A stretch of 64,000 nucleotides of DNA. It comes from a virus (taxonomy: Duplodnaviria > Heunggongvirae > Uroviricota > Caudoviricetes). The translations under genes and the position numbers were made by a program. Location: positions 51,764 to 115,763 of the IMG/VR virus record IMGVR_UViG_3300045923_000005, one strand, 5' to 3'. How positions within the stretch are numbered: position 1 is the first letter of the stretch; each line of letters starts with the position of its first letter. A model generated the notes under the pieces. The model worked only from the letters and a program-made list of their open reading frames with translations, was not told the origin of the DNA and did not search any database. Below are positions 1-64,000 of this stretch, piece by piece.

Positions 1-58
1 CAGCATCTGTTCACTTCCACTAATCATTCACTTCTCCAATAATATAGAATCAAACCAA

Positions 59-661
59 TCAAATCTTACCAAACAGTTCCGCGTATTTCTCCAAGTAAGC
101 CACTTCGATGTCACTAGGATCCTTGAACCAGAATGACTCAGGGTAACTGAATTCTTCAATGTAGGCACAGGCTTCTTCTTTCAAACCGGGAGGCGCTTCC
201 CAATTTTCACCTTTGGAGATGATCAGTTCTTGAACTTCGACGTGTAGGGCTAGATAGTCAGCCTTCTTACAACCATCTGTACTCTTCTCAGGGAGACCAT
301 ATTGTTTGCGCAGGCGAATTTCAAGTACTGCCTCGACATTCTTGTAGTCAGGCAATAAGACCTTCCAAGGTGAGGGAATATCAGACAGGATAGACTCTTG
401 TCCATCGTGCATGAATCCCTCCCGAGGATCCCCTAGCTTCTTATTCTCCATGATATCAGCAACCAGAATGGAATGCTGAGCAACGGTGTAGAGCCTTGTG
501 CAATGACCATTGTAGCGGCACATCTTGCTCAGACTGGCCGCCATGTTAGGAATGGTGAAGGCAGTGTCCTTGTAATAGAACCGGCTGCCGTCAGCTAGTT
601 CGATCCAAAGAGCGCTGTCGCCAACACTCGCGTAAAATTCATTTGATGATTGCTGTGACAT
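59..661 (-). CDS. HD-domain metal-dependent phosphohydrolase
   Basis: 200-aa ORF with spaced His/Asp motifs (…AQHSILVADIME… FMHDGQE… D…) typical of the HD hydrolase fold. The stop abuts the start of the upstream ORF. Confidence 0.5.
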   Translation of the reverse strand: MSQQSSNEFYASVGDSALWIELADGSRFYYKDTAFTIPNMAASLSKMCRYNGHCTRLYTVAQHSILVADIMENKKLGDPREGFMHDGQESILSDIPSPWKVLLPDYKNVEAVLEIRLRKQYGLPEKSTDGCKKADYLALHVEVQELIISKGENWEAPPGLKEEACAYIEEFSYPESFWFKDPSDIEVAYLEKYAELFGKI

Positions 662-996
662 TAGGCGTCCATGTCGCTACGAACTTCTGCCGTCAGCACT
701 TTCTGAACGGTGGCTCGTAGACTGTTTGATGGTGGCGGAGCCTTGGCGATGATAAAGCCTAGCTCTTGTGCTCTGCTCACCAATTCCTCTTCTTCGCGCG
801 CTCGTGTGACGGCAGCCTTGCGCTCACTCGCCCACAACTGGATCCTGTAGAATGCAGGCATATCCATTTGCTGTAGGACTACGGTATTGCCTTCACGGTA
901 TACCACTGCCTTGTCAAATACTTCAACCACGAAGTCGGCCAATTGATAGACCATCTTCTCCAGTTGATCCATCTTCTCTTTCGTTGCGCTATCCAT
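661..996 (-). CDS. hypothetical protein (111 aa)
   Basis: ORF in minus-strand operon, start/stop coupled to neighbours; no recognisable motif. Confidence 0.35.
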   Translation of the reverse strand: MDSATKEKMDQLEKMVYQLADFVVEVFDKAVVYREGNTVVLQQMDMPAFYRIQLWASERKAAVTRAREEEELVSRAQELGFIIAKAPPPSNSLRATVQKVLTAEVRSDMDA

Positions 997-1210
997 TGAT
1001 CTGTCCTTGTATGATCGTCATTGCATCGCTATAGGCACCTGCGGCGGACTCTTCATAGAACAGTCGAGGCATACGGTCTTCACCGGTAGCGAAATTGTTG
1101 AAGATGAACTGACCGAACCGTTGGTCATTATCATCACGGCCATTGCCGAACTGGTCTGCCCATTTCTGGTAGACCAGTGTCAGCGCGGCCTCGGTTAGTT
1201 TCAGATCCAT
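989..1210 (-). CDS. hypothetical protein (73 aa)
   Basis: short ORF directly downstream of gene 45; acidic, no motif. Confidence 0.3.
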   Translation of the reverse strand: MDLKLTEAALTLVYQKWADQFGNGRDDNDQRFGQFIFNNFATGEDRMPRLFYEESAAGAYSDAMTIIQGQING

Positions 1211-1211
1211 C

Positions 1212-1898
1212 TTACTTCTGGAAAGAGCTTGCGCCTGCTTCCAGAGAGACCCAGTAGGTCAGCTTGCCGGTCTTGTTGGTGAACTTGGCGACGCCCATGC
1301 TGGCCAACTCAACCTTATAAGCACCTGGCATGATCTTGATGTTGTCCAGCTTGAAGACAGCCTTGAAACTCTTCACCGTGAAGGTTCCCTCAAGAGCTAC
1401 TTCTGCGTCATCAACGATCTCACCCTTCACGTCGATAGCCGCTAGGCTCAGACCACCTTCCTCGGTGCTCTGGACGATAATATTTGGACACTTCAAGATG
1501 CTGGAGACGTTCATGATCCATTCGTAGATCTCTTCCGTCAACTCGAACTCTACGTCATACTTGCTGACGTTGATGTTCTTTGAAGGAGGAGCCAGGATCA
1601 ACTTGGTATCCGTGAAACGTTGGCGGGTTCGTCCGCGCCCATTCAGGCCAAGGTAAACCAGCGACTCTTTCTCAATAGCAACTTCTGGGTTGCCCTTATT
1701 GAGTGAGAGAAGAGCTAGAGTCTTGTTCAGATCATAGATACCGAATTCAGACTCAAACACTTCATCAACATGGGCTTCGGCCAGAATGGTCTTGTTGCTG
1801 GAAATCGTTCGCAGCACTTGACCCGGCTTAACCACCAAACCACTGTTGATAGAAGCAAAATTCTTCAACACTTCAACAAAATTCTCACTCAACTTCAT
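1212..1898 (-). CDS. 45: DNA polymerase sliding clamp (T4 gp45 homologue)
   Basis: 228 aa, the same length as T4 gp45. N-terminus MKLSENFVEVLKNFASINSGLVVKPGQ versus T4 MKLSKDTTALLKNFATINSGIMLKSGQ. Similarity continues along the full length, and a GGAG SD lies upstream. Confidence 0.9.
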   Translation of the reverse strand: MKLSENFVEVLKNFASINSGLVVKPGQVLRTISSNKTILAEAHVDEVFESEFGIYDLNKTLALLSLNKGNPEVAIEKESLVYLGLNGRGRTRQRFTDTKLILAPPSKNINVSKYDVEFELTEEIYEWIMNVSSILKCPNIIVQSTEEGGLSLAAIDVKGEIVDDAEVALEGTFTVKSFKAVFKLDNIKIMPGAYKVELASMGVAKFTNKTGKLTYWVSLEAGASSFQK

Positions 1899-1904
1899 AG
1901 CAAA

Positions 1905-1936
1905 TCTCCAATGTGATGTATCTATTATACGCGACT
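1905..1936 (-). promoter_or_regulatory. promoter-like -10 box (GTATAATAG) with GGAG SD upstream of gene 45
   Basis: minus-strand reads gtcgcGTATAATAGatacatcacattGGAGatttgctATG; TATAAT lies ~29 nt upstream of the gp45 start. Confidence 0.4.
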
Positions 1937-2596
1937 TTACTGTAATAGAATAGGAGCCGCGTCTAGCTCAAACCCTAAGACTTTGATTGTACTTGCCAAT
2001 GTTCGTTCCAATGCCTCTATCGTCGCCTCATTACGGAGACGGCCGCAGATGATTGGATGACCGATCCATGCCCATTCAGAATAGTGAACTTTTGGATATT
2101 CCATCATCCATTGTTTTTCTGGACTCCAATCAGATTCTATATTGTAACGGAGCGCCGTTTCATAATAGTCTGGATCTGGTCCTCGACTGACTTCGATTAG
2201 ATGACCACCACCCTGACTGATCATCTGAATCTCGTTAGGAAAACGAACATCTGTCACGACATAGTTCTTACGAGGGTCAAGGTCGCGCATAAGAGCGGCT
2301 ACCCAAAGGTCTTTGTGGAAAATATTGCGACCGGCCTCTGTGCCCATCTGTTGCAATGCTTCGCGTGGAGTATATGGTCTACCCATGACCTTGGACCAAT
2401 AAACGCAGGGAGTCTCACGGAAGGTACGGGACTCTGGTGTGTCGCCCTCTAGCAGTATCCTGGGCCAACCGAAGATACAAGAGACGGCATCCTTGAGCTT
2501 ACTCGCGAATGATACAGCGATGAATCCGTGCTTGACTAGAATGTCTCCGGCAGTGCCTTTGCCGCTACCCATGAACCCTAAGAATCCTATCAGCAT
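1937..2596 (-). CDS. 1: deoxynucleoside monophosphate kinase (T4 gp1-like)
   Basis: P-loop GFMGSGKGTAGD compared with T4 gp1 LSGVKRSGKDTTAD; conserved VTDVRFPNE compared with VPDTRQDHE; 219 aa. Confidence 0.8.
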   Translation of the reverse strand: MLIGFLGFMGSGKGTAGDILVKHGFIAVSFASKLKDAVSCIFGWPRILLEGDTPESRTFRETPCVYWSKVMGRPYTPREALQQMGTEAGRNIFHKDLWVAALMRDLDPRKNYVVTDVRFPNEIQMISQGGGHLIEVSRGPDPDYYETALRYNIESDWSPEKQWMMEYPKVHYSEWAWIGHPIICGRLRNEATIEALERTLASTIKVLGFELDAAPILLQ

Positions 2597-2796
2597 TATT
2601 TACTCCAAACTCTTTTACCGTTGACCAATGACCAGGACTTGCCTTTCTTCGCCTTAGACATCTTTGCTTTGGCCCAACTTTCCTGCACTTCTTGTTGAGT
2701 GTTTGCTCTTGGAGAAGGATGATCAATTGGACCTCTGGCTGGAGTCTTCACAACTTTGAAATCTCCGTTTGGAAGATGTTCAATGGTTTCATTCAT
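2596..2796 (-). CDS. small hypothetical protein (~66 aa; internal Met of the 132-aa table ORF)
   Basis: The table ORF 2596..2994 overlaps the upstream 315-aa gene by about 200 nt and its N-terminal part is Cys/low-complexity. The plausible product starts at MNETIEHLPNG…, immediately after the 2798 stop. Confidence 0.3.
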   Translation of the reverse strand: MNETIEHLPNGDFKVVKTPARGPIDHPSPRANTQQEVQESWAKAKMSKAKKGKSWSLVNGKRVWSK

Positions 2797-2797
2797 A

Positions 2798-3745
2798 TTA
2801 CAGATTGCCCACGAATTTAGCAACGGCTGGCATATTACCTTGGAAGGCATACGTGCCGACGTGGAATGTGCGCATCCATGGGCACAACCAAATCTCACCA
2901 CCCATATTGCGGTACAGCTGACAGAAGTGATAGTCTTCAGACAAGTAGCGATCAGAGCCGCCAACCTCGAAGGTATCACCCTTCTTCTTATCATTGTAGT
3001 CCTGGACGATGGTCATGGTCCGCTTGCGGTCGATGATACAATCGAAGAACGCATGGATGTAACGGGAGCCATCGAAGTTAGCCTGACCTACGTGGTCTGG
3101 TTTGTACTTGTACTCAGGATACTGTGCCTGGTAGCGCTCAAACACGTGGCGCTTGATCATCATGAAGCCTGTGCCTATCTCCATGACGCGCAATGGTTCG
3201 CCGACGTTGAAGGTCGTCGTGCCGGCGACTGGATTGAATACATAGTCACCGATTACTTGCTCGATCTCAGCTGGACCAGGACTACCCTTGGTCGCGACGT
3301 CGCGCAGTTCATTTGGTGTAATCAATGGGTTGAGTTTGACCGCATCGATTGCTTCCTGCCACTTCATACCTTTATGAACAGCCTGGAGAGCATTGGTCCA
3401 CTTAATGCTCTTCTTAGGATATGGAGCACCTATGATGTCCTTATCCAGAGCCAAGCAACCAATGATGTCACGCGGATCAAAGTGAATGTCGGCGTCAAGG
3501 AACAGCAGGTGAGTATAGCCTGAGCGTAAGAACTCGTCCACCAAGTAATTACGAGCGCGAGTAATCAGCGACTCGTTGAAAATGAAACTGAAGCGAGACT
3601 CAAACTGGTATTGTGCGCAAAGACCCTGAAGATCCAAGCATGCTTTCATGTACATACCGGTACATTGGCCACCATACATTGGTGTAGCGATGAAGAGTTT
3701 GTTCTTTCGTAGTTGTTCTACACTTATCTGAATGTTCTGCGCCAT
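2798..3745 (-). CDS. putative glycosyltransferase (DxD motif)
   Basis: 315 aa; N-terminal LFIATPMYGGQ plus HLLFLDADIHFDP (DxD), typical of nucleotide-sugar GT-A folds. Sits in the candidate DNA-modification cluster. Confidence 0.5.
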   Translation of the reverse strand: MAQNIQISVEQLRKNKLFIATPMYGGQCTGMYMKACLDLQGLCAQYQFESRFSFIFNESLITRARNYLVDEFLRSGYTHLLFLDADIHFDPRDIIGCLALDKDIIGAPYPKKSIKWTNALQAVHKGMKWQEAIDAVKLNPLITPNELRDVATKGSPGPAEIEQVIGDYVFNPVAGTTTFNVGEPLRVMEIGTGFMMIKRHVFERYQAQYPEYKYKPDHVGQANFDGSRYIHAFFDCIIDRKRTMTIVQDYNDKKKGDTFEVGGSDRYLSEDYHFCQLYRNMGGEIWLCPWMRTFHVGTYAFQGNMPAVAKFVGNL

Positions 3746-3811
3746 CTGGTACCCTCATAGTTCTTGTAAAGTCGTGGGATTGTTATATTATAGGTCAATT
3801 TAACTTAAGAG

Positions 3812-4027
3812 TCAAGTGCCATCATGTTGTGCTTTAACAAATGCTTGGTAAGACTTTGTCCAGTAAGCCTTTCTATCTGGTTTGTCAAATCTTGAACCCG
3901 CATAGACCGCGTCGGCTGGCACTTGGTTGGCCATCATGACTGTGATTGTGGTTTGTCCATCTTTAAGAGTACCAACGTGATCAAACAGTACTGCGTACCG
4001 GGCAACTGTTACGACTTCGTTGGCCAT
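3812..4027 (-). CDS. hypothetical protein (71 aa)
   Basis: small ORF between the kinase and glycosyltransferase genes; promoter-like box downstream of its stop. Confidence 0.3.
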   Translation of the reverse strand: MANEVVTVARYAVLFDHVGTLKDGQTTITVMMANQVPADAVYAGSRFDKPDRKAYWTKSYQAFVKAQHDGT

Positions 4028-4563
4028 AGTTCATGCCACATCCATTCGACAACGGCACGAGTATCATCTGGCGTCTCATTAGGGAAGTCGATAATGTAAC
4101 CCATCAAGGTCATGTTGGAGCGTAGGTTGGAGACCTTCGTCTCGCGACCTTTCTTGAATATTTCTGACTGACTGTCACCACGACTGGTATGCCTAGACTC
4201 TAGGGTGCTGTCGGCGACGCTCACGTGAACGATGTGGAAGGTTGTGTCTGGTTGATCCGCTAAGAACTCTAGGAAGCTCTGTGTCCCTAGACGATCACCT
4301 TCAAATACGACGTTGCTCTTAGTGTTCTTGATGAACTCGATGGCCTGTGGTTGGACTGCCATAGAATAGCGGTCAGTACCGGGGAACGGTTCGTCCTTAG
4401 CATAGCGACCCAGGACATGGGTATCCGTTCCCTTGTTGTAAAGGGAGGGCACAAGCTTGGTCAACTCTACTTCCTGCCATGGAGCAACGCGCTCTAAGAA
4501 GGCGCGCATGATGGTGCTCTTACCACAGGCTGGTTGTCCAATCATAGCGATAATAGTTCTCAT
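4009..4563 (-). CDS. P-loop kinase-like protein (Walker A GQPACGKST)
   Basis: 184 aa; Walker A at the N-terminus, later hhhhD Walker-B-like region. The size fits small nucleotide or DNA-base kinases; position suggests a role in the modification cluster. Confidence 0.55.
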   Translation of the reverse strand: MRTIIAMIGQPACGKSTIMRAFLERVAPWQEVELTKLVPSLYNKGTDTHVLGRYAKDEPFPGTDRYSMAVQPQAIEFIKNTKSNVVFEGDRLGTQSFLEFLADQPDTTFHIVHVSVADSTLESRHTSRGDSQSEIFKKGRETKVSNLRSNMTLMGYIIDFPNETPDDTRAVVEWMWHELWPTKS

Positions 4564-5732
4564 TCAAACAATCCTTCTAGTCCAACGTTCTTTGATGACC
4601 ATATGTCGGCGTCAAACCCGTTCTCGAAGTAAGGGAACATCTTGCTCATCATGATGGGCTTACCGGTCGTGCGATAATAGTTCTGCTTGATTTGGCAGAG
4701 ACCTGGATCGCGTGGGTTGTCTTCAAGACGCAGTTCTACTGGTAGGCACTCCTTGCGCATCTGCCAGAATAACTCTACCTTCTTATCACCCCATTCCTGC
4801 TCGGCGTATTCAATACGATCGTGCATCATATCCATGTAGACGTTTGGATACCGGCGATTAGGACGGTGCCAACTCTTGTAGCAGCAGAACGTGCTCTCTA
4901 AGGTGAAGTAGGACACATCATAGTGTTTTATGCGTGCCTCTGCTTCTTCAAGTAAGAGCGCGCCCTCTGTGCCTAGCCACTCTATGGTGTCCTTATGGTA
5001 GCCGGGGAAGTTTGGGTTCTCTGGTTCATAATCATCCAGATCATCGCGACCAAGAACTTTACATAGACCGTTACGATGAGACTTAGAGCCGCTAATATCA
5101 TCAAGAAAAAGTGAATCACAATCCAAGGGAAGTCCGCAGATCCGGAGGTATTCAAGATAGGAGAACGTGGACAGTCTTCCCATGGATAGAACGTTGCCCT
5201 TGATAGCATTCCAAACATTCCTGAAGTTCTCATAATTGTTACCTTTCAAGAAGTCAGAAAAGAATCCTAGTTGAGTCCTATCCCCGACTGCTTTCTTGTA
5301 TGATTCAATACACTGAGGAAAACCGGTAACACCGATCTTGAAATACTTACGGTCGCTATCCCAACCACTACCTGCCTTGAAATGTTGATGGTTAGCATTC
5401 CACCAATCATTTAATTTGTCAACCGATGTATCCTTGAAAGTGGGGAACTGCTCCATGATAATGTTGGTCGTCACGATGTTCTGTGAACAACCATTAATGA
5501 AGGCCATCCAAAGTTTTTGCTCGTCGTCCATTTTGTGGTGCTTGGCCAACCAAGGCATAGCGAAATAGACTCCACCTGGATGGGAGTTATACTTCAAATG
5601 GAACTCATAGAAATTAAGAAACACTTCCCGGCGATACTCTGGAAGTCTGAAATCTAAGCCGGGTTGTAACTCTTTTATTTCTGAGATATCTTTCAATTCA
5701 CAATAGCGTCCCAATTGTTGTTGTTTTTTCAT
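4560..5732 (-). CDS. hypothetical 390-aa protein, candidate DNA-modification enzyme
   Basis: long ORF translationally coupled (ATGA overlaps) to the kinase and HNH genes; no motif I can name with certainty. Confidence 0.5.
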   Translation of the reverse strand: MKKQQQLGRYCELKDISEIKELQPGLDFRLPEYRREVFLNFYEFHLKYNSHPGGVYFAMPWLAKHHKMDDEQKLWMAFINGCSQNIVTTNIIMEQFPTFKDTSVDKLNDWWNANHQHFKAGSGWDSDRKYFKIGVTGFPQCIESYKKAVGDRTQLGFFSDFLKGNNYENFRNVWNAIKGNVLSMGRLSTFSYLEYLRICGLPLDCDSLFLDDISGSKSHRNGLCKVLGRDDLDDYEPENPNFPGYHKDTIEWLGTEGALLLEEAEARIKHYDVSYFTLESTFCCYKSWHRPNRRYPNVYMDMMHDRIEYAEQEWGDKKVELFWQMRKECLPVELRLEDNPRDPGLCQIKQNYYRTTGKPIMMSKMFPYFENGFDADIWSSKNVGLEGLFE

Positions 5733-6280
5733 TTAAGCGCTGCTGCCATTTTTGACCACTCTTCAAATGAAAATCTATCACCCTTTCCGTTATTACAACG
5801 TTTACAACAAACCACTATATTGTCTTTGTGGTATCCTTGTTTACAATCTTTTCTATCTAAGTTATATCCACCGTCGTCTGAATGTGGTTTAGGCCAATTG
5901 ATATCTACACCACAATAAAAACACTCTGTTATTTCTGTATATCGTACAAATTCTTCATAAGATATATCTACTGATATTCTTCTATATTTGGCAGCATTAC
6001 AAAGATCCGTATATAACCAACGATATGGCTCTTTACGTAAGTCCAATCTAACCGTTCCTATATTCGACGCGGCCATTTGTAATGTGTGTTCTCGACGTAA
6101 GCAACCACAAGATTTGATGTAATTTGATATTAGATCTGATCCTGTGATTTTCTTAATGTTACCACAATCACACGAACATTTATATACTATGCTACCGCTA
6201 TCATTTCTTCCTGCTGATTCTATCACAGTCAAGCGATTAAACTTCTGTCCTGTAAATAATTCTGGTAAACGATTAGACAT
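5729..6280 (-). CDS. HNH endonuclease
   Basis: FNRLTVIE…YKCSCDCGN plus GYHKDNIVVCCKRCNNGKGD, an HNH/zinc-finger homing-endonuclease signature. Confidence 0.7.
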   Translation of the reverse strand: MSNRLPELFTGQKFNRLTVIESAGRNDSGSIVYKCSCDCGNIKKITGSDLISNYIKSCGCLRREHTLQMAASNIGTVRLDLRKEPYRWLYTDLCNAAKYRRISVDISYEEFVRYTEITECFYCGVDINWPKPHSDDGGYNLDRKDCKQGYHKDNIVVCCKRCNNGKGDRFSFEEWSKMAAALK

Positions 6281-7373
6281 TTACAGAACCACCAACTATC
6301 CAAAACATGGTTTTGTCGTTGAAATATTGAGCAAATATGTGTTGATTTTGCTCTAAATAATTAAAACATTTTCCTTCGTATCTTGGGTGCATGACCACCC
6401 CATTGTAGGTATAGGGCATTAGGTCAGAGTAAGCACAAAAGCCTGAGCCGTTCAGGTCATAATGTTCTACTTCAATCTTGTCCTCAGTGTCGCCGAAAGG
6501 GAGACCCTCAGTTGCCCATGGCCAACTGAATACATCTGGAGCCTCTATCAAATCCAACCGTCGACGGATGAAGTCCGGGTCTTTGCTACCGTAATTGCCG
6601 ATGCCCAATAAGATGATGCGCTTCAGGTTTGGTAGTTCACCAGCGCGTCTTCGATAAGCCAAACCGTACAAGGCACCAACCGCCGAATTACAGCTACCTG
6701 CTGGGAGGATGATAGTCTCGATATGGTCGGGGACGTTAGCGCTCTGCGCGCCACCGACGGCATGAAAGTTCTTAACACGCTCAGGACTATTTCGTCCTTC
6801 ATTAACGGTAATATTTGTTTCGAGCACGAAATAACCATTGTACTTCTCTTTCTGGAGTCGGTACGCGGTAGCCTCTAGGGTCTTAGCATATCCAACTTTA
6901 CAAGGAATAAAACTAGCACCCATAGACTTAGCAATGACCAAATTAGGATGGCCAGCAATATCATCAGTACCAACGACATCAACACAAGGCGCGTCGTAGT
7001 GCTTGCAGATCGTAGCCACCATCGGATGCTGAGGAGAACCTGTAACAGCACCATGGATAACTCCTCTGGCTCCAGACTGGAGCGCATTGCTGATCAGCCA
7101 AATACAAACACGCAGCTTAGAGCCGTTGATGTTGCCATAACCTAGTGGCGCAAACTTGTCTTCGCGCTTGATCCAAATATTGCCGATCTTCTCTACTGGA
7201 GATAGATCATAGATGTGTTCTTCCCAACGCAAGTGAATGCGGTTCAGGGAAGGATTCTCAAAGATACTCTTATCCAAACAATGACTCCAGACTTGACTCT
7301 TCTTTACTGTGGTATTCTTTCCAGACATCGGTGCGGTCTGTGCTCTCGGCAAATAGTCGGAACTCTTCTCCAT
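6273..7373 (-). CDS. PLP-dependent enzyme, ACC deaminase/D-cysteine desulfhydrase family (fold type II)
   Basis: WIKREDKFAPLGYGNINGSKLR matches the family signature KREDxxxxxxxGGNKxRKLE (PLP lysine plus glycine loop). Start uncertain: the table start 7415 overlaps the upstream gene; Met15 is preceded by AGGAA. Confidence 0.7.
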   Translation of the reverse strand: MEKSSDYLPRAQTAPMSGKNTTVKKSQVWSHCLDKSIFENPSLNRIHLRWEEHIYDLSPVEKIGNIWIKREDKFAPLGYGNINGSKLRVCIWLISNALQSGARGVIHGAVTGSPQHPMVATICKHYDAPCVDVVGTDDIAGHPNLVIAKSMGASFIPCKVGYAKTLEATAYRLQKEKYNGYFVLETNITVNEGRNSPERVKNFHAVGGAQSANVPDHIETIILPAGSCNSAVGALYGLAYRRRAGELPNLKRIILLGIGNYGSKDPDFIRRRLDLIEAPDVFSWPWATEGLPFGDTEDKIEVEHYDLNGSGFCAYSDLMPYTYNGVVMHPRYEGKCFNYLEQNQHIFAQYFNDKTMFWIVGGSVNV

Positions 7374-8580
7374 CCCACATTCCTGCACTGACACCATTCC
7401 AACCTTCGCGTGCAAGAGGATTGCTTGGGTCTTTGCGCCGGTACTCTACAAAATCATACCGTAAGTCTTCATAGGCTCGGCTACCCAGTTCAAGCATTGC
7501 TTCCCTGAAGTAGCACACCAGACTGATGCGCTCTAACTCCACTCCGGCCTTGGAGATGATAGGAGTGTTGCCGTGAATGTAATCATGGTTGGCGACTAGT
7601 AGCAGATCACCAGGACGGATGTTGACGGCTGCCCGGACCTCTGGCAATACCAGATAGGCTCCGGAGTAATCGTTGTCCTTAGCGACGACCGTCAGGTTGC
7701 TGAACCCTGCTGCCAAGTCACCGGCGTCTCTATGTGCCGCCGTCCGGAAGTTCTTGTTGACGGTGATCGTTGTGAACGGTGTCTTAGGAATGTGGAAACT
7801 TGGATCGATCTGAGACGTCATAGCCATCTGGACGTTCCAACGGTATGGCAGCAGTTCTTTGAAACCTTTGGACAGCTGCTTCATAAACGGCCAGCTGAGT
7901 TTGAACCGCTCGAAGTTGTGTGCTGTATAAGACGTCGCCCGACCATATGGGATTCGTGGATACCTGTCGAACCAGCCGGCAATCCCGGAGTCAACCGGGT
8001 TGGCATAGGTGGTGTCGCTTATCAGGTTGTTCAAGACCCAGGAGGCATCGTTCCTTATCTGAGAACCGGGAACACCATCAACCAGACTGTCGTGTAGTCG
8101 GCTATCCAGCCAGCGATTGAAGTCGAAGTTGAGTCTGGCTTTCTCTTCACCGAGCCAGACCATACCGCGTGTGTCTTTCTTGTTCTTGGCGATGCTCTTG
8201 ATGCGGTCAATATCTTCCTGATTGAAGGTCGCCCGGTCGCCCAGCTTGGATAAGAAGTTCAGGATGTCCAACTGCTCTGTGGTTGCCCAGTCGCGGCCCT
8301 GACATTTGACACCCTTTGGACCGGCTGCTAGACCACGGTTCTGTGTAGGCTTGGCCGCCTGCATCAAACCTTCATAAGCACCGGCCTGTTGTTCTTTGGT
8401 GAAGAAGTTCTTACGGAACATCAGGACGACATTATGTTCCCCGTTTTCTACCGGGGACAGGGGATCCTTAAGATAGACGTCTGTGTCTTCTTCAATCAGA
8501 ATATCGTAGTGGGAGTCATCAAGAAACTTACCAAGGAGGTCTTCGCATTCACGACGCGTGACTTCAAGTACTCTTACCAA
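7270..8580 (-). CDS. 2-oxoglutarate/Fe(II)-dependent dioxygenase (HxD…H…RxS); possibly TET/JBP-like
   Basis: TAAHRDAGD (HxD) … ANHDYIHGNTP (distal His) … ERISLV (RxS), the canonical 2OG oxygenase triad spacing. The table start (GTG at 8634) lies inside a terminator hairpin, so the start was moved to the TTG preceded by GGAG (~8580). Confidence 0.6.
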   Translation of the reverse strand: MVRVLEVTRRECEDLLGKFLDDSHYDILIEEDTDVYLKDPLSPVENGEHNVVLMFRKNFFTKEQQAGAYEGLMQAAKPTQNRGLAAGPKGVKCQGRDWATTEQLDILNFLSKLGDRATFNQEDIDRIKSIAKNKKDTRGMVWLGEEKARLNFDFNRWLDSRLHDSLVDGVPGSQIRNDASWVLNNLISDTTYANPVDSGIAGWFDRYPRIPYGRATSYTAHNFERFKLSWPFMKQLSKGFKELLPYRWNVQMAMTSQIDPSFHIPKTPFTTITVNKNFRTAAHRDAGDLAAGFSNLTVVAKDNDYSGAYLVLPEVRAAVNIRPGDLLLVANHDYIHGNTPIISKAGVELERISLVCYFREAMLELGSRAYEDLRYDFVEYRRKDPSNPLAREGWNGVSAGMWDGEEFRLFAESTDRTDVWKEYHSKEESSLESLFG

Positions 8581-8587
8581 TTTCTTC

Positions 8588-8623
8588 TCCGAAAACAAAG
8601 GGCCGGAGCATTGCACTCCGGCC
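8588..8623 (-). terminator. rho-independent terminator-like hairpin downstream of cobS
   Basis: minus strand GGCCGGAGtgcaatgCTCCGGCC (8-bp perfect stem) followed by CTTTGTTTTCGG. Confidence 0.45.
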
Positions 8624-8683
8624 AAATTCTTCACTGTAGATATCTATTATACCTCACAGTTGTGTAAGAGTATATAGGAAAGT

Positions 8684-10294
8684 TTAGAAAGGTACATCCT
8701 CATCGTCATCGCCAGTGCTCGTGTTGGCCAGACTCATGTTCTTATTTGCCGCATGACTCATGACGACCGACTCCAGAGCCGTCTTAGCATCCCGTTGGGC
8801 GACCGAGTCATTGCCCGGGATAACCGAAGTCTGACCATGGCTGGTCACCGTGACCATACCCATGTCGTCAGGATCACTGACCTTGATGGCGGTCTTATAC
8901 TTGACCGACAGAGTCGCAATGTTCATCGCGTTCTTGATCAGGTTGGTCGAAGTCGAACCACCGGCTGCCGGCTTCGGTGTGTTGACCGGTTTGGAAGGAG
9001 CAACCGGTTTCGCTGCCGGCTGCGTCACCGGCTTCTGAGGAGTGACCGGAGTGGCAGGCTTCTGGTTGGCCATGGCCTGTTGACTCGCCGAGCGCAAAGC
9101 GGTGATCGCCGGATTAGGAGTGAAGGCACCCGGATCGACCGGAGCCGTCTTGGGAGCAACCGGCGCACTGGCGACAGTTTCCTTCTCATCGATCTTGGCA
9201 TCGATTTTCGTGTAGAAGTCTAAGTAGACCGTCTTCACTTCATCATCGAACCGGTTCAAGCAGAGCTCGATAGCCTTGCGCTTGTTGTTCCAGATCACAT
9301 ACGCACGAGCGATGTGGGTCAGGCGGCGAGTGCTGATGACTTCATCCACACCACCTTCCTTGTAGGTCTTACGGATCAACTCCGCCCACTTGGCGAGGTT
9401 GGTCGCGAAAGAGAGGCTCGGTTTGTTCAGGCTGGTGAACAGATTCGTGAGAATCTTGATCTCCGTGTTCAGTGACGGATATTCCTGTTCAACCGTAATG
9501 GCGAACCGTTCCAGGAAGGCTTCGTTGAGGACGTTGGCTCCGATGAACCGACCGTCATCACTACCCTTACCCTTGGTGTTGGCAGTCGCGATGATGTTGA
9601 AGCCAGAAGCAGGTGTGATAAACTCACCGCGCTTCTTGTTGAAGTAGCCTTTACCTTCGAGCACCGGCTGGAGGCAGAGCAAGCGCTCTGAACCATAGTC
9701 GGTTTCGTCGAGGAGAAGGATCGCGCCACGCTTCATGGCGACGAGGACCGGACCATCACGCCATACGGTGTTGCCGTCGATCAACTCATACGAACCAATC
9801 AAATCGGTCTCGTCGGTTTCCTTGGTAATGTTCACGCGGATCAGTTCGCGCTGGAGCTCGGCACAAGCCTGCTCAGCACCCAGGGTCTTACCATTGCCGG
9901 ACTGACCGGTAATGTAGACTGGGTAGAAGATGCGGGATTCGATGATCCCACGGAGGTCGTTGTAAAAGCCGAACGGCACGTACACAGGGTCGCGCTCGGG
10001 AATGAAGCTGTCGGCCAGGGTCTTGATCTGAGGAGCGGCGAGCTCCTGTTTGATCGCATTGACCAGCACAGGCGAAGGAGCCTCGACCGGAGCGGTGATA
10101 TCACCACTCACCCGGTATTTGCCCCAAGCCTTGCGGTTAGCTTTGTTGTTCATGAATGCCCACGGCATCGGGAGGCTCCTAGCCTTGGTGTACTCCTCGA
10201 TCTGCTTGGTCGTTACCACGTTCGTGTTGAAGTGGTTGGCCATATTAGATATGAGCGAATTGAGCTCTTCCGGCGAGTAGCTGGGTTTGGGCAT
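8684..10294 (-). CDS. cobS: CobS-like AAA+ (MoxR-family) ATPase
   Basis: Walker A ITGQSGNGKT, Walker B ILLLDETDYG, sensor/arginine region; 536 aa with a Pro/Ala/Thr-rich low-complexity C-terminus. Confidence 0.8.
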   Translation of the reverse strand: MPKPSYSPEELNSLISNMANHFNTNVVTTKQIEEYTKARSLPMPWAFMNNKANRKAWGKYRVSGDITAPVEAPSPVLVNAIKQELAAPQIKTLADSFIPERDPVYVPFGFYNDLRGIIESRIFYPVYITGQSGNGKTLGAEQACAELQRELIRVNITKETDETDLIGSYELIDGNTVWRDGPVLVAMKRGAILLLDETDYGSERLLCLQPVLEGKGYFNKKRGEFITPASGFNIIATANTKGKGSDDGRFIGANVLNEAFLERFAITVEQEYPSLNTEIKILTNLFTSLNKPSLSFATNLAKWAELIRKTYKEGGVDEVISTRRLTHIARAYVIWNNKRKAIELCLNRFDDEVKTVYLDFYTKIDAKIDEKETVASAPVAPKTAPVDPGAFTPNPAITALRSASQQAMANQKPATPVTPQKPVTQPAAKPVAPSKPVNTPKPAAGGSTSTNLIKNAMNIATLSVKYKTAIKVSDPDDMGMVTVTSHGQTSVIPGNDSVAQRDAKTALESVVMSHAANKNMSLANTSTGDDDEDVPF

Positions 10295-10324
10295 TTCAGT
10301 TCATTCCATGTTTCGATTTCATAG

Positions 10325-10408
10325 AGGCTATTATACGCCTAATCGCACACAAAGGTTGCTGATTTAACTTATTTTCGAACATTCTTTTCAAAACGTTAAC
10401 TAGTACCG
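10325..10408. repeat. conserved intergenic cassette copy A (TATTATAC-N25-ATTTAACTTATT…CGTTAACTAGTACCG)
   Basis: near-identical ~85-bp element also at ~12912, 38122, 41510 (partly inverted), 46034, 51920; lies between cobT stop and cobS start. Confidence 0.7.
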
Positions 10409-12907
10409 TTATTCGGCCACTTCGGCGGCGAACTGGCGAGCGATCAGCTTATTGTTATGCTTCTTCTTCTGGTTGTAGCTGAAAGCCTGGAATAACTGGT
10501 CTTGGGTCATACCAGCATTCATGAAGCACTTGCTACCGTCGTTGATCACCGTAGTGTCCACATAATAATAGTTGCTATAACCAAGATTGGGCACCGCCAC
10601 GAAACCGGTGGTCTTCAGCTGCTTGGCTAGGTTGTTGAAGTCCTTCTTGAACTCTTCACGACCGGCCAAACGCTGGAGGATGTATGCCTCCTGGCCGAAG
10701 TAGTATCCAATGTGGCGGGCACCGGTAGTGGCCTGGATGAGCTCGGTCACAGAAGCCTGGAACATGTTGAACATGTAGTTGCCGCTGCTCAAACCAGCCT
10801 GCTCAGGGAGCACGCTGATCTTAGTGGTCGCGTCAGTCACACCGAACTTCGTGCGAGTGATCGACGCAGACGTCAGGTTATTCATGAACGCGGGCGGGAA
10901 CACCATGGAGTTGTTGCCATCACCGTCGCTCAGGTAGATCACGTTGACGATGTCACTGTGGTGCTCGTTCTTGAACTGCTTGATGATCTCTTTGGATGCG
11001 ACCAGAGTCTCAATAAATGGCGTGCCACCTAGGTTCATACCAACCGTCTCTAAACTCTGCGCAAGGCTGAAGTTGGGGACCGAACCGAATGCCGTCGCCA
11101 CATCGGCCGGACGACCGTAGGGACTGGCGAGCTCACCGAACATGTTGACCATGTTGAACGAGCGCTTGTAGTGGTTGCCGCTGAACTTGCTGCTCAGCAG
11201 ATGGCGCAGGCAGAAGTCACCGGCCTGAAGAGTAAAGGTATTGTCAGGGTCCTTGGAGACCGTAAACGCAGCGCGCTGGCTCTGTTTACCATCCTTGCCG
11301 AAGCAACCATAGTAGCCATGACCATCAGTGTAGCCGTAAAGGTCGAACGGGATACCGACGCGCTTACAGAAGGTCGCCAGGATCAGAGACTGCTCTACGA
11401 CGTAGCGCATGAAGTCGCTCATGCTGATCGACATATCCAGGAACATCACCATGCCGTGGCTTTTACCCTTGGCGATGGTAGTGACCTTGCGGAAGAGGTC
11501 GTTGGTCAGCTTATAGCGGGCCAGACGGTTGCCGTCCAGGTCACCACTCTTAGCGGTCATCTGGCGCGAGTACTGGCTCGCGTTCTTGCGCATCTCAAAC
11601 TCTTTGACCAGCAACTGGATGTAGTTCTTGTTGCGCGTATGGAATACTTTAGTGACGCCCATGGCGACGGCATCATAGTTCAGCTTGGTGCCATAGTGTT
11701 TCTGCATCTGGTAGCGGATGCCGGTCTCGAAGGTATCTAACACAGTCTTGTTGGAGACGATGATGTTTTCCAAATGCGCTTCCGGCATCTTGAAGAACAC
11801 CTGTGACTCAGCGGTGCGGTCATTCATACCCTCTTCCGCGTCACGAAAAGCCTTGTCAGTTTCAGAGTCCGGCTCAATTTCTACCGGCTGCTCAGATTCA
11901 CTGTCGTCCTCGTCATCTCCACTCTTACCACCTTCCTTGGGCTCAGAGTTTGAACGGCTGTCTGAAGACTCATCTTCATCGTCGGCCTCATAGGAATCCT
12001 CGTCAGAGTCACCGTCAGAAGCGTCGCCTTCAGAATCATCCTTGTCAGATTCCTCGCCGTCACCCTCGTCAGATTCTTCACCATCTTCATCAGAAGGCGA
12101 CTTGTTGTCACCCTCGTCCTCGGACTCTTCATCATCCGGGTCGGCGTCATTACCATCGGCATCTTGTTCCTCAGTCTCGCCGTCACCCTCGTTGGCGTCA
12201 TCACCTTCGTCAGACTCATCAGATTCCTCAGAGTCATCCGACTCCTCGTTCTGCTTCTTGTCCTTCTTAGGCTTAGGCTGCTTGGGTTGCGGCTGTTGTT
12301 TAGGTTTCGGCTGCGCATGAGCCTTCTGGTAGTCATACACTTCACGAGCCAACTGCTCCACCTGCGCCCAGGTGTCAGCCGTAGCAATGCGGTCCACGAA
12401 GGCTTGCTCTTCAGTGTTGAAGATCACGAGCGCTTGCGCACCGAGTTTGAAGTGGACGTTGATGCGGTCGATCAGACCCATCTTTGAATAGTCACCGTTC
12501 AGTTTCTTGATCTGAAACAGGTCGCGGTCGAACAGTTCCTGGTAAGCTTCCGCAAAGGCTTTGCGCAGGCCAGGATACTTGATCTTGATGATGCGCTCGA
12601 TGCGCGCGTCTTCAATGACGTTCAAGAAACGCTTGATGTTCTTGCGCTTCTTGTCGTTGACGATGGCGTCGTGCCAACCCTGGAGAGGCGTGTGAAGCGC
12701 ATGGCTGATTTCATGACCCATGAGCAGGTCATAGATCACACCGCTCATGTCCTTCCAGATCGGGCAGGTCAGGACGCGGGTTTCAAGGTTGAACTTGGCC
12801 GTCCGCACTTGCATGTGGCGAACGGTGATATTCTCGGCCGCCATCAGTTTGGCTAGCTGAGACTTATTCTCCTGGAGGGTTGCCGTCTTCTTCACAACTT
12901 TGATCAT
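10409..12907 (-). CDS. cobT: CobT-like protein: N-terminal HExxH, poly-acidic linker, C-terminal vWA domain
   Basis: 832 aa. LLMGHEISHALH (HExxH). Residues ~200-350 are almost pure D/E/S (…DDSEESDESDEGDD…). C-terminal MIDAS motif FLDMSISMS (DxSxS) typical of vWA. Paired with the MoxR ATPase. Confidence 0.8.
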   Translation of the reverse strand: MIKVVKKTATLQENKSQLAKLMAAENITVRHMQVRTAKFNLETRVLTCPIWKDMSGVIYDLLMGHEISHALHTPLQGWHDAIVNDKKRKNIKRFLNVIEDARIERIIKIKYPGLRKAFAEAYQELFDRDLFQIKKLNGDYSKMGLIDRINVHFKLGAQALVIFNTEEQAFVDRIATADTWAQVEQLAREVYDYQKAHAQPKPKQQPQPKQPKPKKDKKQNEESDDSEESDESDEGDDANEGDGETEEQDADGNDADPDDEESEDEGDNKSPSDEDGEESDEGDGEESDKDDSEGDASDGDSDEDSYEADDEDESSDSRSNSEPKEGGKSGDDEDDSESEQPVEIEPDSETDKAFRDAEEGMNDRTAESQVFFKMPEAHLENIIVSNKTVLDTFETGIRYQMQKHYGTKLNYDAVAMGVTKVFHTRNKNYIQLLVKEFEMRKNASQYSRQMTAKSGDLDGNRLARYKLTNDLFRKVTTIAKGKSHGMVMFLDMSISMSDFMRYVVEQSLILATFCKRVGIPFDLYGYTDGHGYYGCFGKDGKQSQRAAFTVSKDPDNTFTLQAGDFCLRHLLSSKFSGNHYKRSFNMVNMFGELASPYGRPADVATAFGSVPNFSLAQSLETVGMNLGGTPFIETLVASKEIIKQFKNEHHSDIVNVIYLSDGDGNNSMVFPPAFMNNLTSASITRTKFGVTDATTKISVLPEQAGLSSGNYMFNMFQASVTELIQATTGARHIGYYFGQEAYILQRLAGREEFKKDFNNLAKQLKTTGFVAVPNLGYSNYYYVDTTVINDGSKCFMNAGMTQDQLFQAFSYNQKKKHNNKLIARQFAAEVAE

Positions 12908-12911
12908 GAAG

Positions 12912-12996
12912 ACTATTATACTCTTAATTTGACCGGCAGGGTGCTAATTTAACTTAATCCCGAACAATCTTTTCCGAAACGTTAACTAGTACCGGT
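12912..12996. repeat. conserved intergenic cassette copy B
   Basis: gaagacTATTATACtcttaatttgaccggcagggtgctaATTTAACTTAatcccgaacaatcttttccgaaaCGTTAACTAGTACCGG. Confidence 0.7.
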
Positions 12997-13094
12997 TTCT
13001 ATGCACGTCTCTGACAGTTGTCCGCTCTCCGGGCTCGATCTGTCTCTGTTCTGACCTGTACCGACTATTATACGCTGATCGGAGACAGAGACCG

Positions 13095-13397
13095 TTAACC
13101 ACCACTCGTTTCTAACAAATAGTTGGCCGCATTGGCCAGATGTGATGTATCTTCCTTGAAGTATCCTAAACCTCTGTTGCATCCATCGCATAGAAGACCG
13201 CGTACCTTACCGGTATCGTGATCATGATCTATGAACGGTCGTGACATCTTGAATCCGCCATCAGCAGGAAACGCCTTACCACAGATGGCGCAACAGTTAT
13301 TCTGAGCTAACCTCATTTCTTCAAATTGGTTCTCAGTAATTCCATACCGTCTTATGTTATCTCTACGGTGTATCTCTTTGGTCTTGATTTGCGGCAT
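13095..13397 (-). CDS. recombination endonuclease VII family protein (T4 gp49-like)
   Basis: IDHDHDTGKVRGLLCDGCNRGLG, the EndoVII H-N-H/zinc signature; 100 aa. Confidence 0.8.
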   Translation of the reverse strand: MPQIKTKEIHRRDNIRRYGITENQFEEMRLAQNNCCAICGKAFPADGGFKMSRPFIDHDHDTGKVRGLLCDGCNRGLGYFKEDTSHLANAANYLLETSGG

Positions 13398-13399
13398 AG

Positions 13400-13600
13400 T
13401 TAGCGTCCGGTCATCAAGTTAGGTTGCTCTGGGTTTCCGTTTTCCGGCCACCATATCGCATCACAGCGGCCTGTAAAGACCCACCAAGCATGTTTCCATC
13501 GTCCCCAACTCACCCATAGCGGGCGGGCGACAACCCATTGACCATCTGGTAGCTCTGTGGATACCTGTGAATCTTTGATGTCTTGAGCAGAGTACAACAT
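13400..13600 (-). CDS. hypothetical Trp-rich protein (66 aa)
   Basis: short ORF coupled between the deformylase and EndoVII genes. Confidence 0.3.
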   Translation of the reverse strand: MLYSAQDIKDSQVSTELPDGQWVVARPLWVSWGRWKHAWWVFTGRCDAIWWPENGNPEQPNLMTGR

Positions 13601-14304
13601 TAGGCTTCTGGCTCAGGTACATTCAGGGTGATCACTTCGTCTGGGATCTCGAAGTTGATCTGCTTTTCCAGAGCCTTGGCCTGGTTATCAGCGGCGACCT
13701 TGCGAGCAGCCTCCATGATGATCTTCTGCTTGTCTTGCTCTTCATACTGGCGGTCCAGCTTCTGGATATTACCCTTCTGCTTTGCCTTGGCCCGGTCCAA
13801 CCAATACTTGTTGACCTTGGTCGTGTAGACAATGCCGTCCAGGTGATCCAACTCATGAAGGAACGTGCGCGCTGTTAGGCCGCCCATCTCGGTTGTCTGC
13901 TCTTGACCATTGAAGTCCCAATAACGAACCTTGATGTGCTCAGGACGCTTGATCTTTAGGAACAGACCTTTGAAACTCAGACATCCCTCTTCAAACTCTA
14001 GCTCTCCAGAAGACTCGATGACTTCTGGATTGAACATAACCTGAACTTGAGTGCCGGCACCGATAGCGAATGCGCGGTAAGCGAAACCGATCTGAGGAGC
14101 GGCTAAACCCACACCACGATTCAACACCATGGTCTCCACTAGACTGATGGCCAGTTCCTTTGTGTTCATCTGAGGATTCTCAAAGTCCCATGCTTTGGTC
14201 TTCATGCGTAACACTTCAGAATCAGCCGGCACTAAGCCATAGATGTTATAAGTGTAGACGTTGCCCTGAAATTCTTTCTGTAGTGTCTTCAATACCTTTG
14301 CCAT
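13600..14304 (-). CDS. def: peptide deformylase with C-terminal K/E-rich extension
   Basis: three PDF motifs present: GVGLAAPQIG (motif 1), EGCLS (motif 2), HELDHLDG (motif 3); 234 aa, about 60 aa longer than bacterial PDFs. Confidence 0.85.
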   Translation of the reverse strand: MAKVLKTLQKEFQGNVYTYNIYGLVPADSEVLRMKTKAWDFENPQMNTKELAISLVETMVLNRGVGLAAPQIGFAYRAFAIGAGTQVQVMFNPEVIESSGELEFEEGCLSFKGLFLKIKRPEHIKVRYWDFNGQEQTTEMGGLTARTFLHELDHLDGIVYTTKVNKYWLDRAKAKQKGNIQKLDRQYEEQDKQKIIMEAARKVAADNQAKALEKQINFEIPDEVITLNVPEPEA

Positions 14305-14307
14305 GAT

Positions 14308-16023
14308 TTATTCCTCATTGTCAACTATTTCAGAGAAGTTGTTCTTCTTCTCAAACCGAATCGTGTTCTGGAACTTGTCGTGTAGCAACTCGCGGTGGCT
14401 AATAACAAACACGTTGGCTTCTTGGGCCAAGGCTTCCAGAATTGTCAAAACCAAATCAGCACCAACACCATCCAGACTGCTGTCAAAGATTTCATCTAGG
14501 ATGAGTAGATTACAGTTCAGACTGTTCTTCATCTTAGCAACGGCGCGCCATGCGAACAACAAGGCGATGTCGATCTTCTGCTTCTCACCCTCAGAGAAGC
14601 TATCATACGTGAATTGGTCACGATGGCGGGACTTGATCGTTTCTACAAACTCTTCGTTGAGTTCAAAGTTCACAAAGAAGTCCATCGCTGCCAGATATTT
14701 ATTGACCAGCTGGTTGATGATAGGCAGGTACTGCTTGATGATCTGTGCCTTGATGCCGCCATCCTTTAGGAACTCAACAGCCAACTCAAGGTATGCCCGG
14801 TTCTCAACCAATCCCTTGTGCGCTTCTACACGACGCTCCAGGTCAGCCACTAGCTCGGCACTAACCTTCATCATGTCATCACTCAAGACCTTCTGGTTCT
14901 TCAGTTCAGCAATTTCACCCTCGACCTTCTTGATGTAGTCCAGGATGTGTTGATAGGACACGCGCATTTTGGCGCGGTTGGCCATGATCTCTTGTTGAAG
15001 CCTTGATGTCTCGCGGATACCATCCAACTTCATCTGCCACTTTTGGGTTTCATTGGATAGTTGGTCGAGCGCGGTGTCAAATTGTGAAATGCTAGTATTG
15101 GCTTTGGTGATAGCTTCCATTCGAAAGTCTGTTTGAATGGTCTGCTGGCAGGTTGGACAGTTGTCGTTATTACTGTAAAATTCATGATCCTTACAAGCCT
15201 TGCTTTTGTTGGCCTTAATCTTGACTTCAAATTCCTTCAACTGACGAAGCATTTGATCGACCTTGGTGCGGTCACCCAGGATCAAGTTATTGAAAGCTTC
15301 AATCATCACTGCTTCTTCAGCATCCAACCGTTCAATTTCTTTCTGGTGATCGATAATGTCCGCTTCGCGCTTTTCAATTTCAGTCGCAACGTTTCTGCGG
15401 GACTCGTCTACATACTTCTGTTGTAGACCAATCTTGGCCTGAATGTTTGTGATCTCTTTCTTGTTTTCAGCGATGTCGACATAAGCCTTCTTCAAGTCCT
15501 CGCGCGCGACCTTATTCATGCTGGAGAAGATTTGGATGTCCAAAAGATTCTCGATGATGGTACGGCGATCCTGTGGGATTAGCTTCATGAAAGGCACGAA
15601 ACTCTTTGATCCAAGGATAGCGATCTGAGTGAAGGCTCTGTAGTTGAACTTCAGAATGTTGTTCTCAAGATACTTCTGGTAGTCCTTGGATACAGCGTCC
15701 TGGTTGACGACTACTCCATTGACTATGATCTCGAACAAGCTTGGGTTCATACCGCGCCGGATCATGTGCTTGCGGCCGCCAATACTGAACTCTAACTCAG
15801 CCAAACAATCTTTCATGTTGATAGAGTTGATCAGGTTGCCTTTGTTGATCTTGCGGAATGGTTTACCGAACAAGGCGAACGTGATAGCATCCAGCAAGGT
15901 GCTCTTGCCGTGACCATTCTTACCGACCACGAGGGTAGTATGATTGGCATTCAATTTGACTTCCGTGAACACATTGCCAGTAGACAGCATGTTCTTGTAA
16001 CGGATTTTCTCAAAGACTATCAC
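14308..16023 (-). CDS. 46: recombination endonuclease subunit gp46 (Rad50/SbcC-like)
   Basis: N-terminal Walker A LVVGKNGHGKSTLLDAI, long coiled-coil with CPTC zinc hook, C-terminal signature and Walker B LLILDEIFDSSLD; 571 aa as T4 gp46 (560 aa). Confidence 0.9.
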   Translation of the reverse strand: MIVFEKIRYKNMLSTGNVFTEVKLNANHTTLVVGKNGHGKSTLLDAITFALFGKPFRKINKGNLINSINMKDCLAELEFSIGGRKHMIRRGMNPSLFEIIVNGVVVNQDAVSKDYQKYLENNILKFNYRAFTQIAILGSKSFVPFMKLIPQDRRTIIENLLDIQIFSSMNKVAREDLKKAYVDIAENKKEITNIQAKIGLQQKYVDESRRNVATEIEKREADIIDHQKEIERLDAEEAVMIEAFNNLILGDRTKVDQMLRQLKEFEVKIKANKSKACKDHEFYSNNDNCPTCQQTIQTDFRMEAITKANTSISQFDTALDQLSNETQKWQMKLDGIRETSRLQQEIMANRAKMRVSYQHILDYIKKVEGEIAELKNQKVLSDDMMKVSAELVADLERRVEAHKGLVENRAYLELAVEFLKDGGIKAQIIKQYLPIINQLVNKYLAAMDFFVNFELNEEFVETIKSRHRDQFTYDSFSEGEKQKIDIALLFAWRAVAKMKNSLNCNLLILDEIFDSSLDGVGADLVLTILEALAQEANVFVISHRELLHDKFQNTIRFEKKNNFSEIVDNEE

Positions 16024-17102
16024 TTGTTCTCCAACGCTTGCGCTTCATTGTAGATCTTGCGCATGGTTGCTTTCATTTTGTCTTTGTCCAGACCGACTTC
16101 GATGCCGTCAACGTACCGGTCCAAGAGGACAGACGTGTTCTCACCTTGGTCCAGGCCTCCGCTCATTAGATCAGCGAGAGAGCTATACTCAGTGAAATCC
16201 TCAACGACCGATATATCGGCCGGGTTAGCTTGGTAGAAGTTGCTAATGAACCTATCAAACAATACAGCCGAGTTTTTGTTTTGGACGATAATCTTGACGT
16301 AACGATTCGCATATTCTGAGTAATCTTTGTTGTCTATGCTGACGATGGTTTCCTGGGTGTCATCATAGATGACCTTGTGGAACATCGTCAGTGGATTTGG
16401 AACGAACTCCAAGTCCCTTGTTTGTGTATCAAATATATGGAAGCCTCTTTGGTCTTCCCAGTCGGCCCAGGTGATTTCACCTGGTGTACCTACGTAATAG
16501 ATGTGGCCATCGGTTGAACGGTGATGGAAGTGACCACTGATGACCATTTCATAACGCTTCAGGTCATCCCGATTCATACCATCATAACAGACTGAACCCT
16601 TCTCCATAGAGAAGCCGGCAATCTCGAAATGTCCGAAGCAAATCTGGTTCTTGCTGTTAGCAATGAAGGCTTTGGTCTCACGTTCATTGTCCTGGCAGAT
16701 CCAAGGAATGATGTCAGCCTTTAAACCATAGAGGTCTAGCTCTTGTGGTTTAGATATGATCTGAATATCGCCATCCTCGATGTAATCACGCAAGACTAGC
16801 TCTGGACTGTTGACCTGGAGAGTGTTCTTGTAGTAGACGTCGTGATTGCCCAGGTAGCTGATCAGGGCCATATCACCTTTCGTAAACTCATCGAAAAAGT
16901 ATCCCTTGGCTAGAAACAAGGAATTGAAATTGATGAACTTGCGCCGATCAAACAGATCACCCGTTTGGATGACAACCGTGATGCCTAACTCTCGAACTTT
17001 AGGGAAGAACACTTCCTGGTAGAACTTCGCATAATGGTCATGGAAGATCTGGGAATCGTTCCGCATTCCGAAGTGTGTGTCCCCTAAAACGGCCACTTTC
17101 AT
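16020..17102 (-). CDS. 47: recombination nuclease gp47 (Mre11/SbcD-like)
   Basis: phosphoesterase motifs GDTHFG, GDLFD, GNHD, GHFH; 360 aa; overlaps the gp46 start (ATGA). Confidence 0.9.
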   Translation of the reverse strand: MKVAVLGDTHFGMRNDSQIFHDHYAKFYQEVFFPKVRELGITVVIQTGDLFDRRKFINFNSLFLAKGYFFDEFTKGDMALISYLGNHDVYYKNTLQVNSPELVLRDYIEDGDIQIISKPQELDLYGLKADIIPWICQDNERETKAFIANSKNQICFGHFEIAGFSMEKGSVCYDGMNRDDLKRYEMVISGHFHHRSTDGHIYYVGTPGEITWADWEDQRGFHIFDTQTRDLEFVPNPLTMFHKVIYDDTQETIVSIDNKDYSEYANRYVKIIVQNKNSAVLFDRFISNFYQANPADISVVEDFTEYSSLADLMSGGLDQGENTSVLLDRYVDGIEVGLDKDKMKATMRKIYNEAQALENK

Positions 17103-17536
17103 GGTATATTCCTTGGTCCAGTTATGATTCCTTTATTCCAAGGAATCCTACCTTTCATTCTTTCGCTATGAGCTTTGCGTGTTGCTTCGCTATGTTTATG
17201 ACCCTTGAAAGATCCAACAGGAGGTCTAGCTCCTCGTTCTTTCGATCTCAAACTTTGCAATGCTCGAACTTCTGGTCGTTTAGCAATCTGGTGTTCCAAG
17301 TGCCAGTCACTATTCTTCTTTCTAACTTCATCACGCTTAGCTACATTTTGTTCGCCTCGCATAGATGCTTTGAATTCTTCAGAGTGTTGGTGTCCAAGAT
17401 GACCTTTATCACCTGGTTTGAACGCATTCAAAGGCATGACTACTTTGATCAACTCTTCTTTAGAAGGTCGACCAATAGGGATATCCATTGAAGGATTCCA
17501 CTCCAAACCTAATACGTCGGCTAATTGTCGACTCAT
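17099..17536 (-). CDS. NUMOD3-repeat DNA-binding protein (homing-endonuclease-like, no catalytic domain seen)
   Basis: repeats GHLGHQHSEEFKASMRG / KGHKHSEATRKAHSERMKG (NUMOD3-like). N-terminus LADVLGLEWNP is shared with the paralogue at 33909..34301. Confidence 0.5.
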   Translation of the reverse strand: MSRQLADVLGLEWNPSMDIPIGRPSKEELIKVVMPLNAFKPGDKGHLGHQHSEEFKASMRGEQNVAKRDEVRKKNSDWHLEHQIAKRPEVRALQSLRSKERGARPPVGSFKGHKHSEATRKAHSERMKGRIPWNKGIITGPRNIP

Positions 17537-18006
17537 GCGTTATTCGTAACCGGCTTCGTAATATTCAAGGTCGTCCCATCAGGCCAAATGATGATCAGGC
17601 GTTTATTGCTTCCTGCTTTCAACACTTGCTTCTGTGCGTATCTAATCGTAGTCCAGGTGCCGGAGCGTAGCTCCTCATCTTTGCTTTTTGGCGTGGCAAA
17701 CATAACGTCTGACGCGTCGACGATATCATGGTTACGCTCTATATAGTCCTTCTCAGGAAGGATAATATCACCAACACAATTGGCTCGCTTCTTATCATTC
17801 AATGGCGGATGAATGGTGATGTGGAACTGAAATGTACAAGCCACTTTGTGTGCCTGCTCATCCGCTCCTACACAGTCTCCATGATGGAAAGATTCCAGTT
17901 GCGCTCCGCTCTTCTGAAGCATAGCGAACGCATGGGCGAGGGCATCCATCTGCCAGGTCGTCGCGCCTTCAGCCGTACCAGTGAACCCAATGGAGACTTT
18001 CTTCAT
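17533..18006 (-). CDS. hypothetical protein (157 aa)
   Basis: ORF immediately downstream of gene 55. GTATAATAG box 6 nt upstream of the ATG. Gly-rich N-terminal loop SIGFTGTAEG. Confidence 0.45.
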   Translation of the reverse strand: MKKVSIGFTGTAEGATTWQMDALAHAFAMLQKSGAQLESFHHGDCVGADEQAHKVACTFQFHITIHPPLNDKKRANCVGDIILPEKDYIERNHDIVDASDVMFATPKSKDEELRSGTWTTIRYAQKQVLKAGSNKRLIIIWPDGTTLNITKPVTNNA

Positions 18007-18039
18007 CCTTCTATTATACTCTGTTTTTTCTTAAGAGTA

Positions 18040-18765
18040 TTAGGCAGTGACCCGACGCTTCGTTGTGATGGCCTGTTTAATGACTGGCGCGACCGGTTCT
18101 TCAAAGAGCTTCTCTAACCCTTTCTTAACGGGGATCTTGGCAGCTGCTGTTGCGGCGGACTTGGCCTTAGCCCTTGCTTGGGCATCCTCATATTTGTCGA
18201 TGAACTCGGCAATGTTATCGTAGAGCTCGAACTGTTGCGCCCCGTCTTCACTATCCCCGGATTCAGCTTCATGGAGGATCCCGGCTTGCTGTGTGGCCTT
18301 GTACTTGACGTAGAGGTGCTTCTTCTCTTTCTGAACTCGTCTAACGAACGCATAGTAGATGATCTTGGTAAAATACGCAAAGGGATATTTGCTCCGCTTA
18401 GGATTGAAATTGTCGAAGTACATGATGCAGTTTTCGATGGCGTCACCGATCATTTCATCACGACATGGATAGTTGTGGAAGTTAGGCTTGTGAGCCAGAT
18501 TCTCGGCGATCAACAAAAGCTGCTTGCCTAGGATGTCTGGAATCTTTGGCTTGGGCTTCTTTGCCTTCTTGGCTTCCTTCTGATTGATCTTGTGCTGGAT
18601 GATGAGCGCAAGCATCTCGGCATTGTTGACGTAGTGTCCACTCTTGGCCTTCTTTTCGGCCGTGGACTTCGTAGAAGCCAACTCCTGAATGTACTTGCTC
18701 TTCTCTGTGATTGGTTTGACTGGAGTCGCTGCTTTCTTTTTTGCAGTCTTCTTTTTTGTTGCCAT
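18040..18765 (-). CDS. 55: late-transcription sigma factor gp55 with Lys-rich N-terminal extension
   Basis: HYVNNAEMLALIIQHK / LIAENLAHKPNFHNY / EMIGDAIENCIMYFDNF…YFTKIIYYAFVRRVQKEKK align with T4 gp55 NYVNNKELLQAIIDWK / LIAEGLSKRFNFSGY / EMIADGIEASIKGLHNF…NAFVQRIKKERK. Confidence 0.8.
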   Translation of the reverse strand: MATKKKTAKKKAATPVKPITEKSKYIQELASTKSTAEKKAKSGHYVNNAEMLALIIQHKINQKEAKKAKKPKPKIPDILGKQLLLIAENLAHKPNFHNYPCRDEMIGDAIENCIMYFDNFNPKRSKYPFAYFTKIIYYAFVRRVQKEKKHLYVKYKATQQAGILHEAESGDSEDGAQQFELYDNIAEFIDKYEDAQARAKAKSAATAAAKIPVKKGLEKLFEEPVAPVIKQAITTKRRVTA

Positions 18766-18769
18766 TATT

Positions 18770-19114
18770 CTATTTCCTCTCTAGATACTCCTTGGTGGCT
18801 TGAGCCAACTTCGGTGCGTCCTCGAATTTGTTTATCCACAGAACCTTAATTCGATATAATGTCTCAAATGCAGCATAAGTAACTCGTTGCCGAGTGTTCT
18901 TGTTGCGTAGTGTATTCTTTGGATGCTTACACTCTACCAACAGTTTCAATCGACCGTCTTTGTAGACTCCCAAATCTGCCCTAAATTTGGAACTTCTGTG
19001 TTCCGTAGAAGGCAAAGATATTTCTGATCTAACATCAATATCAAGTAACCGTAACTGATGGTAGACTTCACCTTGGACGTCCCCTTCAGAGTACGATGGA
19101 ATATCATGTATCAT
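18770..19114 (-). CDS. hypothetical protein (114 aa)
   Basis: ORF upstream of gene 55. Confidence 0.35.
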   Translation of the reverse strand: MIHDIPSYSEGDVQGEVYHQLRLLDIDVRSEISLPSTEHRSSKFRADLGVYKDGRLKLLVECKHPKNTLRNKNTRQRVTYAAFETLYRIKVLWINKFEDAPKLAQATKEYLERK

Positions 19115-19408
19115 TAATGTAACCTGTATGTCATTGCAGGGGACGAGGATTAGCCCATAGCTTCGCTAGGGAATCACTCGTTTGTCACCGCGCTCTTTTA
19201 GAGCGATCAGACTTGGGACTTCGTTGGCGCGTTATACGCGCTACAGAGTTGGCTCATCCCTATGAGTTGCCGATACCACTTTGCTGTGCCCGTCTAGTGG
19301 ATGCACTCAAACGCCGACCGTAGTTGCCCCGAAGCGTAAGAGTATTGCGTTGTATCTATTATCTAGTATATCAGCAAGGTTCAATTATACCGCGATGGAT
19401 TGTAAGAG
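19115..19408 (-). other. ~290-nt GC-rich non-coding region with multiple hairpins (candidate structured RNA or gene remnant)
   Basis: No ORF of 60 aa or more on either strand in an otherwise tightly packed genome. Hairpins CGCTCTtttaGAGCG and GCGCGttatACGCGC. Confidence 0.3.
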
Positions 19409-20986
19409 TCAACCCTTCAGTGGTATTGTGTAGTGAGATACCTTGAATTTTTCCTCAAGGTAGATTACCATTCTAGTGGCATAATGCTTAAGAGTATAGT
19501 TTGGCTTCTCTCCGGCCGGATCTAACCGGAAGTCATCTGCGATATCATAGAGTGTAGCTGTGGACTTGTCTTCAGAGAGACGAAGTGCCCGCCCAATACT
19601 TTGGAGTGTTCGCTTCTTTGATTTTGTGGGACTGGCAAAAATGACGTTATGGAGATTTCGGATATTGATTCCTGTAGAGAAGACTCCATAAGACGCAACA
19701 AGGATAGCATCAGTTTCGTTTTCTGTGATAGCTCTGATGGCTTCACGCTGATCTGTTTCTGTTCCACCGTGAATGAAGAATACTTTTCTATCACCTGCTT
19801 TCTCCAAAATCATATCATATAGTATCTGACCATGCTTCTCAACAAATTGGAAAAGCAATAGGGAATTGCCTTCAAGTGAGATAGCAAGATTACGAATGAA
19901 CCGGTTCCTTGGTTCAGAGCCGATTATATAGCTGACCTCCCCGAGGAAGCCTGCCTGTGCCTTTGATAGACCCTTCACCAACCAATGCTTGACTTCGGTC
20001 GCGACCTTGTCTCGTGTGCCTGGAGGATGTTTAAGGACCAAGGATTTGATCGCCAGCTGAGCGGAGTATCCACTGTCCATCATTTCCTTGGTGGAGATGG
20101 TCTTGGTGATAGGTCCAAACAAACCCTCAACCATAAGATTATTCACTAACTCTTCATCAGTGGTGCCGGTCGTTGCGAGCCGGTAAGGAGCATTGACACA
20201 GTTCTTCATAGTCTCACCGACGCACTTGGCCGCGAAGGTATGAGCCTCATCACCTATTACATAAGAGAAAGAGTGGAAGAATTCTTTTGGAAGATTATAC
20301 AGGGACTGCCACGTGCTGACCATCAGACGCGTAGAAGGAAGGAGGGATGCCGAGAAGCCTTGGTAAAGTTTCTGGACAGAACCCTCCACATCAAAACCGT
20401 TCGCGGAAGAGTAGTCCTTGAAGTCTCCTACCATTTGCTCTACGAGACTTGTAGTCGGGACGATCAATAAACCGGTGCGCGAAGGATCATCTTGTAAGAG
20501 ATAGCGCATGAAACAGTAGATTATGTAAGACTTACCAGAGGCAGTCGGACTGACGAGCATCAGTCGCTTGTAGCGGATACTCTTAGCAAACCCGATGACC
20601 TGATAGTCTCGCGCAGCGAGCGGCTCACCCTTACTGCGGATGTCTAGTGTCTGAATGAACTCTTCTGCCTCAAGGACAGAGAAGTTGTTCATCAGGATTA
20701 GGTTTGGATCATAGGCGACCGTATAGCCGCGCTCTTTGGCGAAGTCAAACAGATAGCGCAGCAAACCGGAGTAGAGATACTTGTTGCGCAGATTGAATAA
20801 TCTTATTTTTCCATCCCAATGTCTTTTCTTATATTGGGGACTAAATTGGGCATCAGGAACCTCAAATGTGAAGTACTCTGATAGCTCCTTTAGGACTGAA
20901 GGTTCACCGGTAACTTTGGTGTATACGTTGTTGACTTTCTCAGTCTGTAGGTCTGCCATTATTGCCCGCTGATGAACTTTTCCCAA
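19409..20986 (-). CDS. uvsW: UvsW-like SF2 DNA helicase
   Basis: motif I LVSPTASGKS, DEAH box VIGDEAHTF, motifs III-VI (TATTGTT… QSIGRALR); 525 aa versus T4 UvsW 503 aa. Confidence 0.85.
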   Translation of the reverse strand: MGKVHQRAIMADLQTEKVNNVYTKVTGEPSVLKELSEYFTFEVPDAQFSPQYKKRHWDGKIRLFNLRNKYLYSGLLRYLFDFAKERGYTVAYDPNLILMNNFSVLEAEEFIQTLDIRSKGEPLAARDYQVIGFAKSIRYKRLMLVSPTASGKSYIIYCFMRYLLQDDPSRTGLLIVPTTSLVEQMVGDFKDYSSANGFDVEGSVQKLYQGFSASLLPSTRLMVSTWQSLYNLPKEFFHSFSYVIGDEAHTFAAKCVGETMKNCVNAPYRLATTGTTDEELVNNLMVEGLFGPITKTISTKEMMDSGYSAQLAIKSLVLKHPPGTRDKVATEVKHWLVKGLSKAQAGFLGEVSYIIGSEPRNRFIRNLAISLEGNSLLLFQFVEKHGQILYDMILEKAGDRKVFFIHGGTETDQREAIRAITENETDAILVASYGVFSTGINIRNLHNVIFASPTKSKKRTLQSIGRALRLSEDKSTATLYDIADDFRLDPAGEKPNYTLKHYATRMVIYLEEKFKVSHYTIPLKG

Positions 20987-21402
20987 TCCATGAACGATTT
21001 TACTTGCCAGGTTCGCGCGCTCAGTTCCTTACACACACTCTGGCAGAAAGCAATCGCTTCCTCGTTATTGATTTTCTTTTGTTGGAGTTTGATCAAGTCA
21101 GGGTCTGCTTCCATATAGAGGTTCATGTCGGCTTTCAACAGGAATTTGAACTGCTGCCAGCCGAGTGCTGTTAACTGAGCCTGATCCATGCGGCCGGACA
21201 TCCAATCATACTTCAGCTTCTTCATCTGAATGTACTCGAAGTTCTTCATCTTCAAGGAAGCAGAGTGAGCGGCAATCTGTCCCGCATACTTCGCATGCAG
21301 CGTAGGAATGCGGAGCAGTTCCATCTGTGGGTCGGTTTTGTTGATGATGGAGTCTGCGTCAGACCACATCTCGATCAAATCTTCTAAGGGAATACACTTC
21401 AT
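20959..21402 (-). CDS. uvsY: UvsY-like recombination mediator
   Basis: 147 aa; PLEDLIEMW…LKYDWMSGRMD parallels T4 UvsY RLEDLQEEL…RLDYYSGRGD; overlaps the uvsW start. Confidence 0.55.
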   Translation of the reverse strand: MKCIPLEDLIEMWSDADSIINKTDPQMELLRIPTLHAKYAGQIAAHSASLKMKNFEYIQMKKLKYDWMSGRMDQAQLTALGWQQFKFLLKADMNLYMEADPDLIKLQQKKINNEEAIAFCQSVCKELSARTWQVKSFMDWEKFISGQ

Positions 21403-21440
21403 AGTGCTTCTATTATACCATAATCTATTGAAAGAGTCAA

Positions 21441-21971
21441 TTACACTGCGCGGACGATGTCGTAGTTCGTAAAGGCAAATGATGCATCAAACGTTAAGAC
21501 TTCAGTGGCAGGAGTCTTGGTGCTGAACTGGATTCCGGAAAGGCTCACAGGGAACACGTCCTTGAAATACAGATTCATAATCGGGTTGTTCTTGTTGGTG
21601 AATACCGTCAGCTGGCAATCACTGTACTGTGGCTTCTTGTTCTGGGTCTGGAGACGCTGTTGCATCCGTAGATTCTGGTACTGCTCAAAGTTCTCAGGGA
21701 AGGTGATTCCCTTCAACCAATCATTGACACTTGTCCAAGACCACATCGGTTCATCAAGCAAACAAGAAAGGTTCAGCTGCTCATATTGCATCTTGTCGGC
21801 AGGAACAGGTGCAGTAATGAACGGAGTTGGCTGCATTGCTGGACTCGTCATGATGCCAGGAGCATTGACGGTCTGCACAAAGAACTGAATGTAAGGTAAA
21901 CGAGAAAAGCTCAGGGCAAACTTATTACCCTGAGCTAGATTCTGGTCTGAAGGAGGAGCATTCACACCCAT
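21441..21971 (-). CDS. hypothetical protein (176 aa), possibly structural
   Basis: ORF in the late-gene block downstream of gene 23. Confidence 0.4.
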   Translation of the reverse strand: MGVNAPPSDQNLAQGNKFALSFSRLPYIQFFVQTVNAPGIMTSPAMQPTPFITAPVPADKMQYEQLNLSCLLDEPMWSWTSVNDWLKGITFPENFEQYQNLRMQQRLQTQNKKPQYSDCQLTVFTNKNNPIMNLYFKDVFPVSLSGIQFSTKTPATEVLTFDASFAFTNYDIVRAV

Positions 21972-21988
21972 AATATAGTTGCCTCAGA

Positions 21989-22654
21989 TTAAGATGGTAG
22001 AGCTACAATCTCAACCTTTGCGATGCTGATGCTGCTGTTGGCAACCTTGGCGGTTGATGCGCCAACACTAAAGGCACTACCTGGAGTATTGGCCATACCT
22101 GCGCCATATCCCTTAAAGGTCAATACAGGGTTGGTTACAACACTGTGAGAGATTGTCAACTTCTGGGCTGCAGTGCTATCGAATGTTGCCGTGTTGGCTT
22201 GATAGTTTGTGTTGCCTAGGACACCTGCTGGGTCAACGATCATGAAGTTCGCATGAGCACCAACATTCTGAGCGACCATGTAGAACGTGCCGTTCAACTT
22301 CAATGCTGGACCAACTGGGATAGATGGGCCTGGGTAAAGGTTTGGACCGAAGCCTGGGTTGCTGTTAGCCCAAGCAGAGACGTCATTGGCCAACTGTACA
22401 CCAGTCACTGCAGTTGCTTGAGAGTAAACAACGTTGTCAGTGGTGTTGCCGTTGGCACCAACACGGATGTTCAGGTTGTAAGCAGGACCGCCGACAGCGC
22501 CGAACAGAGATACTGTTACAATATGTCCGTTAGCCAAGTTGGCAGCATTGATAGGAAGAACGCCTGTGATCAGAGTTTCAACATTTGCGACTTGGATAAG
22601 CGCAGATACGTTACCACTGATGATTGTATTTGCACCGGTATTTGCTAGTGACAT
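21989..22654 (-). CDS. hypothetical Ala/Asn/Gly-rich protein (221 aa), probable virion/decoration protein
   Basis: Follows the gene-23 terminator; ATAAATAG late-promoter-like box and AGGAAG SD upstream. The composition resembles outer-capsid or fibre proteins. Confidence 0.45.
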   Translation of the reverse strand: MSLANTGANTIISGNVSALIQVANVETLITGVLPINAANLANGHIVTVSLFGAVGGPAYNLNIRVGANGNTTDNVVYSQATAVTGVQLANDVSAWANSNPGFGPNLYPGPSIPVGPALKLNGTFYMVAQNVGAHANFMIVDPAGVLGNTNYQANTATFDSTAAQKLTISHSVVTNPVLTFKGYGAGMANTPGSAFSVGASTAKVANSSISIAKVEIVALPS

Positions 22655-22714
22655 GGTTCTTCCTGATTAGATTGGGTCCGAATACTCTATTTATGTTTCG
22701 CTGAAAGTCTGTTC

Positions 22715-22746
22715 TCTATAAAAGAAAAGGGCCACCGAAGTGGCCC
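22715..22746 (-). terminator. rho-independent terminator after gene 23
   Basis: minus strand GGGCCACttcgGTGGCCC followed by TTTTCTTTT. Confidence 0.7.
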
Positions 22747-22777
22747 ATCTCTTGTTTGCTTCGTAGCAATCTGAATT

Positions 22778-24169
22778 TTACTTCAGACCGGTTACGATGA
22801 ACTTGCGGTAGTAGCAGTTGCTGTTTGCGGTGATAACACCCAACTGAGATACAGTGCCACCAGCGTATGGGTTTGCAACGATACCGTAACGTGTCTTGAA
22901 GCCGATCTTTGGCTGGAAGGTGTTAGGGTCGATTGCGCGAACCATCTGAAGTGGAACGTATGGACAGTAGAACAGGCCTGCGTCGTATGCCGTTGCGCCC
23001 TTGAATCCTACGACGACGAAGTCGGCGCCAGATACAGAGTATGGATCAACGTAGACCTTCAAGCGACCGAACAAGGTGCCGGCGAAGGTGTTACCCGTAT
23101 CGTCAACATTCAAGTTGGTGTTGTTGGTCAAAGCAGACTGGTAGTCCAGCATGCCAGACATTGCCAATGCAGATGCGATGTCGGTAGACACGATCAGCAT
23201 GTTGCCCTTGCCACGACGAGTGTCCTTGGCAATCTTGTTGGCTTCACGCTCGATCTGCATGATCAAGCTCTTGTAGGTTTCAACCTGCCAGCGGCCTGCG
23301 GTATCACCACCAGAGATTGCTAGGTTGTAGAAACCTGCATTCGTGGTGCCGAACTGAGCGCCGATGTTTGCCGTTGCATAGATCGTACGAACGACTTCAC
23401 GGTTGATTTCGGCCAAGATTTCAGTAGACAGAATGTTTGACAATTCTGTTTCTGCATCCAAACCATGGATTGCCTTAAGGTCCTGAGCAAGTTCCAAGGT
23501 GTAGTCAGACTTCAAACCACGAGTGTTTGCAGTGACGGTGACCTTTTCAATGCTGAAGCCCATTTGGTTCCAGGTGTTTGCACCACCCAAATCTTCGCCG
23601 ATACCGGTTGGGAAACCGTAACCAGTGTTGGCTAGACCGAAGGTCGTGCCGTTTGCTGGGTTACCAGTGGTGGTATTGTCGAATGGGGTGTTGATACCGT
23701 TACCAGAGTAAGCGGTGTTGGCTTCATTGTACAGAGCTTCCGTATCCGTTGCAACGTTAGATGCTACATTGCTGGTGTACTTAGAACGCATTGCGAAGAT
23801 CAGGCCAGTTGGGCCGGTCATTGGCTGAACGCCGCAGACATCGTATGCGATCAAGTTTGGAAGAGAACGACGAACCAAACTTACAAGGATTGGATCGAAA
23901 CCAGCGACTGGACCTGCTGGGTTTGCTGCGCCAGTGTAACCACCGGTGCCAACAGACATAGAAGGAGCAGTTTCAGACAGAACCGCTGGACGGTCGAAAC
24001 CATTACCAGCGCCGTCATCGCCGCGTGGAGTCTTGAATGCGCCTTCCTTCTCCTGGTTCTCAAGCAATACGCTAGCGATAGCGCGCTTGAATGGAGAAGT
24101 GATTGCGCCGAACTGAGCGTGGTCTAGGACCGGTGCCCACTTGTCTTGAAGTTTTTCTGATAGATACAT
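22778..24169 (-). CDS. 23: major capsid protein gp23
   Basis: LIAYDVCGVQPMTGPTGLIFAMR versus T4 LIAFDICGVQPMNSPTGQVFALR; YTLELAQDLKAIHGLDAETELSNILSTEILAEINREVV versus T4 YSIELAQDLRAVHGMDADAELSGILATEIMLEINREVV. Confidence 0.95.
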   Translation of the reverse strand: MYLSEKLQDKWAPVLDHAQFGAITSPFKRAIASVLLENQEKEGAFKTPRGDDGAGNGFDRPAVLSETAPSMSVGTGGYTGAANPAGPVAGFDPILVSLVRRSLPNLIAYDVCGVQPMTGPTGLIFAMRSKYTSNVASNVATDTEALYNEANTAYSGNGINTPFDNTTTGNPANGTTFGLANTGYGFPTGIGEDLGGANTWNQMGFSIEKVTVTANTRGLKSDYTLELAQDLKAIHGLDAETELSNILSTEILAEINREVVRTIYATANIGAQFGTTNAGFYNLAISGGDTAGRWQVETYKSLIMQIEREANKIAKDTRRGKGNMLIVSTDIASALAMSGMLDYQSALTNNTNLNVDDTGNTFAGTLFGRLKVYVDPYSVSGADFVVVGFKGATAYDAGLFYCPYVPLQMVRAIDPNTFQPKIGFKTRYGIVANPYAGGTVSQLGVITANSNCYYRKFIVTGLK

Positions 24170-24202
24170 TTCTGTGATCCCTTATTGTGTTGAGTTCAAA
24201 CC

Positions 24203-25384
24203 TTATCGAATACTGCGGGCAACTGCTGCTACCACTGGGTCAACCTGCTTTCCGGCTGGTTGGCTTGCTGGCTGCTCTTCGGTGCTCTCTACTAGAGCAA
24301 CTTGAGATGGCTTTGCTGCCGTTCCGTTCTTGACCTGACTGAAGTAGCTCTCGCGAATCACTTTCAGTTTCGTCTCATACTCACCTGCTGTGGTGAACTC
24401 AACACCCTCTGCGAGTGTCTTTACTTTTGCTGCTTGTGTAGCGGTCAAACCCTCACAAACCTTGCTAGTAACTTGTACTTTGGTAGCTTCGTTGATCTTC
24501 TTTGAAAGTTCAACATTGCTATTCATAGAGTTATTTAGTTTTTCCGTTAGTTCGGCAACCTCTGCAGACAAGCTTGCTACAACATCAACCTTCTCAGAAG
24601 GGATTTCGATGTAGTGCTCGGTGAACAGAGACTTCAAACCATTCAGGAAGTCTTCTACGATCTCAGCCTTTAGGCCGGACTCGATAGCGACAGTGTTTTC
24701 GCGCTTCCACTCTTCAACCATAGCGGTCAAATAAGTGTCTACGTTCTCTTCAAGCTCGGTCTTGATTTCCTCAACTGACTGCTCGGCAGCAGCTAGGATA
24801 TCAGCCTCAAGTTCTTCAACAACCATTACTGCCTTGGCAATGACGGCTGCTTCGAAAATCGTGGTTAGCTTGGTCGTGAATTCTGGAGAGAAGGTCTCAC
24901 CTGAAAGGATGGCGGTGACGTCTTCCTTACAGTCCTTAGACTTCATCTTTTCCTTCATCTTGGCGACCTTTTCAGCCTTGGCTTCTGCAATCTCTTCTGC
25001 AGTAAGCTCTACGTCCTCAGACGTTGGCTTCATATATTCTGCGCCGGTCAACTTACCGCCAGTGGCTGGCTTGTCACCGTTTAGTTCTTCTGGAGATACC
25101 AATTCGCGACCTTCTGTCTCACCAGGCTGTGATGGAAGCTTCTTGATGCCTTCCTTAGAGTCTGATGGTGGCTTGACGCCTGGAGGAGTTGCTTGTGGGC
25201 GAGCAGCGGCAGTTTCCTTACCGACTTCTCCACCCTGTGGGTCTTCAAGGGTTTGACCAGACAACTTGACTTCACCAGTTGACGCTGGCTGTGCAGTTTC
25301 ATGCTTCATTGGCTCTGAGTACGCACTGGCGCGAGACTTGTTCAGAACTTCTTGAGCAGCTTCAGATAGTGACTTGTGAGACAT
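24203..25384 (-). CDS. 22: prohead core scaffold protein gp22
   Basis: 393 aa, strongly acidic, predicted coiled coil, multiple L/I-x-E sites, positioned between gp21 and gp23 as in T4. Confidence 0.75.
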   Translation of the reverse strand: MSHKSLSEAAQEVLNKSRASAYSEPMKHETAQPASTGEVKLSGQTLEDPQGGEVGKETAAARPQATPPGVKPPSDSKEGIKKLPSQPGETEGRELVSPEELNGDKPATGGKLTGAEYMKPTSEDVELTAEEIAEAKAEKVAKMKEKMKSKDCKEDVTAILSGETFSPEFTTKLTTIFEAAVIAKAVMVVEELEADILAAAEQSVEEIKTELEENVDTYLTAMVEEWKRENTVAIESGLKAEIVEDFLNGLKSLFTEHYIEIPSEKVDVVASLSAEVAELTEKLNNSMNSNVELSKKINEATKVQVTSKVCEGLTATQAAKVKTLAEGVEFTTAGEYETKLKVIRESYFSQVKNGTAAKPSQVALVESTEEQPASQPAGKQVDPVVAAVARSIR

Positions 25385-25411
25385 AGTTGGGAAACTCCTT
25401 GATATAGTGAT

Positions 25412-25419
25412 TATTTATA
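25412..25419 (-). promoter_or_regulatory. T4-type late promoter TATAAATA upstream of gene 22
   Basis: minus strand gaatTATAAATAatcactatatcAAGGAGtttcccaactATG. Confidence 0.6.
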
Positions 25420-25437
25420 ATTCGGCGACTCTTGAAC

Positions 25438-26088
25438 TTACAGTTTGCCCAACATGGTTGAGAATATGTTCAAGGCCACTTCCTCAAGTTGCTTGCTCTT
25501 GGCTGATTCGATCAAACTCTTAGACTCGGCGACGTCTGCTTCCAAGAAGATAGATCCATTCCAGATCCACTCTTTTCCTTCCATGATACCATTGACGAAG
25601 GCATCTGGTGCTGATGGATCAGATACGATGTCACCGGCAGTAGCCAAGCGATAATCGTTCTGAACTACAGAACCACGTTGCGCGTCTTCTTTCAATGTTC
25701 CTAGACCGCGTGAAGAGACGCCGAACTTAACATCGTCATCAATTAGACGCTTTACAGTCTCACCGATTTGGGTGCTCAGGATCTTGGCACGACCGATCCA
25801 ATTGTTACCATCCTCGGTTAGAGAAAGGATCTTGTGAGATGCTCGGTCATAGTTGATAGTTGGAGTTGGAGGATGTCCAAGCTCACCAACGGCACGACCA
25901 GACTCAATCATCTCCTTGCGGTAACGATTGACTTCGCGCTCTAGAATGTTCTTTGGGTACCAGCGACGGTTGCGGTTCTTCAACTCAGATTGCAGCCAAA
26001 CTCCTTCGATGAAGTAATTACGGCCACCATTTGGTGCAGCTTCCACAAGGACAGCGTTATCCCAATTTGCTTCTCTAATCAGTTTCAT
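25438..26088 (-). CDS. 21: prohead protease gp21
   Basis: GELGHPPTP, GVSSRGLG, DPSAPDAF match T4 gp21 GELNHPPR, GVSSRGLG, GPSAPDAW. Confidence 0.9.
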   Translation of the reverse strand: MKLIREANWDNAVLVEAAPNGGRNYFIEGVWLQSELKNRNRRWYPKNILEREVNRYRKEMIESGRAVGELGHPPTPTINYDRASHKILSLTEDGNNWIGRAKILSTQIGETVKRLIDDDVKFGVSSRGLGTLKEDAQRGSVVQNDYRLATAGDIVSDPSAPDAFVNGIMEGKEWIWNGSIFLEADVAESKSLIESAKSKQLEEVALNIFSTMLGKL

Positions 26089-26090
26089 CT

Positions 26091-26369
26091 TTACAATCCT
26101 AGTGCGTGTCTACGACGCAAACTTCTACGTCTCTTTAACAGGCTACGGGCCAACTTGGCTCGGCGCTTAATCTTTCCCTTTCTGGCTCCACGTTTGCGGT
26201 GAAGCTTCTCAGTCGTGCTCATCCTGACCAAACGTCCACCACGCAATGTAAAACCTTTTACATTGCTGGTACGAACGTTGCGCTGAACCTTACCATTGCG
26301 GATGCGGACTTTAATCCTGCGAATCCTTGGTCCTTTATTTTCAGCCAGATGGTCAAGAAAGCTTTCCAT
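26091..26369 (-). CDS. highly basic 92-aa protein (Arg/Lys about 35%), candidate internal/DNA-binding protein
   Basis: …KRGARKGKIKRRAKLARSLLKRRRSLRRRH…; located in the head-assembly block. Confidence 0.45.
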   Translation of the reverse strand: MESFLDHLAENKGPRIRRIKVRIRNGKVQRNVRTSNVKGFTLRGGRLVRMSTTEKLHRKRGARKGKIKRRAKLARSLLKRRRSLRRRHALGL

Positions 26370-26378
26370 CGTTTACTC

Positions 26379-26879
26379 TTAGTGTGGGAAGTCGCTACCG
26401 TTGTACCCAACGTATGCGTTCGCCCAACCACCTGCTTGGTTTTCCTTGTTCACAGTCATGATCAAGGTGTATGAATCGAATGGCTCTGCACCGGTGACTA
26501 CCAATTGGATGTCGCCAGTTGTGTTTGCCAACGCGGTGTTGGCAATATTAGATGCCGCCAGTGGATTGTTAATGTACTGAGGAATATCACCTGATGTACG
26601 AGAACCCAAAATGACCGCATCGCTGTTAGCCGCACCGTTCTTACCAACCCACTGAACTTGCATATAACCGTTCGCTAGACCGGATGAGTAAACAACACGA
26701 GCTATAGAAAGGAGAGGCAAATGGGCATTTGGAGAAGTGTTCGCTCCAAACAAAGTATTGGCCTGAACGACAGTGTTGCTGTTGTTCGTTGCCGCGTTAA
26801 AGAATCCGACTACCTTGACGACTGCTTTCCAAGTGTCGTCATAGATGATCTGGACTTCTGGTGTATTTGCCGTTGCCAT
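26379..26879 (-). CDS. hypothetical head-block protein (166 aa)
   Basis: ORF between the internal-protein genes and gene 21. Confidence 0.4.
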   Translation of the reverse strand: MATANTPEVQIIYDDTWKAVVKVVGFFNAATNNSNTVVQANTLFGANTSPNAHLPLLSIARVVYSSGLANGYMQVQWVGKNGAANSDAVILGSRTSGDIPQYINNPLAASNIANTALANTTGDIQLVVTGAEPFDSYTLIMTVNKENQAGGWANAYVGYNGSDFPH

Positions 26880-26889
26880 GTATTATTCC

Positions 26890-28074
26890 TTACTTCAAAT
26901 GTACATCTACAAAATCGACGACCTTCTTCAGACCATCGGGGCTGCTATTTACGAGCGCTTCAACCTTGCGCTTATTGTGTTCGCGCATAAGACTATGTAG
27001 TCGCATGATACGTGCGGCAGTTCCGTGGTGGACCATCGCATTGGAACCGTTCTTAAATCTTACAGTTGCGGGAGTCTTAGACTTCGCAATGCTGTGTAGA
27101 GAATGGATCGTGGCTTCGACGATCGTCTCCTCACCGGTCAACAGAGCCTTCATAGGCTTGGACACTGGATGTTCTTTTGGTCCATGAGTAGTCGGATCAC
27201 CATGGCGACCCTTTAATAGTCTGTGGATGGCAATACGTTCCTTGCTACCGATCTTTGGCTTGGATGCCTTGATGGCCTTTTCTACAGCGGCTGGATTATA
27301 GGCTTCATCCATAAACTCTTCACCAACCAATGATGCCTGGTGCTTGAACTTGGCATAGTGATGGTTGGCCAATTCTGTTTCGCCGGCAGCATAGTGATTG
27401 GCGGCAGCCTTCAGATGGGTTGCAGCCTTCTCACCATAACGGGATTCAACATGGTTCAGCAAGTGGTGAGCTTTTGGGCGACCGGGTAGCTGAGAGGAAT
27501 GGACGTATGCACCAAACAGAGTATCAGACGGTCTTGTGTTTTCGTCGATGCCTGCCTTGTCGTTAGCAGAAGTGTGCGTGCGCAGAACTGTTTCGCCTTC
27601 ATGATTGGTAGAGATGTGGTGCTTTTCGCCACGATACTCGGTATCACGACCTTCGCCACTCTTTGTCAAACCCAAGTGTTTAGCAACAGTATCAAGCTTC
27701 TTAGTGGTGCCGCCACGGAACCAAGACACGTGCGCGCCGTTCTGCTTCTCTTGTTCCATGTGAGTGAAACCGTGCTTCTTGAAGACACCCTTGGCAGTGT
27801 GGTGCTTCTGTAGATTACCAAACTCACCCTCTTCGAGAGTTTCCTCAGTAGCAGTGATGGCTGTACCAATAGTAGAGATCTTGTGCTGACCTAGAGTCTG
27901 AGGATTGTATGGAATAGCTAGTTCAATATCTAGATTATCATTCTTGTATGTAGCTACACGTTGACCATTAGGGAACAGCCGTATACCCTTACGCCGCATG
28001 ATCAGAACTGTTGGGGGATCCTGAAATGCGGTAAGCTCGTTGATAGGGGACTTGATCTCACTTAGTCGCTTCAT
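26890..28074 (-). CDS. His-rich protein (394 aa) with EETLEE/EETIVE motifs, candidate internal head protein
   Basis: about 9% His; motifs TEETLEEGEF and GEETIVEA resemble the EETLDE linkers of the adjacent 768-aa protein. Confidence 0.55.
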   Translation of the reverse strand: MKRLSEIKSPINELTAFQDPPTVLIMRRKGIRLFPNGQRVATYKNDNLDIELAIPYNPQTLGQHKISTIGTAITATEETLEEGEFGNLQKHHTAKGVFKKHGFTHMEQEKQNGAHVSWFRGGTTKKLDTVAKHLGLTKSGEGRDTEYRGEKHHISTNHEGETVLRTHTSANDKAGIDENTRPSDTLFGAYVHSSQLPGRPKAHHLLNHVESRYGEKAATHLKAAANHYAAGETELANHHYAKFKHQASLVGEEFMDEAYNPAAVEKAIKASKPKIGSKERIAIHRLLKGRHGDPTTHGPKEHPVSKPMKALLTGEETIVEATIHSLHSIAKSKTPATVRFKNGSNAMVHHGTAARIMRLHSLMREHNKRKVEALVNSSPDGLKKVVDFVDVHLK

Positions 28075-30380
28075 TATTTCTTCTTGCTGTTCAAATGTCT
28101 TCGTACAGAACGCTTCAACTTGTTTCTTGTATGTATGCCGGCAGCATCGTGGTTAGGATTATCACCTGACTCTACGACCGTCTCTTCATCGATGTGGCCA
28201 GAGTCACCATGGTGATTCCATAAACCAACTTTTCGGCCTGTTTCTTTATGGACAGCGTAAGTCAGACCACCGGTAGGACCCTGCACATGCGCGGTCTTAG
28301 ATGCGTGCTCTTTCCACTTATCGAAATCTGTATAGACTGTTGATGTTTTATTCTGCTCTGTGATTTCTTCTGATACGTTCTTGATCTTGTCCCAATAATG
28401 AGATGACATGTGACCGTGGCCATGTCTCCAAGCAGTCATTCGAGCATCCTTCTCCATACTCTTCGCTCTATCCGCGTAAGTGTTAGGAACATTTTGTGAA
28501 TTGTATTCATGACGCTTAGAGAAATGTGTGTGCAATTCTTCTGGTGTCATTGCACCTAGTTTTTGCTTGTGTTTGATAACACTAGATGGCATGCGCGCAC
28601 CTTCATCAAGTACATCTTCGTCAACTGTATCTTCCTTTACAGTCTTAGAACCTTTGGCAATAGACACATGTTCCTTACGAACAATGTGATAAGCATCAGA
28701 ATCAGGCTTAATGATATGAACTTCGGTCTTGAAAGGAACCATTTGACTAAACGTATGTTCACGATGAACAGAATGGACAACACCCTCGTGTTCCTTACCG
28801 TCTTCGTGCCATTTTACATTCCTTCCTTCCCAAGGATGGTTGTTGATACGACCTGAGCGAATTTCGTCGAGAGTTTCTTCGCTTACAGCAATGTGGTGCA
28901 TCCAACCCTTGTTGGCACCAGGATGCCAAACACCGTGAATGCCGCCGGACTTGTTACGAGCGCTGACGTGACCCTGACCAGAATGAAGTTCTAGACCCAA
29001 AGCCTCAGCATGCTTGTGCCAAGTTGTAGCATCTGTGTGCTTAACTACATTGTGTTCTGCTTCGGCCAATGATTCATTCTTGGCGCCATAGTAAGCACCA
29101 AGAGCGCGCTTGATGCGCTGCTTCTTAGAATCACCCTTGAACATCTTGTTCCTAGAGTGTACAAAGTCATCAACGTAATCGGAAGCAGTAGCACCCTTGC
29201 CTAGAGTCTCGTGGATGGTTTCCTCGAACTTGGCAAGATGATGGAAATACTTGGATTGGATAGCAGAGGCCAATGGATGGTTGCGCCCATGAGAAGCACC
29301 AAGATTATTGTGGACAGCCGCGACATGACGCTTCATTGCTGAATGTTCTTCAGGAGTACCGAAGTGCTTAGCGAGCATCAGGCTATTTTCAGCATGATAG
29401 TTCTCGTCTTCGTTCTTGCGGAACTTATTCAACATGGCCTTGGTTTCATCCAAAGTCTCTTCAGAAAGCTTCTTGAACTCTGACTTGGTGTGACCGAAAG
29501 GATAGCCGTTGACTTCCTTTGGATGACCTTCCCAATTGATGTGATGGTATGGTTGATCGATGCCCTGATGAACTGCTTGATAGGTACCCTTGGTTCCTTT
29601 CTTTACAACATGCTCACCCTCGGTGCCGCCGTCTGTGTCCTTAGTTGCAACTACAGTATCACCCTTCTTGAAAGCCTCATCAAGAGTTTCTTCATGAAGA
29701 GCTAAGTTCTTTGGTGAATGTTGAGAAGAGGTGCCATCACGAAACTCAACGCGATGATGCTTAGATATTGGACCAGCTGGACCACCAATATTTCCATAGG
29801 AATGACCGGCCACCTGACCTACCATTCCAAAGTGAGGATGGCCACGATCAGTAACTTTGACTTTTGCTCCAACTGGGAACTTGACCTTGCCTTCATCAAT
29901 TGTCTCTTCACCAATGTGGCCAAAGTTCTGAGCGAACTCAGCCATCTTAGCAGCATGACCGCCAGCGGCCTTACCCTTGGCAATATCAGCAGCGGTGATC
30001 TTAGCGTCTTCCGGCTTTCCTAGCCAACGATGGAAGGCTCCCTTCTTCACGTGGATGGCTGTGGTTTCATCCAAGTCTTCCTTGATGTGTTCGAGTTTGT
30101 CCTGGTGGTGCCATCCTGTACCACCACCTTCATGAGCTACTCTGAAAACGTACTTGGCATTCGCACCTTCACCTTCAACATGGTGGGCAGCATCAATGTG
30201 TCCAACAGCACCTGTTTGCTTGTGCTTGACTGTATCACCTATATGGAACCCTGTATAGGCCTCTCCAACAACCGGTGTATCCAGACGACCTACGTTTGGA
30301 CTGATAGTTATTGCTTGACTTGACTTAGATAGCTTCTTAGCTTCCTTTGCCTCGGCATAGAATGCTTTTAGAACGCCCAT
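28074..30380 (-). CDS. large His/Lys-rich repeat protein (768 aa) with recurrent (S)EETLDE linker motifs, candidate internal head protein
   Basis: Internal repeats of G-D/A-x-V-K…G-x-V-G-H domains, separated by LHEETLDEA, LSEETLDET, VSEETLDEI, GEETIDEG, EETIHET, DEETVVES. Each contains L/I-x-E, the T4 gp21 cleavage consensus. Confidence 0.65.
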   Translation of the reverse strand: MGVLKAFYAEAKEAKKLSKSSQAITISPNVGRLDTPVVGEAYTGFHIGDTVKHKQTGAVGHIDAAHHVEGEGANAKYVFRVAHEGGGTGWHHQDKLEHIKEDLDETTAIHVKKGAFHRWLGKPEDAKITAADIAKGKAAGGHAAKMAEFAQNFGHIGEETIDEGKVKFPVGAKVKVTDRGHPHFGMVGQVAGHSYGNIGGPAGPISKHHRVEFRDGTSSQHSPKNLALHEETLDEAFKKGDTVVATKDTDGGTEGEHVVKKGTKGTYQAVHQGIDQPYHHINWEGHPKEVNGYPFGHTKSEFKKLSEETLDETKAMLNKFRKNEDENYHAENSLMLAKHFGTPEEHSAMKRHVAAVHNNLGASHGRNHPLASAIQSKYFHHLAKFEETIHETLGKGATASDYVDDFVHSRNKMFKGDSKKQRIKRALGAYYGAKNESLAEAEHNVVKHTDATTWHKHAEALGLELHSGQGHVSARNKSGGIHGVWHPGANKGWMHHIAVSEETLDEIRSGRINNHPWEGRNVKWHEDGKEHEGVVHSVHREHTFSQMVPFKTEVHIIKPDSDAYHIVRKEHVSIAKGSKTVKEDTVDEDVLDEGARMPSSVIKHKQKLGAMTPEELHTHFSKRHEYNSQNVPNTYADRAKSMEKDARMTAWRHGHGHMSSHYWDKIKNVSEEITEQNKTSTVYTDFDKWKEHASKTAHVQGPTGGLTYAVHKETGRKVGLWNHHGDSGHIDEETVVESGDNPNHDAAGIHTRNKLKRSVRRHLNSKKK

Positions 30381-30399
30381 GGTGAACTCCTTTCTGGAG

Positions 30400-30927
30400 T
30401 TAGCCTATGTGGCTAACATGCTTGACGTCTACACCCTTAGAAGTGTGAGCGACGGTGAACTTGTGATGACCAGCAGCGCCTAGAACGTGATATGCGTTCT
30501 CGTGCTTGTCTGGATCAATGTTGCCGTTGTCACGATGAATGCTATAGTCTGGATGATCGAACGCAGTGAAAGTACCGCGACGAGAAATTGCTGGGCAGTG
30601 ACCAGATGCGCAAGCATGGACCGCGTGTGCCATATGCTCTACAGTACCGGCTTGAATGACTTTCTCATCCAATGCTTCTATTTCAGCATGGGAGAATTCT
30701 TCTTTTACAGAACCCTTGGATGGCAATGTTGGCTTGCCTTTGATGGCTGGCTTCTTCCAAACCTTCTTAACGCCACCAGATACACCGGCTTCGCCAAGCA
30801 ACCTGCCGGCGACGACTACCTTCTCTTCAGCAATGGTAGCATCGACTTTTTCTTGAATCTTTTCGTCAAGAGCAGCCTTGAACTCGATTGCGTTCTTGTC
30901 TTGTGCAAGTTGAACTAGTGATACCAT
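30400..30927 (-). CDS. hypothetical prohead-core-like protein (175 aa), His-rich C-terminus
   Basis: occupies the gp67/gp68 position downstream of the portal gene; contains EIEALDEK and HMAHAVHACASGHC. Confidence 0.45.
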   Translation of the reverse strand: MVSLVQLAQDKNAIEFKAALDEKIQEKVDATIAEEKVVVAGRLLGEAGVSGGVKKVWKKPAIKGKPTLPSKGSVKEEFSHAEIEALDEKVIQAGTVEHMAHAVHACASGHCPAISRRGTFTAFDHPDYSIHRDNGNIDPDKHENAYHVLGAAGHHKFTVAHTSKGVDVKHVSHIG

Positions 30928-30982
30928 TGTGAAACTCTCTTAAGGTTTGGAGGAGACTGTTATTATTTAGCGAATCGTGATG

Positions 30983-32650
30983 TTATGAAAGAAGATTGTC
31001 CACACGCTTGTTCAACTCTTGTGAATTAGCCGTTGGTTGTGGCTCTGCAGCGCCAGCAGGAGCGGCTGGCTTAGCAGCCGGATTACCCGGACCAGGTAGG
31101 TTAGGATTTGGAGGAGAGCCACCGCCAGAGTCCTCGGCTTCCTTAGCCAATGTGTCCTGTTCTTTCTTGATTTCTTTGTCCATCTTCTTGATTTCATCTT
31201 CGTCAAGCTGAAGGATGTTCTCTTGGACCCAACGCTTGCTAAAGTATTCGCCAACATATGGAGTCAACAAGATCAGGGTGTTGACGCGGTTAGTGATTAG
31301 CTCGGCTTCCTTCAATTCCGTGAAGTTGTTATCCATGACGAACTTGTAATGGCAATCTTGCTTGAACTGATCCCATTCTTCAAGAGTACAGACACCCTTC
31401 AGGGTCAGCTGACGCTTCAGCAACTCATCAAACAGGATCGTGAAACGATTGCGCAGCTTGACGATGAATTTGTTGAACTTGATTTCATCGCGTGTGATGG
31501 TATCAGTCTTGCCCAAAGAGAAACCTTGGTTGGTTTCCATACGGGACACAGGAACGTTCAATGCGCGGTAGAGCTTCTTCTCGAAGTACAGGACAGAGTC
31601 CATGTTGTCGAAACCCTGACCGGCTGGAAGTGTCGTGATTTCAGTACTCTTATCACCTGAGCGACGTGGCATCCAGAAGTCTTCAAGCATAGAAAGATGC
31701 TTGCGATCATCCATAACCTGACCAGTGCTTGCGTCATATGTTAGCTTGTTGCGGAACTTGGTCATCAAGTCCTTCATGTAGGCTTCCGCCTTAGCACGAG
31801 GAAGGTTGCCAGTATCACAATAGAACACACGACGCTCAGGAGCGCGGGTTACTTTGTAGATGACGGTTGCGTCTTCGATGAACCGCAATTGGTTCATTGG
31901 ACGAATGGCCTTGTGTAGATAGCTCAGCACAACAGACTTGGCCGGGTCGAACAGACCAGAAGTCAAGTGGATGACTGAGTCTTCAGATAGCTTGACGCCA
32001 CCGGAGAAATTGCCGATGATCTGAGGAGTCTGAACGTTGTTGTTGACGATCTTTTCGTTGTAAAGATAGAAGACTTCAATCTTCTTGATTACGTCTACGC
32101 CTTCTTCGTTCTTCTCTTTCGTGATGTTACGAATCTTACGGATACGACGTGGGTCAATGAACGTCAGCTGCTGGATACCATCGCGAGGGTTCTCCGGATT
32201 GATTGTGACGTTCCAATAGGCTCGTCCGTCAACGTACCAACGACGGAAGATGTCAGATCCATAGCGGTGGAAGTCGAGAAGCTTAAGAACATTCTCGAAC
32301 TCATCCCGAATCATAGTCTTAATGTTGTCTGGCTGGTCGAGCTCGTCTAGTTCGATCTGGACGCACTTGCCACGCTCGTCATGGACGATCGCTTCATTGA
32401 TAATATCGTCGATGGCATTTTCCATTTCTGGTTGCATAGCCATCGTGCGGTACTTGGAGAGAAGGTCAACTTCACTTCTGTATGACCCATCGAGATCGAC
32501 GTAAATTCCGTAATGTGCACCGGAAGTGATATTGACAGCGCCGTCATCCAACGCAGGTGAAACAACGCTATTTACTATCGGCTGTTCGCCGTCTTCTTCC
32601 TTACCATCGCGTTGGATAGTGAAGCCAAATAGTTTGATAGGTGCTGCCAT
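30983..32650 (-). CDS. 20: portal vertex protein gp20
   Basis: DIFRRWYVDGRAYW versus T4 DHFRRWYVDSRIFF; VTRAPERRVFYCDTGNLPRAKAEAYM versus T4 [26 protein letters not shown]. Confidence 0.9.
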   Translation of the reverse strand: MAAPIKLFGFTIQRDGKEEDGEQPIVNSVVSPALDDGAVNITSGAHYGIYVDLDGSYRSEVDLLSKYRTMAMQPEMENAIDDIINEAIVHDERGKCVQIELDELDQPDNIKTMIRDEFENVLKLLDFHRYGSDIFRRWYVDGRAYWNVTINPENPRDGIQQLTFIDPRRIRKIRNITKEKNEEGVDVIKKIEVFYLYNEKIVNNNVQTPQIIGNFSGGVKLSEDSVIHLTSGLFDPAKSVVLSYLHKAIRPMNQLRFIEDATVIYKVTRAPERRVFYCDTGNLPRAKAEAYMKDLMTKFRNKLTYDASTGQVMDDRKHLSMLEDFWMPRRSGDKSTEITTLPAGQGFDNMDSVLYFEKKLYRALNVPVSRMETNQGFSLGKTDTITRDEIKFNKFIVKLRNRFTILFDELLKRQLTLKGVCTLEEWDQFKQDCHYKFVMDNNFTELKEAELITNRVNTLILLTPYVGEYFSKRWVQENILQLDEDEIKKMDKEIKKEQDTLAKEAEDSGGGSPPNPNLPGPGNPAAKPAAPAGAAEPQPTANSQELNKRVDNLLS

Positions 32651-33141
32651 TAAATAACCCTGCCTTGTCTATCTCTATTTAGGGACCGACCTTTTCGGTA
32701 ACCGGTTGGAGGGAGGACAGTTTTCAGTATGTAGATATTGTCCTGGCCGTTGGTGTACCAAACGCAAGGTGACTTACCCTTCATACGTTCAGAGATGATC
32801 TCTCGTGCCTTCTCGCTGTGACGCTTACCGTGCATTGGATTAGCCTGTCCGTGGTGCTGATGCTTGCCTCGGTTGCTCTCGCTTATCCTACGCTTCTGTT
32901 CTTCTGACTTCGCAACACCAGTAAAGGTTTTGCGTGCAGTGTGGGAGTTTACGATGCGGGTTGCTTCTTCCTTAGTTACTAGACCAAGAAGACCCTTGTA
33001 GGCTAGCTCGTCTTCCCATCTACCGAATTGTAAGAACAATTGGCGATGAGCCTCAGCATGTTCTTCAACAGTCAAAAGTGCAATGTTTTCAGGGGAATCG
33101 GAGCCACCGGAATGGCGAGGTACAATGTGATGTTTGTGCAT
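32650..33141 (-). CDS. HNH homing endonuclease with NUMOD3 repeats
   Basis: HHIVPRHSGGSDSPENIALLTVEEHAEAH (HNH) plus GVAKSEEQKRRISESNRGK / GKRHSEKAREIISERMKGK; inserted between gene 20 and gene 19. Confidence 0.75.
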   Translation of the reverse strand: MHKHHIVPRHSGGSDSPENIALLTVEEHAEAHRQLFLQFGRWEDELAYKGLLGLVTKEEATRIVNSHTARKTFTGVAKSEEQKRRISESNRGKHQHHGQANPMHGKRHSEKAREIISERMKGKSPCVWYTNGQDNIYILKTVLPPTGYRKGRSLNRDRQGRVI

Positions 33142-33245
33142 AATGTATTTCTAGTGTTATTTAGGTATTAAATATTTATGAATCAAATACTTAAACCACC
33201 ATTCATAAGACGTCGAGGACTAAATACTAGACAATTAAGGTTTAT

Positions 33246-33328
33246 GCGTCCGTGGCGAAATGCATACGCACCGAGCTACCAACTCGGCGGTTAACACCAT
33301 GCGGGGTCGATTCCCGCCGGACGCACCA
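33246..33328 (+). tRNA. tRNA-like gene (type II-like, long variable arm; encoded CCA); identity ambiguous
   Basis: Acceptor GCGTCCG/CGGACGC, discriminator A, CCA. T-arm GCGGG-GTCGATT-CCCGC. Anticodon stem CCGAG/CTCGG with loop CTACCAA (formal anticodon ACC). 13-nt variable region. G at position 54. On the opposite strand to all neighbours; possibly a pseudo-tRNA. Confidence 0.45.
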
Positions 33329-33337
33329 CCCTAAACT

Positions 33338-33904
33338 TTACTGCGCTGCGATTGCGAAGTCTCCAGCGCCAGAGCTCAAGTAGTATTGAACTGCTAGGGT
33401 GACGGTGAACTCTTCGATCGTATCATTCTGGTTCCAGTCGACTTCGATTGGAGAAACATCCAATGGCCAGATACCGATGAATTGGTATTGAGCGATTGGA
33501 GAACCAACCTTGCCGTACTGAGTAACAAGAGCATCAGAACCGTATCCGCCGTCGATTACAGTTGCTGCTGGATTGCGCAAGTTAGCCGTTGGATCATTGA
33601 TACCATTCGCCCATTGTTCGAAAGCAGAACGCAAGGTGAAATCTTCGTCGTTGATGACTTGGATAGTCCAGTCAGCAAACGTGCGGTTGCCCGCAAACTT
33701 AACTTCACGGCCGAAGTAGTACAAAGGAGCCATGCCAATAGAGGTACCAGGAAGCTGAGCGGCCTTGACTCTGAAAGGAGTCTGAGAGCCGGCAGCGCCT
33801 GCAAGTTGGATCCAGTTAGGGAAAGGAAGCTGCACGTCGAAAAGGTTCGCACGAGCGCCGTCAAATGCCAAACTGGTACGAAACTGAGTCACATCGAAAG
33901 CCAT
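33338..33904 (-). CDS. 19: tail tube protein gp19
   Basis: GNRTFADWTIQVINDEDF / FTVTLAVQYY versus T4 GDRTFDDWTVTVMNDEAH / FEVTLALDYW. Confidence 0.85.
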   Translation of the reverse strand: MAFDVTQFRTSLAFDGARANLFDVQLPFPNWIQLAGAAGSQTPFRVKAAQLPGTSIGMAPLYYFGREVKFAGNRTFADWTIQVINDEDFTLRSAFEQWANGINDPTANLRNPAATVIDGGYGSDALVTQYGKVGSPIAQYQFIGIWPLDVSPIEVDWNQNDTIEEFTVTLAVQYYLSSGAGDFAIAAQ

Positions 33905-33908
33905 ACTC

Positions 33909-34301
33909 TTACACTCCTATCCAAATTCGTTTGCCGGTAACTGGATCTTTCTTCCAACTCTTACCAGCAAAGGCTGCGCCCATCTTTTGCTTGGACTCGG
34001 CCGTGTGGGACTTACCTTTCATGCCCACGTGGTTCTTTGTTATATTTAGTCTGGCTGCTTCAGTATGCTTATACGCACGCTTTGCCGCTTTCTCTTCTTC
34101 AGACTTCTTCAATCCTAAATGTGCTCGTCTATTCTTTTCCTTAGTTTCTTCAGTATGAGATTTCCCGTACCAAAATGCCTCTTTTCCTTTAGGGACAGGA
34201 GGTCCTGGAATCTTCTCACAACCTTCTGGTCGTGTTAGATTAAGAGTATCACCCATTGTTGGGTTCCACTCTAATCCTAATGCTTCAGCCAGTCCTCTCA
34301 T
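33909..34301 (-). CDS. NUMOD3-repeat DNA-binding protein, paralogue of the 17099..17536 product
   Basis: N-terminus MRGLAEALGLEWNP versus MSRQLADVLGLEWNP; repeats GKSHTEETKEKNRRAHLG / GKSHTAESKQKMG. Confidence 0.5.
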   Translation of the reverse strand: MRGLAEALGLEWNPTMGDTLNLTRPEGCEKIPGPPVPKGKEAFWYGKSHTEETKEKNRRAHLGLKKSEEEKAAKRAYKHTEAARLNITKNHVGMKGKSHTAESKQKMGAAFAGKSWKKDPVTGKRIWIGV

Positions 34302-34304
34302 TTA

Positions 34305-36071
34305 TTACTGAGTACCAGACAGACCAATCACCTCAGAGAAGCTTACACCCTGAGCAACAGCAACGAAGTTCAACAAGATGAAGTTGATGCTGTAGGCTGG
34401 CTGGATGTAGATGTCTCCAACGAACTGGTTGGCGTTGACGATATCAGCAGTGTTGTTGCTTCCGTCACAGACAACCTGGAATGCGCTGATACCGCGCTGT
34501 CCCTGGATCGTTCTTAGGTAAGGAGTGATCAAGGCAACGAACTGCGCGCGAGTGAACGTATCATTGAACTCGAACAAGCTGGCACGGGATGCCAAACTGA
34601 TCTGTTGCTCAATGTTGATGAACAAACGGCGAACGTTGATGTGATCAAACGCTGAGTTGAAGTTCAAGTGAGTCTTGTCACCATACAGTAATGTTCCCTG
34701 ACCAGGTAGGCTGACAACAGGGTTGACGGCTGCCTGGTAAAGAGTGTCACGATCTGTCTTACCTGGGTTGTAGGCAAGCTTGGTGACGTTGTTGATAACA
34801 CCGCGCTGCACGCCTGCAGGAGACCACCATGGGGCCTTAACTTGATCTGTACGTGCACATAGACCGGCGATGTCACCGTTCAATGGGATCCAACGATACT
34901 TGTCGTTGTATTGGTCATACTGGTACTTGTAACCGGTATCTAGGACACCGTAAGAAGACCATGCGACGTTCTGAGACCATGCGACTACCGCTGCTGCGGC
35001 AGCACCGGCACCAACTGCCTGGCAAGCAGACAATGGGGCAGAGGCGAAGGCAACGCAGTCCATACGCTCTTGAGCGACGTCCTGGATAGCGAATGACTGA
35101 AGGGTTGTGTTGGCAGTACCGGTCATCAACAGGTTGATCTGAACGAATGCTGGATCTTCGAACAAAGCCAAAGAGTTGATGGTGTTACCGGCTGCGCCGA
35201 CAACTTGCGTTCCGTTGTTACCGAACTGGAAGTTGGCGATGTTTGCCGTTGGATCTGCACCGAAGCCACCGGCTCCGACCATAGAGTTGACGGTGTTGCC
35301 CCAACCTACGACGTTAGCAGATGGGACACCTGCAACGTAGACGTACTGAGACTGGCGCCAGATGACTTCCTTGTAATAGTTGCTCTGACCAAATGGGTTC
35401 AATGCGTCAGATGCACGAGATAGACCCTGGTAGACTTCAAGGACGGCATTTGCGGTTCCAGTGAACTGACCACCAGCATCGACAACAAGAATGTGAAGTT
35501 CATCACCGGTGACCTGACCATTCGTCTGTTGAGTTACGTATGGAGTGGTGTTTGGTGCCCAGCTGAAGTAGCCAGCGAAGTTGTACAATGGGCTAGAAGT
35601 GTTTGCACGGATTGCGTTGAAAGCAGCCGTGTTAGCGAACGTATAGACCGCAAGACTGTCACCAAGAGAACCTGGGAAGCGAGCGATGTAGTTGTTTGCG
35701 GCAAGCAAAGAGTTGTAGATACCGTTGAAGTAAACTTCTTGGTTGTCAATTTCCATTGCGGCTGCTGCGGTGTTTGCACCAGATGCGCCGGTAGCGTTCA
35801 ACATGTTTGGAGCCTGATCGCGGACGATCTGGATGTTGTTGCTGTAGCTTAGGAAGTTCCAAGCAGTGAAGAATGATTCGGCTGTGCTGTCTGTTGGATC
35901 ACCAAAGGTGTTGACCAACTGCACCTGACTAGAGATCGGGGTGATGAAGTTGACAGGACCCCAATTGAATGGGCCAGCGAATCCGCCGATAGACGTTGCA
36001 ACCGCAGGGATACCTGTGGTTAGGTCTGCTTCAGCGATGTTAATGCCTGGGGAAATTGGAAAATTTGCCAT
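34305..36071 (-). CDS. 18: tail sheath protein gp18
   Basis: YKYQYDQYNDKYRWIPLNGDIAGLCARTD…INVRRLF…YIQPAYSINFILLNFVA versus T4 YKYQYDKYNDVNRWVPLAADIAGLCARTD…INVRRLF…YIQPARSINYITLNFVA. Confidence 0.9.
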   Translation of the reverse strand: MANFPISPGINIAEADLTTGIPAVATSIGGFAGPFNWGPVNFITPISSQVQLVNTFGDPTDSTAESFFTAWNFLSYSNNIQIVRDQAPNMLNATGASGANTAAAAMEIDNQEVYFNGIYNSLLAANNYIARFPGSLGDSLAVYTFANTAAFNAIRANTSSPLYNFAGYFSWAPNTTPYVTQQTNGQVTGDELHILVVDAGGQFTGTANAVLEVYQGLSRASDALNPFGQSNYYKEVIWRQSQYVYVAGVPSANVVGWGNTVNSMVGAGGFGADPTANIANFQFGNNGTQVVGAAGNTINSLALFEDPAFVQINLLMTGTANTTLQSFAIQDVAQERMDCVAFASAPLSACQAVGAGAAAAAVVAWSQNVAWSSYGVLDTGYKYQYDQYNDKYRWIPLNGDIAGLCARTDQVKAPWWSPAGVQRGVINNVTKLAYNPGKTDRDTLYQAAVNPVVSLPGQGTLLYGDKTHLNFNSAFDHINVRRLFINIEQQISLASRASLFEFNDTFTRAQFVALITPYLRTIQGQRGISAFQVVCDGSNNTADIVNANQFVGDIYIQPAYSINFILLNFVAVAQGVSFSEVIGLSGTQ

Positions 36072-36124
36072 TGCGCGCGGCTCCTAATGAATATCGTATT
36101 ATTTAGGTTTCCGGCAATCTCTTC

Positions 36125-36154
36125 CCCAAAACGCAAAAGGACCCCGAAGGGTCC
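36125..36154 (-). terminator. rho-independent terminator upstream of gene 18
   Basis: Minus strand GGACCCttcgGGGTCC followed by TTTTGCGTTTTGGGG, then a CTAAATAAT late-promoter-like box and GGAG SD before the gp18 ATG. Confidence 0.65.
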
Positions 36155-36180
36155 TGTTGAGGAGCGCGCTTACGACGCTA

Positions 36181-36420
36181 TTATATAGTCGCTGTCTTGT
36201 TGTTCTTAATGTCCTCGCGGGTCTTTGCTAGAATGGCGTCCCATTCTTCAGGTGTACGGTTGTGGTCGGCCGTCCATCTATCATGAACCTCTTGCCATTC
36301 CGCATGATGTGGTGCGCACATCTTAAGGTAGCCTTTGGGGTCCGTGTAGCAGCCACACTTGACCGGCTTACCATTCACCATCGTCACAATCTTGTTCATT
36401 ATATGTCTCGGCCGTCCCAA
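36181..36420 (-). CDS. hypothetical Cys/His-containing protein (79 aa)
   Basis: CGCYTDPKGYLKMCAPHH; last gene before the terminator. Confidence 0.35.
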   Translation of the reverse strand: MGRPRHIMNKIVTMVNGKPVKCGCYTDPKGYLKMCAPHHAEWQEVHDRWTADHNRTPEEWDAILAKTREDIKNNKTATI

Positions 36421-36737
36421 TCATCGGCTAGCGGTTTCTTGAAATTAGGATCTGGTCTCCAAACACAACGCGGATCGTCCCAGGTCATGATCTTGTTGCC
36501 ATCATATGGATCCATGTGAGTCTTCTTCAGGTTCCAGGGCTCAAGTGCCCACAGACCGGCTCCTGGAATACGAACGTTGAATACTATACGATTGTTGTCG
36601 GGATGGATATAGGCTAGACGCTCAATGACGCCTTCCTTGCCGTTGTGGATAGCTTCCTCGCCAACCATGCCGTGGATCAGAACGATTTCACCTTGGGTGA
36701 ACTTTCTAGGATAGGTTTCTGCGGACATCTTACCCAC
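36399..36737 (-). CDS. hypothetical protein with SH3/Tudor-like GEIVLIHGMVGEEAIHNGKEGVI motif (112 aa)
   Basis: motif resembles the repeat unit of the 768-aa His-rich protein. Confidence 0.4.
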   Translation of the reverse strand: MGKMSAETYPRKFTQGEIVLIHGMVGEEAIHNGKEGVIERLAYIHPDNNRIVFNVRIPGAGLWALEPWNLKKTHMDPYDGNKIMTWDDPRCVWRPDPNFKKPLADDWDGRDI

Positions 36738-36762
36738 CAGCGTTACCTCGATGAGTTATTTA

Positions 36763-36969
36763 TCAGAACGGGTTGTCATTGTCGTCTTTCTTAGCTTCTT
36801 CCCGATCGGCTATCATTTGAAGCCTGCTGAGCGCAAAGAAGAATACTGCGGCAAGGATGAAGACGAACCACATCCCGGTATACTCACCATAGTGAATCCA
36901 GCGCTCTATATAACTCAGAGAGCCACAAATATAGATCCACATGTAGTATCCGTAGAATCTTACATTCAT
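36763..36969 (-). CDS. small membrane protein (68 aa)
   Basis: two hydrophobic segments. Confidence 0.35.
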   Translation of the reverse strand: MNVRFYGYYMWIYICGSLSYIERWIHYGEYTGMWFVFILAAVFFFALSRLQMIADREEAKKDDNDNPF

Positions 36970-37214
36970 GCCTTTATGAACGTCCCTTCCTCTAGAGCCT
37001 TCCTTATGTAGCGCATGAAGATGATAGCCTTGTCTATCGCTTCTAAGGTCGCGTCTCCGATGTCATTCTGAGGCACCGGGAAAATGAAAGTCTGCATTCC
37101 GCCGATAGGGTCCTCGACGTAGCACTCAACCTTGTAATAAAAGTGACCGGCTCGATACTTGACGAACTGGACGGTGTTGTTCTTGACGATGTCTTTGATA
37201 GCAGGAATTGGCAT
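36966..37214 (-). CDS. hypothetical protein (82 aa)
   Basis: coupled ORF (ATGA overlap). Confidence 0.35.
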   Translation of the reverse strand: MPIPAIKDIVKNNTVQFVKYRAGHFYYKVECYVEDPIGGMQTFIFPVPQNDIGDATLEAIDKAIIFMRYIRKALEEGTFIKA

Positions 37215-37505
37215 TCAGCCTCCGAAGAAATGTTTGGTCGCCCAGATACTTAGGCATGAGCCGCAAGCGCCACCAAGGGTGCTGCCGGCGATGCTCCAGT
37301 AGTCACGTGCCTTCTCATCTTCTATGATCAGCTTGCCGATGATCATGTTCTGAAACACGATCATGGTGTCGGTGACAGCCGTCCAAACGTACAGGCCGAT
37401 GGCCAGTGCTCGAATGTTGGCGGTCACTACGAAAAATGACAGCATCATCTCAAAGAAGAAGAACAAAAACCGGTAGTATTTGTTCTGTGGCGTTGAAAGC
37501 TTCAC
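37215..37505 (-). CDS. small membrane protein (96 aa)
   Basis: hydrophobic helices FLFFFFEMMLSFFVV…. Confidence 0.35.
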   Translation of the reverse strand: MKLSTPQNKYYRFLFFFFEMMLSFFVVTANIRALAIGLYVWTAVTDTMIVFQNMIIGKLIIEDEKARDYWSIAGSTLGGACGSCLSIWATKHFFGG

Positions 37506-37741
37506 GCGCTTTCGCCAAACACTATCTGCGGAGCGCTGTTCGCTGCTGCGATAGCACGAGCACGCTTGCGGGTGACCTTGATCAACGGTTGAACGTCATA
37601 GACGCCCAGATCGATCATCTTGGTCCGCGCCTCGGCGACCTTCGCAGCATGCGCCGCATCCCGCTCAGCACGAGCCTGGAGCTCGGCCTCGGTCGGTGTG
37701 TTGAAGAAAGGTTGCTTGCGTTTTCTACTGAAGAGACCCAT
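37502..37741 (-). CDS. hypothetical basic protein (79 aa)
   Basis: coupled ORF. Confidence 0.3.
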   Translation of the reverse strand: MGLFSRKRKQPFFNTPTEAELQARAERDAAHAAKVAEARTKMIDLGVYDVQPLIKVTRKRARAIAAANSAPQIVFGESA

Positions 37742-37750
37742 GTTGGTTCC

Positions 37751-38119
37751 TTACTGGCTGACGACGTGAGTGTATGCGGTCGCGTATTTCGCGGTCGGCG
37801 GAGCGACGACGGTGTTGCCATCTTTGTCCGTGTAAATGCGGAGTTGCTGCTTGGAAACCCGTTTGGCCGGAACTATCCGACCGTTGGCGTAGTGCTTGCC
37901 GATGTTTTGGATTTCGATGAGGGTCGATTCGACCGGAACGAAAGTGAACCGGGTGCAACCTCGTGAAAAGGCTGTCGGGACCGCCTGCTCTTCCTGTGAG
38001 CTAATGACGTCCGTAACGATGTACTTGTTCTGCCAAGCACCGTCGGTCGCGAAAAGGCTACCGACTTCGATACTGAACTCATTGGCCTTGACGCGGCGAA
38101 CGTTGTTTGCTTGATTCAT
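37751..38119 (-). CDS. hypothetical protein (122 aa)
   Basis: first gene after cassette copy C; GTATAATAG 7 nt upstream of the ATG. Confidence 0.4.
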   Translation of the reverse strand: MNQANNVRRVKANEFSIEVGSLFATDGAWQNKYIVTDVISSQEEQAVPTAFSRGCTRFTFVPVESTLIEIQNIGKHYANGRIVPAKRVSKQQLRIYTDKDGNTVVAPPTAKYATAYTHVVSQ

Positions 38120-38121
38120 GT

Positions 38122-38205
38122 GGACTATTATACACCAAATCTAGAAGATAGGGTGCTGATTTAACTTATTTCCAAAGTATCTTTTAGAAACGTTAACTAG
38201 TACCG
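38122..38205. repeat. conserved intergenic cassette copy C
   Basis: ggacTATTATACaccaaatctagaagatagggtgctgATTTAACTTATTTccaaagtatcttttagaaaCGTTAACTAGTACCG. Confidence 0.7.
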
Positions 38206-38382
38206 TTATTTGCGGCCAATCAGATGAACCTGTGAATCAGGAATGACTTCATAGGCTCCTTTGTTGGCCGCAATGGCGACGGTGAACTTCTTAGGAGGAG
38301 ATCCGCAGAAGATGCAGGTCTTGTACCCTAGTTCCAAACGACGCGGCTCGATGATCTCTTCACAGAGCGGTCGCGAACACAT
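38206..38382 (-). CDS. zinc-ribbon protein (~58 aa; internal ATG of the 94-aa table ORF)
   Basis: CSRPLCEE…CIFCG (CxxxxC…CxxC); the ATG overlaps the stop of an upstream 59-aa TM ORF as TAATG. Confidence 0.35.
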   Translation of the reverse strand: MCSRPLCEEIIEPRRLELGYKTCIFCGSPPKKFTVAIAANKGAYEVIPDSQVHLIGRK

Positions 38383-38561
38383 TACTTCTTGAACCACACG
38401 TATCTCGCTTTGATGTAGATCCAAATACAAAGACCGAGGAAGTTTTGGGCTAACCACATAATGATGTCCGCGATGAAGGTACACAACCACACGGTTAACA
38501 CTCCAGCTGCTAATAGAAGTAGCAGATAAATCGTTTCACCGATTGCTGAGTAGAATGTCAT
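38382..38561 (-). CDS. small two-helix membrane protein (59 aa, not in the ORF table)
   Basis: MTFYSAIGETIYLLLLLAAGVLTVWLCTFIADIIMWLAQNFLGLCIWIYIK…; ATG start, coupled to the zinc-ribbon ORF. Confidence 0.3.
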   Translation of the reverse strand: MTFYSAIGETIYLLLLLAAGVLTVWLCTFIADIIMWLAQNFLGLCIWIYIKARYVWFKK

Positions 38562-38768
38562 CAGTTATTTAGCGACGCTCCTGGTGCTCGAAGTAAGAAG
38601 GAGCGGGCAGTCCCTTTTGTTGGGGAACCTGAGCCGCGCGATTCTTGCTCTCACTTTTAATCCAGTCATCGATAGCCCTACTATGAGCAGTTGGGGATCG
38701 TTGCGCTGTTGGCGCTTTGGTTTTCCTGAACAGACCGAACATTTCCTAACTCCACGTCAACATAATAT

Positions 38769-39233
38769 TCATGCGCGGCGGGTCCGACGACCTTTGGTTC
38801 GCCTAACTCTACGTGCGGTTTTTCCTTTCTTCGCTCTTTCACTTTTCCTCTCTTGCTTCACACGCCACTTATGTGCTATGGCTATGTTGGCTGCTCCCTG
38901 TCTGAATGCTTCCAGGGAACTATTGTTCCTCATCATGTTACATTGCCAATGCACTAAACGCACATTGCCTTCAACGTAACCCTTACCCGCATCAATTTGA
39001 TCCGGTGAGACCTGATTCAAATTCTTGTTTCCGATACCTTTTACAAACTCCATGGGCAACCGACACTCGTCACAAACACAACCCTGTTCGACGTAGAGCA
39101 ACATCATGTTCTCTGGCGTCATGTAGTCACCATTGAAGAAGGTCTTTTGATTCTTCTTCTTGGACCTCTGCTTGGCTCTACCACACATTCGGGCGAGGCA
39201 AGCGAGCTCAGGGCTGAAGTTTAGACGCGGCAT
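38769..39233 (-). CDS. HNH endonuclease-like protein with basic C-terminal tail
   Basis: VSPDQIDAGKGYVEGNVRLVHWQCN, an HNH motif similar to the 5729..6280 product. Confidence 0.5.
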   Translation of the reverse strand: MPRLNFSPELACLARMCGRAKQRSKKKNQKTFFNGDYMTPENMMLLYVEQGCVCDECRLPMEFVKGIGNKNLNQVSPDQIDAGKGYVEGNVRLVHWQCNMMRNNSSLEAFRQGAANIAIAHKWRVKQERKSERAKKGKTARRVRRTKGRRTRRA

Positions 39234-39556
39234 CAGTTCAGCTTAGAGATGACGACCATCTTGTAGCCAATCAGGTACGGATAGCGAACTGTTGTCGTGG
39301 TCGTTGGCTCAAGGATCTGAGTCAAACGGTCTTCACGATCAATCTGGTCCTTGACTGTAAAGGCAGCGGGTGATCCAAGACCCATGTCCATGAATAGACC
39401 CATTTCCTCAACCTTGGAGATCTTGTTTCCCTTCCGGGTATAAGATGTCATGTTCTCGAAGATAGCGCCTGGACCGCGTACTGTGCCGAGGTCGGCAGCC
39501 GTAGCAACAATCCGCTTGGTATTTTCATCGACCTTAAAGAGATTCACGGGAAACAT
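39233..39556 (-). CDS. hypothetical protein (107 aa)
   Basis: coupled ORF. Confidence 0.35.
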   Translation of the reverse strand: MFPVNLFKVDENTKRIVATAADLGTVRGPGAIFENMTSYTRKGNKISKVEEMGLFMDMGLGSPAAFTVKDQIDREDRLTQILEPTTTTTVRYPYLIGYKMVVISKLN

Positions 39557-39900
39557 TAATGTACTGCGCCTCGTTGTTCCAACATAGCAAACTGAGCCTG
39601 TAAGTGCTCAGATAAACCTTTCCATTCCTTGGCCGCTGCCCAACCGTTATCGGCATGGGACTTCCATTCATCACGTTGCTTGATCAAGGATTGGCAGTCT
39701 TTGATCAGCTGATCACGTTGAGCTACAACCTGATCAATCACATTCCTGTACGCCGCCAAACGGTCGTTCTGCTTCCTTAGAATATCAGCGGCCAACTCAT
39801 TAGCAGAATGAGAGATGTCCAATGCTGATTTCAAATCCCTGACGCTAGGGAAGATATCCAACACATTAAATGTTGCGGATGATTTCTTCGGCTCGGTCAC
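39556..39900 (-). CDS. hypothetical coiled-coil protein (114 aa)
   Basis: heptad-rich, coupled ORF. Confidence 0.35.
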   Translation of the reverse strand: MTEPKKSSATFNVLDIFPSVRDLKSALDISHSANELAADILRKQNDRLAAYRNVIDQVVAQRDQLIKDCQSLIKQRDEWKSHADNGWAAAKEWKGLSEHLQAQFAMLEQRGAVH

Positions 39901-40258
39901 TCAGCTTCTCCGCTTCAACATTGTAACGGTTGCCAGCTTTGATTATCTGGCGAACCTGTAAGACTACGGGAGCCAACTCAGTGAGTGTATCCCGGTAGCG
40001 GTTGCGTAATGCCTTCTCTGCGTCAGCAAAGTGTCGCCAGTCCTTGGCCTTGGTCTCAGCGGCATCGCGCTCCCTGATCAATCGTACGACGTTAGAGGCT
40101 AGGTCCAGGACCTCTACCTTCATTGCGTCCAACTTACCTTGAAGCTTGTCAGCCTCTTGACCCAGCTGCCACATGCGCTTGGTCTTGGCGTCACGATCAT
40201 TCGTAATACGAACCAAGTCGGCCGTTAGTTGGAGAATCTGATCGTCTTTCTTAGACAT
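39866..40258 (-). CDS. hypothetical coiled-coil protein (130 aa)
   Basis: heptad-rich. Confidence 0.35.
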   Translation of the reverse strand: MSKKDDQILQLTADLVRITNDRDAKTKRMWQLGQEADKLQGKLDAMKVEVLDLASNVVRLIRERDAAETKAKDWRHFADAEKALRNRYRDTLTELAPVVLQVRQIIKAGNRYNVEAEKLSDRAEEIIRNI

Positions 40259-40474
40259 TCTTGAGTCCTAACTTATCCTCTAGCTCGGTGCGCCGCGCAC
40301 GCAAACGAAAAATCTCATTATGATCCGCAATTGACGGAGCGGCGAAGTAGCTCTTCAACAGCTTGTTCAGCTTGTCGTTGATCTCAGCGATTTCCCAAAG
40401 GATCCAAACACGACCGGCAGGACTGATCATTTATTGAACCTCCAACTCTATTATACCGTACATTATTGTAAGAG

Positions 40475-40690
40475 TTAATTGGATGGGTAAATGACGGACT
40501 TCCATCCAATCAATCGTCCCTGCCATTCAGCAACAATTTCGTCATCCTTGATAACCCAAACGGTGCGATTCTTAAAATCTTCGGCCGTTTCACAAGCTTT
40601 AGTGAGACTCTTGAATACACCAGGAACTTCGATGTAATCGCCGATTTCCTTTCTAAGATTTTCTACTTTGATTCTTAATCGGTAACTCAT
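40475..40690 (-). CDS. hypothetical protein (71 aa)
   Basis: small ORF in accessory array. Confidence 0.3.
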   Translation of the reverse strand: MSYRLRIKVENLRKEIGDYIEVPGVFKSLTKACETAEDFKNRTVWVIKDDEIVAEWQGRLIGWKSVIYPSN

Positions 40691-40929
40691 ACCAAACCCC
40701 GAGCCTTAGCAACATCACGAGCAAAGTCACTCAAATGAGGAATACCAGCATTAACCACATACAGGAGAGCCGTGTTGTTACGGTTCCCTAGAAGTTCCGA
40801 GTGAAACTTCTTGTTATAGGTCCACATCGTTGTTCCCTTGTTGAACTTGGACCAACTGGCTTTCAGCGCGGCAATATGCGCATTACTCCAAGGCACAACT
40901 TCCTCATCAAGAAACATTTCAAGTGTCAT
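40687..40929 (-). CDS. hypothetical protein (80 aa)
   Basis: coupled ORF. Confidence 0.3.
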   Translation of the reverse strand: MTLEMFLDEEVVPWSNAHIAALKASWSKFNKGTTMWTYNKKFHSELLGNRNNTALLYVVNAGIPHLSDFARDVAKARGLV

Positions 40930-41169
40930 TTAGATTCCCATTGCCTTGTATGTTTTGATAAGAACTTCATTCGTACCGAAACGGGTATAGACGTTGGTAG
41001 TCTGCCGCCCATCTTCGGTCTTAGTTTCAATCACCAGAATATCCCAGCAACCATAACCGGCCTGCGTAAGACCATCATGTCGGCGCTCCAGAGCGGCCCG
41101 ATCCTCTAGGTTGGTGTGGACATCATGGGAACCATCCATGCGGACAGCGATGATCGTATAGTTACTCAT
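40930..41169 (-). CDS. hypothetical protein (79 aa)
   Basis: coupled ORF. Confidence 0.3.
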   Translation of the reverse strand: MSNYTIIAVRMDGSHDVHTNLEDRAALERRHDGLTQAGYGCWDILVIETKTEDGRQTTNVYTRFGTNEVLIKTYKAMGI

Positions 41170-41452
41170 GTTTCATCCTCGGAAAGAAATCTGCAAGGGA
41201 CTGATGTAAGGGTTTCGCGTTCTTGCGCGCTTCGATGATGTTCAACAAAATCTTGTCATCGCGCTTCTTAATTTTACTGGCTTCTTTCTCCAGGTCCATT
41301 GTGTGACCCAGATCCTCAAGCATAATAGAAATCTCATCACACAACCATTGCCTGTTCTGGTATATAGCATGATCCCGATGATGAAAGCCTACTCCATACC
41401 GGTCAACGTAGAGCCGGCAGAAGATTTCCTGAAGATGAGAAAGTTCAATCAT
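41162..41452 (-). CDS. hypothetical protein (96 aa)
   Basis: GGGAGG SD 13 nt upstream; preceded by a 15-codon mini-ORF whose TGA overlaps this ATG. Confidence 0.35.
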   Translation of the reverse strand: MIELSHLQEIFCRLYVDRYGVGFHHRDHAIYQNRQWLCDEISIMLEDLGHTMDLEKEASKIKKRDDKILLNIIEARKNAKPLHQSLADFFPRMKHE

Positions 41453-41509
41453 TGAATATGATAACCTCCCAACCAGGGAGTTGTGGTATACAACATAGAG
41501 GGTATTATA

Positions 41510-41566
41510 CTCTAAATTGTACGCAAGTAAAGCGCAATTTAACTTAATGACCGGTACTAGTTAACG
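41510..41566. repeat. conserved intergenic cassette copy D (3' box inverted)
   Basis: ggTATTATACtctaaattgtacgcaagtaaagcgcaATTTAACTTAatgaCCGGTACTAGTTAACG. Confidence 0.6.
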
Positions 41567-41568
41567 CT

Positions 41569-41847
41569 TCAGACTAAAAGACTCTCAAGTTTCTTGCGAG
41601 CCGGTCCATGGGTGATCTCTGGTTCGGGCATATCATTCCAGTGGTCTCGCAGGACCTTCTCAAACTTGGCTATGACCATGTCCTCTTCTTTGATGGTGAG
41701 GAAAGGCTTACCGTTCTTCCAGAAGCGGATGGTGGGGATACCATCCTCGATAACCGCGCGCTTGGTGATGTCGAACTTGCTACCGTGTGGAGTTTTGATC
41801 TTAGGTCGATCAACCGAGTGAACAAGCTTAAGCGATGACATAGTCAT
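41569..41847 (-). CDS. hypothetical protein (92 aa)
   Basis: coupled ORF. Confidence 0.3.
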   Translation of the reverse strand: MTMSSLKLVHSVDRPKIKTPHGSKFDITKRAVIEDGIPTIRFWKNGKPFLTIKEEDMVIAKFEKVLRDHWNDMPEPEITHGPARKKLESLLV

Positions 41848-42094
41848 TGAACGCCTTCTCTACACGAGCCTTGATGCGCCGATAAGCCTTGCGGGTTATG
41901 CGTCGACGGTATCCAGCCGCACTCTCTTCTCCAATCCAGCGACCATAGTTGTCGTAACGTCGGACGCGACGTTCTAGATTGTCTGCTATGGCACGAGCGA
42001 TGGCCATAGCAGCTGTTTTGGGTTGACCGTACCGGCGACCACCCACTTCCATACAGAGGATTATCTTGGCTTTAATTTTGAAGTAAGGTCTCAT
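41828..42094 (-). CDS. hypothetical basic protein (88 aa)
   Basis: coupled ORF. Confidence 0.3.
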   Translation of the reverse strand: MRPYFKIKAKIILCMEVGGRRYGQPKTAAMAIARAIADNLERRVRRYDNYGRWIGEESAAGYRRRITRKAYRRIKARVEKAFNDYVIA

Positions 42095-42531
42095 ACCAGG
42101 TCCTTGAGCTCTTGGTACATGGTGTGATACTTGATCACACGTTCAATGTCTTTGGGGCGCACACCCTTTAGACGGCGGATGTCGCTGTTGTGCCGGAGGT
42201 CTGCCAGCTTGACGTGGATAGCGTCCTTGTTGGCTTTGATACCGGCTAGATACTCTTCAGGCGTCTGGCCGTCGATCTTAGTCAATGCCATGATGCCATC
42301 GGCAATCCGGTCATTGAAGACCTGCCGGAGGAATCCGTAAGAGACGTTGGTGTCTTCGATCAAGTCATGACCCAGTGCTATGCACTGGAGCTCCTCGTCA
42401 TCAGTCTTGGTGTAGTGCATGACCTTGAGGCAGTGGAGCACGTAGGGCTGGCCACCTTTGTCAAACTTACCAGAGAATTTGTTGGTGACTAGGACCAACA
42501 TGATGTCGAGCAATTCGCCTTTTTTGATCAT
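42091..42531 (-). CDS. small (p)ppGpp hydrolase, RelA/SpoT-family HD domain (Mesh1-like)
   Basis: HCLKV…IALGHDLIEDT…KLADLRHNSD match the SpoT hydrolase signatures H…LLHDVVEDT…KLADRLHNMR. Confidence 0.7.
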   Translation of the reverse strand: MIKKGELLDIMLVLVTNKFSGKFDKGGQPYVLHCLKVMHYTKTDDEELQCIALGHDLIEDTNVSYGFLRQVFNDRIADGIMALTKIDGQTPEEYLAGIKANKDAIHVKLADLRHNSDIRRLKGVRPKDIERVIKYHTMYQELKDLV

Positions 42532-43045
42532 GACTTAAGTATACTAGATTGTACGGAGAAAGGGGAACGATTTAACTTAATACAGAACTTTATTTTCCAG
42601 ATCACGACCAACATTCATGGGCCATACGATCGGCGTCACCTGGTATATTTTCGCCACAATTGAAACACCATGTTGCGCGCTTATCGTTGGATAGCTGGGC
42701 TGCTAGGGCAGCAGCTTGTGGGTGATCTTGTTCCTGATCACGTCGAAGCTGCTCCTCTAGTGCGGCCTTAGCTGTGGATGCGCTTGATGACATAGGGAAC
42801 CTCTAGACCGAGGATCTCCCGCACGATATCGCCGATGATGCTCTGGACGTAGGCATGCTTGGAGCAGTAGGCTTCTACGGTCTCACCGTTATGAAGGTTG
42901 TCCCAGATCTCACGACGAGCGGTGCTCTCGTTGATCCAGGTCTTCAAATTCTCGACGTGTACATTAAAATTGTCAGCCATTTATTTCACCCTGCTTTCAT
43001 AGTAAGCTCAAAGAGTGGACTGGTTGCCCAGTCCACTGATTCAGA

Positions 43046-43999
43046 TTACTTCGTCTGAACTGGAGTGTTCAAGAAAGGAATCGGAGCACCGGCATAGATG
43101 TTTTCCGGCAGCTTGCCGTCCCACTTCTTTGCCTTCTCCATTTCGACTTCGATGCGCCGCAGTTCCAGGACGTCCCGGTTCTGAGCCAGAGCAGCATTCT
43201 GCACCTTCAACGCATCAGCCTGAGCGGTTGCGTTCTTCAGCAATGCATACGCATCACCGTCGGCACGTGCGCGCACGGCATCAGCAGCCTTCTGTGCAAT
43301 CTCAACGTTGGACTGCTGTTCAGCGGCAACGGTCAGCTGACGCTTAGTGGCGGTCTGAAGCAACTGGTCCTGCTGAACCTTTTCGTTGATGGCCTTCTGA
43401 TAAAGAGGGTCATACTCGAACTTGGTCATGTCAACCTGAATGACTTGCGCACCATAGACAGCCAGCTTGGCAGCCAACAGCGTGCGGACTTCATTGGATA
43501 CTTCCTGACGCTTATTCAAAAGGTCGGGAGCAGTATACTTCGCAGTCACAGCCTTGAAGGTTTCATGTGTAGCAGAATCAACGTAAGAAGACAGGTCACC
43601 ATCGTGGCTGTATTTCTCATAGACCTCGGCTACCTTGTTTGGTTCGATGCTGTAACGCACAACCAGGGACGTAGTAACCGGCTGCTGGTCGCTTGTACCA
43701 CCAACGGCATTGTCGATCTTCGCAGTCTCAGCACGGATGCTGAAAATCTGCAAATGTTCCCAGAACCAAACTAGGTGACGACCCTCCGGCTCGATCTTCG
43801 TGATAGCACCACCATTGGTGACGACACCACGAGTACCGGTAGAGACAGACGTAATCGGGTTGAGGATCAACACAGCAATCAAAAGCACGACACCAATCAC
43901 GACGTCACGGATCAACTTCACAACGTTGAGATCCTGGCGAGCAGGCGCACCGGCCCGCGCGCTCGGCGTCTCAGTAATATAACGATTCAAAATACTCAC
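43046..43999 (-). CDS. SPFH/band-7 (prohibitin/HflK-like) membrane protein
   Basis: N-terminal TM helix VVIGVVLLIAVLIL, SPFH core, long Ala/Gln-rich coiled-coil C-terminus; 317 aa. Confidence 0.75.
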   Translation of the reverse strand: MSILNRYITETPSARAGAPARQDLNVVKLIRDVVIGVVLLIAVLILNPITSVSTGTRGVVTNGGAITKIEPEGRHLVWFWEHLQIFSIRAETAKIDNAVGGTSDQQPVTTSLVVRYSIEPNKVAEVYEKYSHDGDLSSYVDSATHETFKAVTAKYTAPDLLNKRQEVSNEVRTLLAAKLAVYGAQVIQVDMTKFEYDPLYQKAINEKVQQDQLLQTATKRQLTVAAEQQSNVEIAQKAADAVRARADGDAYALLKNATAQADALKVQNAALAQNRDVLELRRIEVEMEKAKKWDGKLPENIYAGAPIPFLNTPVQTK

Positions 44000-44053
44000 A
44001 AGTTCTCCTTAATTATAACAATCAACATCAAACAAATAGACCAGACCAAATAA

Positions 44054-44278
44054 CTACGGATTTCTTGGTCCTGTATAGAAATTTGCCACAACCTTCGTAA
44101 CAGTCGTGATACTTTGCCGGGTATTCTTAGCGGCAACTTCAAGAGCCAAAGAGTGATGACACCAATCCGTGATAGCATCGCGGTATTCTCTGCAGATAGC
44201 ATCTATGACTTGCCTGTAATGAGGCTTGAGGGATTCAAGGCTTTTGATATCCGTGTTCGCGGTCAGTGTGACCATCAC
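44054..44278 (-). CDS. hypothetical protein (74 aa)
   Basis: GTATAATA box 6 nt upstream of the ATG. Confidence 0.3.
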   Translation of the reverse strand: MMVTLTANTDIKSLESLKPHYRQVIDAICREYRDAITDWCHHSLALEVAAKNTRQSITTVTKVVANFYTGPRNP

Positions 44279-44306
44279 TATATTATACGCCTGTTATCTG
44301 TAAGAG

Positions 44307-44822
44307 TTAACAACCGTTTACACTGGAGTCCGCGATGTAGGTCAATGGTACGTCATTGTAGCCATCTATCCACACCGAGGAATTGGTCCTGTAGCCGCGC
44401 ATATAGAGCGCGACACCAACCAGCTTGGGATACTTAGGCTTTGTGTTGGGATTGTCATGCTTGTAGAGGACACGCTGGTTGATGGTTTTCACCGTCTGCC
44501 GGATGGTATCACCGGAGCACACGAAGTCGTCCAGGATAAGATATCGCTTTATGTCGATACGATGATCACCCTCTACTGCCCAGCCATGGCTGGAGTCACT
44601 AGGCCTACCGTCGTCCCAAGTCTTGCGCACTAGCAAGAGCGGGATACCGGTCTCATAGCTCAACGGGAAAGCGATGGAGGCACCACTGAATCCACGGAAG
44701 GCAATGACATCAAATTTCAGCTTGGCCTTCAACTTGACGATTCGAGGAGCAATTTCCTCAATGAGATTCTTGAGATCATCTGCGCGCAGGGAAACCTGCA
44801 TATACGAAGTGTCAAAATTCAC
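44307..44822 (-). CDS. type I phosphoribosyltransferase-domain protein
   Basis: PRPP-binding loop LILDDFVCSGDTIRQT and the upstream FRGFSGASIAFPLS…LLLVRK PRTase core; 171 aa. Confidence 0.7.
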   Translation of the reverse strand: MNFDTSYMQVSLRADDLKNLIEEIAPRIVKLKAKLKFDVIAFRGFSGASIAFPLSYETGIPLLLVRKTWDDGRPSDSSHGWAVEGDHRIDIKRYLILDDFVCSGDTIRQTVKTINQRVLYKHDNPNTKPKYPKLVGVALYMRGYRTNSSVWIDGYNDVPLTYIADSSVNGC

Positions 44823-44831
44823 AACGGCTCC

Positions 44832-44987
44832 TTAAGCCTTGAACACGAAATACCAACCAGCGATGGCCGCCAGAAGAAATATGACCTTGACGATGATGTT
44901 GAGCAACGTCGAACGCGACCAAGCAACGAACCACAGGGTGTTCCAGATGCTTACGGCCACGATGAATTGGAGAGAAGTGATCATATT
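44832..44987 (-). CDS. 51-aa hydrophobic peptide (not in the ORF table)
   Basis: MITSLQFIVAVSIWNTLWFVAWSRSTLLNIIVKVIFLLAAIAGWYFVFKA between the PRTase and the next ORF. Confidence 0.25.
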   Translation of the reverse strand, partial: NMITSLQFIVAVSIWNTLWFVAWSRSTLLNIIVKVIFLLAAIAGWYFVFKA

Positions 44988-45438
44988 ATTTCCCTAGAAG
45001 TTTCTTGCGGAGAGCGATGACTTTGGCGAGCTTGGACAATGCACCCATTTCGCCAAGATTGTATTCGGCATACTCGAACACTTCTTCTAGAAGTTTGTCG
45101 TCGGCGCGTTTTTCATCCGCTGACTTCTGACGACTGGCAAGAATTTCTGCCATTACCTCAGCCTGACGTTTCTTTCTGGCTTCTATGCGTTGGATATGTT
45201 CCAAGCATTCCCTATGAACCTTCTCAATGTCGGGATGAGGACCACGGCGACCATAGTAGCCGCTATCATCTTCGCGCGCCCAACCCTCAGCCATATCCTG
45301 CTTGGTGGAGTCTCTCCAATCCAAACCGGGTGAGTTCATCGACAAAATCTGCCCAACAACACTCGTAGAGATTCCACGGAAGGTTTTCTTGAATAAGTCG
45401 ATCCGCGATTGCTCGCGTTTTGAAATTTGTCTGGCCAT
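44986..45438 (-). CDS. hypothetical protein (150 aa)
   Basis: charged, helical; coupled ORF. Confidence 0.35.
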   Translation of the reverse strand: MARQISKREQSRIDLFKKTFRGISTSVVGQILSMNSPGLDWRDSTKQDMAEGWAREDDSGYYGRRGPHPDIEKVHRECLEHIQRIEARKKRQAEVMAEILASRQKSADEKRADDKLLEEVFEYAEYNLGEMGALSKLAKVIALRKKLLGK

Positions 45439-45806
45439 TAGCGGAGATCCGGACCGACGATGTAGCCAGCGCCATAGGCATTGACCTTGCCATAGTCCAG
45501 GTCCATGATGTTGCCACGAGCGTGATTCAGAGCCGGACCATTCCAGGTAGCGGCCAGGAGGATGTCACCTTGCTTGAAAGACTTGCCACCCGAACTCTTG
45601 CCGGCTGTGAAATCCTTCTTGACGATGAAGCTGTGCGAAGACCGCTGACCGCGCTCGCCATGATGGCTCACGATGCGGATGAACTTCTGACCCCACATCG
45701 CCGTGTAACGCGATTCTAGGGTCGGAGCCTTGGCCTTATGATCAGCCGTCAGTTTCTCCAGGTAGGCAGCGAGCGCCTGATCAAACTCTTTGTTGAGGGT
45801 GCTCAT
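45438..45806 (-). CDS. hypothetical protein (~122 aa; internal Met of the 180-aa table ORF)
   Basis: N-terminal 58 residues of the table ORF are Arg/Gly-rich nonsense overlapping the upstream gene; plausible start at MSTLNKEFDQ…. Confidence 0.35.
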   Translation of the reverse strand: MSTLNKEFDQALAAYLEKLTADHKAKAPTLESRYTAMWGQKFIRIVSHHGERGQRSSHSFIVKKDFTAGKSSGGKSFKQGDILLAATWNGPALNHARGNIMDLDYGKVNAYGAGYIVGPDLR

Positions 45807-46030
45807 TAGGCTGCCACTCCCATCAGCTGAACCGGGTCCGACGGCATGAAGCCAAGAAGCTGAAGCTTCTGGGTCATGCGACGATCGTTGATCAGATCGG
45901 CCTGTTCCTTGCGGGCCACGACGAGCGCGTCCAGCTTGGAGAGGGCAACGCCCAGGACTTCTTTGGTCTCGATGCCACACTTGGTGGTCGTGATCTTGAA
46001 GACGTGATAAACAAGGTTTGCTGTATTCAT
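45806..46030 (-). CDS. hypothetical protein (~74 aa; internal Met of the 115-aa table ORF)
   Basis: The table ORF reads through cassette copy E. A start at MNTANLV… places GTATAATAC 7 nt upstream of the ATG. Confidence 0.3.
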   Translation of the reverse strand: MNTANLVYHVFKITTTKCGIETKEVLGVALSKLDALVVARKEQADLINDRRMTQKLQLLGFMPSDPVQLMGVAA

Positions 46031-46033
46031 GGT

Positions 46034-46117
46034 AAGTATTATACGCTGGTTCTTATGAATAGGGGACCAATTTAACTTATTTTCGAACAATCTTTTGAAA
46101 GCGTTAACTAGTACCGT
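46034..46117. repeat. conserved intergenic cassette copy E (between divergent genes)
   Basis: GTATTATACgctggttcttatgaataggggaccaATTTAACTTATTTtcgaacaatcttttgaaagCGTTAACTAGTACCG. Confidence 0.7.
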
Positions 46118-46186
46118 TTTGGGTGATTTTGGGTGATAAATAGGTTGGAACACCCACCCGCACCACTTATTTCCTGGAGAAATAAA

Positions 46187-47245
46187 TTGTCAAAACTTCT
46201 TTTCATTGTGAAACGTCGTGAAGATTACTCTATCCATGACTCATACTCCAAGCAGGGAGTATCAACCGGGTTATGGAACTCTGCCCGCTTGGTCGTAGAG
46301 ATGTTAAATGCAAATGGAATTGAAGCAAAGCTTGTTGAAGTCATAGACAACAATTGTATTGATCGTGAAGTAACATCATACCGTCCAACTGACGTGATCA
46401 TCGAAGCACTTTGGGTCGTTCCCGAAAAGTTCGAGATCCTACAACGTCTTCATCCTACCGTAAAGTGGAATGTCCGTCTTCATAGCGAGATGCCGTTCGT
46501 AGCAAACGAAGGGATCGCGATGCGTTGGTTGACTGGTTACTGCCGCCACAAGAATGTCACGATCTCTGCTAACTCTTTCCGTATGCTTAAGGAAGTTTCT
46601 TTCATCCTGGCTGAACAAAACGGTTGGACCGAAGAAGAGACCAAGGCTAAGGTATTCTACACTCCCAACTACTACATGCCTGAGCAGTCTGCTCCAATTT
46701 ACAAGTTGCCTTTGGATTGTCGTGCCTATATTGACGTGGGATGTTTTGGAGCTATCCGTCCTTTGAAGAATCAGTTGATCCAAGCTGTGGCTGCTCTTAG
46801 GTTTGCTGATAGCATCGGCAAGACTTTGAACTTCCATATCAACGTTGGACGTATTGAAAACAAAGGCGACCCGGTTCATCACAACATCCGTGATCTATTC
46901 AAGGGTTTGGAAGACTCTGGTCATCAACTGGTTGAGCATCTATGGGCACCGCATCCTGAGTTTCTTCAGGTCATTCGCTCAATGGACATCGGCATGCAGG
47001 TATCTTTCACTGAAACGTTTAATATCGTCTCTGCTGATCTAGTTTCCTGCGGCATACCATTGGTTGCGTCTAGTGAAGTGGCTTGGTTGACGAATTACTT
47101 CGCTGACCCTACTAGTTCAGATGATATCTTTAACAAGATGAAAGTCATTTGGGGACTCCGTCATGTATTCACCTGGATGAACCGTAGAGGCTTGAAGAAG
47201 TATTCAAACCATTCTATCGCGGCTTGGGTGAAGGCTTACGGTTAA
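46187..47245 (+). CDS. plus-strand gene: putative GT-B-fold glycosyltransferase (possibly DNA beta-glucosyltransferase-like)
   Basis: 352 aa from TTG with a GGAGA SD. Size and C-terminal G-I-P-L-V-A-S motif resemble small GT-B transferases such as T4 beta-gt (351 aa); the similarity is weak. Confidence 0.4.
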   Translation: MSKLLFIVKRREDYSIHDSYSKQGVSTGLWNSARLVVEMLNANGIEAKLVEVIDNNCIDREVTSYRPTDVIIEALWVVPEKFEILQRLHPTVKWNVRLHSEMPFVANEGIAMRWLTGYCRHKNVTISANSFRMLKEVSFILAEQNGWTEEETKAKVFYTPNYYMPEQSAPIYKLPLDCRAYIDVGCFGAIRPLKNQLIQAVAALRFADSIGKTLNFHINVGRIENKGDPVHHNIRDLFKGLEDSGHQLVEHLWAPHPEFLQVIRSMDIGMQVSFTETFNIVSADLVSCGIPLVASSEVAWLTNYFADPTSSDDIFNKMKVIWGLRHVFTWMNRRGLKKYSNHSIAAWVKAYG

Positions 47246-47688
47246 ACGAAAATCAGGGGAATGGTGATAATCAGCATCACCGCATGAAGGAACTGGTCGA
47301 AGCCGATTATCACGAAGAACCAATGCACGTGGTGCGCATTGTTCATGGCGGCCCATTGCTTGACGTCAGTGCCGGTCGTAGGATCTGCAATGATTGCCTG
47401 AGCCTCGGCCGCCAGTTTCCATCGACGGCTAGAAAGCCGGGACGTAATGTAATCTGTGCTCCAGTGACATAGTCCATTGGCTAGTGCATACCAAGGACCG
47501 AAGACCACTAGGAGGACCGTAGAGTAGGCGAGGATGTGATAGGTCAGCCAGCGGTTGCTGGAGCTCTTACCCTTAGCCATCTTATCCGTCTGGAGCATGA
47601 AGTCCGCGACGAAGTGAGTGAATAGGATCAGGATCAAAAGAAGGGTGGCTGAGTGAGGTAGGAGAAGATATAGCATAACTATTTCCAA
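47242..47688 (-). CDS. polytopic membrane protein (148 aa)
   Basis: at least 4 predicted TM helices. Confidence 0.45.
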   Translation of the reverse strand: MEIVMLYLLLPHSATLLLILILFTHFVADFMLQTDKMAKGKSSSNRWLTYHILAYSTVLLVVFGPWYALANGLCHWSTDYITSRLSSRRWKLAAEAQAIIADPTTGTDVKQWAAMNNAHHVHWFFVIIGFDQFLHAVMLIITIPLIFV

Positions 47689-48149
47689 TCAATCTTCGCG
47701 CAAGTCTTGTCATGCCAATGACCAACCATCTGGGCCAATGGACCTGGTGGCGCATCTACCCGATTCTCTCGGATGTATTTGCGTAGCAATAAGATGCCAA
47801 TCACTGCTCCAACAATCAGAGCGATGAATCCTAGAAAACACCAGACTACGATACCAGACTTTATCATACCTTTCACCAGTACCCAGGCCGGAACGGCCAA
47901 GTGGAAGATATGGCAGAAGAGCGCAACCACTGCCGCTATCGCAGGTAACACAAGCACACCAAATACCACAATCGTTATGGCCGCACCTAATGCGCCAATG
48001 GCCAATGACTTCAACAACGCTACGATGAAGGCTCGCGTATAAGCGCAGATGTTGCTACTGTTGGGATCGGGAGCCCACCACGTCATGCGACGGACGAACT
48101 TATAATGCCAAGAATCTTTCGAGAAAGTAATATTCATCTTCCTACACAC
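47679..48149 (-). CDS. polytopic membrane protein (156 aa)
   Basis: 4 predicted TM helices (AIGALGAAITIVVFGVLVLPAIAAVVALF…). Confidence 0.45.
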   Translation of the reverse strand: MCRKMNITFSKDSWHYKFVRRMTWWAPDPNSSNICAYTRAFIVALLKSLAIGALGAAITIVVFGVLVLPAIAAVVALFCHIFHLAVPAWVLVKGMIKSGIVVWCFLGFIALIVGAVIGILLLRKYIRENRVDAPPGPLAQMVGHWHDKTCAKIDWK

Positions 48150-48388
48150 CTACTGTTACCATAACAAGGATCAGGGACACAGCAACCACAAGGTTCATCT
48201 GTGCCAATTTCTTCAATGATGTTGCCAAGCATCTTCTTATCCAACCGGTCCAGGACCTTGCGCAGTTCTTCACTGTCCAGATAGGTCGTGCCGTTGGCGC
48301 GAACGTGAAGGATGATGCCGTCTTCCGTTGTATAGGTTCCGGCTCGGCCGAACTGCTGTTGGAACCAATTGAGTAGACGTCGAATCAT
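48134..48388 (-). CDS. hypothetical Cys-rich protein (84 aa)
   Basis: C-terminal CGCCVPDPCYGNSRC. Confidence 0.3.
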   Translation of the reverse strand: MIRRLLNWFQQQFGRAGTYTTEDGIILHVRANGTTYLDSEELRKVLDRLDKKMLGNIIEEIGTDEPCGCCVPDPCYGNSRCVGR

Positions 48389-48624
48389 GCTACTTTACAT
48401 TTGGCTTCGATAGCATTCGTCTCAAGGACCTGGATGGCCTTCTTCAGAGAAGAAACCTTGACCTGGAGTTGAGCCTCTGATCCTTCATCAGACTGTAGCT
48501 GAGTGCGCAGCTTGGCGTTCTTCTCCGTCTGTTGGATCAGCTTCACATTGGTCTGTGATAGCTCATCGCGTAGGAGGGCCAGGGCCGGATCTTCTTGCTC
48601 ACTGAACTTAGGGAACATAGCCAT
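48385..48624 (-). CDS. hypothetical coiled-coil protein (79 aa)
   Basis: coupled ORF. Confidence 0.3.
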   Translation of the reverse strand: MAMFPKFSEQEDPALALLRDELSQTNVKLIQQTEKNAKLRTQLQSDEGSEAQLQVKVSSLKKAIQVLETNAIEAKCKVA

Positions 48625-48815
48625 TAGGCTTTCACTCCCTTCTTCGCGAGGTTGCCGACTTCAGTTGAGATCTTGCCCAACTTGTCGGCCTGACCTTCTA
48701 GGCTCAGAGCCGCATAGATACCCTTATGAGCCAGGACTTGCTTCAGGTTGACCCGACGGCGCGCCAGGGCACCGGCACGACGCTTGGCAATTCGACTTGG
48801 ACTATTGGCGATCAT
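48624..48815 (-). CDS. hypothetical protein (63 aa)
   Basis: coupled ORF. Confidence 0.25.
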   Translation of the reverse strand: MIANSPSRIAKRRAGALARRRVNLKQVLAHKGIYAALSLEGQADKLGKISTEVGNLAKKGVKA

Positions 48816-49091
48816 TCAATTCTTCCTATATTTGATAGCATACCACAACCAGACGCAATTCCCTAGGCAGATGGCCAAGCCACCATACCAACTGATCCAT
48901 TGACCGAGGCTCGGATAATAATAGAGATTCCAAATGCCCCAAGAAAACCAAAAGAAGGTAATCCTCCAGGAGACACCGCGCACCATCTTGTCGCGGATGA
49001 TGGCTCGGACATTGTCCCAGATCATGAGACCACCGAAGCCTTCAAAGCCACCATTGATGGCGTCGGCTACATGCGGAGGAATATGCATCAT
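48816..49091 (-). CDS. membrane protein (91 aa)
   Basis: Trp-rich TM segments. Confidence 0.35.
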   Translation of the reverse strand: MMHIPPHVADAINGGFEGFGGLMIWDNVRAIIRDKMVRGVSWRITFFWFSWGIWNLYYYPSLGQWISWYGGLAICLGNCVWLWYAIKYRKN

Positions 49092-49273
49092 TACTTGGCC
49101 ATCTTCTTGAGAAGTAGATTGGCGGCCCGAACTAACTGCTGATCAGACATGGCGATCAAGATGATCTCTAATGCCTTGGAGCGGTCAGCCTTGGTCATTC
49201 CCATTATGGCGCCAACCAATCGGAGACGCTTCTCTTTCTTGGCGGCCAGGGATGCCTTACGTTCTGGTGTCAT
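49091..49273 (-). CDS. hypothetical protein (60 aa)
   Basis: coupled ORF. Confidence 0.25.
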   Translation of the reverse strand: MTPERKASLAAKKEKRLRLVGAIMGMTKADRSKALEIILIAMSDQQLVRAANLLLKKMAK

Positions 49274-49548
49274 CGACGCTGCCGAAAGGGAGGATTGATT
49301 CGTGATCCAAAGAGCCAGACAGCATCATTGGCCTTGGCTTCCTGCTCGGCCGCGAGGACGGCCTCGGCGACGTCTTTGGAGACCTGGTCTAGCTCGGCCG
49401 GTTCAACATCCAGACCGCTAGTGACGATCTCATTGTCGATGTTGGCGGAGGTAGCCTGCTCAAGAAAATCCTGAGACAGATTAATACGGTTGTTGCTCAT
49501 TTGTCTAGAACACGAACGCAGTAGTAATAGGAGTTGGTCTGCCGGCAC
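49270..49548 (-). CDS. hypothetical acidic protein (92 aa)
   Basis: coupled ORF. Confidence 0.3.
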   Translation of the reverse strand: MPADQLLLLLRSCSRQMSNNRINLSQDFLEQATSANIDNEIVTSGLDVEPAELDQVSKDVAEAVLAAEQEAKANDAVWLFGSRINPPFRQRR

Positions 49549-49654
49549 TCTTTCCAGACCTTGTATTCACAAGAGACCGGTAGGGCAATCAGGCCAAGGA
49601 CCACGATCGCAATGATCAGCTGGCCGAAGAAGTTCTTGATACGGGCCAGGAGGT

Positions 49655-49936
49655 TCATACTGACACCGGAGGGACAACCGGGACTAACTCACGGCGCTCC
49701 CAGACGTCAACAAATTTCTCTTCACTGTTGGTATAGTGACCAGTCCAGCGCGGATTGACGATCATCACAATTCGGCGCTCATAAGTCTCTAACCAGACGC
49801 ACTGGCGAGGAGCAACCCGGACAGGGAAGAATGCGAAGGCAGTGTGCCACACACGTCGGGCGAGCTCTTTGGCCTTCTGCCGCTCTAGGTCTCTCGCGAT
49901 CTTCTCATCTAGCGACAGGCCACAGTTGAATTTCAT
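49655..49936 (-). CDS. hypothetical protein (93 aa)
   Basis: promoter-like boxes upstream at ~50015-50045. Confidence 0.3.
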   Translation of the reverse strand: MKFNCGLSLDEKIARDLERQKAKELARRVWHTAFAFFPVRVAPRQCVWLETYERRIVMIVNPRWTGHYTNSEEKFVDVWERRELVPVVPPVSV

Positions 49937-50050
49937 TTACAGATCACTCCGAGCAATAACAAAAGAAGCAGACAAACCAGGCATATAACAAGTAGCGCAG
50001 GAAGGTCGCTCACAGTATCTATTATACGCCTGTTTGCCTTAAGAGTAAGA

Positions 50051-50827
50051 TCAGAGCAGCTGCGCGGAGCCCAAAAGAGTAACCAGCCGACCATTCAGGG
50101 TCACAGAGATGGAACCCACAATCTGGTCATCATTGATGTCGCGGGTGAACAGGCCAGTCGCCACTAGTCCGTTCAGCGAAGCATAATCTCCTGAGCATCC
50201 ACTGATGGTGGCCGTCAGAGTGTAGACATTAAGAGTCTCATCCGGCACACTGACCTTCCCAGTAATCGCGCAGCCAAAGTCCGAAATGCTCAGTGAGCCA
50301 TCGGCCTTCACAACCAGGTCACTGCCATCACTGAACTGATATGAACCAACCAAGTCAGCGAGGGAAGCCGGAGCCTGCGAGACATCTCCCTGCCACTTCC
50401 ATTCGACCTGACTGCCATCCTGGCCATAGAGATCGATCTCACTGCCAGCGATCCAATCACCACTCACCTGCAGCGTGCTGCTACCCGCACAGCCGCCCTG
50501 CGGCGTCAGATAGGAGTTGCTGTTGTTGATGGTATAGCCATCGGAAGCCAGACTGAACTTACCACTGGCCAGGGAGTAGCAGCCACCCACCGAGATGTCA
50601 TACGTGAACGTTCCGTCCACGCCGACTACTAAGTGTCCCCAGGAGCCGGCAGCCGAATCAGAGAATGAATAATAGCCGCCAATGCCGGAGTAAGGCACCA
50701 CACTTTGGGTAGTGGGACCAGGACCGGTTGGGTCCGTAACTTGTGTGGTGGCCGGAGCAGATGAACCACCGCCACCACAGCCCGTAAGGGCCAAACACAA
50801 AACCATCAATGACAGATAAGTCTTCAT
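50051..50827 (-). CDS. secreted lipoprotein (Gly/Ser-rich, ~258 aa from internal Met)
   Basis: MKTYLSLMVLCLALTGCGGGGSS: signal peptide plus lipobox L-T-G-C; AGGA SD 8 nt upstream of this Met; the upstream ORF ends at 50838. Confidence 0.6.
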   Translation of the reverse strand: MKTYLSLMVLCLALTGCGGGGSSAPATTQVTDPTGPGPTTQSVVPYSGIGGYYSFSDSAAGSWGHLVVGVDGTFTYDISVGGCYSLASGKFSLASDGYTINNSNSYLTPQGGCAGSSTLQVSGDWIAGSEIDLYGQDGSQVEWKWQGDVSQAPASLADLVGSYQFSDGSDLVVKADGSLSISDFGCAITGKVSVPDETLNVYTLTATISGCSGDYASLNGLVATGLFTRDINDDQIVGSISVTLNGRLVTLLGSAQLL

Positions 50828-50837
50828 GATATAGTCC

Positions 50838-51179
50838 TCAGATGTTGACATGGATATGGGGATTGTTGAAGAAATGCTCTTCAACCCAATCTTTGGATTC
50901 TTTCAATCCGAACTGTGTGATGCCGCGATGCTCTTTGATGGCCATGACCTTGTTCCCGCCTTCCGAGATGGAGCGGAGCGACCGGAACTGCTTATTGGTC
51001 AGTCGGCAACCTCCACCACTGTATGGGAAGTTCCGAACCTGATCATCTAGTGGAACGATGAGCTCGGCAACGAAGTCTTCGAGACACTCCGGGTGTTGCT
51101 CCACGTACTTGTAGAGAACGGCACGCAACTGAGTCTCGTTGGCGTCATGGAGGAAGTGAAGGGTCGTGGCTTTGAACAT
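50838..51179 (-). CDS. hypothetical protein (113 aa)
   Basis: ORF upstream of the lipoprotein gene. Confidence 0.35.
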   Translation of the reverse strand: MFKATTLHFLHDANETQLRAVLYKYVEQHPECLEDFVAELIVPLDDQVRNFPYSGGGCRLTNKQFRSLRSISEGGNKVMAIKEHRGITQFGLKESKDWVEEHFFNNPHIHVNI

Positions 51180-51676
51180 GATGAATGTGATCCTGGATAT
51201 TCTTATACAGACTTGCGTCCGTAAGTCTTACAGTAAAGGTCGGAAGGCTCTCTGTTTCTTCTCTAGAATTTTTATAGAGAAGGACACGGACAGAGCTCCT
51301 GGCGAACCATGAGAAGATGAGAGATCCCTTGCATGGGACCCAGAGCGAGAACCACTGGCACTGTCAGACAAACCAATGGCAATACAATGGCGCTGCCAAC
51401 GGCTGACCATGGCCTGGTACAGTGCAGGCTTACAGACGCGGTCGTGCATGGCCATTGTCCAGGATTGCCATAAGACTGACTGCCACTGCGAACAGTGTAC
51501 AGACGATGGCCGCGAGGGTATCGATGCTCATGAGTGTTGATCCTCTTCCACTGTGATCATCGATGCATTAGGATACTCCATCTCTGCACCGAGTGTTGCA
51601 GCCTGGATGGTGTCCGCTTCGATGGAGTCCACAATGGTCTCAGGACCAGGGAGGACGACTGTTGCTATGAAGAGCA

Positions 51677-51943
51677 TTAGACGTCCAGACCCCAAATTTG
51701 GCTGCGTATAAGAGCACAGAGCTCACGCATGCGGTCCCACTCATCATTGTCACGGTGAGGAACACGGCTCGAATGCAGCAGTGAATCAATCACATAGACG
51801 TCATGTCGTAGACGATTGATCGCATCCATCATCCGGAGAGCGCAGTCGATGTCGCCCAGTACAAGCCGGGTCTTGACACCATTCACGAGGACAGTAACGA
51901 TAGAGTGTTTAGTCATGGGAGCTATTATACGCCATTCGTACAA
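51677..51943 (-). CDS. hypothetical protein (88 aa)
   Basis: first gene after cassette copy G. Confidence 0.3.
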   Translation of the reverse strand: MYEWRIIAPMTKHSIVTVLVNGVKTRLVLGDIDCALRMMDAINRLRHDVYVIDSLLHSSRVPHRDNDEWDRMRELCALIRSQIWGLDV

Positions 51944-52003
51944 GAAGTCAATGGCCGAGTTAACTTATTTCACATTTATTTACTGCAGTCAATAAGTTAA
52001 ACC
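51920..52003. repeat. conserved intergenic cassette copy G (variant with internal inverted repeat TTAACTTATTT…AATAAGTTAA)
   Basis: gCTATTATACgccattcgtacaagaagtcaatggccgaGTTAACTTATTTcacatttatttactgcagtcAATAAGTTAAAc. Confidence 0.6.
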
Positions 52004-52043
52004 ACTAATTGTAAGAATGCAGAATATGGATGATTTGTAAGAG

Positions 52044-52313
52044 TCAATATATTATGAATGCTTCGCCACTCTCCACTGCTCTCTTCATGAGATCGAGTGC
52101 AATGTTGGCCGGTACATTGTTCGCCCTGCACCATTCGGCTAGCTCTTCCAGGCCGATGCCACTGTCGATCTTTGGTTTGATATCATTGGTGCCAATGAGG
52201 TCTTGAAATTCAGATAGACTGTCGTCTAAGACGTAGTCCTCGTCTGCCGGAGATGCTGTCTCTGGGCTGACAGTGGTTGTACCCTCTATCAGTGGTCCAG
52301 AGACATTGTTCAT
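52044..52313 (-). CDS. hypothetical acidic protein (89 aa)
   Basis: coupled ORF. Confidence 0.3.
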   Translation of the reverse strand: MNNVSGPLIEGTTTVSPETASPADEDYVLDDSLSEFQDLIGTNDIKPKIDSGIGLEELAEWCRANNVPANIALDLMKRAVESGEAFIIY

Positions 52314-52624
52314 TTGCTCTCCTGCTCCCTCTGTTCTCTCTTGATTTGGTTCGTTCGAGGGTGCTTATTGCTCAATTTGCCCTTGACCCAACTCTTATGC
52401 TCTTCAATTACCGGCTCGCCTGCCTCATTGATCTCCAATAGAAGCTCTTGAGCGCCATCATTGAACCATTTGGCCTTGACTGGCATCAGACTGGTTAGGG
52501 TGCTGAGATTGCCAGCCGCATTGTCATTGCCGACCATTGCACCAGACAAGCTCTTACTTATGGCTTGCCGGTGCTCTGGGCTTTTGGGACGCCAGCTGGT
52601 GCTCCTTCCTTTACATTCAAGCAC
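52310..52624 (-). CDS. hypothetical protein (104 aa)
   Basis: coupled ORF. Confidence 0.3.
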   Translation of the reverse strand: MLECKGRSTSWRPKSPEHRQAISKSLSGAMVGNDNAAGNLSTLTSLMPVKAKWFNDGAQELLLEINEAGEPVIEEHKSWVKGKLSNKHPRTNQIKREQREQESK

Positions 52625-52911
52625 AGTGGATGATCATAGTTGATCGGAAGAGTCTTGAACTTAGCAAGACAATCCTTGTATGTGCCCATGGTAATTGCAC
52701 TAACATGGAAGTCAGTGCGCTTGGCCTTAAGAGCACGGACCTTATCACCGCCACCAATGAACATATCAACTGCCTGGTCTGTACCAAAGTTGATGTCCTG
52801 TGTTGCATGGATGCCTACGTACACAGCACCAGTTGGCAAGTGACGAGTGAGGAATAGGAAATGGATGATTGGAGACTGTGGCAGTCCTGGTGGTGTTGGT
52901 CGTGGTTGCAT
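52558..52911 (-). CDS. hypothetical protein (117 aa), weak GIY-YIG-like N-terminal motif
   Basis: …GAVYVGIHATQD…GGGDKVRALKAKR…; overlaps the previous ORF by 67 nt, so one of the two starts is probably wrong. Confidence 0.3.
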   Translation of the reverse strand: MQPRPTPPGLPQSPIIHFLFLTRHLPTGAVYVGIHATQDINFGTDQAVDMFIGGGDKVRALKAKRTDFHVSAITMGTYKDCLAKFKTLPINYDHPLCLNVKEGAPAGVPKAQSTGKP

Positions 52912-53248
52912 AATGTTTGGTCCTGGTTGGTCGTGCTGTGTTCTGTCGTGGGATCGGTGGGACTCTGCTTCATCTTACAGCAATGTCATCAGAGCTCACA
53001 TTCTTAGAGTATATAGCTCAGTTTACCTGTGGGTATTCTTAAGCCTAAATATCAATTGCGTAGGATGGAACAGATTCATTGCTACGTACACAGCCACCGC
53101 GATCAAGGATTGACCGCATTGACACAGGCTTTTCATATGTACCATCCATTAGTCGCATCCAGTCGAGCCATTAATGGCTCTACATATTGTTGTCTGTGTT
53201 GTACAGGTTAGGTTTAACTCTTACATTATACAGACAGTAGAATAGGAT

Positions 53249-54532
53249 ATGGCCGCAACAAAAACACCCGATAAGACTCAAAAGCAGATAATCAATTTGT
53301 ACAGAGCCGCTCTGGAGACGAGTGGTGTGAAGGTAGGTCCTCCTTCTGGTCGCTTCGGACCTAACCTAAGAATAATGTCTGCGGGTGATCCTGCTAAGTT
53401 GCTCAATGCTATTTCACCTTGTACTCTTACACCAACTGATGTTGTACGTTCTGGTCAGTTTGCTACTCTAGTTCTGACCTTGCTTAAGGACTTTGGTCCT
53501 GCCAAGAAAGGCGACCAATGTTACTTTGTTCAGTCCGTGCGCTCTACCGGTGAGATTCGTAACAAGAGCCTGACGCCTGATGCGCTAGGGATGGGTGGCA
53601 AGACGATCAATAAGAGTTTGTTTGAGAGAGTGGCCATAGAAGGAATTGGTAAGAGTAAGGACGTCAATGAGAACATCAAAGCCTTCTTGTATTCACTTTT
53701 GGATGCCAGCAAGGGGAATGGACAGATCAAGGCCAAGCAAATAGAAAGCATTAGTGATTCAGATCTGAATGTCATAGCAAAAGACTTTGGTGAGATCTCC
53801 GGCGCTCTTTGGTACATGTCCAATGAGAATAAGAGCACCAAGGCTATTGAGTTTCCTTCTGCCTCTAATGCCCGGCTGGTTGACTACTATGCTGTGGAGG
53901 GTAACAAGAAGATCGCGATCTCTGCTAAGGCCAATGAGGGAGCGCCTCCTTCTATTGAGGCAATCGCGGAAATCCTTTTGACCAAGAAGTACGGCAGTCC
54001 TGCCAAAGATGGAGCCAGGAAGGCTATCATCTCTATTGCTCAGAGCAGTGTTATTGAGGGTATTGTGAAGGCCAGTATGGACCTAAAGACCAAGGGCTAT
54101 CAGTGGATGAAGACCAAGGTCTTCCGTAGGGATTGGAAGGCAGCGGATGTAGAGGCGATGCTGGCCAAGTATAAGAGTCCAAAGCAGTTCCTGGCGGAGT
54201 TTGCTCCGTTCTATGCGCTGATTGGACGTACAGCAAGTGAAAAGACCACGGATGAAATCTTCAAGCAAAAAGCCAAGCGTAATGGATTGATCTTGTCTCC
54301 TATGGGCTATTCCCTAGTAGACGAAATGAACGGCAACAAAGTGTTCTTGGAAGTATTGACGGATGCGGCTCAGCAAATAAAAGTCAGCCAACTGTATATT
54401 AAGATCAGCAAGGCTACCAAGAGAGTGGATTACCACATCAAGGAATTTGATAGCAGTAAGTTTGAGTTCAAGTACAATTCAAATGCTAAGAGTCCTTCCC
54501 TAAAGAAGATCTCCTTCATCATAGCCAAGTAG
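53249..54532 (+). CDS. plus-strand 427-aa protein of unknown function (accessory/moron)
   Basis: Clean ATG start preceded by AACTCTTACAttatacagacaGTAGAATAGgat (the same box pair seen before minus-strand genes). About 330 nt of non-coding DNA lies upstream. Convergent with the His-rich gene. Confidence 0.6.
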   Translation: MAATKTPDKTQKQIINLYRAALETSGVKVGPPSGRFGPNLRIMSAGDPAKLLNAISPCTLTPTDVVRSGQFATLVLTLLKDFGPAKKGDQCYFVQSVRSTGEIRNKSLTPDALGMGGKTINKSLFERVAIEGIGKSKDVNENIKAFLYSLLDASKGNGQIKAKQIESISDSDLNVIAKDFGEISGALWYMSNENKSTKAIEFPSASNARLVDYYAVEGNKKIAISAKANEGAPPSIEAIAEILLTKKYGSPAKDGARKAIISIAQSSVIEGIVKASMDLKTKGYQWMKTKVFRRDWKAADVEAMLAKYKSPKQFLAEFAPFYALIGRTASEKTTDEIFKQKAKRNGLILSPMGYSLVDEMNGNKVFLEVLTDAAQQIKVSQLYIKISKATKRVDYHIKEFDSSKFEFKYNSNAKSPSLKKISFIIAK

Positions 54533-54534
54533 CC

Positions 54535-55413
54535 TTAGTCTTTATTGTGGTCAGGATGAAATTGAGGATGGTGTTCTTTGACCCAATCCATAATTTCCTT
54601 GTGTTTTCCTTTGCCGGCAGTCCCTGCTTGGCGATGTTTGCGGTCGAACTCAGCCACATCACGCACCGGTCCACCTACACTACGCTTCTTTGCCTTAATG
54701 TATTCACCTAGATTATCCCCAAATTTATGGGGTTTGCCGCCATTAGGTGTAGGAACCATTAGTCCGTGGTGCTTAGGGATCTTCTTAATCTCGTGCGCAC
54801 GGACAAACCAACGGTCGTGCTCACCACTAGCCGCGTGCTTGACTTTGCTATCGTCTATTACTGTAACGTGTCCGTCTTTAGTTGCGTGGTGAATACGCTC
54901 GCCCTTATCGTTGAATACGTGCGTAGAGCCTTTAGTGCTCCAAAGAGCAACGTTGCGTCCTACGTATCCCATTCCCTTGCCACCGAATCCTCCATCACGG
55001 TGGGGAGCCTCGTGCTTAGGAGTGCGTCCTGTTACCTTACGCTTGAACTCGCTCTTGAATTTCTGCTCATGAGGGGATAGGACTAACGGGTGAGCAGGAG
55101 CAAAGGAATAGTATCCGTGCTTATGAAGATGCTCGTGAAACTCTTTGGTGATAGTGTGGTGATCTAGCTTGGAAGGCTTGAACTCACCTAGCATCTTGTG
55201 ACCTTCGTCATTATCAATATGCTTGTGTTCTTTTGGAGCATACTGACGTTCGTCTAAGACTTCTTCGGTTAGGTGTCCGTCATCGAAGTCATCGGTCTTT
55301 TTGATGTAATGGATAACTGGAGGTTTGGATGCGTGAAGCATTAGGACGACATGAATAGGTTCGTCATGTCCTCCAGTCTTTGCTTCTGCTAGGTATTGCT
55401 TCAGGCTTATCAT
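54535..55413 (-). CDS. His-rich protein (292 aa) with TEEVLDE motif
   Basis: about 11% His; HLTEEVLDERQ resembles the EETLDE motif of the 768-aa and 394-aa proteins. Confidence 0.55.
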   Translation of the reverse strand: MISLKQYLAEAKTGGHDEPIHVVLMLHASKPPVIHYIKKTDDFDDGHLTEEVLDERQYAPKEHKHIDNDEGHKMLGEFKPSKLDHHTITKEFHEHLHKHGYYSFAPAHPLVLSPHEQKFKSEFKRKVTGRTPKHEAPHRDGGFGGKGMGYVGRNVALWSTKGSTHVFNDKGERIHHATKDGHVTVIDDSKVKHAASGEHDRWFVRAHEIKKIPKHHGLMVPTPNGGKPHKFGDNLGEYIKAKKRSVGGPVRDVAEFDRKHRQAGTAGKGKHKEIMDWVKEHHPQFHPDHNKD

Positions 55414-55443
55414 CTATAACCCCTTGTAGATGATGTATTTAGG

Positions 55444-55803
55444 CTAATCTACCTGTCGGGTTAAGAACGTTCCGTGATCCTTGGTTGTTGTAGCTTGAGG
55501 ATCTAATATGTCCTCACCTGCCCAGCCTAGTTTGAATGGCTGACCGCGCGTCTTACCCTGGATATAGACAGGATAATTGAAGTCATCGTCACCAACGTCA
55601 TCGTCTACATATACGGATTCAAGGACGAAATCTTCATAGCTGTTCTTGATCACAACCAATTGGTATTCAAGGAACCGGGTATAGCGTCCTTCTTGTGAGA
55701 AGTTTACGCAACTGATAGTTACCTGTTTGTCTATGTAACGACGCTCGTGACGCGTCAAGTGGTGCGTCCCCACGTTATCCATAAACTCGTCTAACTCATC
55801 CAT
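55444..55803 (-). CDS. small acidic-N-terminus family member (MDELDEF…)
   Basis: N-terminus MDELDEFMDNV; one of a tandem family. Confidence 0.5.
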   Translation of the reverse strand: MDELDEFMDNVGTHHLTRHERRYIDKQVTISCVNFSQEGRYTRFLEYQLVVIKNSYEDFVLESVYVDDDVGDDDFNYPVYIQGKTRGQPFKLGWAGEDILDPQATTTKDHGTFLTRQVD

Positions 55804-56053
55804 CTAAATCCTCGGGATTAACAAGATCACGTTTATATAAGGTAATTGTCCCATCTTCGTCCTGTTTGATACCCCAATCGTCGCGGAATCGTCTTGGACC
55901 GGGTCTAACATAGACCACTTCCATTTGGATATCTGGCAAGTGTCTACAACTCAAACTACCAATACATTCCTTGTGACAAATAGGAAGGGAACCGGGAGGC
56001 GTCTTCAGTTCCGTATCTACTAGCTCAAGGAACTCATCAGTATCATCAATCAT
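55796..56053 (-). CDS. small acidic-N-terminus family member (MIDDTDEFLELV…)
   Basis: overlapping start/stop with neighbours. Confidence 0.5.
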   Translation of the reverse strand: MIDDTDEFLELVDTELKTPPGSLPICHKECIGSLSCRHLPDIQMEVVYVRPGPRRFRDDWGIKQDEDGTITLYKRDLVNPEDLDG

Positions 56054-56309
56054 ATCGTAATCTCTTTGGTAGAGGATTCCTAGCCATTAGAGCCATACCG
56101 GCTTCAGACGTCATTGGTTGTACGCCTACAATACTAGCAGCCATAATCTGCGGCATCAAGCGATGTATCATAGACATTAGAATAGGAGATGGGATCGGCT
56201 TCTCACCTTCAGGATTACGCTTAGCAAGTATAGCCTGGATTCGCTCTTGTAATGTAGGTTGATAGACGAGCTCATAGAACTCATCCAGATCATCTAGTTC
56301 ATCGGTCAC
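56046..56309 (-). CDS. small acidic-N-terminus family member (MTDELDDLDEFYELV…)
   Basis: tandem family. Confidence 0.5.
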   Translation of the reverse strand: MTDELDDLDEFYELVYQPTLQERIQAILAKRNPEGEKPIPSPILMSMIHRLMPQIMAASIVGVQPMTSEAGMALMARNPLPKRLRYD

Positions 56310-56593
56310 GTGATAGTTACTTTCTTGTTCTTTACGTCGATGGATACATCTGTAGCAACGAAGGTAGGCTCTTCCTCTTTCTTCTTCTTCAATTGCTTTT
56401 CACAGATACTGTAATAGGCTAGGCGGATGAGTGCTGACCAAACCAATGCACCCTCGCAATCGCGGATTACCGCACGCCTGATTAGATACTTCTCGTCTGG
56501 AGTAATGGTGATCTGCCCAACGGTGTCGTTGAATGTATCGAAGTCATCGTCGTCAAAAGACTCACTCATAACTCCTCCAACGTTGCTTACCAT
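56306..56593 (-). CDS. small acidic protein (MSESFDDDDFDTFNDTV…), family-related
   Basis: tandem family, divergent N-terminus. Confidence 0.4.
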   Translation of the reverse strand: MVSNVGGVMSESFDDDDFDTFNDTVGQITITPDEKYLIRRAVIRDCEGALVWSALIRLAYYSICEKQLKKKKEEEPTFVATDVSIDVKNKKVTIT

Positions 56594-56601
56594 AAGAGTA
56601 T

Positions 56602-56886
56602 TTAGGCCTTAATATAGTCTCTGAAGCCGGGGCGATATCTTATTCTGGCGCGTCTACTTTCTTCTGTCCTAACGGAAGGAATAGTCCACATCTCGAGATT
56701 AAAGAAGCCATTCCAAACTTTATCCCATTTGCCTAACAATATTGCGTTGCTCGGTAATTTGCTACGCCAAGTTAGCTTATGGTATCGACCGTCACGGTCC
56801 GCTTTGTAAAGGAACCAGACGCGGTAATCCTTCGCTACTATAGGACGATCAACTAATGTATTGATGAATTCATCTAGCTCATCCAC
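56602..56886 (-). CDS. small acidic-N-terminus family member (MDELDEFINTLV…)
   Basis: tandem family. Confidence 0.5.
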   Translation of the reverse strand: MDELDEFINTLVDRPIVAKDYRVWFLYKADRDGRYHKLTWRSKLPSNAILLGKWDKVWNGFFNLEMWTIPSVRTEESRRARIRYRPGFRDYIKA

Positions 56887-57160
56887 GTGACTTTCCTAAT
56901 GTAATAGGATGCGGTGTATTCTTGAATACTTCAGGTGTTTGGAAATAGAAGATGTTTTCTTCTAGATCAAACCGGCAGCAATTACATCCTTCCGGTAATT
57001 GGTCGCGACCTATTTTATAGATTACTATCTCACCAATTCCTTCGTCGCGCACCGTCCGGAAATATTCTGGGAATACCTCGTGCCTGTAGGCTACCAAACA
57101 AACCATCTCTTCAGGCATATCCTGAAAGAACTCGTCTAGTTCGTCTAAAGATTCACCCAC
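56879..57160 (-). CDS. small acidic-N-terminus family member (MGESLDELDEFFQDM…)
   Basis: tandem family; CxxC pair NCCRF. Confidence 0.5.
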   Translation of the reverse strand: MGESLDELDEFFQDMPEEMVCLVAYRHEVFPEYFRTVRDEGIGEIVIYKIGRDQLPEGCNCCRFDLEENIFYFQTPEVFKNTPHPITLGKSRG

Positions 57161-57163
57161 GTA

Positions 57164-57376
57164 TTAGTCCTGTAGGAATTGTGGACCTTTCTCTTGATCT
57201 GATAGACTAGATGAAAGAGTACGCTCACAACAAGGACAATTAAACATAGCACGAACGGTGATCTGGTTCCGGGTGATACGCTCACCATACTCGAACTTGT
57301 ATATTCCTTGACAATTACTACAAGTAATGGTATAGGTACGACCCGCTACACTTCCGGCCTTGATAGTTATAGGCAT
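57164..57376 (-). CDS. zinc-ribbon protein (70 aa)
   Basis: CSNCQG…CPCCE. Confidence 0.4.
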   Translation of the reverse strand: MPITIKAGSVAGRTYTITCSNCQGIYKFEYGERITRNQITVRAMFNCPCCERTLSSSLSDQEKGPQFLQD

Positions 57377-57723
57377 TAACCTCTCCTGTTCAATAGATTG
57401 ATGCGACGTACTGCGCGTGGCAATTCAGTAGCATCTTCCTTCGGCGGAACCGCTCTTTGAGGACGGTGCTGTATACCAACGAGCGCATTAAACTCGTCCA
57501 TTTCATCTTCTGGGGGATTTGCCTGAAGGGATTGCTTGACTAGTTCTGTTATGACCTCGCTATCCACTTTCTTGCGGAATTGCTCGGTTAACTCTGAATC
57601 TAGAGCTTCACCGTGGTATACTTGTGGCATCACTACCTCCCACGTCGCTTTCAGCTTTCTCATAAATTTCCTTATAACATTCCTGTTGTATTCTGTAGAT
57701 ATCGTCGCAGTCCTGACCTTCAA
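57376..57723 (-). CDS. hypothetical protein (115 aa) containing an internal EDEMDEFNALV motif
   Basis: tandem array member. Confidence 0.35.
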   Translation of the reverse strand: MKVRTATISTEYNRNVIRKFMRKLKATWEVVMPQVYHGEALDSELTEQFRKKVDSEVITELVKQSLQANPPEDEMDEFNALVGIQHRPQRAVPPKEDATELPRAVRRINLLNRRG

Positions 57724-57798
57724 TACGCTTGTTCAACAAACGTAGATAGGAATCAAATAGCCGTAGCTCTTTGAAGTCGGCCGCGCTTACCGTGTCTG

Positions 57799-58065
57799 TC
57801 ATGATTGCGGATGGTAAGTAATGCTGATGAAATTGGATACGTCGTTGTCAGCGCGGAACTCTAGGTTGAGATATACCTCTATCAACCGGTTATTGCGCAG
57901 GTGCTCTTCAATCTTAGTCTTGATGCTATCCACGATCTGATCACGTTGAAGGTAGAGATCCTCTTCCTTATCCTCAGGGACTACATCGATGCCGACGCCA
58001 TCTATGAACTCATGGTCTTCGCTCAGTTCAAATTCCTTCATATTATGCTCCTGCCCAAAAGGCAC
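57799..58065 (-). CDS. small acidic protein (88 aa; …EDHEFIDGVG…)
   Basis: tandem array member. Confidence 0.4.
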   Translation of the reverse strand: MPFGQEHNMKEFELSEDHEFIDGVGIDVVPEDKEEDLYLQRDQIVDSIKTKIEEHLRNNRLIEVYLNLEFRADNDVSNFISITYHPQS

Positions 58066-58363
58066 CGACGTCTTCGAAGTGTTGTGATAGTTTCATCAAT
58101 TGATAACGCTCGTGGTCACCGAAGTTGCCGCCAAGGTTTTTGACATTTATTCTATATTTGTACCAAGCATTCATGTAGGCTTGGTAATCATTGGTGAATG
58201 CCTCGTCCCATACTTCATGAGACTTACGATTATGCCAACGATCCCACATAGGTAGATTCCTAGGATGGATAGCATTGATCCTATCATAGCAGTCCTGTGA
58301 ACTACCGGCAAAGCCTTCTCCATCACCAAGGGAGGCCTCCAGGAACTCTTCTAATTCATCCAT
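58043..58363 (-). CDS. small acidic-N-terminus family member (MDELEEFLEASL…)
   Basis: tandem family. Confidence 0.5.
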   Translation of the reverse strand: MDELEEFLEASLGDGEGFAGSSQDCYDRINAIHPRNLPMWDRWHNRKSHEVWDEAFTNDYQAYMNAWYKYRINVKNLGGNFGDHERYQLMKLSQHFEDVGAFWAGA

Positions 58364-58667
58364 TCTTCACCAGTGCCAATGTGTCTATTACTTCGTGATG
58401 CTTGGGTGTGTCCCGTTCCGTATTGCTGATGTATACGTGGAGAGCCTTCTTGAGCTCTTCCAACCATTCAGTTGAGCGCGCTACCGGTATCCTCATATCT
58501 ATATCTAATAGTAATTCCGCATTCATGCGGGCCAGGAATTCGTCCTCTTCACTTTGCTCTGGTATCTCTTCTGGAGTAATAGGGCGAACCTTAGCTTTAC
58601 TCAGACCACGGAAGAACTTGGTGACCATCACCAATTGCTCTTCGTTGCAGTCTGATGTAGCCATCAC
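58356..58667 (-). CDS. hypothetical protein (103 aa; internal …SEEDEFLARM… motif)
   Basis: tandem array member. Confidence 0.35.
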   Translation of the reverse strand: MMATSDCNEEQLVMVTKFFRGLSKAKVRPITPEEIPEQSEEDEFLARMNAELLLDIDMRIPVARSTEWLEELKKALHVYISNTERDTPKHHEVIDTLALVKNG

Positions 58668-59014
58668 TTACGGTTCTTGGGGACCAGTGGAGTATTCATA
58701 ACATCACCAATCCACTCGAACACATAGCTGATATACGCGAGGATACGATGAGAGTTGCGGATCATTACACAAGCATTTACGATCGGTAATACCACACCAA
58801 GGAAGCGCAGAACTAGACTGCCGATGGTAAGTGTGGGAACGTAATAGTCGTTTTGGTTCTTTGCTTGCTTGGAGCGCTCGGATATATCCTTGAAATATTC
58901 CGCGATTGAACGCTGGCTAAAGATGAAAGCATTGATGAGCACAGGTAGGGCATAGCCTAGTGTTGCCATCCAAAAGGTATGTTCTTTGTATAGTTCGATT
59001 GCCCACTGGATCAT
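58664..59014 (-). CDS. membrane protein (116 aa)
   Basis: 2-3 TM helices. Confidence 0.4.
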   Translation of the reverse strand: MIQWAIELYKEHTFWMATLGYALPVLINAFIFSQRSIAEYFKDISERSKQAKNQNDYYVPTLTIGSLVLRFLGVVLPIVNACVMIRNSHRILAYISYVFEWIGDVMNTPLVPKNRK

Positions 59015-59015
59015 A

Positions 59016-59465
59016 TTATAGCAGGATGATTAGTCCTTTCTCCTTCGCTCGTTTGTCAGCCAATTCCATAATGTTGTCTTCGGGTAACAGCGTCTGTAGA
59101 ACGACTACCGTATCCCGTTTGAGATCCGTATACTCTTCAGGCTGTGTGTTCTGTAGTTCACCTACACCCTCGACCTGCTGAGTTAATAGACGACGAGCAA
59201 CGCGCTCCTCGTTCTCATCTTCCTCTAGCGGAGGAGCATCCTCATCATCAGGTGTAACCTCGGCTACAATAGGAGCTATCTTGCGCTCCTCGCGTATCTC
59301 GCGCGCGGCCTGTTCAATAGCAGGGTTCTTAAAGAACGAACCAAGAACCAGATCTTGTGTGGTTTGATCAACCTTGATTAGATTGATACCACGACCGGTT
59401 CCTGATGTGCTCTTGATGTTCTTGATGCGCTCTAGCGCAGCCAAGCCTCTATCTGATCTTTCCAT
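59016..59465 (-). CDS. hypothetical acidic protein (149 aa)
   Basis: DDEDAPPLEEDENEE stretch. Confidence 0.35.
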   Translation of the reverse strand: MERSDRGLAALERIKNIKSTSGTGRGINLIKVDQTTQDLVLGSFFKNPAIEQAAREIREERKIAPIVAEVTPDDEDAPPLEEDENEERVARRLLTQQVEGVGELQNTQPEEYTDLKRDTVVVLQTLLPEDNIMELADKRAKEKGLIILL

Positions 59466-59504
59466 CTAATATTGTACCATATGTAACTGTAAGAGTATAT
59501 AGTA

Positions 59505-59837
59505 TCAGCGCATCGCGCGCTTAATCTCTAGCAGTTCCGCCGTTATCATACCAGCACGCGGATCGTTGTCGTGTTTGTCTGGGTGACAGAATTGTATTAG
59601 CTTGTTGACTAGTTGAAGAGGCATCGCGTGCTTGAGCGGGACACCGGTATTGGTCGCTATGATAGACTTCTTTAAGCAGTCCAATTCATAGTTGCTATTC
59701 TGTAAGGCAACGGAAAGATTCTTGACTTGGTGTTTGGTCTTTAGCAGATCCTCAGCTATACCGCTGATGATACTCCAAGACCAATAGATAATAAAGCAAA
59801 GAACGACTATGATCGTCCACAACCAAAATGAACTCAT
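59505..59837 (-). CDS. single-pass membrane protein (110 aa)
   Basis: N-terminal TM FWLWTIIVVLCFIIYWSWSII. Confidence 0.35.
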   Translation of the reverse strand: MSSFWLWTIIVVLCFIIYWSWSIISGIAEDLLKTKHQVKNLSVALQNSNYELDCLKKSIIATNTGVPLKHAMPLQLVNKLIQFCHPDKHDNDPRAGMITAELLEIKRAMR

Positions 59838-59838
59838 G

Positions 59839-60015
59839 ATTAACCTTGCCGTGGCATCTCCACGATCTCAATTGAATTGTTTCCCCAGATGTATAGCTCG
59901 CGCTGTTCACCCGGCTTTAGTACAATAGTCACGCTACCATCTTGCTTAACGCCTATTATATGAGGGTTCTCTGGACCAGGATAGGAGAGATTTTGGATAT
60001 TTACTCGTGTAGTCA
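59839..60015 (-). CDS. 58-aa hypothetical protein (not in the ORF table)
   Basis: MTTRVNIQNLSYPGPENPHIIGVKQDGSVTIVLKPGEQRELYIWGNNSIEIVEMPRQG; TATAAT directly abuts the ATG (TATAATATG). Confidence 0.25.
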
Positions 60016-60109
60016 TATTATACTCGCTTTATTTGTAAGAGTTTACCAGCCGCTGTTGCCCCAATTACGTTCACCGTCTTCCTCACCAACAACCTCCCAT
60101 ATACTCGCT

Positions 60110-60763
60110 TTATTGTAAGAGTTTACTTCTTTGGATGTTACCTTCAACAAATCCTTCAGGCAGCGGAGCATCCGGAGGTATTCTCCTATTCGCCGTTCCG
60201 TTGTTAACCCAACGTAATCCCTTACAGTATGTATTACCCAGTTTAGTGGAACCCATAGCTTTCCTACCGGCTTCCGTCGCCATGGGATTACGTTCAATCA
60301 TCATAGTTCTTAGGATTTGTCTTTCTTCATCTGGTTTATCACGATACACATATTCGCGATTTTTCATAGATTCTTCCCATTTCGCTCGATGTATAGGATT
60401 GGAAAGAATGTTGTTAACGCCACTAATACTTTCGACCATCTTTCGTCTTAACCAACCGAATGTTCTATTGGTTCTGACTATTTGCCCGGTGCCTTGTCGC
60501 ATCATACTGGCACCATATAATATACCACGGTTACTAGGATACATCTTCACCAGGAGTAGGTGCGCGACGTAATGCTCTTCTGGTGTTAGATAAACGACAT
60601 TATCACAAGTGTATAGACCATCCATACAACCAGGGATTATGCGGTGAGCCTCACGATAAGTTCCGTCTCGTTCTTTCCAGGCAGTAGCCCTTTTCTTGAT
60701 TCCCACCCAAACGAGGCGCGGGGATCTATCTATCAAACGTTTGTAATGCGCGGAGTAGTTCAT
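60110..60763 (-). CDS. HNH homing endonuclease
   Basis: HRIIPGCMDGLYTCDNVVYLTPEEHYVAHLLL (H-N-H); the stop overlaps the gp17 start region. Confidence 0.7.
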   Translation of the reverse strand: MNYSAHYKRLIDRSPRLVWVGIKKRATAWKERDGTYREAHRIIPGCMDGLYTCDNVVYLTPEEHYVAHLLLVKMYPSNRGILYGASMMRQGTGQIVRTNRTFGWLRRKMVESISGVNNILSNPIHRAKWEESMKNREYVYRDKPDEERQILRTMMIERNPMATEAGRKAMGSTKLGNTYCKGLRWVNNGTANRRIPPDAPLPEGFVEGNIQRSKLLQ

Positions 60764-62436
60764 CAGTAAAGTCTATCGTATAACTCTTCTTCCCCCACCA
60801 CGGTCCAGATACATCCATCATGCTTGAATTGGTTCTTAGCAGGGTCGCTCTGAATAAGAACGGGAGGCAGAGGAATCTCTTGCTCTAACTGCGTCACGCG
60901 TTCAGCGTACAGAGCAGAACGGGGATCAGTAGCCGCAAGGTCTTTGAAGAATGGTTGGATAGATAGCCAACCGAATAGAACCAGGGTCATTACCAAGTCG
61001 TCATGGCAATCACTATCAGCTGCATACGTCTTGTTAGGACGGACAACGAACGTCGTTAGCTCGGCGATCGTCTGGAAGTCTAGTGTGACCAATTGATGGT
61101 TCTCGATCAACTGCTTGATAGCATTACATCCAATACGCTTAGTCTTAGGTGTAGTGCGTACACCTGGCTGCCGGACGCTGCGTGTGGATACTTCCTGCTG
61201 TTTGTACATGTTAGCGTCGCTGTAGAATACGTTCTCATATTCTAGGTCATCTAGCAATATCTGTAGAACGACCGCGCCAACGTCGTTGGATTCAACTAGG
61301 ACATAAGCCTTGTTGTATAGGGTAGCGACCTGCTTGATCACATTAGGATATAGTTCGTATGGTATTTCATTAGAGTGATAGACGGCAACGACTTTATACG
61401 GAGCCTTGGTTACGTCTATAACAGAGAAAGCGGAGTAGTCCATTTCCTTACCATGAGAGACGTCTACCGTCATAACATATCTGTGGCCAGGACGGACGTC
61501 TTCATACACGCGCAGTTTCTTTTCTAGCTGTAGCTTAATAGGATCGACGAATACCATGTTCTTCAGACAGGTAGAGCTAATCAGGGTTCCTGCGGATCCC
61601 ATGAATTCAACTTCCTGCTCCTGTAGGAACTTCTCTTCGCTCATTACAGACTTCTGATCCTCTGCCCACTTCTTGTTACGGCCAGGGACCTGGTTCCACT
61701 TAACTGTCATATGCTTGAAGCTATTCTTCTTGTTGACAGCGTCCGTGAACATCTTGTAGAAGTGGTTCATACCGTTCGGTGTACTACAGATGATAACCTT
61801 GGCGGTCTTACCAGAACTAATCGTAGGGTATACGGACGTGAAGAAGTTGATAGCGACTTGATTAGGTACGTGTGCGTATTCATCAAGGAACAGCAAGCTG
61901 ATAGAGAAACCTCGGATGGCGTTGCTTGATGTAGAAGAACTGATGACGCGTGAACCGTTCTCCAATAGGAAGCTCGTCTTGTTCCAGACCTGGATACCCT
62001 GCTGCATCCATATCGGAACGTTCATATACATTTCTTGAATCTTGCTCAAGATTTCAGTTGCGGTGTCCTGCTTGTTAGCAAGGATAGCCGCCGTCTTTAC
62101 GCTATTGAATAGGATGAACCAAAGGATGTAAGCAGCAGACGTTGTAGTCTTACCTGACTGACGAGCACAACGCATTATGACTCGGTTCCAACGGTGGAAC
62201 TTTTGAATCATCTTCTTTTCATAGTCATACAACTTGAAAGGAATGATACCCTCGTCGATAGAAACGATCTTGGCATAGTTCTCAACGAAGTAATCGGGGT
62301 TCTTGGCACACAGGGCCATCTCCTCCAATTGCTCCTTCGTCATATTGAATTTCTGTCCGCACTTCTTCAGACGCGGGTTGCTATTGAATTCCTCGACGTC
62401 ATCATGTTGTATGATAGGAATTAGTTTAAGAGCCAT
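60763..62436 (-). CDS. 17: large terminase subunit gp17
   Basis: Walker A MRCARQSGKTTT versus T4 LSRQLGKTTV; LFLDEYAHVPN versus IYIEDCAFIPN; ICSTPNGMNHFY versus ITTTPNGLNHFY; C-terminal nuclease HDDLVMTLVLFGW versus HDDLVMSLVIFGW. Confidence 0.9.
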   Translation of the reverse strand: MALKLIPIIQHDDVEEFNSNPRLKKCGQKFNMTKEQLEEMALCAKNPDYFVENYAKIVSIDEGIIPFKLYDYEKKMIQKFHRWNRVIMRCARQSGKTTTSAAYILWFILFNSVKTAAILANKQDTATEILSKIQEMYMNVPIWMQQGIQVWNKTSFLLENGSRVISSSTSSNAIRGFSISLLFLDEYAHVPNQVAINFFTSVYPTISSGKTAKVIICSTPNGMNHFYKMFTDAVNKKNSFKHMTVKWNQVPGRNKKWAEDQKSVMSEEKFLQEQEVEFMGSAGTLISSTCLKNMVFVDPIKLQLEKKLRVYEDVRPGHRYVMTVDVSHGKEMDYSAFSVIDVTKAPYKVVAVYHSNEIPYELYPNVIKQVATLYNKAYVLVESNDVGAVVLQILLDDLEYENVFYSDANMYKQQEVSTRSVRQPGVRTTPKTKRIGCNAIKQLIENHQLVTLDFQTIAELTTFVVRPNKTYAADSDCHDDLVMTLVLFGWLSIQPFFKDLAATDPRSALYAERVTQLEQEIPLPPVLIQSDPAKNQFKHDGCIWTVVGEEELYDRLY

Positions 62437-63035
62437 TAGCTTTGGCTCTCTTCTGTTCCTGTCTGATCTGGAAGATCAACGTCGTCATCGGGAACAGATT
62501 GGTCGGCTACCTGGTGAGGCACAGCCGTTCTAATAAGATCTAGGAGCTCCGCCGTCGTGCCCGTGAACACAGCCTTGTCGATGTTGACGATGTTGGTCGT
62601 ATTGCCGCTAGAGGCAGCGTTCGTTCCTAGGAAGGCATTCTTATTGCGTGCGAGGTTTATCGTATTGTTCGCGACGATCGTCTTGTCGTTATGAATCTTT
62701 AAGAGTTTCTCAGAGATGTCGGCGTTATGGCGAATGAGAGAGGCTAGAACTTCATAGGCGCGCGGCTGTTGGGTCTCGCGACTGATCTCTAAGAGTTGCG
62801 TAATGGCGAGGTTGTTCTTATCAATCATATCATGGAGGGTTTGACGAGCCAATTCCGCATCGTCGTCTACCTTCTTCTCCTGTATGATATCAGGAGGGAC
62901 GATAACAACGGGAAGAGCGGCAGCTGCTGCTTCCGCTTCTATTACTGCTTGTTGTTCTTGATCTTCCTGGAGAGCGATCCCTAGCGCGGATGCTAGAGGA
63001 GAAGCATTGGGATCAATTGGACCATGATTAGGCAT
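62436..63035 (-). CDS. 16: small terminase subunit gp16 (by position and size)
   Basis: 199-aa acidic/Ala-rich ORF coupled between gene 15 and gene 17, as in T4; sequence similarity not verifiable by eye. Confidence 0.55.
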   Translation of the reverse strand: MPNHGPIDPNASPLASALGIALQEDQEQQAVIEAEAAAAALPVVIVPPDIIQEKKVDDDAELARQTLHDMIDKNNLAITQLLEISRETQQPRAYEVLASLIRHNADISEKLLKIHNDKTIVANNTINLARNKNAFLGTNAASSGNTTNIVNIDKAVFTGTTAELLDLIRTAVPHQVADQSVPDDDVDLPDQTGTEESQS

Positions 63036-63040
63036 TTAAT

Positions 63041-64000
63041 TTAGCTCACGATAGGAAATGTATTTGGCGTCTCAACGATTGTGGTTGTGAATCCATAATC
63101 AAAATCGCTGTTAGCATTAGCAGGGTTAGGTGTAACACTGATTGCTGCTAGGGTTAGATTGTTAGCTGCCGTCTCAACGGTGAAGACAGCCGCGCTGTTG
63201 GCGCCAACCAATGGTGTATTAGATACGATCTGGCCACTGACATTGACAAGATTCAGAACGTCTCGCGTTGGGTTCCAACCAACAACGACTGCCGTAGCAT
63301 TCGCGTCTGGTAGATTGCTACCCTGATATACAATTTCACCAAGCATATAAGAGCCATAGCTATTAGTATTGGACAACTGAACTTCCAACGGATCGTTGGT
63401 AGAATAAGCAGCCAGTTGCTTGACGTTTGTGATAACATCAGTGATGACACTGCCGGTATTGATAGGACCGAACAACTGCGCCTGCATAGTGAAGGTCAGA
63501 GTCCAGGTGATCATGCGCTCTTGTTCTTTAGCGTCGCCTTCATATTCGGTATTACATACACAACTATTCAATACCAAAGGAACGTTGCGGGAGATCCCTA
63601 GCTCTGGAATATAGTTGACGGTGACGGTATAATCAGGAGTAAAGAACGGAAGGATCTGCTCGATAATCTGTAGACCATCTTCAACGTTGCGGTTGTATAG
63701 GTCTAGCTCGAACGTAAGATTCCAAGGCACAGACTGATACTGCTGCGCCGCACTAGATCCGGCAGCGGCCTGGATGGTTTGGTTGTAGCTGTTTAATTTG
63801 CGTGTAGCATCGTATTCGTAATTGGTGATGAAGAAGCTCATCTGAGGGAGCTTGATCTCAATAGGCTTCGCCAAATCCGGGTTAGCTATCAGGCGCGTAA
63901 TGAAGTTCTCTTTCGCTTCATAGGCAAGAGGAACAGTAATACGACTGAGCTCGCTCTGGGTATCGTTGGTGTACTTTACTAGGACAACTTCATTGAAGAT
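63041..64000 (-). CDS. 15: tail sheath stabiliser/completion protein gp15 (5' end beyond the window)
   Basis: IEQILPFFTPDY versus T4 VEQILPYFQPHF. The reading frame stays open to the window edge (…RITVPLAYEAKENFITRL versus T4 RVPITYASKEHFMMKL), so the table start at 63874 (TTG) is internal. Confidence 0.8.
   Translation of the reverse strand: MFNEVVLVKYTNDTQSELSRITVPLAYEAKENFITRLIANPDLAKPIEIKLPQMSFFITNYEYDATRKLNSYNQTIQAAAGSSAAQQYQSVPWNLTFELDLYNRNVEDGLQIIEQILPFFTPDYTVTVNYIPELGISRNVPLVLNSCVCNTEYEGDAKEQERMITWTLTFTMQAQLFGPINTGSVITDVITNVKQLAAYSTNDPLEVQLSNTNSYGSYMLGEIVYQGSNLPDANATAVVVGWNPTRDVLNLVNVSGQIVSNTPLVGANSAAVFTVETAANNLTLAAISVTPNPANANSDFDYGFTTTIVETPNTFPIVS

What the first reader, a model, noticed from the sequence alone, without database searches (positions are those of the whole stretch)
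2596..8634. Six-gene candidate DNA-base hypermodification module inserted into the replication/recombination core
A contiguous, translationally coupled block sits between cobS and gene 1/gene 45, a position where T4 has nothing comparable. It encodes a 2OG-Fe(II) dioxygenase (HRD…H…RIS triad), a fold-type-II PLP enzyme of the ACC-deaminase/D-Cys-desulfhydrase family (KREDxxxxxxxGxNxxGSKLR), a 390-aa protein of unknown fold, a Walker-A kinase (GQPACGKST) and a DxD glycosyltransferase, plus an HNH nuclease. This combination of an oxygenase, a kinase, a PLP-dependent enzyme and a glycosyl/aminoacyl transferase is the enzymatic logic described for post-replicative thymidine or cytosine hypermodification pathways in phages. 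Those pathways use 5-hmdU DNA kinase, aGPT-pyrophosphorylase and PLP enzymes, with TET/JBP oxygenases linked to glycosyltransferases. The specific mix here, in a T4-like background with an additional plus-strand GT-B transferase at 46187, does not match any pathway I can name. It may specify a new DNA modification.
Basis: partly seen in the sequence, partly recalled or inferred. Interest (0 to 1): 0.8.

Follow-up and report, generated by a model that had tools for sequence, protein, structure and literature searches.

The report
Thymine hypermodification cassette in T4-like phage
An uncultured T4-like phage carries a gene cassette (TET/JBP oxygenase, DNA kinase, amino-acid:DNA transferase, PLP decarboxylase) that most likely converts thymines in its finished DNA into an amino-acid-derived base; this is a new example of a known pathway type, not a new kind of system.

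Summary

- **Oxygenase:** the "2OG dioxygenase" is a TET/JBP 5-methylpyrimidine dioxygenase by Pfam and by fold.
- **Transferase:** the "390-aa unknown" is an amino-acid:DNA transferase (AADT, formerly aGPT-Pplase), with its catalytic Glu/Cys conserved.
- **Kinase:** the Walker-A kinase is a remote homologue of 5-hmdU DNA kinases.
- **Decarboxylase:** the PLP enzyme is a full-length homologue of Salmonella phage ViI gp226, the O-serinyl-thymidine decarboxylase, and the Schiff-base lysine aligns.
- **HNH gene:** it is an optional homing-endonuclease insertion.
- **Glycosyltransferase:** the GT-A enzyme is a backbone gene. It is also present in phiM12-type phages that lack the cassette, so its role in DNA modification is unproven.

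The same cassette sits at the same place in several uncultured T4-like relatives. Its PLP–AADT–kinase core also occurs in ParB/short-TET clusters of the kind published in 2021 and 2026.

Most likely mechanism: T → 5-hmU (TET) → 5-phosphomethyl-U (kinase) → amino-acid adduct, probably O-seryl (AADT) → decarboxylated aminoalkyl base, 5-NeOmdU-like (PLP). The final product is not predictable from sequence.

Verdict: new member of a known kind, of moderate interest.

The parts
7270..8580 (-). TET/JBP-family 5-methylpyrimidine dioxygenase (5mYOX), 436 aa. Predicted to be a thymine dioxygenase that makes 5-hmU in DNA. The open frame extends to GTG 8634.
   Evidence: - Pfam Tet_JBP scores 74.3 bits against a cutoff of 34.9, E 8.8e-21.
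- HxD...H...R is invariant in 37 homologues.
- The AF2 model has pLDDT 87.6.
- Foldseek top PDB hits are human TET2, NgTET1, CcTet and CMD1, E 6e-12 to 1e-8.
- The start is TTG 8580 after GGAG.
6273..7277 (-). Fold-type II PLP enzyme, 334 aa, homologous to ViI gp226. Predicted decarboxylase of the amino-acid adduct on thymine.
   Evidence: - 35% identity to ViI gp226 over the full length, E 3e-69; K54 aligns with gp226 K92.
- Only 24% identity to M6 gp52, E 2e-7.
- Weak profile hits to ACC deaminase and TrpB, with the lysine aligned to the PLP lysine.
- Relatives hit PF00291.
5729..6280 (-). HNH homing endonuclease, 183 aa, inserted between the PLP and AADT genes. Not part of the chemistry.
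   Evidence: - phrog_374 HNH endonuclease, E 1.8e-20.
- Absent at this junction in L030, L032, L033/34 and L036, and present at the same junction in L005.
4560..5732 (-). Amino-acid:DNA transferase (AADT/ADDT, formerly aGPT-Pplase clade 2), 390 aa.
   Evidence: - Pfam PF18724 scores 71.9 bits against a cutoff of 26.2, E 8.6e-20.
- 26% identity to ViI gp247, E 1e-22.
- E279 and C283 are invariant and align with the Glu/Cys motif of gp247, the residues shown to be essential in PMC8989533.
4009..4563 (-). P-loop kinase, 184 aa. Predicted 5-hmU DNA kinase.
   Evidence: - Pfam Ploopntkinase3 scores 36.7 bits against a cutoff of 27.
- hhalign against ViI gp67 + M6 gp54 (both HMUDK_HMUD1) gives 96% probability, E 4.8e-9, with shared Walker A, GxY and FEG motifs.
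- Always found next to AADT in relatives.
3812..4027 (-). 71-aa ORF of unknown function. It overlaps the kinase stop by 19 nt.
   Evidence: - No family hit.
- An ORF of similar size sits at the same place in L032.
2798..3745 (-). GT-A (DxD) glycosyltransferase, 315 aa. Conserved backbone gene; its acceptor is unknown and its membership of the module is unproven.
   Evidence: - The AF2 model has pLDDT 86.8.
- Foldseek top hits are Mnn9, LH3 and ColGalT1 GT domains and ppGalNAc-Ts.
- D84/D86 are invariant.
- Present in phiM12 between gp46 and gp45 without a TET.
- More than 8000 homologues.
2596..2796 (-). 66-aa ORF between the GT and gene 1, function unknown.
   Evidence: Sequence inspection; partly conserved in L030.
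8601..8623 (-). Terminator-like hairpin with T-run between CobS and the TET gene.
   Evidence: 10-bp stem with 7 GC pairs, followed by CTTTGTTTTC.
3787..3815 (-). Sigma-70-like promoter just upstream of the GT.
   Evidence: TTGACT-17-TATAAT, 11 of 12 matches. This is a consensus match only.

Best explanation
The block is a post-replicative thymidine hypermodification cassette in an uncultured T4-like myovirus. Four genes do the chemistry.

1. The 436-aa TET/JBP dioxygenase hydroxylates the 5-methyl group of thymine in phage DNA, giving 5-hydroxymethyluracil.
2. The P-loop kinase phosphorylates that hydroxyl, giving 5-phosphomethyl-dU.
3. The amino-acid:DNA transferase attacks C6 with Cys283, expels phosphate and adds a free amino acid to the exocyclic methylene. 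Because the next enzyme needs a free alpha-amine and no radical-SAM isomerase is present, the amino acid is probably joined through its side chain, as with O-seryl-thymidine in ViI.
4. The gp226-like PLP enzyme decarboxylates the adduct to an aminoalkyl base, which would be 5-(2-aminoethoxy)methyl-dU if the donor is serine.

The result is DNA that resists host nucleases.

What is shown: the family memberships, the conserved catalytic residues and the conserved gene order. What is inferred: the substrates, the order of the steps and the final product.

The HNH gene is a homing endonuclease that happens to have inserted into the cassette. The GT-A glycosyltransferase downstream is a lineage-wide backbone gene that may or may not act on DNA.
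For: **Family and fold**
- Tet_JBP, ADDT and Ploopntkinase3 all score above their Pfam cutoffs.
- The TET model's best PDB matches are TET2, NgTET1 and CcTet.
- The iron and 2OG ligands are invariant.

**Links to characterised enzymes**
- PLP enzyme: 35% identity to ViI gp226, E 3e-69, with the Schiff-base lysine aligned. It is much closer to gp226 than to M6 gp52.
- AADT: E 1e-22 to ViI gp247, with invariant Glu279/Cys283. There is no detectable similarity to M6 gp51.
- Kinase: profile-profile 96% probability to characterised 5-hmdU DNA kinases.

**Conserved context**
- The order CobS-TET-PLP-AADT-kinase-GT-gene 1-gp45 recurs in the T4-like relatives L032, L030, L033/34 and L036, with TET identity of 56-82%. 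L005 (TET 60%) matches as far as its contig runs, which ends within AADT.
- Among 80 IMG/VR loci found with the PLP enzyme, 68 have this type of AADT adjacent, 36 this type of kinase, and 30 a TET.
- In L046 and L072 the same PLP-AADT-kinase core sits next to ParB_N plus a short Tet_JBP. This is the cluster type linked to T-dioxygenases in PMC13229309.

**Absences in the 64-kb window**
- No C5-methyltransferase motif IV and no ThyA-family motif were found.

**Published chemistry**
- The kinase, AADT and PLP steps come from PMC8989533.
- Phage T-dioxygenase activity comes from PMC13229309 and PMC8256090.
Against: - No enzyme here has been assayed, and no member of this 430-450-aa TET clade is known to me to have been tested. 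Some ParB-less clade C1 phage TETs showed no activity on T or 5mC in E. coli (PMC13229309, PMC8256090).
- The kinase does not hit the Pfam families of characterised 5-hmdU DNA kinases (HMUDK_HMUD1, HMUD2). Pairwise BLAST to gp67, gp243 and M6 gp54 is not significant.
- The AADT is only 26% identical to the serine transferase, so the donor amino acid is a guess.
- Only 64 kb of the genome was examined. A dUMP hydroxymethylase, a C5-methyltransferase or a ParB could lie elsewhere.
- One relative, L035, has TET-kinase-GT with no PLP or AADT nearby. The kinase may therefore also serve another route.
Confidence: 0.8

Rival explanations
1. This is a cytosine pathway. A C5-methyltransferase encoded elsewhere makes 5mC, the TET makes 5hmC, and the kinase, transferase and GT then decorate the 5hmC.
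For: - Phage TETs of clades A and B act on 5mC and pair with GTs and sometimes P-loop kinases (PMC8256090).
- Only 64 kb of the genome was seen.
- A GT lies downstream.
Against: - No C5-MT motif IV was found in six-frame translation of the window, and no DNA_methylase Pfam hit among the scanned ORFs.
- 5mC-type phage TETs have the methyltransferase adjacent (PMC8256090).
- AADT and gp226-type PLP enzymes are characterised only on thymidine derivatives (PMC8989533).
- Only 6% of 5mYOX pathways co-occur with a C5-MT (PMC13229309).
Confidence: 0.06
2. The same tailoring enzymes act, but 5-hmU is supplied before replication by a dUMP hydroxymethylase encoded elsewhere, as in ViI and M6. The TET then has a different or minor role.
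For: - All characterised cultured-phage pathways (ViI, M6, SP10, PhiW-14) use pre-replicative 5-hmdU (PMC8989533).
- An HD-type dNMP phosphatase-like gene lies near gp45 at 59-661. Such enzymes accompany nucleotide-pool rewiring.
Against: - The TET is the first gene of the cassette, is translationally coupled to the PLP gene, and is conserved with it in relatives.
- No ThyA-family motif occurs in the window.
- The HD phosphatase is missing from L033 and L036, which carry the full cassette.
- The published reading of such contigs is in situ hydroxylation (PMC8989533).
Confidence: 0.06
3. These are housekeeping or auxiliary metabolic genes unrelated to DNA, such as amino-acid metabolism, protein hydroxylation and surface glycosylation.
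For: - The PLP enzyme has weak similarity to ACC deaminase, D-Cys desulfhydrase and TrpB.
- The GT's nearest folds are protein and glycan glycosyltransferases.
Against: - The specific families are DNA-acting: Tet_JBP with a TET2-like fold, ADDT, and a gp226 homologue at E 3e-69.
- The housekeeping PLP models score far below their cutoffs, 22 bits against 289.
Confidence: 0.03

Closest known systems
Salmonella phage ViI (Ackermannviridae) 5-NeOmdU pathway: 5-hmdU DNA kinases gp67/gp243, serine:DNA transferase gp247, PLP decarboxylase gp226 (PMC8989533, PMC5889632)
   Same: - The enzyme logic is the same: kinase, then AADT, then PLP decarboxylase, with no radical-SAM isomerase.
- The PLP enzyme is a full-length homologue, 35% identical with the lysine aligned.
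- The AADT belongs to the same Pfam family and has the same Glu/Cys motif.
   Different: - ViI gets 5-hmU from a ThyA-type dUMP hydroxymethylase before replication. Here a TET/JBP enzyme heads the cassette.
- The kinase is in a different Pfam family (Ploopntkinase3, against HMUDK_HMUD1 and HMUD2) and is only a remote homologue.
- The genes are clustered here and scattered in ViI.
- The AADT is only 26% identical, so the donor may differ.
Metavirome Tet/JBP (5mYOX)-associated thymidine hypermodification clusters (PMC8989533, Fig. 2 sequences 22-25; PMC13229309, ParB-dependent clade C1 linked to P-loop kinases and AADTs)
   Same: - A TET/JBP dioxygenase sits next to a P-loop kinase, an AADT and further tailoring enzymes, with no adjacent C5-methyltransferase.
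- PLP, AADT and kinase proteins of the window's type (PLP 43-51%, AADT 51-53%, kinase 29% identical where detected) lie next to ParB_N plus a short Tet_JBP in L046 and L072.
   Different: - The dioxygenase here is a 436-aa form with N- and C-terminal extensions.
- No ParB was found in 64 kb.
- The host genome is T4-like, and the cassette sits at a fixed site between CobS and the GT/gp45.
Base J synthesis in kinetoplastids (JBP1/2 thymine hydroxylase plus JGT glucosyltransferase)
   Same: - Thymine is hydroxylated in DNA by a TET/JBP enzyme as the priming step.
- A GT-A type glycosyltransferase lies nearby.
   Different: - Here a kinase, AADT and PLP route follows.
- The GT does not match TAGT and also occurs without a TET, so a J-like product is speculative.
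Pseudomonas phage M6 5-NedU pathway (gp51 glycine transferase, gp53 radical-SAM isomerase, gp52 PLP decarboxylase, gp54 kinase)
   Same: The pathway class and Pfam families for the AADT and PLP enzyme are the same.
   Different: - No radical-SAM gene is present here.
- The PLP enzyme is only 24% identical.
- The AADT is not detectably similar by BLASTP.
T4 glucosyl-hydroxymethylcytosine system
   Same: T4-like replication and structural gene background, with DNA protection by base modification.
   Different: - The T4 system is pre-replicative, uses a cytosine-based dCMP hydroxymethylase and has GT-B glucosyltransferases.
- None of these features was found in the window.

Membership tests
TET/JBP 5-methylpyrimidine dioxygenases (5mYOX, PF12851) | Profile match above the curated cutoff | tested here: met
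   74.3 bits against a cutoff of 34.9, E 8.8e-21. All listed homologues carry PF12851.
TET/JBP 5-methylpyrimidine dioxygenases (5mYOX, PF12851) | HxD...H iron triad and the 2OG-binding Arg | tested here: met
   H283, D285, H336 and R351 are invariant in 37 sequences.
TET/JBP 5-methylpyrimidine dioxygenases (5mYOX, PF12851) | TET-type double-stranded beta-helix fold | tested here: met
   The AF2 model has pLDDT 87.6. Foldseek top hits are TET2, NgTET1, CcTet and CMD1, all at probability 1.00.
Phage thymine dioxygenase subclass (as opposed to 5mC dioxygenase) | No neighbouring C5-methyltransferase, and neighbours that are thymidine-pathway genes | tested here: met
   No motif IV in the window. 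The neighbours are an AADT, a kinase and a PLP enzyme. This is context only; the substrate itself was not tested.
Phage thymine dioxygenase subclass (as opposed to 5mC dioxygenase) | Oxidation of T to 5-hmU in DNA | not testable with these tools
   Needs expression followed by nucleoside LC-MS.
ParB-dependent 5mYOX subclass (PMC13229309) | Co-located ParB homologue | tested here: not met
   No ParB_N hit among the scanned ORFs and no GERR-type motif in 64 kb. A conserved helical C-terminal extension is present, so the subclass stays open.
Amino-acid:DNA transferase (AADT/ADDT, aGPT-Pplase clade 2, PF18724) | Profile match above the cutoff | tested here: met
   71.9 bits against a cutoff of 26.2. 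The controls ViI gp247 and M6 gp51 hit the same model.
Amino-acid:DNA transferase (AADT/ADDT, aGPT-Pplase clade 2, PF18724) | Essential Cys nucleophile with a neighbouring Glu | tested here: met
   E279 and C283 are invariant in 9 sequences, including ViI gp247. Their essentiality is shown in PMC8989533.
Amino-acid:DNA transferase (AADT/ADDT, aGPT-Pplase clade 2, PF18724) | Identity of the donor amino acid | not testable with these tools
   Only 26% identity to the serine transferase. Profile search against the PDB gave no hit.
5-hmdU DNA kinase (PF18748 HMUDK_HMUD1 / PF18747 HMUD2) | Match to the family profile | tested here: not met
   The window kinase hits PF18751 Ploopntkinase3 only. ViI gp67 and M6 gp54 hit PF18748, and gp243 hits PF18747.
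5-hmdU DNA kinase (PF18748 HMUDK_HMUD1 / PF18747 HMUD2) | Remote homology beyond the P-loop, and adjacency to an AADT | tested here: met
   hhalign gives 96% probability, E 4.8e-9, over 125 columns. The kinase is adjacent to an AADT in the window and in many loci.
ViI gp226-type PLP-dependent DNA-adduct decarboxylase | Full-length homology with the Schiff-base Lys conserved | tested here: met
   E 3e-69, 35% identity; K54 aligns with gp226 K92. The lysine also aligns with the ACC deaminase PLP lysine.
ViI gp226-type PLP-dependent DNA-adduct decarboxylase | Decarboxylation of an amino-acid-thymine adduct | not testable with these tools
   Biochemical assay needed.
GT-A (DxD) glycosyltransferase | GT-A fold with a DxD motif | tested here: met
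   Foldseek top hits are Mnn9, LH3-GT, ColGalT1 and GalNAc-T. D84/D86 are invariant.
DNA base glycosyltransferase linked to TET (TAGT / JGT-like) | Profile match to TAGT, or strict co-occurrence with a TET | tested here: not met
   No TAGT hit. The GT occurs in phiM12, phiM7 and phiN3 without a TET.
HNH homing endonuclease | HNH profile match and presence/absence polymorphism at the site | tested here: met
   phrog_374, E 1.8e-20. Absent in L030, L032, L033 and L036; present in L005.

The most novel reading that the evidence does not exclude
A ParB-less, 430-450-aa TET clade fixed at one site in T4-like phages primes thymine for interchangeable tailoring cassettes. In this phage the end product would be a base not yet described. 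Two possibilities are an adduct from an amino acid other than serine, or a mixed genome in which the conserved GT-A enzyme glycosylates residual 5-hmU (base-J-like) alongside an aminoalkyl-thymine.
Probability: 0.22. Interest if true: 0.65.

Novelty: new member of a known kind. Interest (0 to 1): 0.45.

Why it matters
If the prediction holds, a widespread environmental lineage of T4-like phages modifies thymine after replication using a TET/JBP enzyme. That would differ from the classical T-even strategy of rewiring the nucleotide pool.

The same TET sits at a fixed position in these phages with swappable tailoring genes:
- PLP plus AADT plus kinase.
- Glutamine amidotransferase plus GNAT acetyltransferase plus AADT.
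- Cytidylyltransferase plus GT.
- UDP-galactopyranose mutase.

This gives a natural panel for discovering new DNA bases and for finding stand-alone thymine dioxygenases of use in 5-hmU and epigenetic sequencing chemistry.

Such DNA may also cut or sequence abnormally, which would matter for metagenomic recovery of these phages. This last point is an inference and was not tested here.

Tried and rejected
- **Nucleotide search:** megablast of the block against 50,697 phage records found nothing. The phage is distant from all isolates; its gp23 is at most 56% identical.
- **PDB by sequence:** single-sequence searches were uninformative for the AADT, TET and PLP enzyme. The AADT profile also found no PDB entry, including PaMx11 gp46, so Cys247 of that structure could not be aligned.
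- **NCBIfam:** only sub-threshold hits to housekeeping PLP families.
- **Kinase comparisons:** pairwise BLAST against ViI gp243, ViI gp67 and M6 gp54 was not significant. Only profile-profile comparison showed the relationship.
- **Literature:** no paper mentions Ploopntkinase3.
- **ParB-like N-terminal domain in the TET:** considered and rejected. The whole protein aligns to TET catalytic domains.
- **GT as an integral module member:** considered and set aside because of phiM12 synteny.
- **The plus-strand 'GT-B' at 46133-47245:** it gave no family hit.

Full report
**What is in the sequence**

The window is part of a T4-like myovirus. It carries gp23, the prohead protease and scaffold, UvsW, UvsY, gp46/47, gp45, gp55 and a terminase. 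The phage is distant from every isolate. Megablast of the block finds nothing, and the major capsid protein is at most 56% identical to cyanomyovirus proteins. The identical sequence lies on a 90.7-kb Logan contig (SRR35360338) and on a 115.8-kb JGI contig.

The minus strand carries, in order:
- CobT-like, 10409-12907
- CobS, 8684-10294
- the TET gene
- the PLP gene
- the HNH gene
- the 390-aa gene
- the kinase
- a 71-aa ORF
- the GT
- a 66-aa ORF
- gene 1, dNMP kinase, 1937-2596
- gp45, 1212-1898

Neighbouring genes overlap by 4-19 nt from the TET gene to the 71-aa ORF. I made three boundary corrections.

1. A 10-bp GC-rich hairpin with a T-run (8623-8601) lies inside the first 18 codons of the 454-aa ORF. 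It is followed by GGAG-N7-TTG at 8580. The TET gene therefore most likely starts at 8580 (436 aa), as the gene callers and the homologue alignments also indicate.
2. The PLP gene starts at TTG 7277 after GGAG (334 aa). Homology begins there.
3. The ORF at 2596-2994 overlaps the GT. The plausible gene is 2596-2796 (66 aa).

**What the proteins are**

*Dioxygenase.* It scores 74.3 bits on Pfam Tet_JBP against a cutoff of 34.9. H283-x-D285, H336 and R351 are invariant in 37 homologues. An AlphaFold model (pLDDT 87.6) has human TET2, Naegleria Tet1, CcTet and CMD1 as its best PDB matches, with E from 6e-12 to 1e-8. The family is large, with at least 2677 database proteins, mostly 430-450 aa.

*The '390-aa unknown'.* It is an amino-acid:DNA transferase (PF18724 ADDT, 71.9 bits against a cutoff of 26.2). 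It is 26% identical to ViI gp247, the serine:DNA transferase (E 1e-22). Glu279 and Cys283 are invariant across nine sequences including gp247. These correspond to the Glu/Cys pair shown to be essential in PMC8989533.

*PLP enzyme.* It is 35% identical over its full length to ViI gp226 (E 3e-69). Its Lys54 aligns with gp226 Lys92, the predicted Schiff-base lysine (PMC8989533). It is much further from M6 gp52, at 24% and E 2e-7. Its similarity to ACC deaminase, D-Cys desulfhydrase and TrpB is real but weak: 1rqx E 9e-4 and TIGR01275 at 22 bits against a cutoff of 289.

*Kinase.* It hits PF18751 Ploopntkinase3 at 36.7 bits against a cutoff of 27. It does not hit the families of characterised 5-hmdU DNA kinases. 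ViI gp67 and M6 gp54 fall in PF18748, and ViI gp243 in PF18747. Pairwise BLAST is not significant. A profile of eight window-type kinases does align to gp67/gp54 with 96% probability (E 4.8e-9). The alignment shares the Walker A, GxY and FEG motifs. I therefore treat it as a remote homologue with the same predicted job.

*HNH protein.* It matches homing-endonuclease PHROGs.

*GT.* It has a GT-A fold. The model (pLDDT 86.8) has Mnn9, LH3-GT, ColGalT1 and ppGalNAc-T as top hits. The D84-x-D86 motif is invariant.

**Context from related sequences**

The TET clade occurs in these cultured phages:
- Stenotrophomonas phage DLP6, 46%
- phage C48C1, 44%
- Caulobacter phage Cr30, 43%
- Synechococcus phage S-CBWM1, 30%

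In uncultured T4-like relatives the order CobS-TET-PLP-AADT-kinase-GT-gene 1-gp45 recurs:
- L032, TET 82%
- L030, 74%
- L033/34, 62%
- L036, 56%
- L005, 60%, which matches as far as AADT, where the contig ends

The HNH gene is absent at the PLP/AADT junction in four of these. It is present at the same junction in L005, which is typical of a homing endonuclease.

Elsewhere the same TET is followed by other tailoring sets:
- kinase plus GT only, in L035
- glutamine amidotransferase, GNAT, AADT and kinase, in L021 and L023
- cytidylyltransferase plus a GT1 enzyme, in L019
- UDP-galactopyranose mutase, in C48C1
- ADDT, a TAGT-like protein, a kinase and inositol-1-phosphate synthase, in Cr30

The TET is thus a fixed priming enzyme with modular followers.

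I searched IMG/VR with the PLP profile and kept the 80 best loci:
- 68 have a window-type AADT adjacent, at 41-72% identity
- 36 have a window-type kinase
- 30 have a TET
- none outside the Ackermannviridae showed ViI-type kinases or hydroxymethylase

In L046 the core is preceded by two ParB_N proteins and a 260-aa Tet_JBP. In L072 the PLP gene and an AADT fused to a P-loop domain lie between a ParB_N gene and a 271-aa Tet_JBP. This is the ParB-dependent cluster type that O'Toole et al. 2026 link to P-loop kinases and AADTs (PMC13229309). Lee et al. 2021 had already shown Tet/JBP next to thymidine-hypermodification genes in metavirome contigs and interpreted it as in situ formation of 5-hmU (PMC8989533).

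**The glycosyltransferase**

The GT follows the kinase in every cassette-bearing relative, but this adjacency is explained by backbone synteny.
- In Sinorhizobium phage phiM12, which has no TET hit, the GT lies directly between gp46 and gp45.
- The GT family has at least 8000 members at 60-89% identity. It is better conserved than the TET.
- A 66-nt gap and an 11/12 sigma-70-like promoter precede it.
- It does not match the TET-associated GT family.
- Its nearest folds are protein and glycan transferases.

I therefore list it as a neighbour of uncertain relevance.

**Mechanism**

Shown:
- The family memberships and the conserved catalytic residues.
- The conserved gene order and translational coupling.
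- The absence from the 64-kb window of C5-methyltransferase motif IV, ThyA-family motifs and ParB.

Inferred from the published chemistry of the families:
1. The TET converts T to 5-hmU in DNA.
2. The kinase makes 5-phosphomethyl-dU.
3. The AADT, through Cys283 addition at C6, displaces phosphate and adds an amino acid.
4. The PLP enzyme decarboxylates the adduct.

A PLP enzyme needs a free alpha-amine, and no radical-SAM isomerase is present, unlike in M6. Both the AADT and the PLP enzyme are also of the ViI type and not the M6 type. The most economical prediction is therefore a side-chain-linked adduct such as O-seryl-thymidine, giving 5-NeOmdU.

My confidence in the pathway class is about 0.8. 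My confidence in that exact product is about 0.35-0.4.

**Comparison, novelty and score**

The system works like the ViI pathway, fed by a Tet/JBP enzyme in place of a dUMP hydroxymethylase. It belongs to the already described class of 5mYOX-associated thymidine hypermodification clusters. What is particular here:
- the T4-like host genome and the fixed insertion site
- the long, apparently ParB-less TET clade, which has a conserved C-terminal helical extension
- the Ploopntkinase3-type kinase

No record appears among the organisms named in both the TET and PLP tblastn searches of 50,697 phage genomes. The combination may therefore be known only from uncultured phages. However, the PLP summary leaves six organism names unlisted.

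From memory, T4's alpha-glucosyltransferase gene lies close to genes 46/47. I did not test this.

I rate the finding a new member of a known kind, with interest 0.45. It is a good, testable candidate but not a surprise to specialists.

Noticed in passing
window 55444-58363, minus strand: A run of about eight small ORFs (85-119 aa) encodes acidic proteins, most with an N-terminal 'DELDEF'-type motif. It looks like a tandemly duplicated small-protein family.
   Followed up: no
It has more than 4700 homologues of about 350 aa but no Pfam, PHROG or NCBIfam hit. One JGI record calls a homologue 'glycosyltransferase involved in cell wall biosynthesis'. Its fold was not tested.
   Followed up: partly
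window 59-661, minus strand: An HD-domain protein matches 'deoxyribonucleoside 5' monophosphate phosphatase' (phrog_318, E 9e-41) three genes from gp45. A 202-aa ORF occupies the same position in L032, though its homology was not checked. No ORF occupies that position in L033 or L036, which carry the full cassette.
   Followed up: partly
window 10409-12907, minus strand: The CobT-like 832-aa protein has a long Asp/Glu/Ser-rich low-complexity insert at about residues 200-340. tblastn to relatives splits around it.
   Followed up: no
L002 (Caulobacter phage Cr30, KF301602) 9001-17894: This cultured phage carries a TET/JBP annotated as 'SNF2 DNA repair protein', a strong ADDT (E 1e-52), a weak TAGT-like protein, inositol-1-phosphate synthase and a window-type kinase, all within 9 kb. 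All but the inositol-1-phosphate synthase are annotated as hypothetical or misnamed. It is a tractable phage for testing TET-primed thymine modification.
   Followed up: partly
L035 (ENA ERZ12298641 scaffold_555, 166.7 kb) 8854-11774: This relative has TET-kinase-GT with no PLP enzyme or AADT nearby. The phosphorylated 5-hmU may be an end product there or may feed another enzyme.
   Followed up: no
window 32650-33141, 60110-60763, 13095-13397, 17099-17536: Several further homing-endonuclease-type genes (HNH, NUMOD3-containing, Endo VII) are scattered among core genes. The genome appears rich in selfish endonucleases.
   Followed up: no
public annotations of DLP6, Cr30, S-CBWM1 and HTVC112P: The TET/JBP homologues are annotated as 'SNF2 DNA repair protein' in these records. 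The 5-hmdU kinases of ViI and M6 are annotated as 'terminase small subunit', and phrog_800 carries the same label. These look like propagated misannotations.
   Followed up: partly

What the first reader, a model, noticed from the sequence alone, without database searches (positions are those of the whole stretch)
10325..10408. Conserved ~85-bp intergenic cassette repeated at least 6-7 times, reminiscent of mobile promoter cassettes
Near-identical elements occur at 10325, 12912, 38122, 41510, 46034, 51920, with degenerate copies at 3783 and 42545. On the gene-sense (minus) strand each reads CGGTACTAGTTAACG – N20 – AATAAGTTAAAT(C/T)AGCACC – N18 – GTATAATAG, followed within 5-9 nt by a start codon. 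The A/T box sits where a sigma70 UP element would be, and GTATAATAG is a perfect -10. The distal GTTAACTAGTACC box is a near-palindrome containing HpaI and SpeI sites and is inverted in copy D. The cassettes flank accessory genes: the cobT/cobS pair, small ORF arrays and the divergent plus-strand GT. This is what would be expected if they mediate modular gene shuffling.
Basis: seen in the sequence. Interest (0 to 1): 0.65.

Follow-up and report, generated by a model that had tools for sequence, protein, structure and literature searches.

The report
Portable leaderless promoter cassettes in phage
A roughly 90-base control module, repeated in front of unrelated accessory genes of a T4-like aquatic phage and its few close relatives, looks like a portable promoter that starts transcription at the gene's own ATG, and it marks the spots where related phages have swapped genes.

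Summary
The repeat is real. The window has four full copies, one rearranged copy and two partial copies. All lie between genes, on the gene-sense (minus) strand.

A full copy reads: stop codon of the upstream gene; the exact 15-mer CGGTACTAGTTAACG, which is an imperfect dyad; a conserved linker; AATAAGTTAAAT at about -51 to -40; CAGCACCC where a -35 element would sit; GTATAATA; 7 nt; ATG. There is no Shine-Dalgarno sequence, no -35 hexamer in the full copies, and no stable hairpin.

The family was found in only three other phage lineages and in no bacterial or archaeal genome. In a syntenic relative whose tail sheath protein (gp18) is 83% identical, cassettes sit at the four orthologous sites. 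The first gene after each of that relative's three full cassettes has no counterpart in the window. One "cassette + ORF" unit recurs in a third phage in an unrelated context.

Best reading: a promoter cassette for the host's primary-sigma RNA polymerase, used before the late phase, that gives leaderless mRNAs and acts as a hot spot and vehicle for gene exchange. It works like PeSLs (promoter-early stem-loop cassettes of T4-type phages) but is not a strict member of that family.

Promoter activity, the transcription start, timing and the box-binding factor are all inferred. I rate it a new variant of a known kind, of moderate interest.

The parts
10320..10408 (-). Cassette A, full copy, between cobT (10409-12907) and cobS (8684-10294). 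Box 10394-10408, A/T box 10362-10373, GTATAATAG 10328-10336, ATG 10320-10322. The ATG opens an 8-codon mini-ORF that ends 1 nt before the cobS ATG at 10294.
   Evidence: (86.6 bits). The cobS N-terminus matches phrog_249 from residue 13.
12905..12994 (-). Cassette B, full copy, upstream of cobT. Box 12980-12994, A/T box 12947-12958, GTATAATAG 12913-12921. ATG 12905-12907 is the cobT start.
   Evidence: (83.9 bits). The cobT N-terminus aligns with phrog_459 (protein residue 12 = profile position 4).
38117..38205 (-). Cassette C, full copy, in the gp18-gp17 hyperplastic region. Box 38191-38205. ATG 38117-38119 starts a 122-aa ORFan.
   Evidence: (81.0 bits). It is orthologous to L209 cassette r3, but the downstream gene differs.
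46028..46116 (-). Cassette E, full copy, between divergent genes. Box 46102-46116. ATG 46028-46030 starts a 74-aa gene. The plus-strand glycosyltransferase gene lies on the other side.
   Evidence: (79.1 bits). It is orthologous to L209 cassette r1, where a 71-aa gene is inserted after the cassette.
41494..41566 (-). Cassette D, rearranged copy. The exact box is inverted (41552-41566) and sits 4 nt from the A/T box. There is no linker. TTTACT-N16-TATAAT is present. ATG 41494-41496 opens a 15-codon mini-ORF that overlaps (ATGA) the start of the 96-aa gene at 41452.
   Evidence: The mini-ORF is a relic of the 3' end of the 104-aa gene that follows the orthologous cassette r2 in L209.
51914..51969 (-). 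Cassette F, partial copy. It has AATAAGTTAAC, TTGACT-N16-TATAAT and 7 nt before ATG 51914-51916 (79-aa gene). There is no distal box. A second AATAAGTTAA box lies inverted at about 51991-52001.
   Evidence: (21.3 bits)
42529..42598 (-). Cassette G, degenerate copy. It has ATTAAGTTAAAT, a TATACT -10 and 6 nt before ATG 42529-42531 (146-aa HD-domain phosphohydrolase). There is no distal box.
   Evidence: family D4; 18.9 bits. It is conserved at the orthologous site of L209 (3619-3683).
3787..3815 (-). Not a cassette copy. This is a TTGACT-N17-TATAAT promoter-like site with TAAGTTAAAT in its spacer, 41 nt upstream of the ATG at 3745.
   Evidence: not found by the profile

Best explanation
Each cassette is a self-contained, portable expression module of one narrow lineage of T4-like aquatic myoviruses.

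**Proposed mechanism (inferred unless marked shown).**
- The host's primary-sigma RNA polymerase recognises the extended -10 element GTATAAT(A).
- AATAAGTTAAAT at about -51 to -40 acts as an UP-like or activator-contact element.
- The perfectly kept dyad box (AACGGTAC-TAG-TTAACGTT, about -86 to -72) is the operator of a dimeric, probably phage-encoded DNA-binding protein.
- Transcription starts at the A of the ATG, which lies 7 nt after TATAAT with a pyrimidine at -1. The mRNA is therefore leaderless and needs no Shine-Dalgarno sequence.

**Why it would be portable.** The module carries everything from the upstream boundary to the start codon. The box holds stop codons in two frames on each strand. 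Any ORF joined to the ATG would therefore be expressed.

**Role in genome evolution.** The repeated 90-nt homology, or the module boundary at the ATG, would serve as a preferred junction for insertion, replacement and deletion of accessory genes, as proposed for PeSLs.

**Shown here:** the anatomy, the distribution, the positional conservation, the gene turnover next to cassettes, and one shared cassette+ORF module.

**Inferred:** promoter activity, the transcription start site, timing in infection, the binding protein, and a causal role in recombination.
For: **Anatomy and conservation.**
- GTATAAT is invariant in 10 aligned copies from two phages, TAAGTTAAAT likewise. The 15-bp box has 2.0 bits per position in the eight copies that carry it in direct orientation.
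- Copies are always intergenic and in gene sense.
- Upstream ORFs end 0-2 nt before the box or at the box's own TAA.

**Leaderless arrangement.**
- TATAAT-N7-ATG occurs in 14 of 19 copies, with N6 in 4 and N8 in 1. The start is always ATG, and each of the 19 sequences read has C or T at -1.
- The ATG opens an ORF of at least 56 codons in 15 of the 18 copies where it can be read. The cobT start is confirmed by profile alignment.
- In 656 kb of other myovirus loci that carry cobS, 0 of 7 TATAAT-N7-ATG sites open an ORF.
- In copies that do have a -35 hexamer (D, F, L018, L064, L052/L090, L038), the A/T box lies just upstream of it, as an UP element would.

**Portability.**
- Window versus IMGVR_UViG_3300044796_000056: only the cassettes match (74-86% nt) by blastn and tblastx.
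- The 14 cassette-led proteins compared are mutually unrelated.

**Gene turnover in the syntenic relative L209.**
- L209's gp18 is 83% and its gp17 90% identical to the window's. Its cassettes r1, r2, r3 and rG lie at the sites of window cassettes E, D, C and G.
- The first genes after r1, r2 and r3 are 3 of the 7 L209 genes (out of 30) that lack a window ortholog (hypergeometric p = 0.0086).
- The mini-ORF of window cassette D is a relic of the deleted 104-aa gene.

**Shared module.** The 71-aa gene after r1 is 72% identical to the cassette-led gene of L015. Homology runs from the box to the TAATG stop/start overlap and stops on both sides.

**Location.** Five of the seven window copies lie in the 24-kb gp18-gp17 hyperplastic region.

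**Box variants are genome-specific.** The window has 5 of 5 CGGTACTAGTTAACG. L209 has 3 of 3 of the type GTTAAC-T(C/G)GG-TCACG, in either orientation.
Against: - There are no transcript data. Promoter activity, the transcription start site and timing all rest on sequence resemblance.
- Full copies lack a -35 hexamer, so unaided host polymerase may not use them.
- In 3 of the 14 cassettes of the window and the IMG/VR relative the ATG opens only an 8-15-codon mini-ORF. In L209 r3 the real start is probably a second ATG, 18 nt downstream, preceded by AAGGAG. The +1 ATG is therefore not always the functional start.
- Three of the eight gene-content differences between the window and L209 are not next to any class A cassette. 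The association rests on one 10-kb comparison and three full cassettes.
- No tandem cassette pair flanking an indel was seen, which is the configuration the PeSL mini-circle model needs. The r1 insertion is bounded only by the 6-nt repeat ATGAAT.
- Orthologous cassettes are no more alike than non-orthologous ones. This fits strong selection on function just as well as exchange.
- The high third-position GC (GC3) of cassette-led genes in the window is not clearly repeated in the relative.
Confidence: 0.6

Rival explanations
1. These are ordinary lineage-specific promoters and nothing more. The long conservation reflects selection on a complex promoter (polymerase plus factor sites). Variable genes sit behind them only because newly acquired accessory genes survive where a promoter already exists. 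The cassette plays no mechanistic part in recombination.
For: - Orthologous and non-orthologous copies are equally similar, which suggests all are held near one functional consensus.
- No tandem cassette pair flanks an indel.
- Three of eight gene-content differences are not beside a class A cassette.
- A second promoter family (class B) also heads a window-specific 1.3-kb block.
Against: - A cassette+ORF unit is shared by L209 and L015, with homology ending exactly at the module's edges and unrelated flanks.
- Deletion and insertion end-points lie exactly at the cassette ATG.
- The first genes after all three full L209 cassettes are the variable ones (p = 0.0086).
Confidence: 0.3
2. These are activator-dependent, middle-type promoters. 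The full copies cannot be used by unmodified host polymerase because they lack a -35 element. A dimeric phage protein bound to the dyad box, and perhaps to the AGTTAA repeat in the A/T box or to CAGCACCC, recruits the polymerase. The class B promoters (TTRACTCTTACA-N10-11-GTATAAT) would then be the true early promoters. This reading is compatible with the cassettes also being portable.
For: - There is no -35 hexamer in copies A, B, C, E, L5a-e and r1-r3, but CAGCAMCC is conserved at that place.
- The 15-bp dyad box is perfectly kept, with genome-specific variants that differ between orthologous sites. This is the pattern expected for co-evolution with a protein encoded by the same genome.
- The direct box at a fixed distance goes with promoters that lack a -35. 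Copies D and F, which have a -35, have the box displaced or missing.
- A paper on the methylophage Melnitz says marine T4-likes lack identifiable MotA-type middle promoters (PMC9004378).
Against: - No candidate regulator was found. Ten conserved small proteins of the hyperplastic region have no DNA-binding Pfam domain.
- Box orientation and distance vary. The GTTAAC-to-GTTAAA spacing, counted by eye on the sequences, is 32, 33, 39, 22 or 21 bp.
- There are no expression data.
Confidence: 0.3
3. This is a PeSL in the strict sense, or another RNA-level element. The box would form a stem-loop terminator or processing site at the end of the upstream transcript, followed by an early promoter.
For: - The box is an imperfect palindrome, lies immediately after the upstream stop codon, and is followed by 3-4 T.
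Against: - Box hairpins are only -0.1 to -4.8 kcal/mol.
- Whole-cassette folds have z-scores of +0.4 to -1.9.
- RNAalifold on 10 copies predicts 0 pairs.
- There is no Rfam match at gathering threshold or at E<=1.
- The terminator scan finds nothing at the boxes.
- The box occurs in both orientations.
Confidence: 0.04
4. The element is borrowed from the host or shared with it: a copy of a host promoter or of a host regulator's binding site.
For: - The A/T box combined with a TTGAC -35 and a TATAAT is seen in a few unrelated metagenome contigs.
Against: - A scan of 185,579 species-representative genomes for CTAGTTAACG-N18-24-TAAGTTAAAT gave 2 hits. Both are unconvincing: neither has the rest of the cassette, one is in a Pseudomonadota MAG and one in an archaeal MAG, and I estimated about 7 hits by chance.
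- Box variants differ between related phages.
Confidence: 0.05

Closest known systems
PeSLs (promoter-early stem-loops) of T4-type phages RB49/phi1, T4/PST and KVP40/nt-1 (Arbiol et al. 2010, PMC2839356; Comeau et al. 2014, PMC4122927)
   Same: - Small composite regulatory cassettes repeated in intergenic spaces.
- Concentrated in hyperplastic regions.
- An A/T-rich part upstream of a sigma70-type -10, ending at the start codon.
- Located beside insertions, deletions and replacements of ORFans between related phages.
- Cassette + ORF behaves as the unit of exchange.
- A conserved palindromic motif upstream, which the PeSL authors themselves suggested might bind a protein.
   Different: - No stable stem-loop or terminator. 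A 15-19-bp imperfect dyad of -0.1 to -4.8 kcal/mol takes its place.
- No -35 hexamer in the full copies.
- No Shine-Dalgarno sequence. The ATG lies 7 nt after the -10, so the mRNA would be leaderless.
- The host is unknown and the phage lineage is only distantly related (portal at most 52% identical to any isolate).
- No tandem pairs flank indels.
- Mini-circles were not tested.
T4 early promoters with A-rich upstream (UP-like) regions (from my own knowledge of the T4 literature; no paper read here)
   Same: Phage promoters conserved over an unusually long stretch, with a near-consensus -10 and an A/T-rich element around -42 to -52. They head small non-essential genes.
   Different: T4 early promoters have a strong -35 (GTTTAC) and normal leaders with ribosome-binding sites. 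They have no distal dyad box.
T4 middle (MotA/AsiA-dependent) promoters
   Same: A good -10 with no -35 hexamer, and a different conserved motif in the -30 to -38 region.
   Different: The motif here is CAGCACCC, not the MotA box TGCTTtA. motA and asiA were not looked for. There are also two further conserved upstream elements.
Leaderless-mRNA promoters (for example lambda cI from PRM, and many genes of Actinobacteria and Deinococcus; from my own knowledge)
   Same: A -10 hexamer 6-8 nt upstream of an AUG start codon, no Shine-Dalgarno sequence, and AUG used exclusively.
   Different: Here the arrangement is part of a repeated 90-nt cassette in a T4-like phage. No transcription start has been mapped.

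Membership tests
PeSL (promoter-early stem-loop cassette) | Stem-loop that acts as a transcription terminator just upstream of the promoter | tested here: not met
   Box hairpins are -0.1 to -4.8 kcal/mol. Fold z-scores are +0.4 to -1.9. RNAalifold predicts 0 pairs in 10 copies. The terminator scan finds none at the boxes.
PeSL (promoter-early stem-loop cassette) | Strong sigma70-like promoter: -35 hexamer, N17, -10 hexamer | tested here: inconclusive
   The -10 TATAAT is perfect in all copies except G. A -35 hexamer is present only in copies D (TTTACT-16) and F (TTGACT-16). Full copies A, B, C and E have CAGCACCC there and are not called by the scan.
PeSL (promoter-early stem-loop cassette) | A/T-rich region upstream of the -35 position | tested here: met
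   AWTAAGTTAAAT is invariant at about -51 to -40.
PeSL (promoter-early stem-loop cassette) | Shine-Dalgarno sequence and start codon at the 3' end of the element | tested here: not met
   The start codon is present, but it lies 7 nt after TATAAT, which leaves no room for a Shine-Dalgarno sequence.
PeSL (promoter-early stem-loop cassette) | Many copies, preferentially in hyperplastic regions | tested here: met
   Five of seven copies lie in the 24-kb region of small ORFs between gp18 (34305-36071) and gp17 (60763-62436). The other two flank cobT and cobS.
PeSL (promoter-early stem-loop cassette) | Located next to insertions, deletions or replacements between related phages, with cassette+ORF as the unit of exchange | tested here: met
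   In the window versus L209 comparison, gene content differs directly after cassettes E/r1, D/r2 and C/r3. The cassette+71-aa ORF module is shared with L015 in an unrelated context.
PeSL (promoter-early stem-loop cassette) | Formation of mini-circles by recombination between neighbouring cassettes | not testable with these tools
   This needs inverse PCR on infected cells (PMC2839356).
Sigma70-type promoter with UP element | A/T-rich element at -40 to -60 that contacts the alpha subunit's C-terminal domain and raises promoter strength | tested here: inconclusive
   Position and A/T content fit. In copies with a -35 hexamer the box lies directly upstream of it. However, the box is far more sequence-specific (10-12 invariant bases) than UP elements usually are. 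Binding cannot be tested here.
T4 middle (MotA-dependent) promoter | MotA box (a/t)(a/t)(a/t)TGCTTtA centred at -30, with motA/asiA genes in the phage | tested here: not met
   No TGCTT appears in any aligned copy at -25 to -38 (alignment A2). motA and asiA were not searched for.
Leaderless mRNA | Primary 5' end at, or within a few nt of, the A of an AUG start codon | not testable with these tools
   The sequence prerequisites are met: TATAAT-N7-ATG, a pyrimidine at -1, ATG only, and no Shine-Dalgarno sequence. The 5' end must be mapped by experiment.
Known RNA families (Rfam 15) | Match to a covariance model | tested here: not met
   No match at gathering score in the whole window. None at E<=1 around cassettes B and C.

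The most novel reading that the evidence does not exclude
The full cassettes are the missing middle-mode promoters of aquatic T4-like phages that lack MotA and AsiA. A phage-encoded dimeric activator binds the dyad box and replaces the -35 contact. Its specificity co-evolves with the box, which is GGTAC-TAG-TTAAC in this phage and GTTAAC-TSGG-TCAC in the relative whose gp18 is 83% identical. The resulting transcripts are leaderless, a translation mode not described for T4-like phages. The same cassette doubles as the vehicle for gene exchange.
Probability: 0.2. Interest if true: 0.75.

Novelty: new variant of a known kind. Interest (0 to 1): 0.5.

Why it matters
**Generality of promoter cassettes.** If confirmed, regulatory-cassette-driven gene shuffling, so far described for coliphage-, Yersinia- and Vibrio-infecting T4-types, would also operate in a deep-branching aquatic T4-like lineage. 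Here it would use a differently built cassette, with no terminator hairpin, no -35 hexamer and no ribosome-binding site. That would suggest that portable promoter units are a general way for T4-like genomes to take up and try out accessory genes.

**Leaderless genes in a T4-like phage.** The fixed TATAAT-N7-ATG arrangement predicts a whole class of leaderless phage mRNAs. This is easy to test with 5'-end mapping, says something about the unknown host's translation apparatus, and bears on start-codon and gene calling in such phages.

**A handle on an unknown regulator.** The genome-specific dyad box gives a concrete DNA bait for finding the regulator, in a group where the control of pre-late transcription is unresolved.

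Tried and rejected
- **RNA element or terminator.** Rejected on single folds, box hairpin energies, RNAalifold and three Rfam searches.
- **Coding repeat.** Rejected. All copies are intergenic, and the box and A/T box carry stop codons.
- **Cyanophage isolates.** blastn (distant mode) of a cassette against 50,697 phage records found no match. The phage is only distantly related to any isolate: portal at most 52% identical, and cobS about 80% identical over 150-185 nt only.
- **63 other myovirus loci carrying cobS (656 kb).** No cassette and no box.
- **Metagenome scan.** TAAGTTAAAT-N24-30-GTATAAT-N6-8-ATG gave 116 loci, almost all chance or unrelated A/T-rich promoters. Only L064 is a true further cassette, and L052/L090 are partial.
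- **Genome scan of 185,579 species.** Two unconvincing hits, so there is no sign of a host origin.
- **More distant relatives.** Phages with gp18 71% identical (L211, L213) have neither the cassette nor the class B promoter.
- **Pho-box or NtcA-site readings of the GTTAAC/GTTAAA repeats.** Considered by eye on the sequences. The spacings do not fit (20 and 12 nt against an 11-nt period; GTA-N6-AAC against GTA-N8-TAC). Not pursued.
- **Homing-endonuclease target.** Rejected on logic. Five intact sites in the phage's own genome would be self-destructive.
- **GC3 as a sign of foreign origin.** Cassette-led genes in the window average 0.66 against a genome mean of 0.54, but the signal is not clearly repeated in the relative (0.61 against 0.56).
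- **Papers on cyanophage promoters.** Doron et al. 2016 is not held. No held paper describes this motif or leaderless cyanophage genes.
- **Candidate regulator.** A Pfam search of ten conserved small proteins of the hyperplastic region found nothing.
Full report
**1. What the window is.**
The 64-kb window is part of a T4-like myovirus. It encodes gp46/gp47, the gp41 helicase, gp23, gp22, gp20, gp18 and gp17, nearly all on the minus strand. Late-type promoters (CTAAATA / ATAAATA) lie in front of the structural genes. It is identical to Logan contig SRR35360338_34990.

It is only distantly related to isolated phages. The portal is at most 52% identical to that of Methylophilales phage Melnitz and about 48% to those of Synechococcus phages. 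The host is therefore unknown, and "cyanophage" is not established. Between gp18 (34305-36071) and gp17 (60763-62436) lies a 24-kb hyperplastic region of small ORFs.

**2. The observation.**
The 15-mer CGGTACTAGTTAACG occurs five times exactly, once inverted. A profile built from the full copies finds four full-length cassettes at 10319-10411, 12903-12997, 38115-38208 and 46026-46119. It also finds three partial ones at 41494-41551 (with its inverted box), 51912-51971 and 42545-42598.

The site at 3783 is not a copy. It is a TTGACT-N17-TATAAT promoter with TAAGTTAAAT in its spacer. Full copies are 73-79% identical within the window, so they are not near-identical.

On the gene-sense strand a full copy reads, in order:
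- the stop codon of the upstream gene, 0-2 nt before the box or using the box's own TAA;
- CGGTACTAGTTAACG;
- the linker TTTYNRAAAGATTGTTCGNNA;
- AWTAAGTTAAAT;
- YAGCACCCT;
- about 16 nt of spacer;
- GTATAATA;
- 5 nt ending in a pyrimidine;
- ATG.

Information content per position in eight direct-box copies is 2.0 bits for the box, 1.84 for the A/T box, 1.82 for the -10 and 1.5 for GCACCC. Even the linker and spacer hold 1.0-1.3 bits.

**3. Promoter anatomy.**
Taking the A of the ATG as +1, TATAAT is at -13 to -8, the A/T box at -51 to -40 and the box at -86 to -72.

The full copies have no -35 hexamer and are not called by the sigma70 consensus scan. Copies D (TTTACT-16-TATAAT) and F (TTGACT-16-TATAAT) are called. 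In copies that do have a -35 hexamer, here and in other contigs, the A/T box sits directly upstream of it, as an UP element would.

A second promoter family, class B (TTRACTCTTACA-N10-11-G-TATAAT-AGA), occurs ten times in the window and also in the relatives. The phage therefore has two non-late promoter families plus late promoters.

**4. Leaderless arrangement.**
- I found 19 cassettes in all: 7 in the window, 7 in the IMG/VR phage, 4 in L209 and 1 in L064. The ATG follows the -10 hexamer by 7 nt in 14 of them, by 6 nt in 4 and by 8 nt in 1. The start is always ATG, and each of the 19 sequences read has C or T at -1.
- The ATG opens an ORF of at least 56 codons in 15 of the 18 copies where it can be read. 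For cobT the start is confirmed by alignment to phrog_459.
- There is no room for a Shine-Dalgarno sequence. About a third of the other genes in the window have one.
- In 656 kb of other myovirus loci that carry cobS, none of the 7 TATAAT-N7-ATG sites opens an ORF. The arrangement is therefore a trait of this lineage.

I infer that transcription starts at the A of the ATG and that the mRNAs are leaderless. This has not been shown.

Three cassettes open mini-ORFs of 8-15 codons that end at or overlap the next start codon. For window copy D, the mini-ORF is demonstrably the remnant of a deleted gene (section 7 below).

**5. Not an RNA element or a terminator.**
- Folds of the six copies are not more stable than shuffles (z = +0.4 to -1.9).
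- The box alone folds at -0.1 to -4.8 kcal/mol.
- RNAalifold on ten copies predicts no pair.
- Rfam finds nothing.
- The box occurs in both orientations.

Read with its flanks, the box is an imperfect dyad, AACGnTA-N5-TAnCGTT. That is the usual form of an operator for a dimeric protein.

**6. Distribution.**
- No match in 50,697 phage records.
- None in 63 cobS loci.
- None in 185,579 species genomes apart from 2 unconvincing hits.
- The metagenome scan added only L064 and the partial L052/L090.

True carriers are:
- IMGVR_UViG_3300044796_000056, with 7 cassettes in the 21.5 kb held from it (loci L005, L015, L018; L020, from a second contig, is identical to L018 where they overlap);
- Ga0672860_0000701 (L209);
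- Ga0116229_10156383 (L064).

Relatives with gp18 71% identical have neither promoter family. A relative with gp17 77% identical (L215) has class B promoters and sigma70 promoters that carry pieces of the cassette.

**7. Comparative test of the shuffling idea.**
*Window versus the IMG/VR phage.* Only the cassettes match (74-86% nt) by blastn and tblastx, apart from one HNH endonuclease gene. The 14 cassette-led proteins are mutually unrelated.

*Window versus L209.* L209's gp18 is 83% and its gp17 90% identical to the window's, and the 10 kb upstream of gp18 is collinear. Twenty-one of its 30 genes have blastp orthologs in the window, and two more match by tblastx. L209 has cassettes at exactly the sites of window cassettes E, D, C and G. 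Directly downstream of each full cassette the gene content differs:
- After E/r1, L209 has an extra 71-aa gene.
- After D/r2, L209 has genes of 104 and 138 aa. The window has a mini-ORF, homologous to the last 14 codons of the 104-aa gene, followed by unrelated genes of 96 and 79 aa.
- After C/r3, L209 has a 62-aa lipoprotein gene and the window has an unrelated 122-aa gene.

All three first genes after the full L209 cassettes fall among its 7 genes without a window ortholog (hypergeometric p = 0.0086).

*A shared module.* The extra 71-aa gene is 72% identical to the cassette-led gene of L015 in the IMG/VR phage. The nucleotide homology runs from the box to the TAATG stop/start overlap and ends there on both sides. 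Nothing else is shared between the two loci. This is a cassette+ORF module in two unrelated contexts.

*Caveats.* Three of the eight differences are not beside a class A cassette. No tandem cassette pair was seen. The sample is small.

**8. The box.**
All five window copies are identical. All three L209 copies carry another variant (AACGTTAAC-TCGG-TCACGTT, or its reverse complement with a central GGG), and each is inverted relative to its window ortholog. Outside the box, orthologous cassettes are no more alike than non-orthologous ones.

Either the copies are homogenised within a genome, or the box co-evolves with a factor encoded by the same genome. Both point to a specific protein. None was identified.

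**9. Comparison with what is known.**
The closest known kind is the PeSL (PMC2839356, PMC4122927).
- Features shared: a repeated intergenic promoter cassette, an A/T-rich upstream part, location in hyperplastic regions, association with indels and replacements, and cassette+ORF modules.
- Features not met: the terminator stem-loop, the -35 hexamer in full copies, and the Shine-Dalgarno sequence.

The cassette therefore works like a PeSL but is not one in the strict sense. I rate it a new variant of a known kind.

The more novel reading is that the full copies are activator-dependent, middle-type promoters. This group is said to lack recognisable middle promoters (PMC9004378). The evidence does not exclude this reading, and I give it about 0.2.

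**10. Verdict.**
- Observation: partly confirmed.
Its core, promoter cassettes tied to gene shuffling, passed the comparative test that could be run.
- Inferred from sequence only: promoter activity, the transcription start site, timing, the binding protein and a causal role in recombination.
- Interest: 0.5.

Noticed in passing
window minus strand, CTCTTACA starting at 60041, 59495, 50045, 44306, 40474, 21436, 19408, 18037, 8670, 1948; also L005 2711, L020 34/4173/8534/9595, L209 6212, L214 11650, L215 11690/12197, L217 5066: A second conserved promoter family (class B): (T/A)(T/A)RACTCTTACA-N10-11-G-TATAAT-AGA. It is close to a sigma70 TTAACT-N17-TATAAT promoter, with an extra conserved CTTACA at the position of the T4 MotA box. 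It is shared by all close relatives. Some copies are also followed by an ATG after 6-9 nt; others have a normal leader with GGAG.
   Followed up: partly
window 60110-60763 (-): An HNH-type homing endonuclease gene sits between the terminase gene gp17 and a class B promoter. In relatives L214 (gp17 90% identical) and L217 (92%) the class B promoter follows gp17 directly, so this is an insertion. Its only homolog in the IMG/VR phage (L018/L020, apparently frameshifted) follows a cassette-led 58-aa ORF.
   Followed up: partly
window 33909-34256 (-) and 32650-33141 (-): Two small genes with faint NUMOD3 hits (possible homing-endonuclease relatives) lie between gp18 and gp19 and between gp19 and gp20. 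Both are absent from the syntenic relative L209.
   Followed up: no
window 33246-33328 (+): ARAGORN calls a tRNA-Gly with the unusual anticodon ACC on the plus strand, opposite to the surrounding genes, in the 196-nt gap between the gp19 gene (33338-33904) and the NUMOD3-like gene at 32650-33141.
   Followed up: no
window 42981-44306 (-): A 1.3-kb block is absent from L209. It is led by a class B promoter (44281) and holds a 73-aa ORF and a 317-aa Band_7 (SPFH) gene. The Band_7 gene has a 74% identical homolog in the more distant relative L213, so L209 probably lost it.
   Followed up: partly
window 12998-13095 (-): Upstream of cassette B lies a further GCGTATAATAG (13066) with no ATG behind it. 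It sits in the loop of an inverted repeat (GGTCTCTGTCTC ... GAACAGAGAC). The fold is not more stable than shuffles (z = -0.09) and there is no Rfam match.
   Followed up: partly
window 8684-12907 and cassette-led genes 37751-38119, 42091-42531, 45806-46030: Five of the seven genes led by class A cassettes have GC3 of 0.68-0.72, above the 90th percentile of the window's genes (mean 0.54). Genes led by class B promoters average 0.53. The effect is weak in the IMG/VR relative (0.61 against 0.56).
   Followed up: partly
window 12029-12239 (within cobT): A run of degenerate direct repeats (37-nt family, 6 copies) lies in the cobT gene. From the repeat sequences I take it to encode an acidic Asp/Glu-rich stretch; I did not translate it.
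   Followed up: no
window 46121-46187 (+): The plus-strand glycosyltransferase gene that diverges from cassette E is preceded by a late-promoter-like GATAAATAG (46136) and GGAG. Its real start is probably the ATG at 46187, not the GTG at 46133.
   Followed up: no
L064 1700-1860: In a metagenome contig, the box variant CCGTTAACTCGGTCACGG lies between two back-to-back promoters (TTGACT-N16/17-GTATAAT on each strand). This suggests the box can serve divergent promoters.
   Followed up: no
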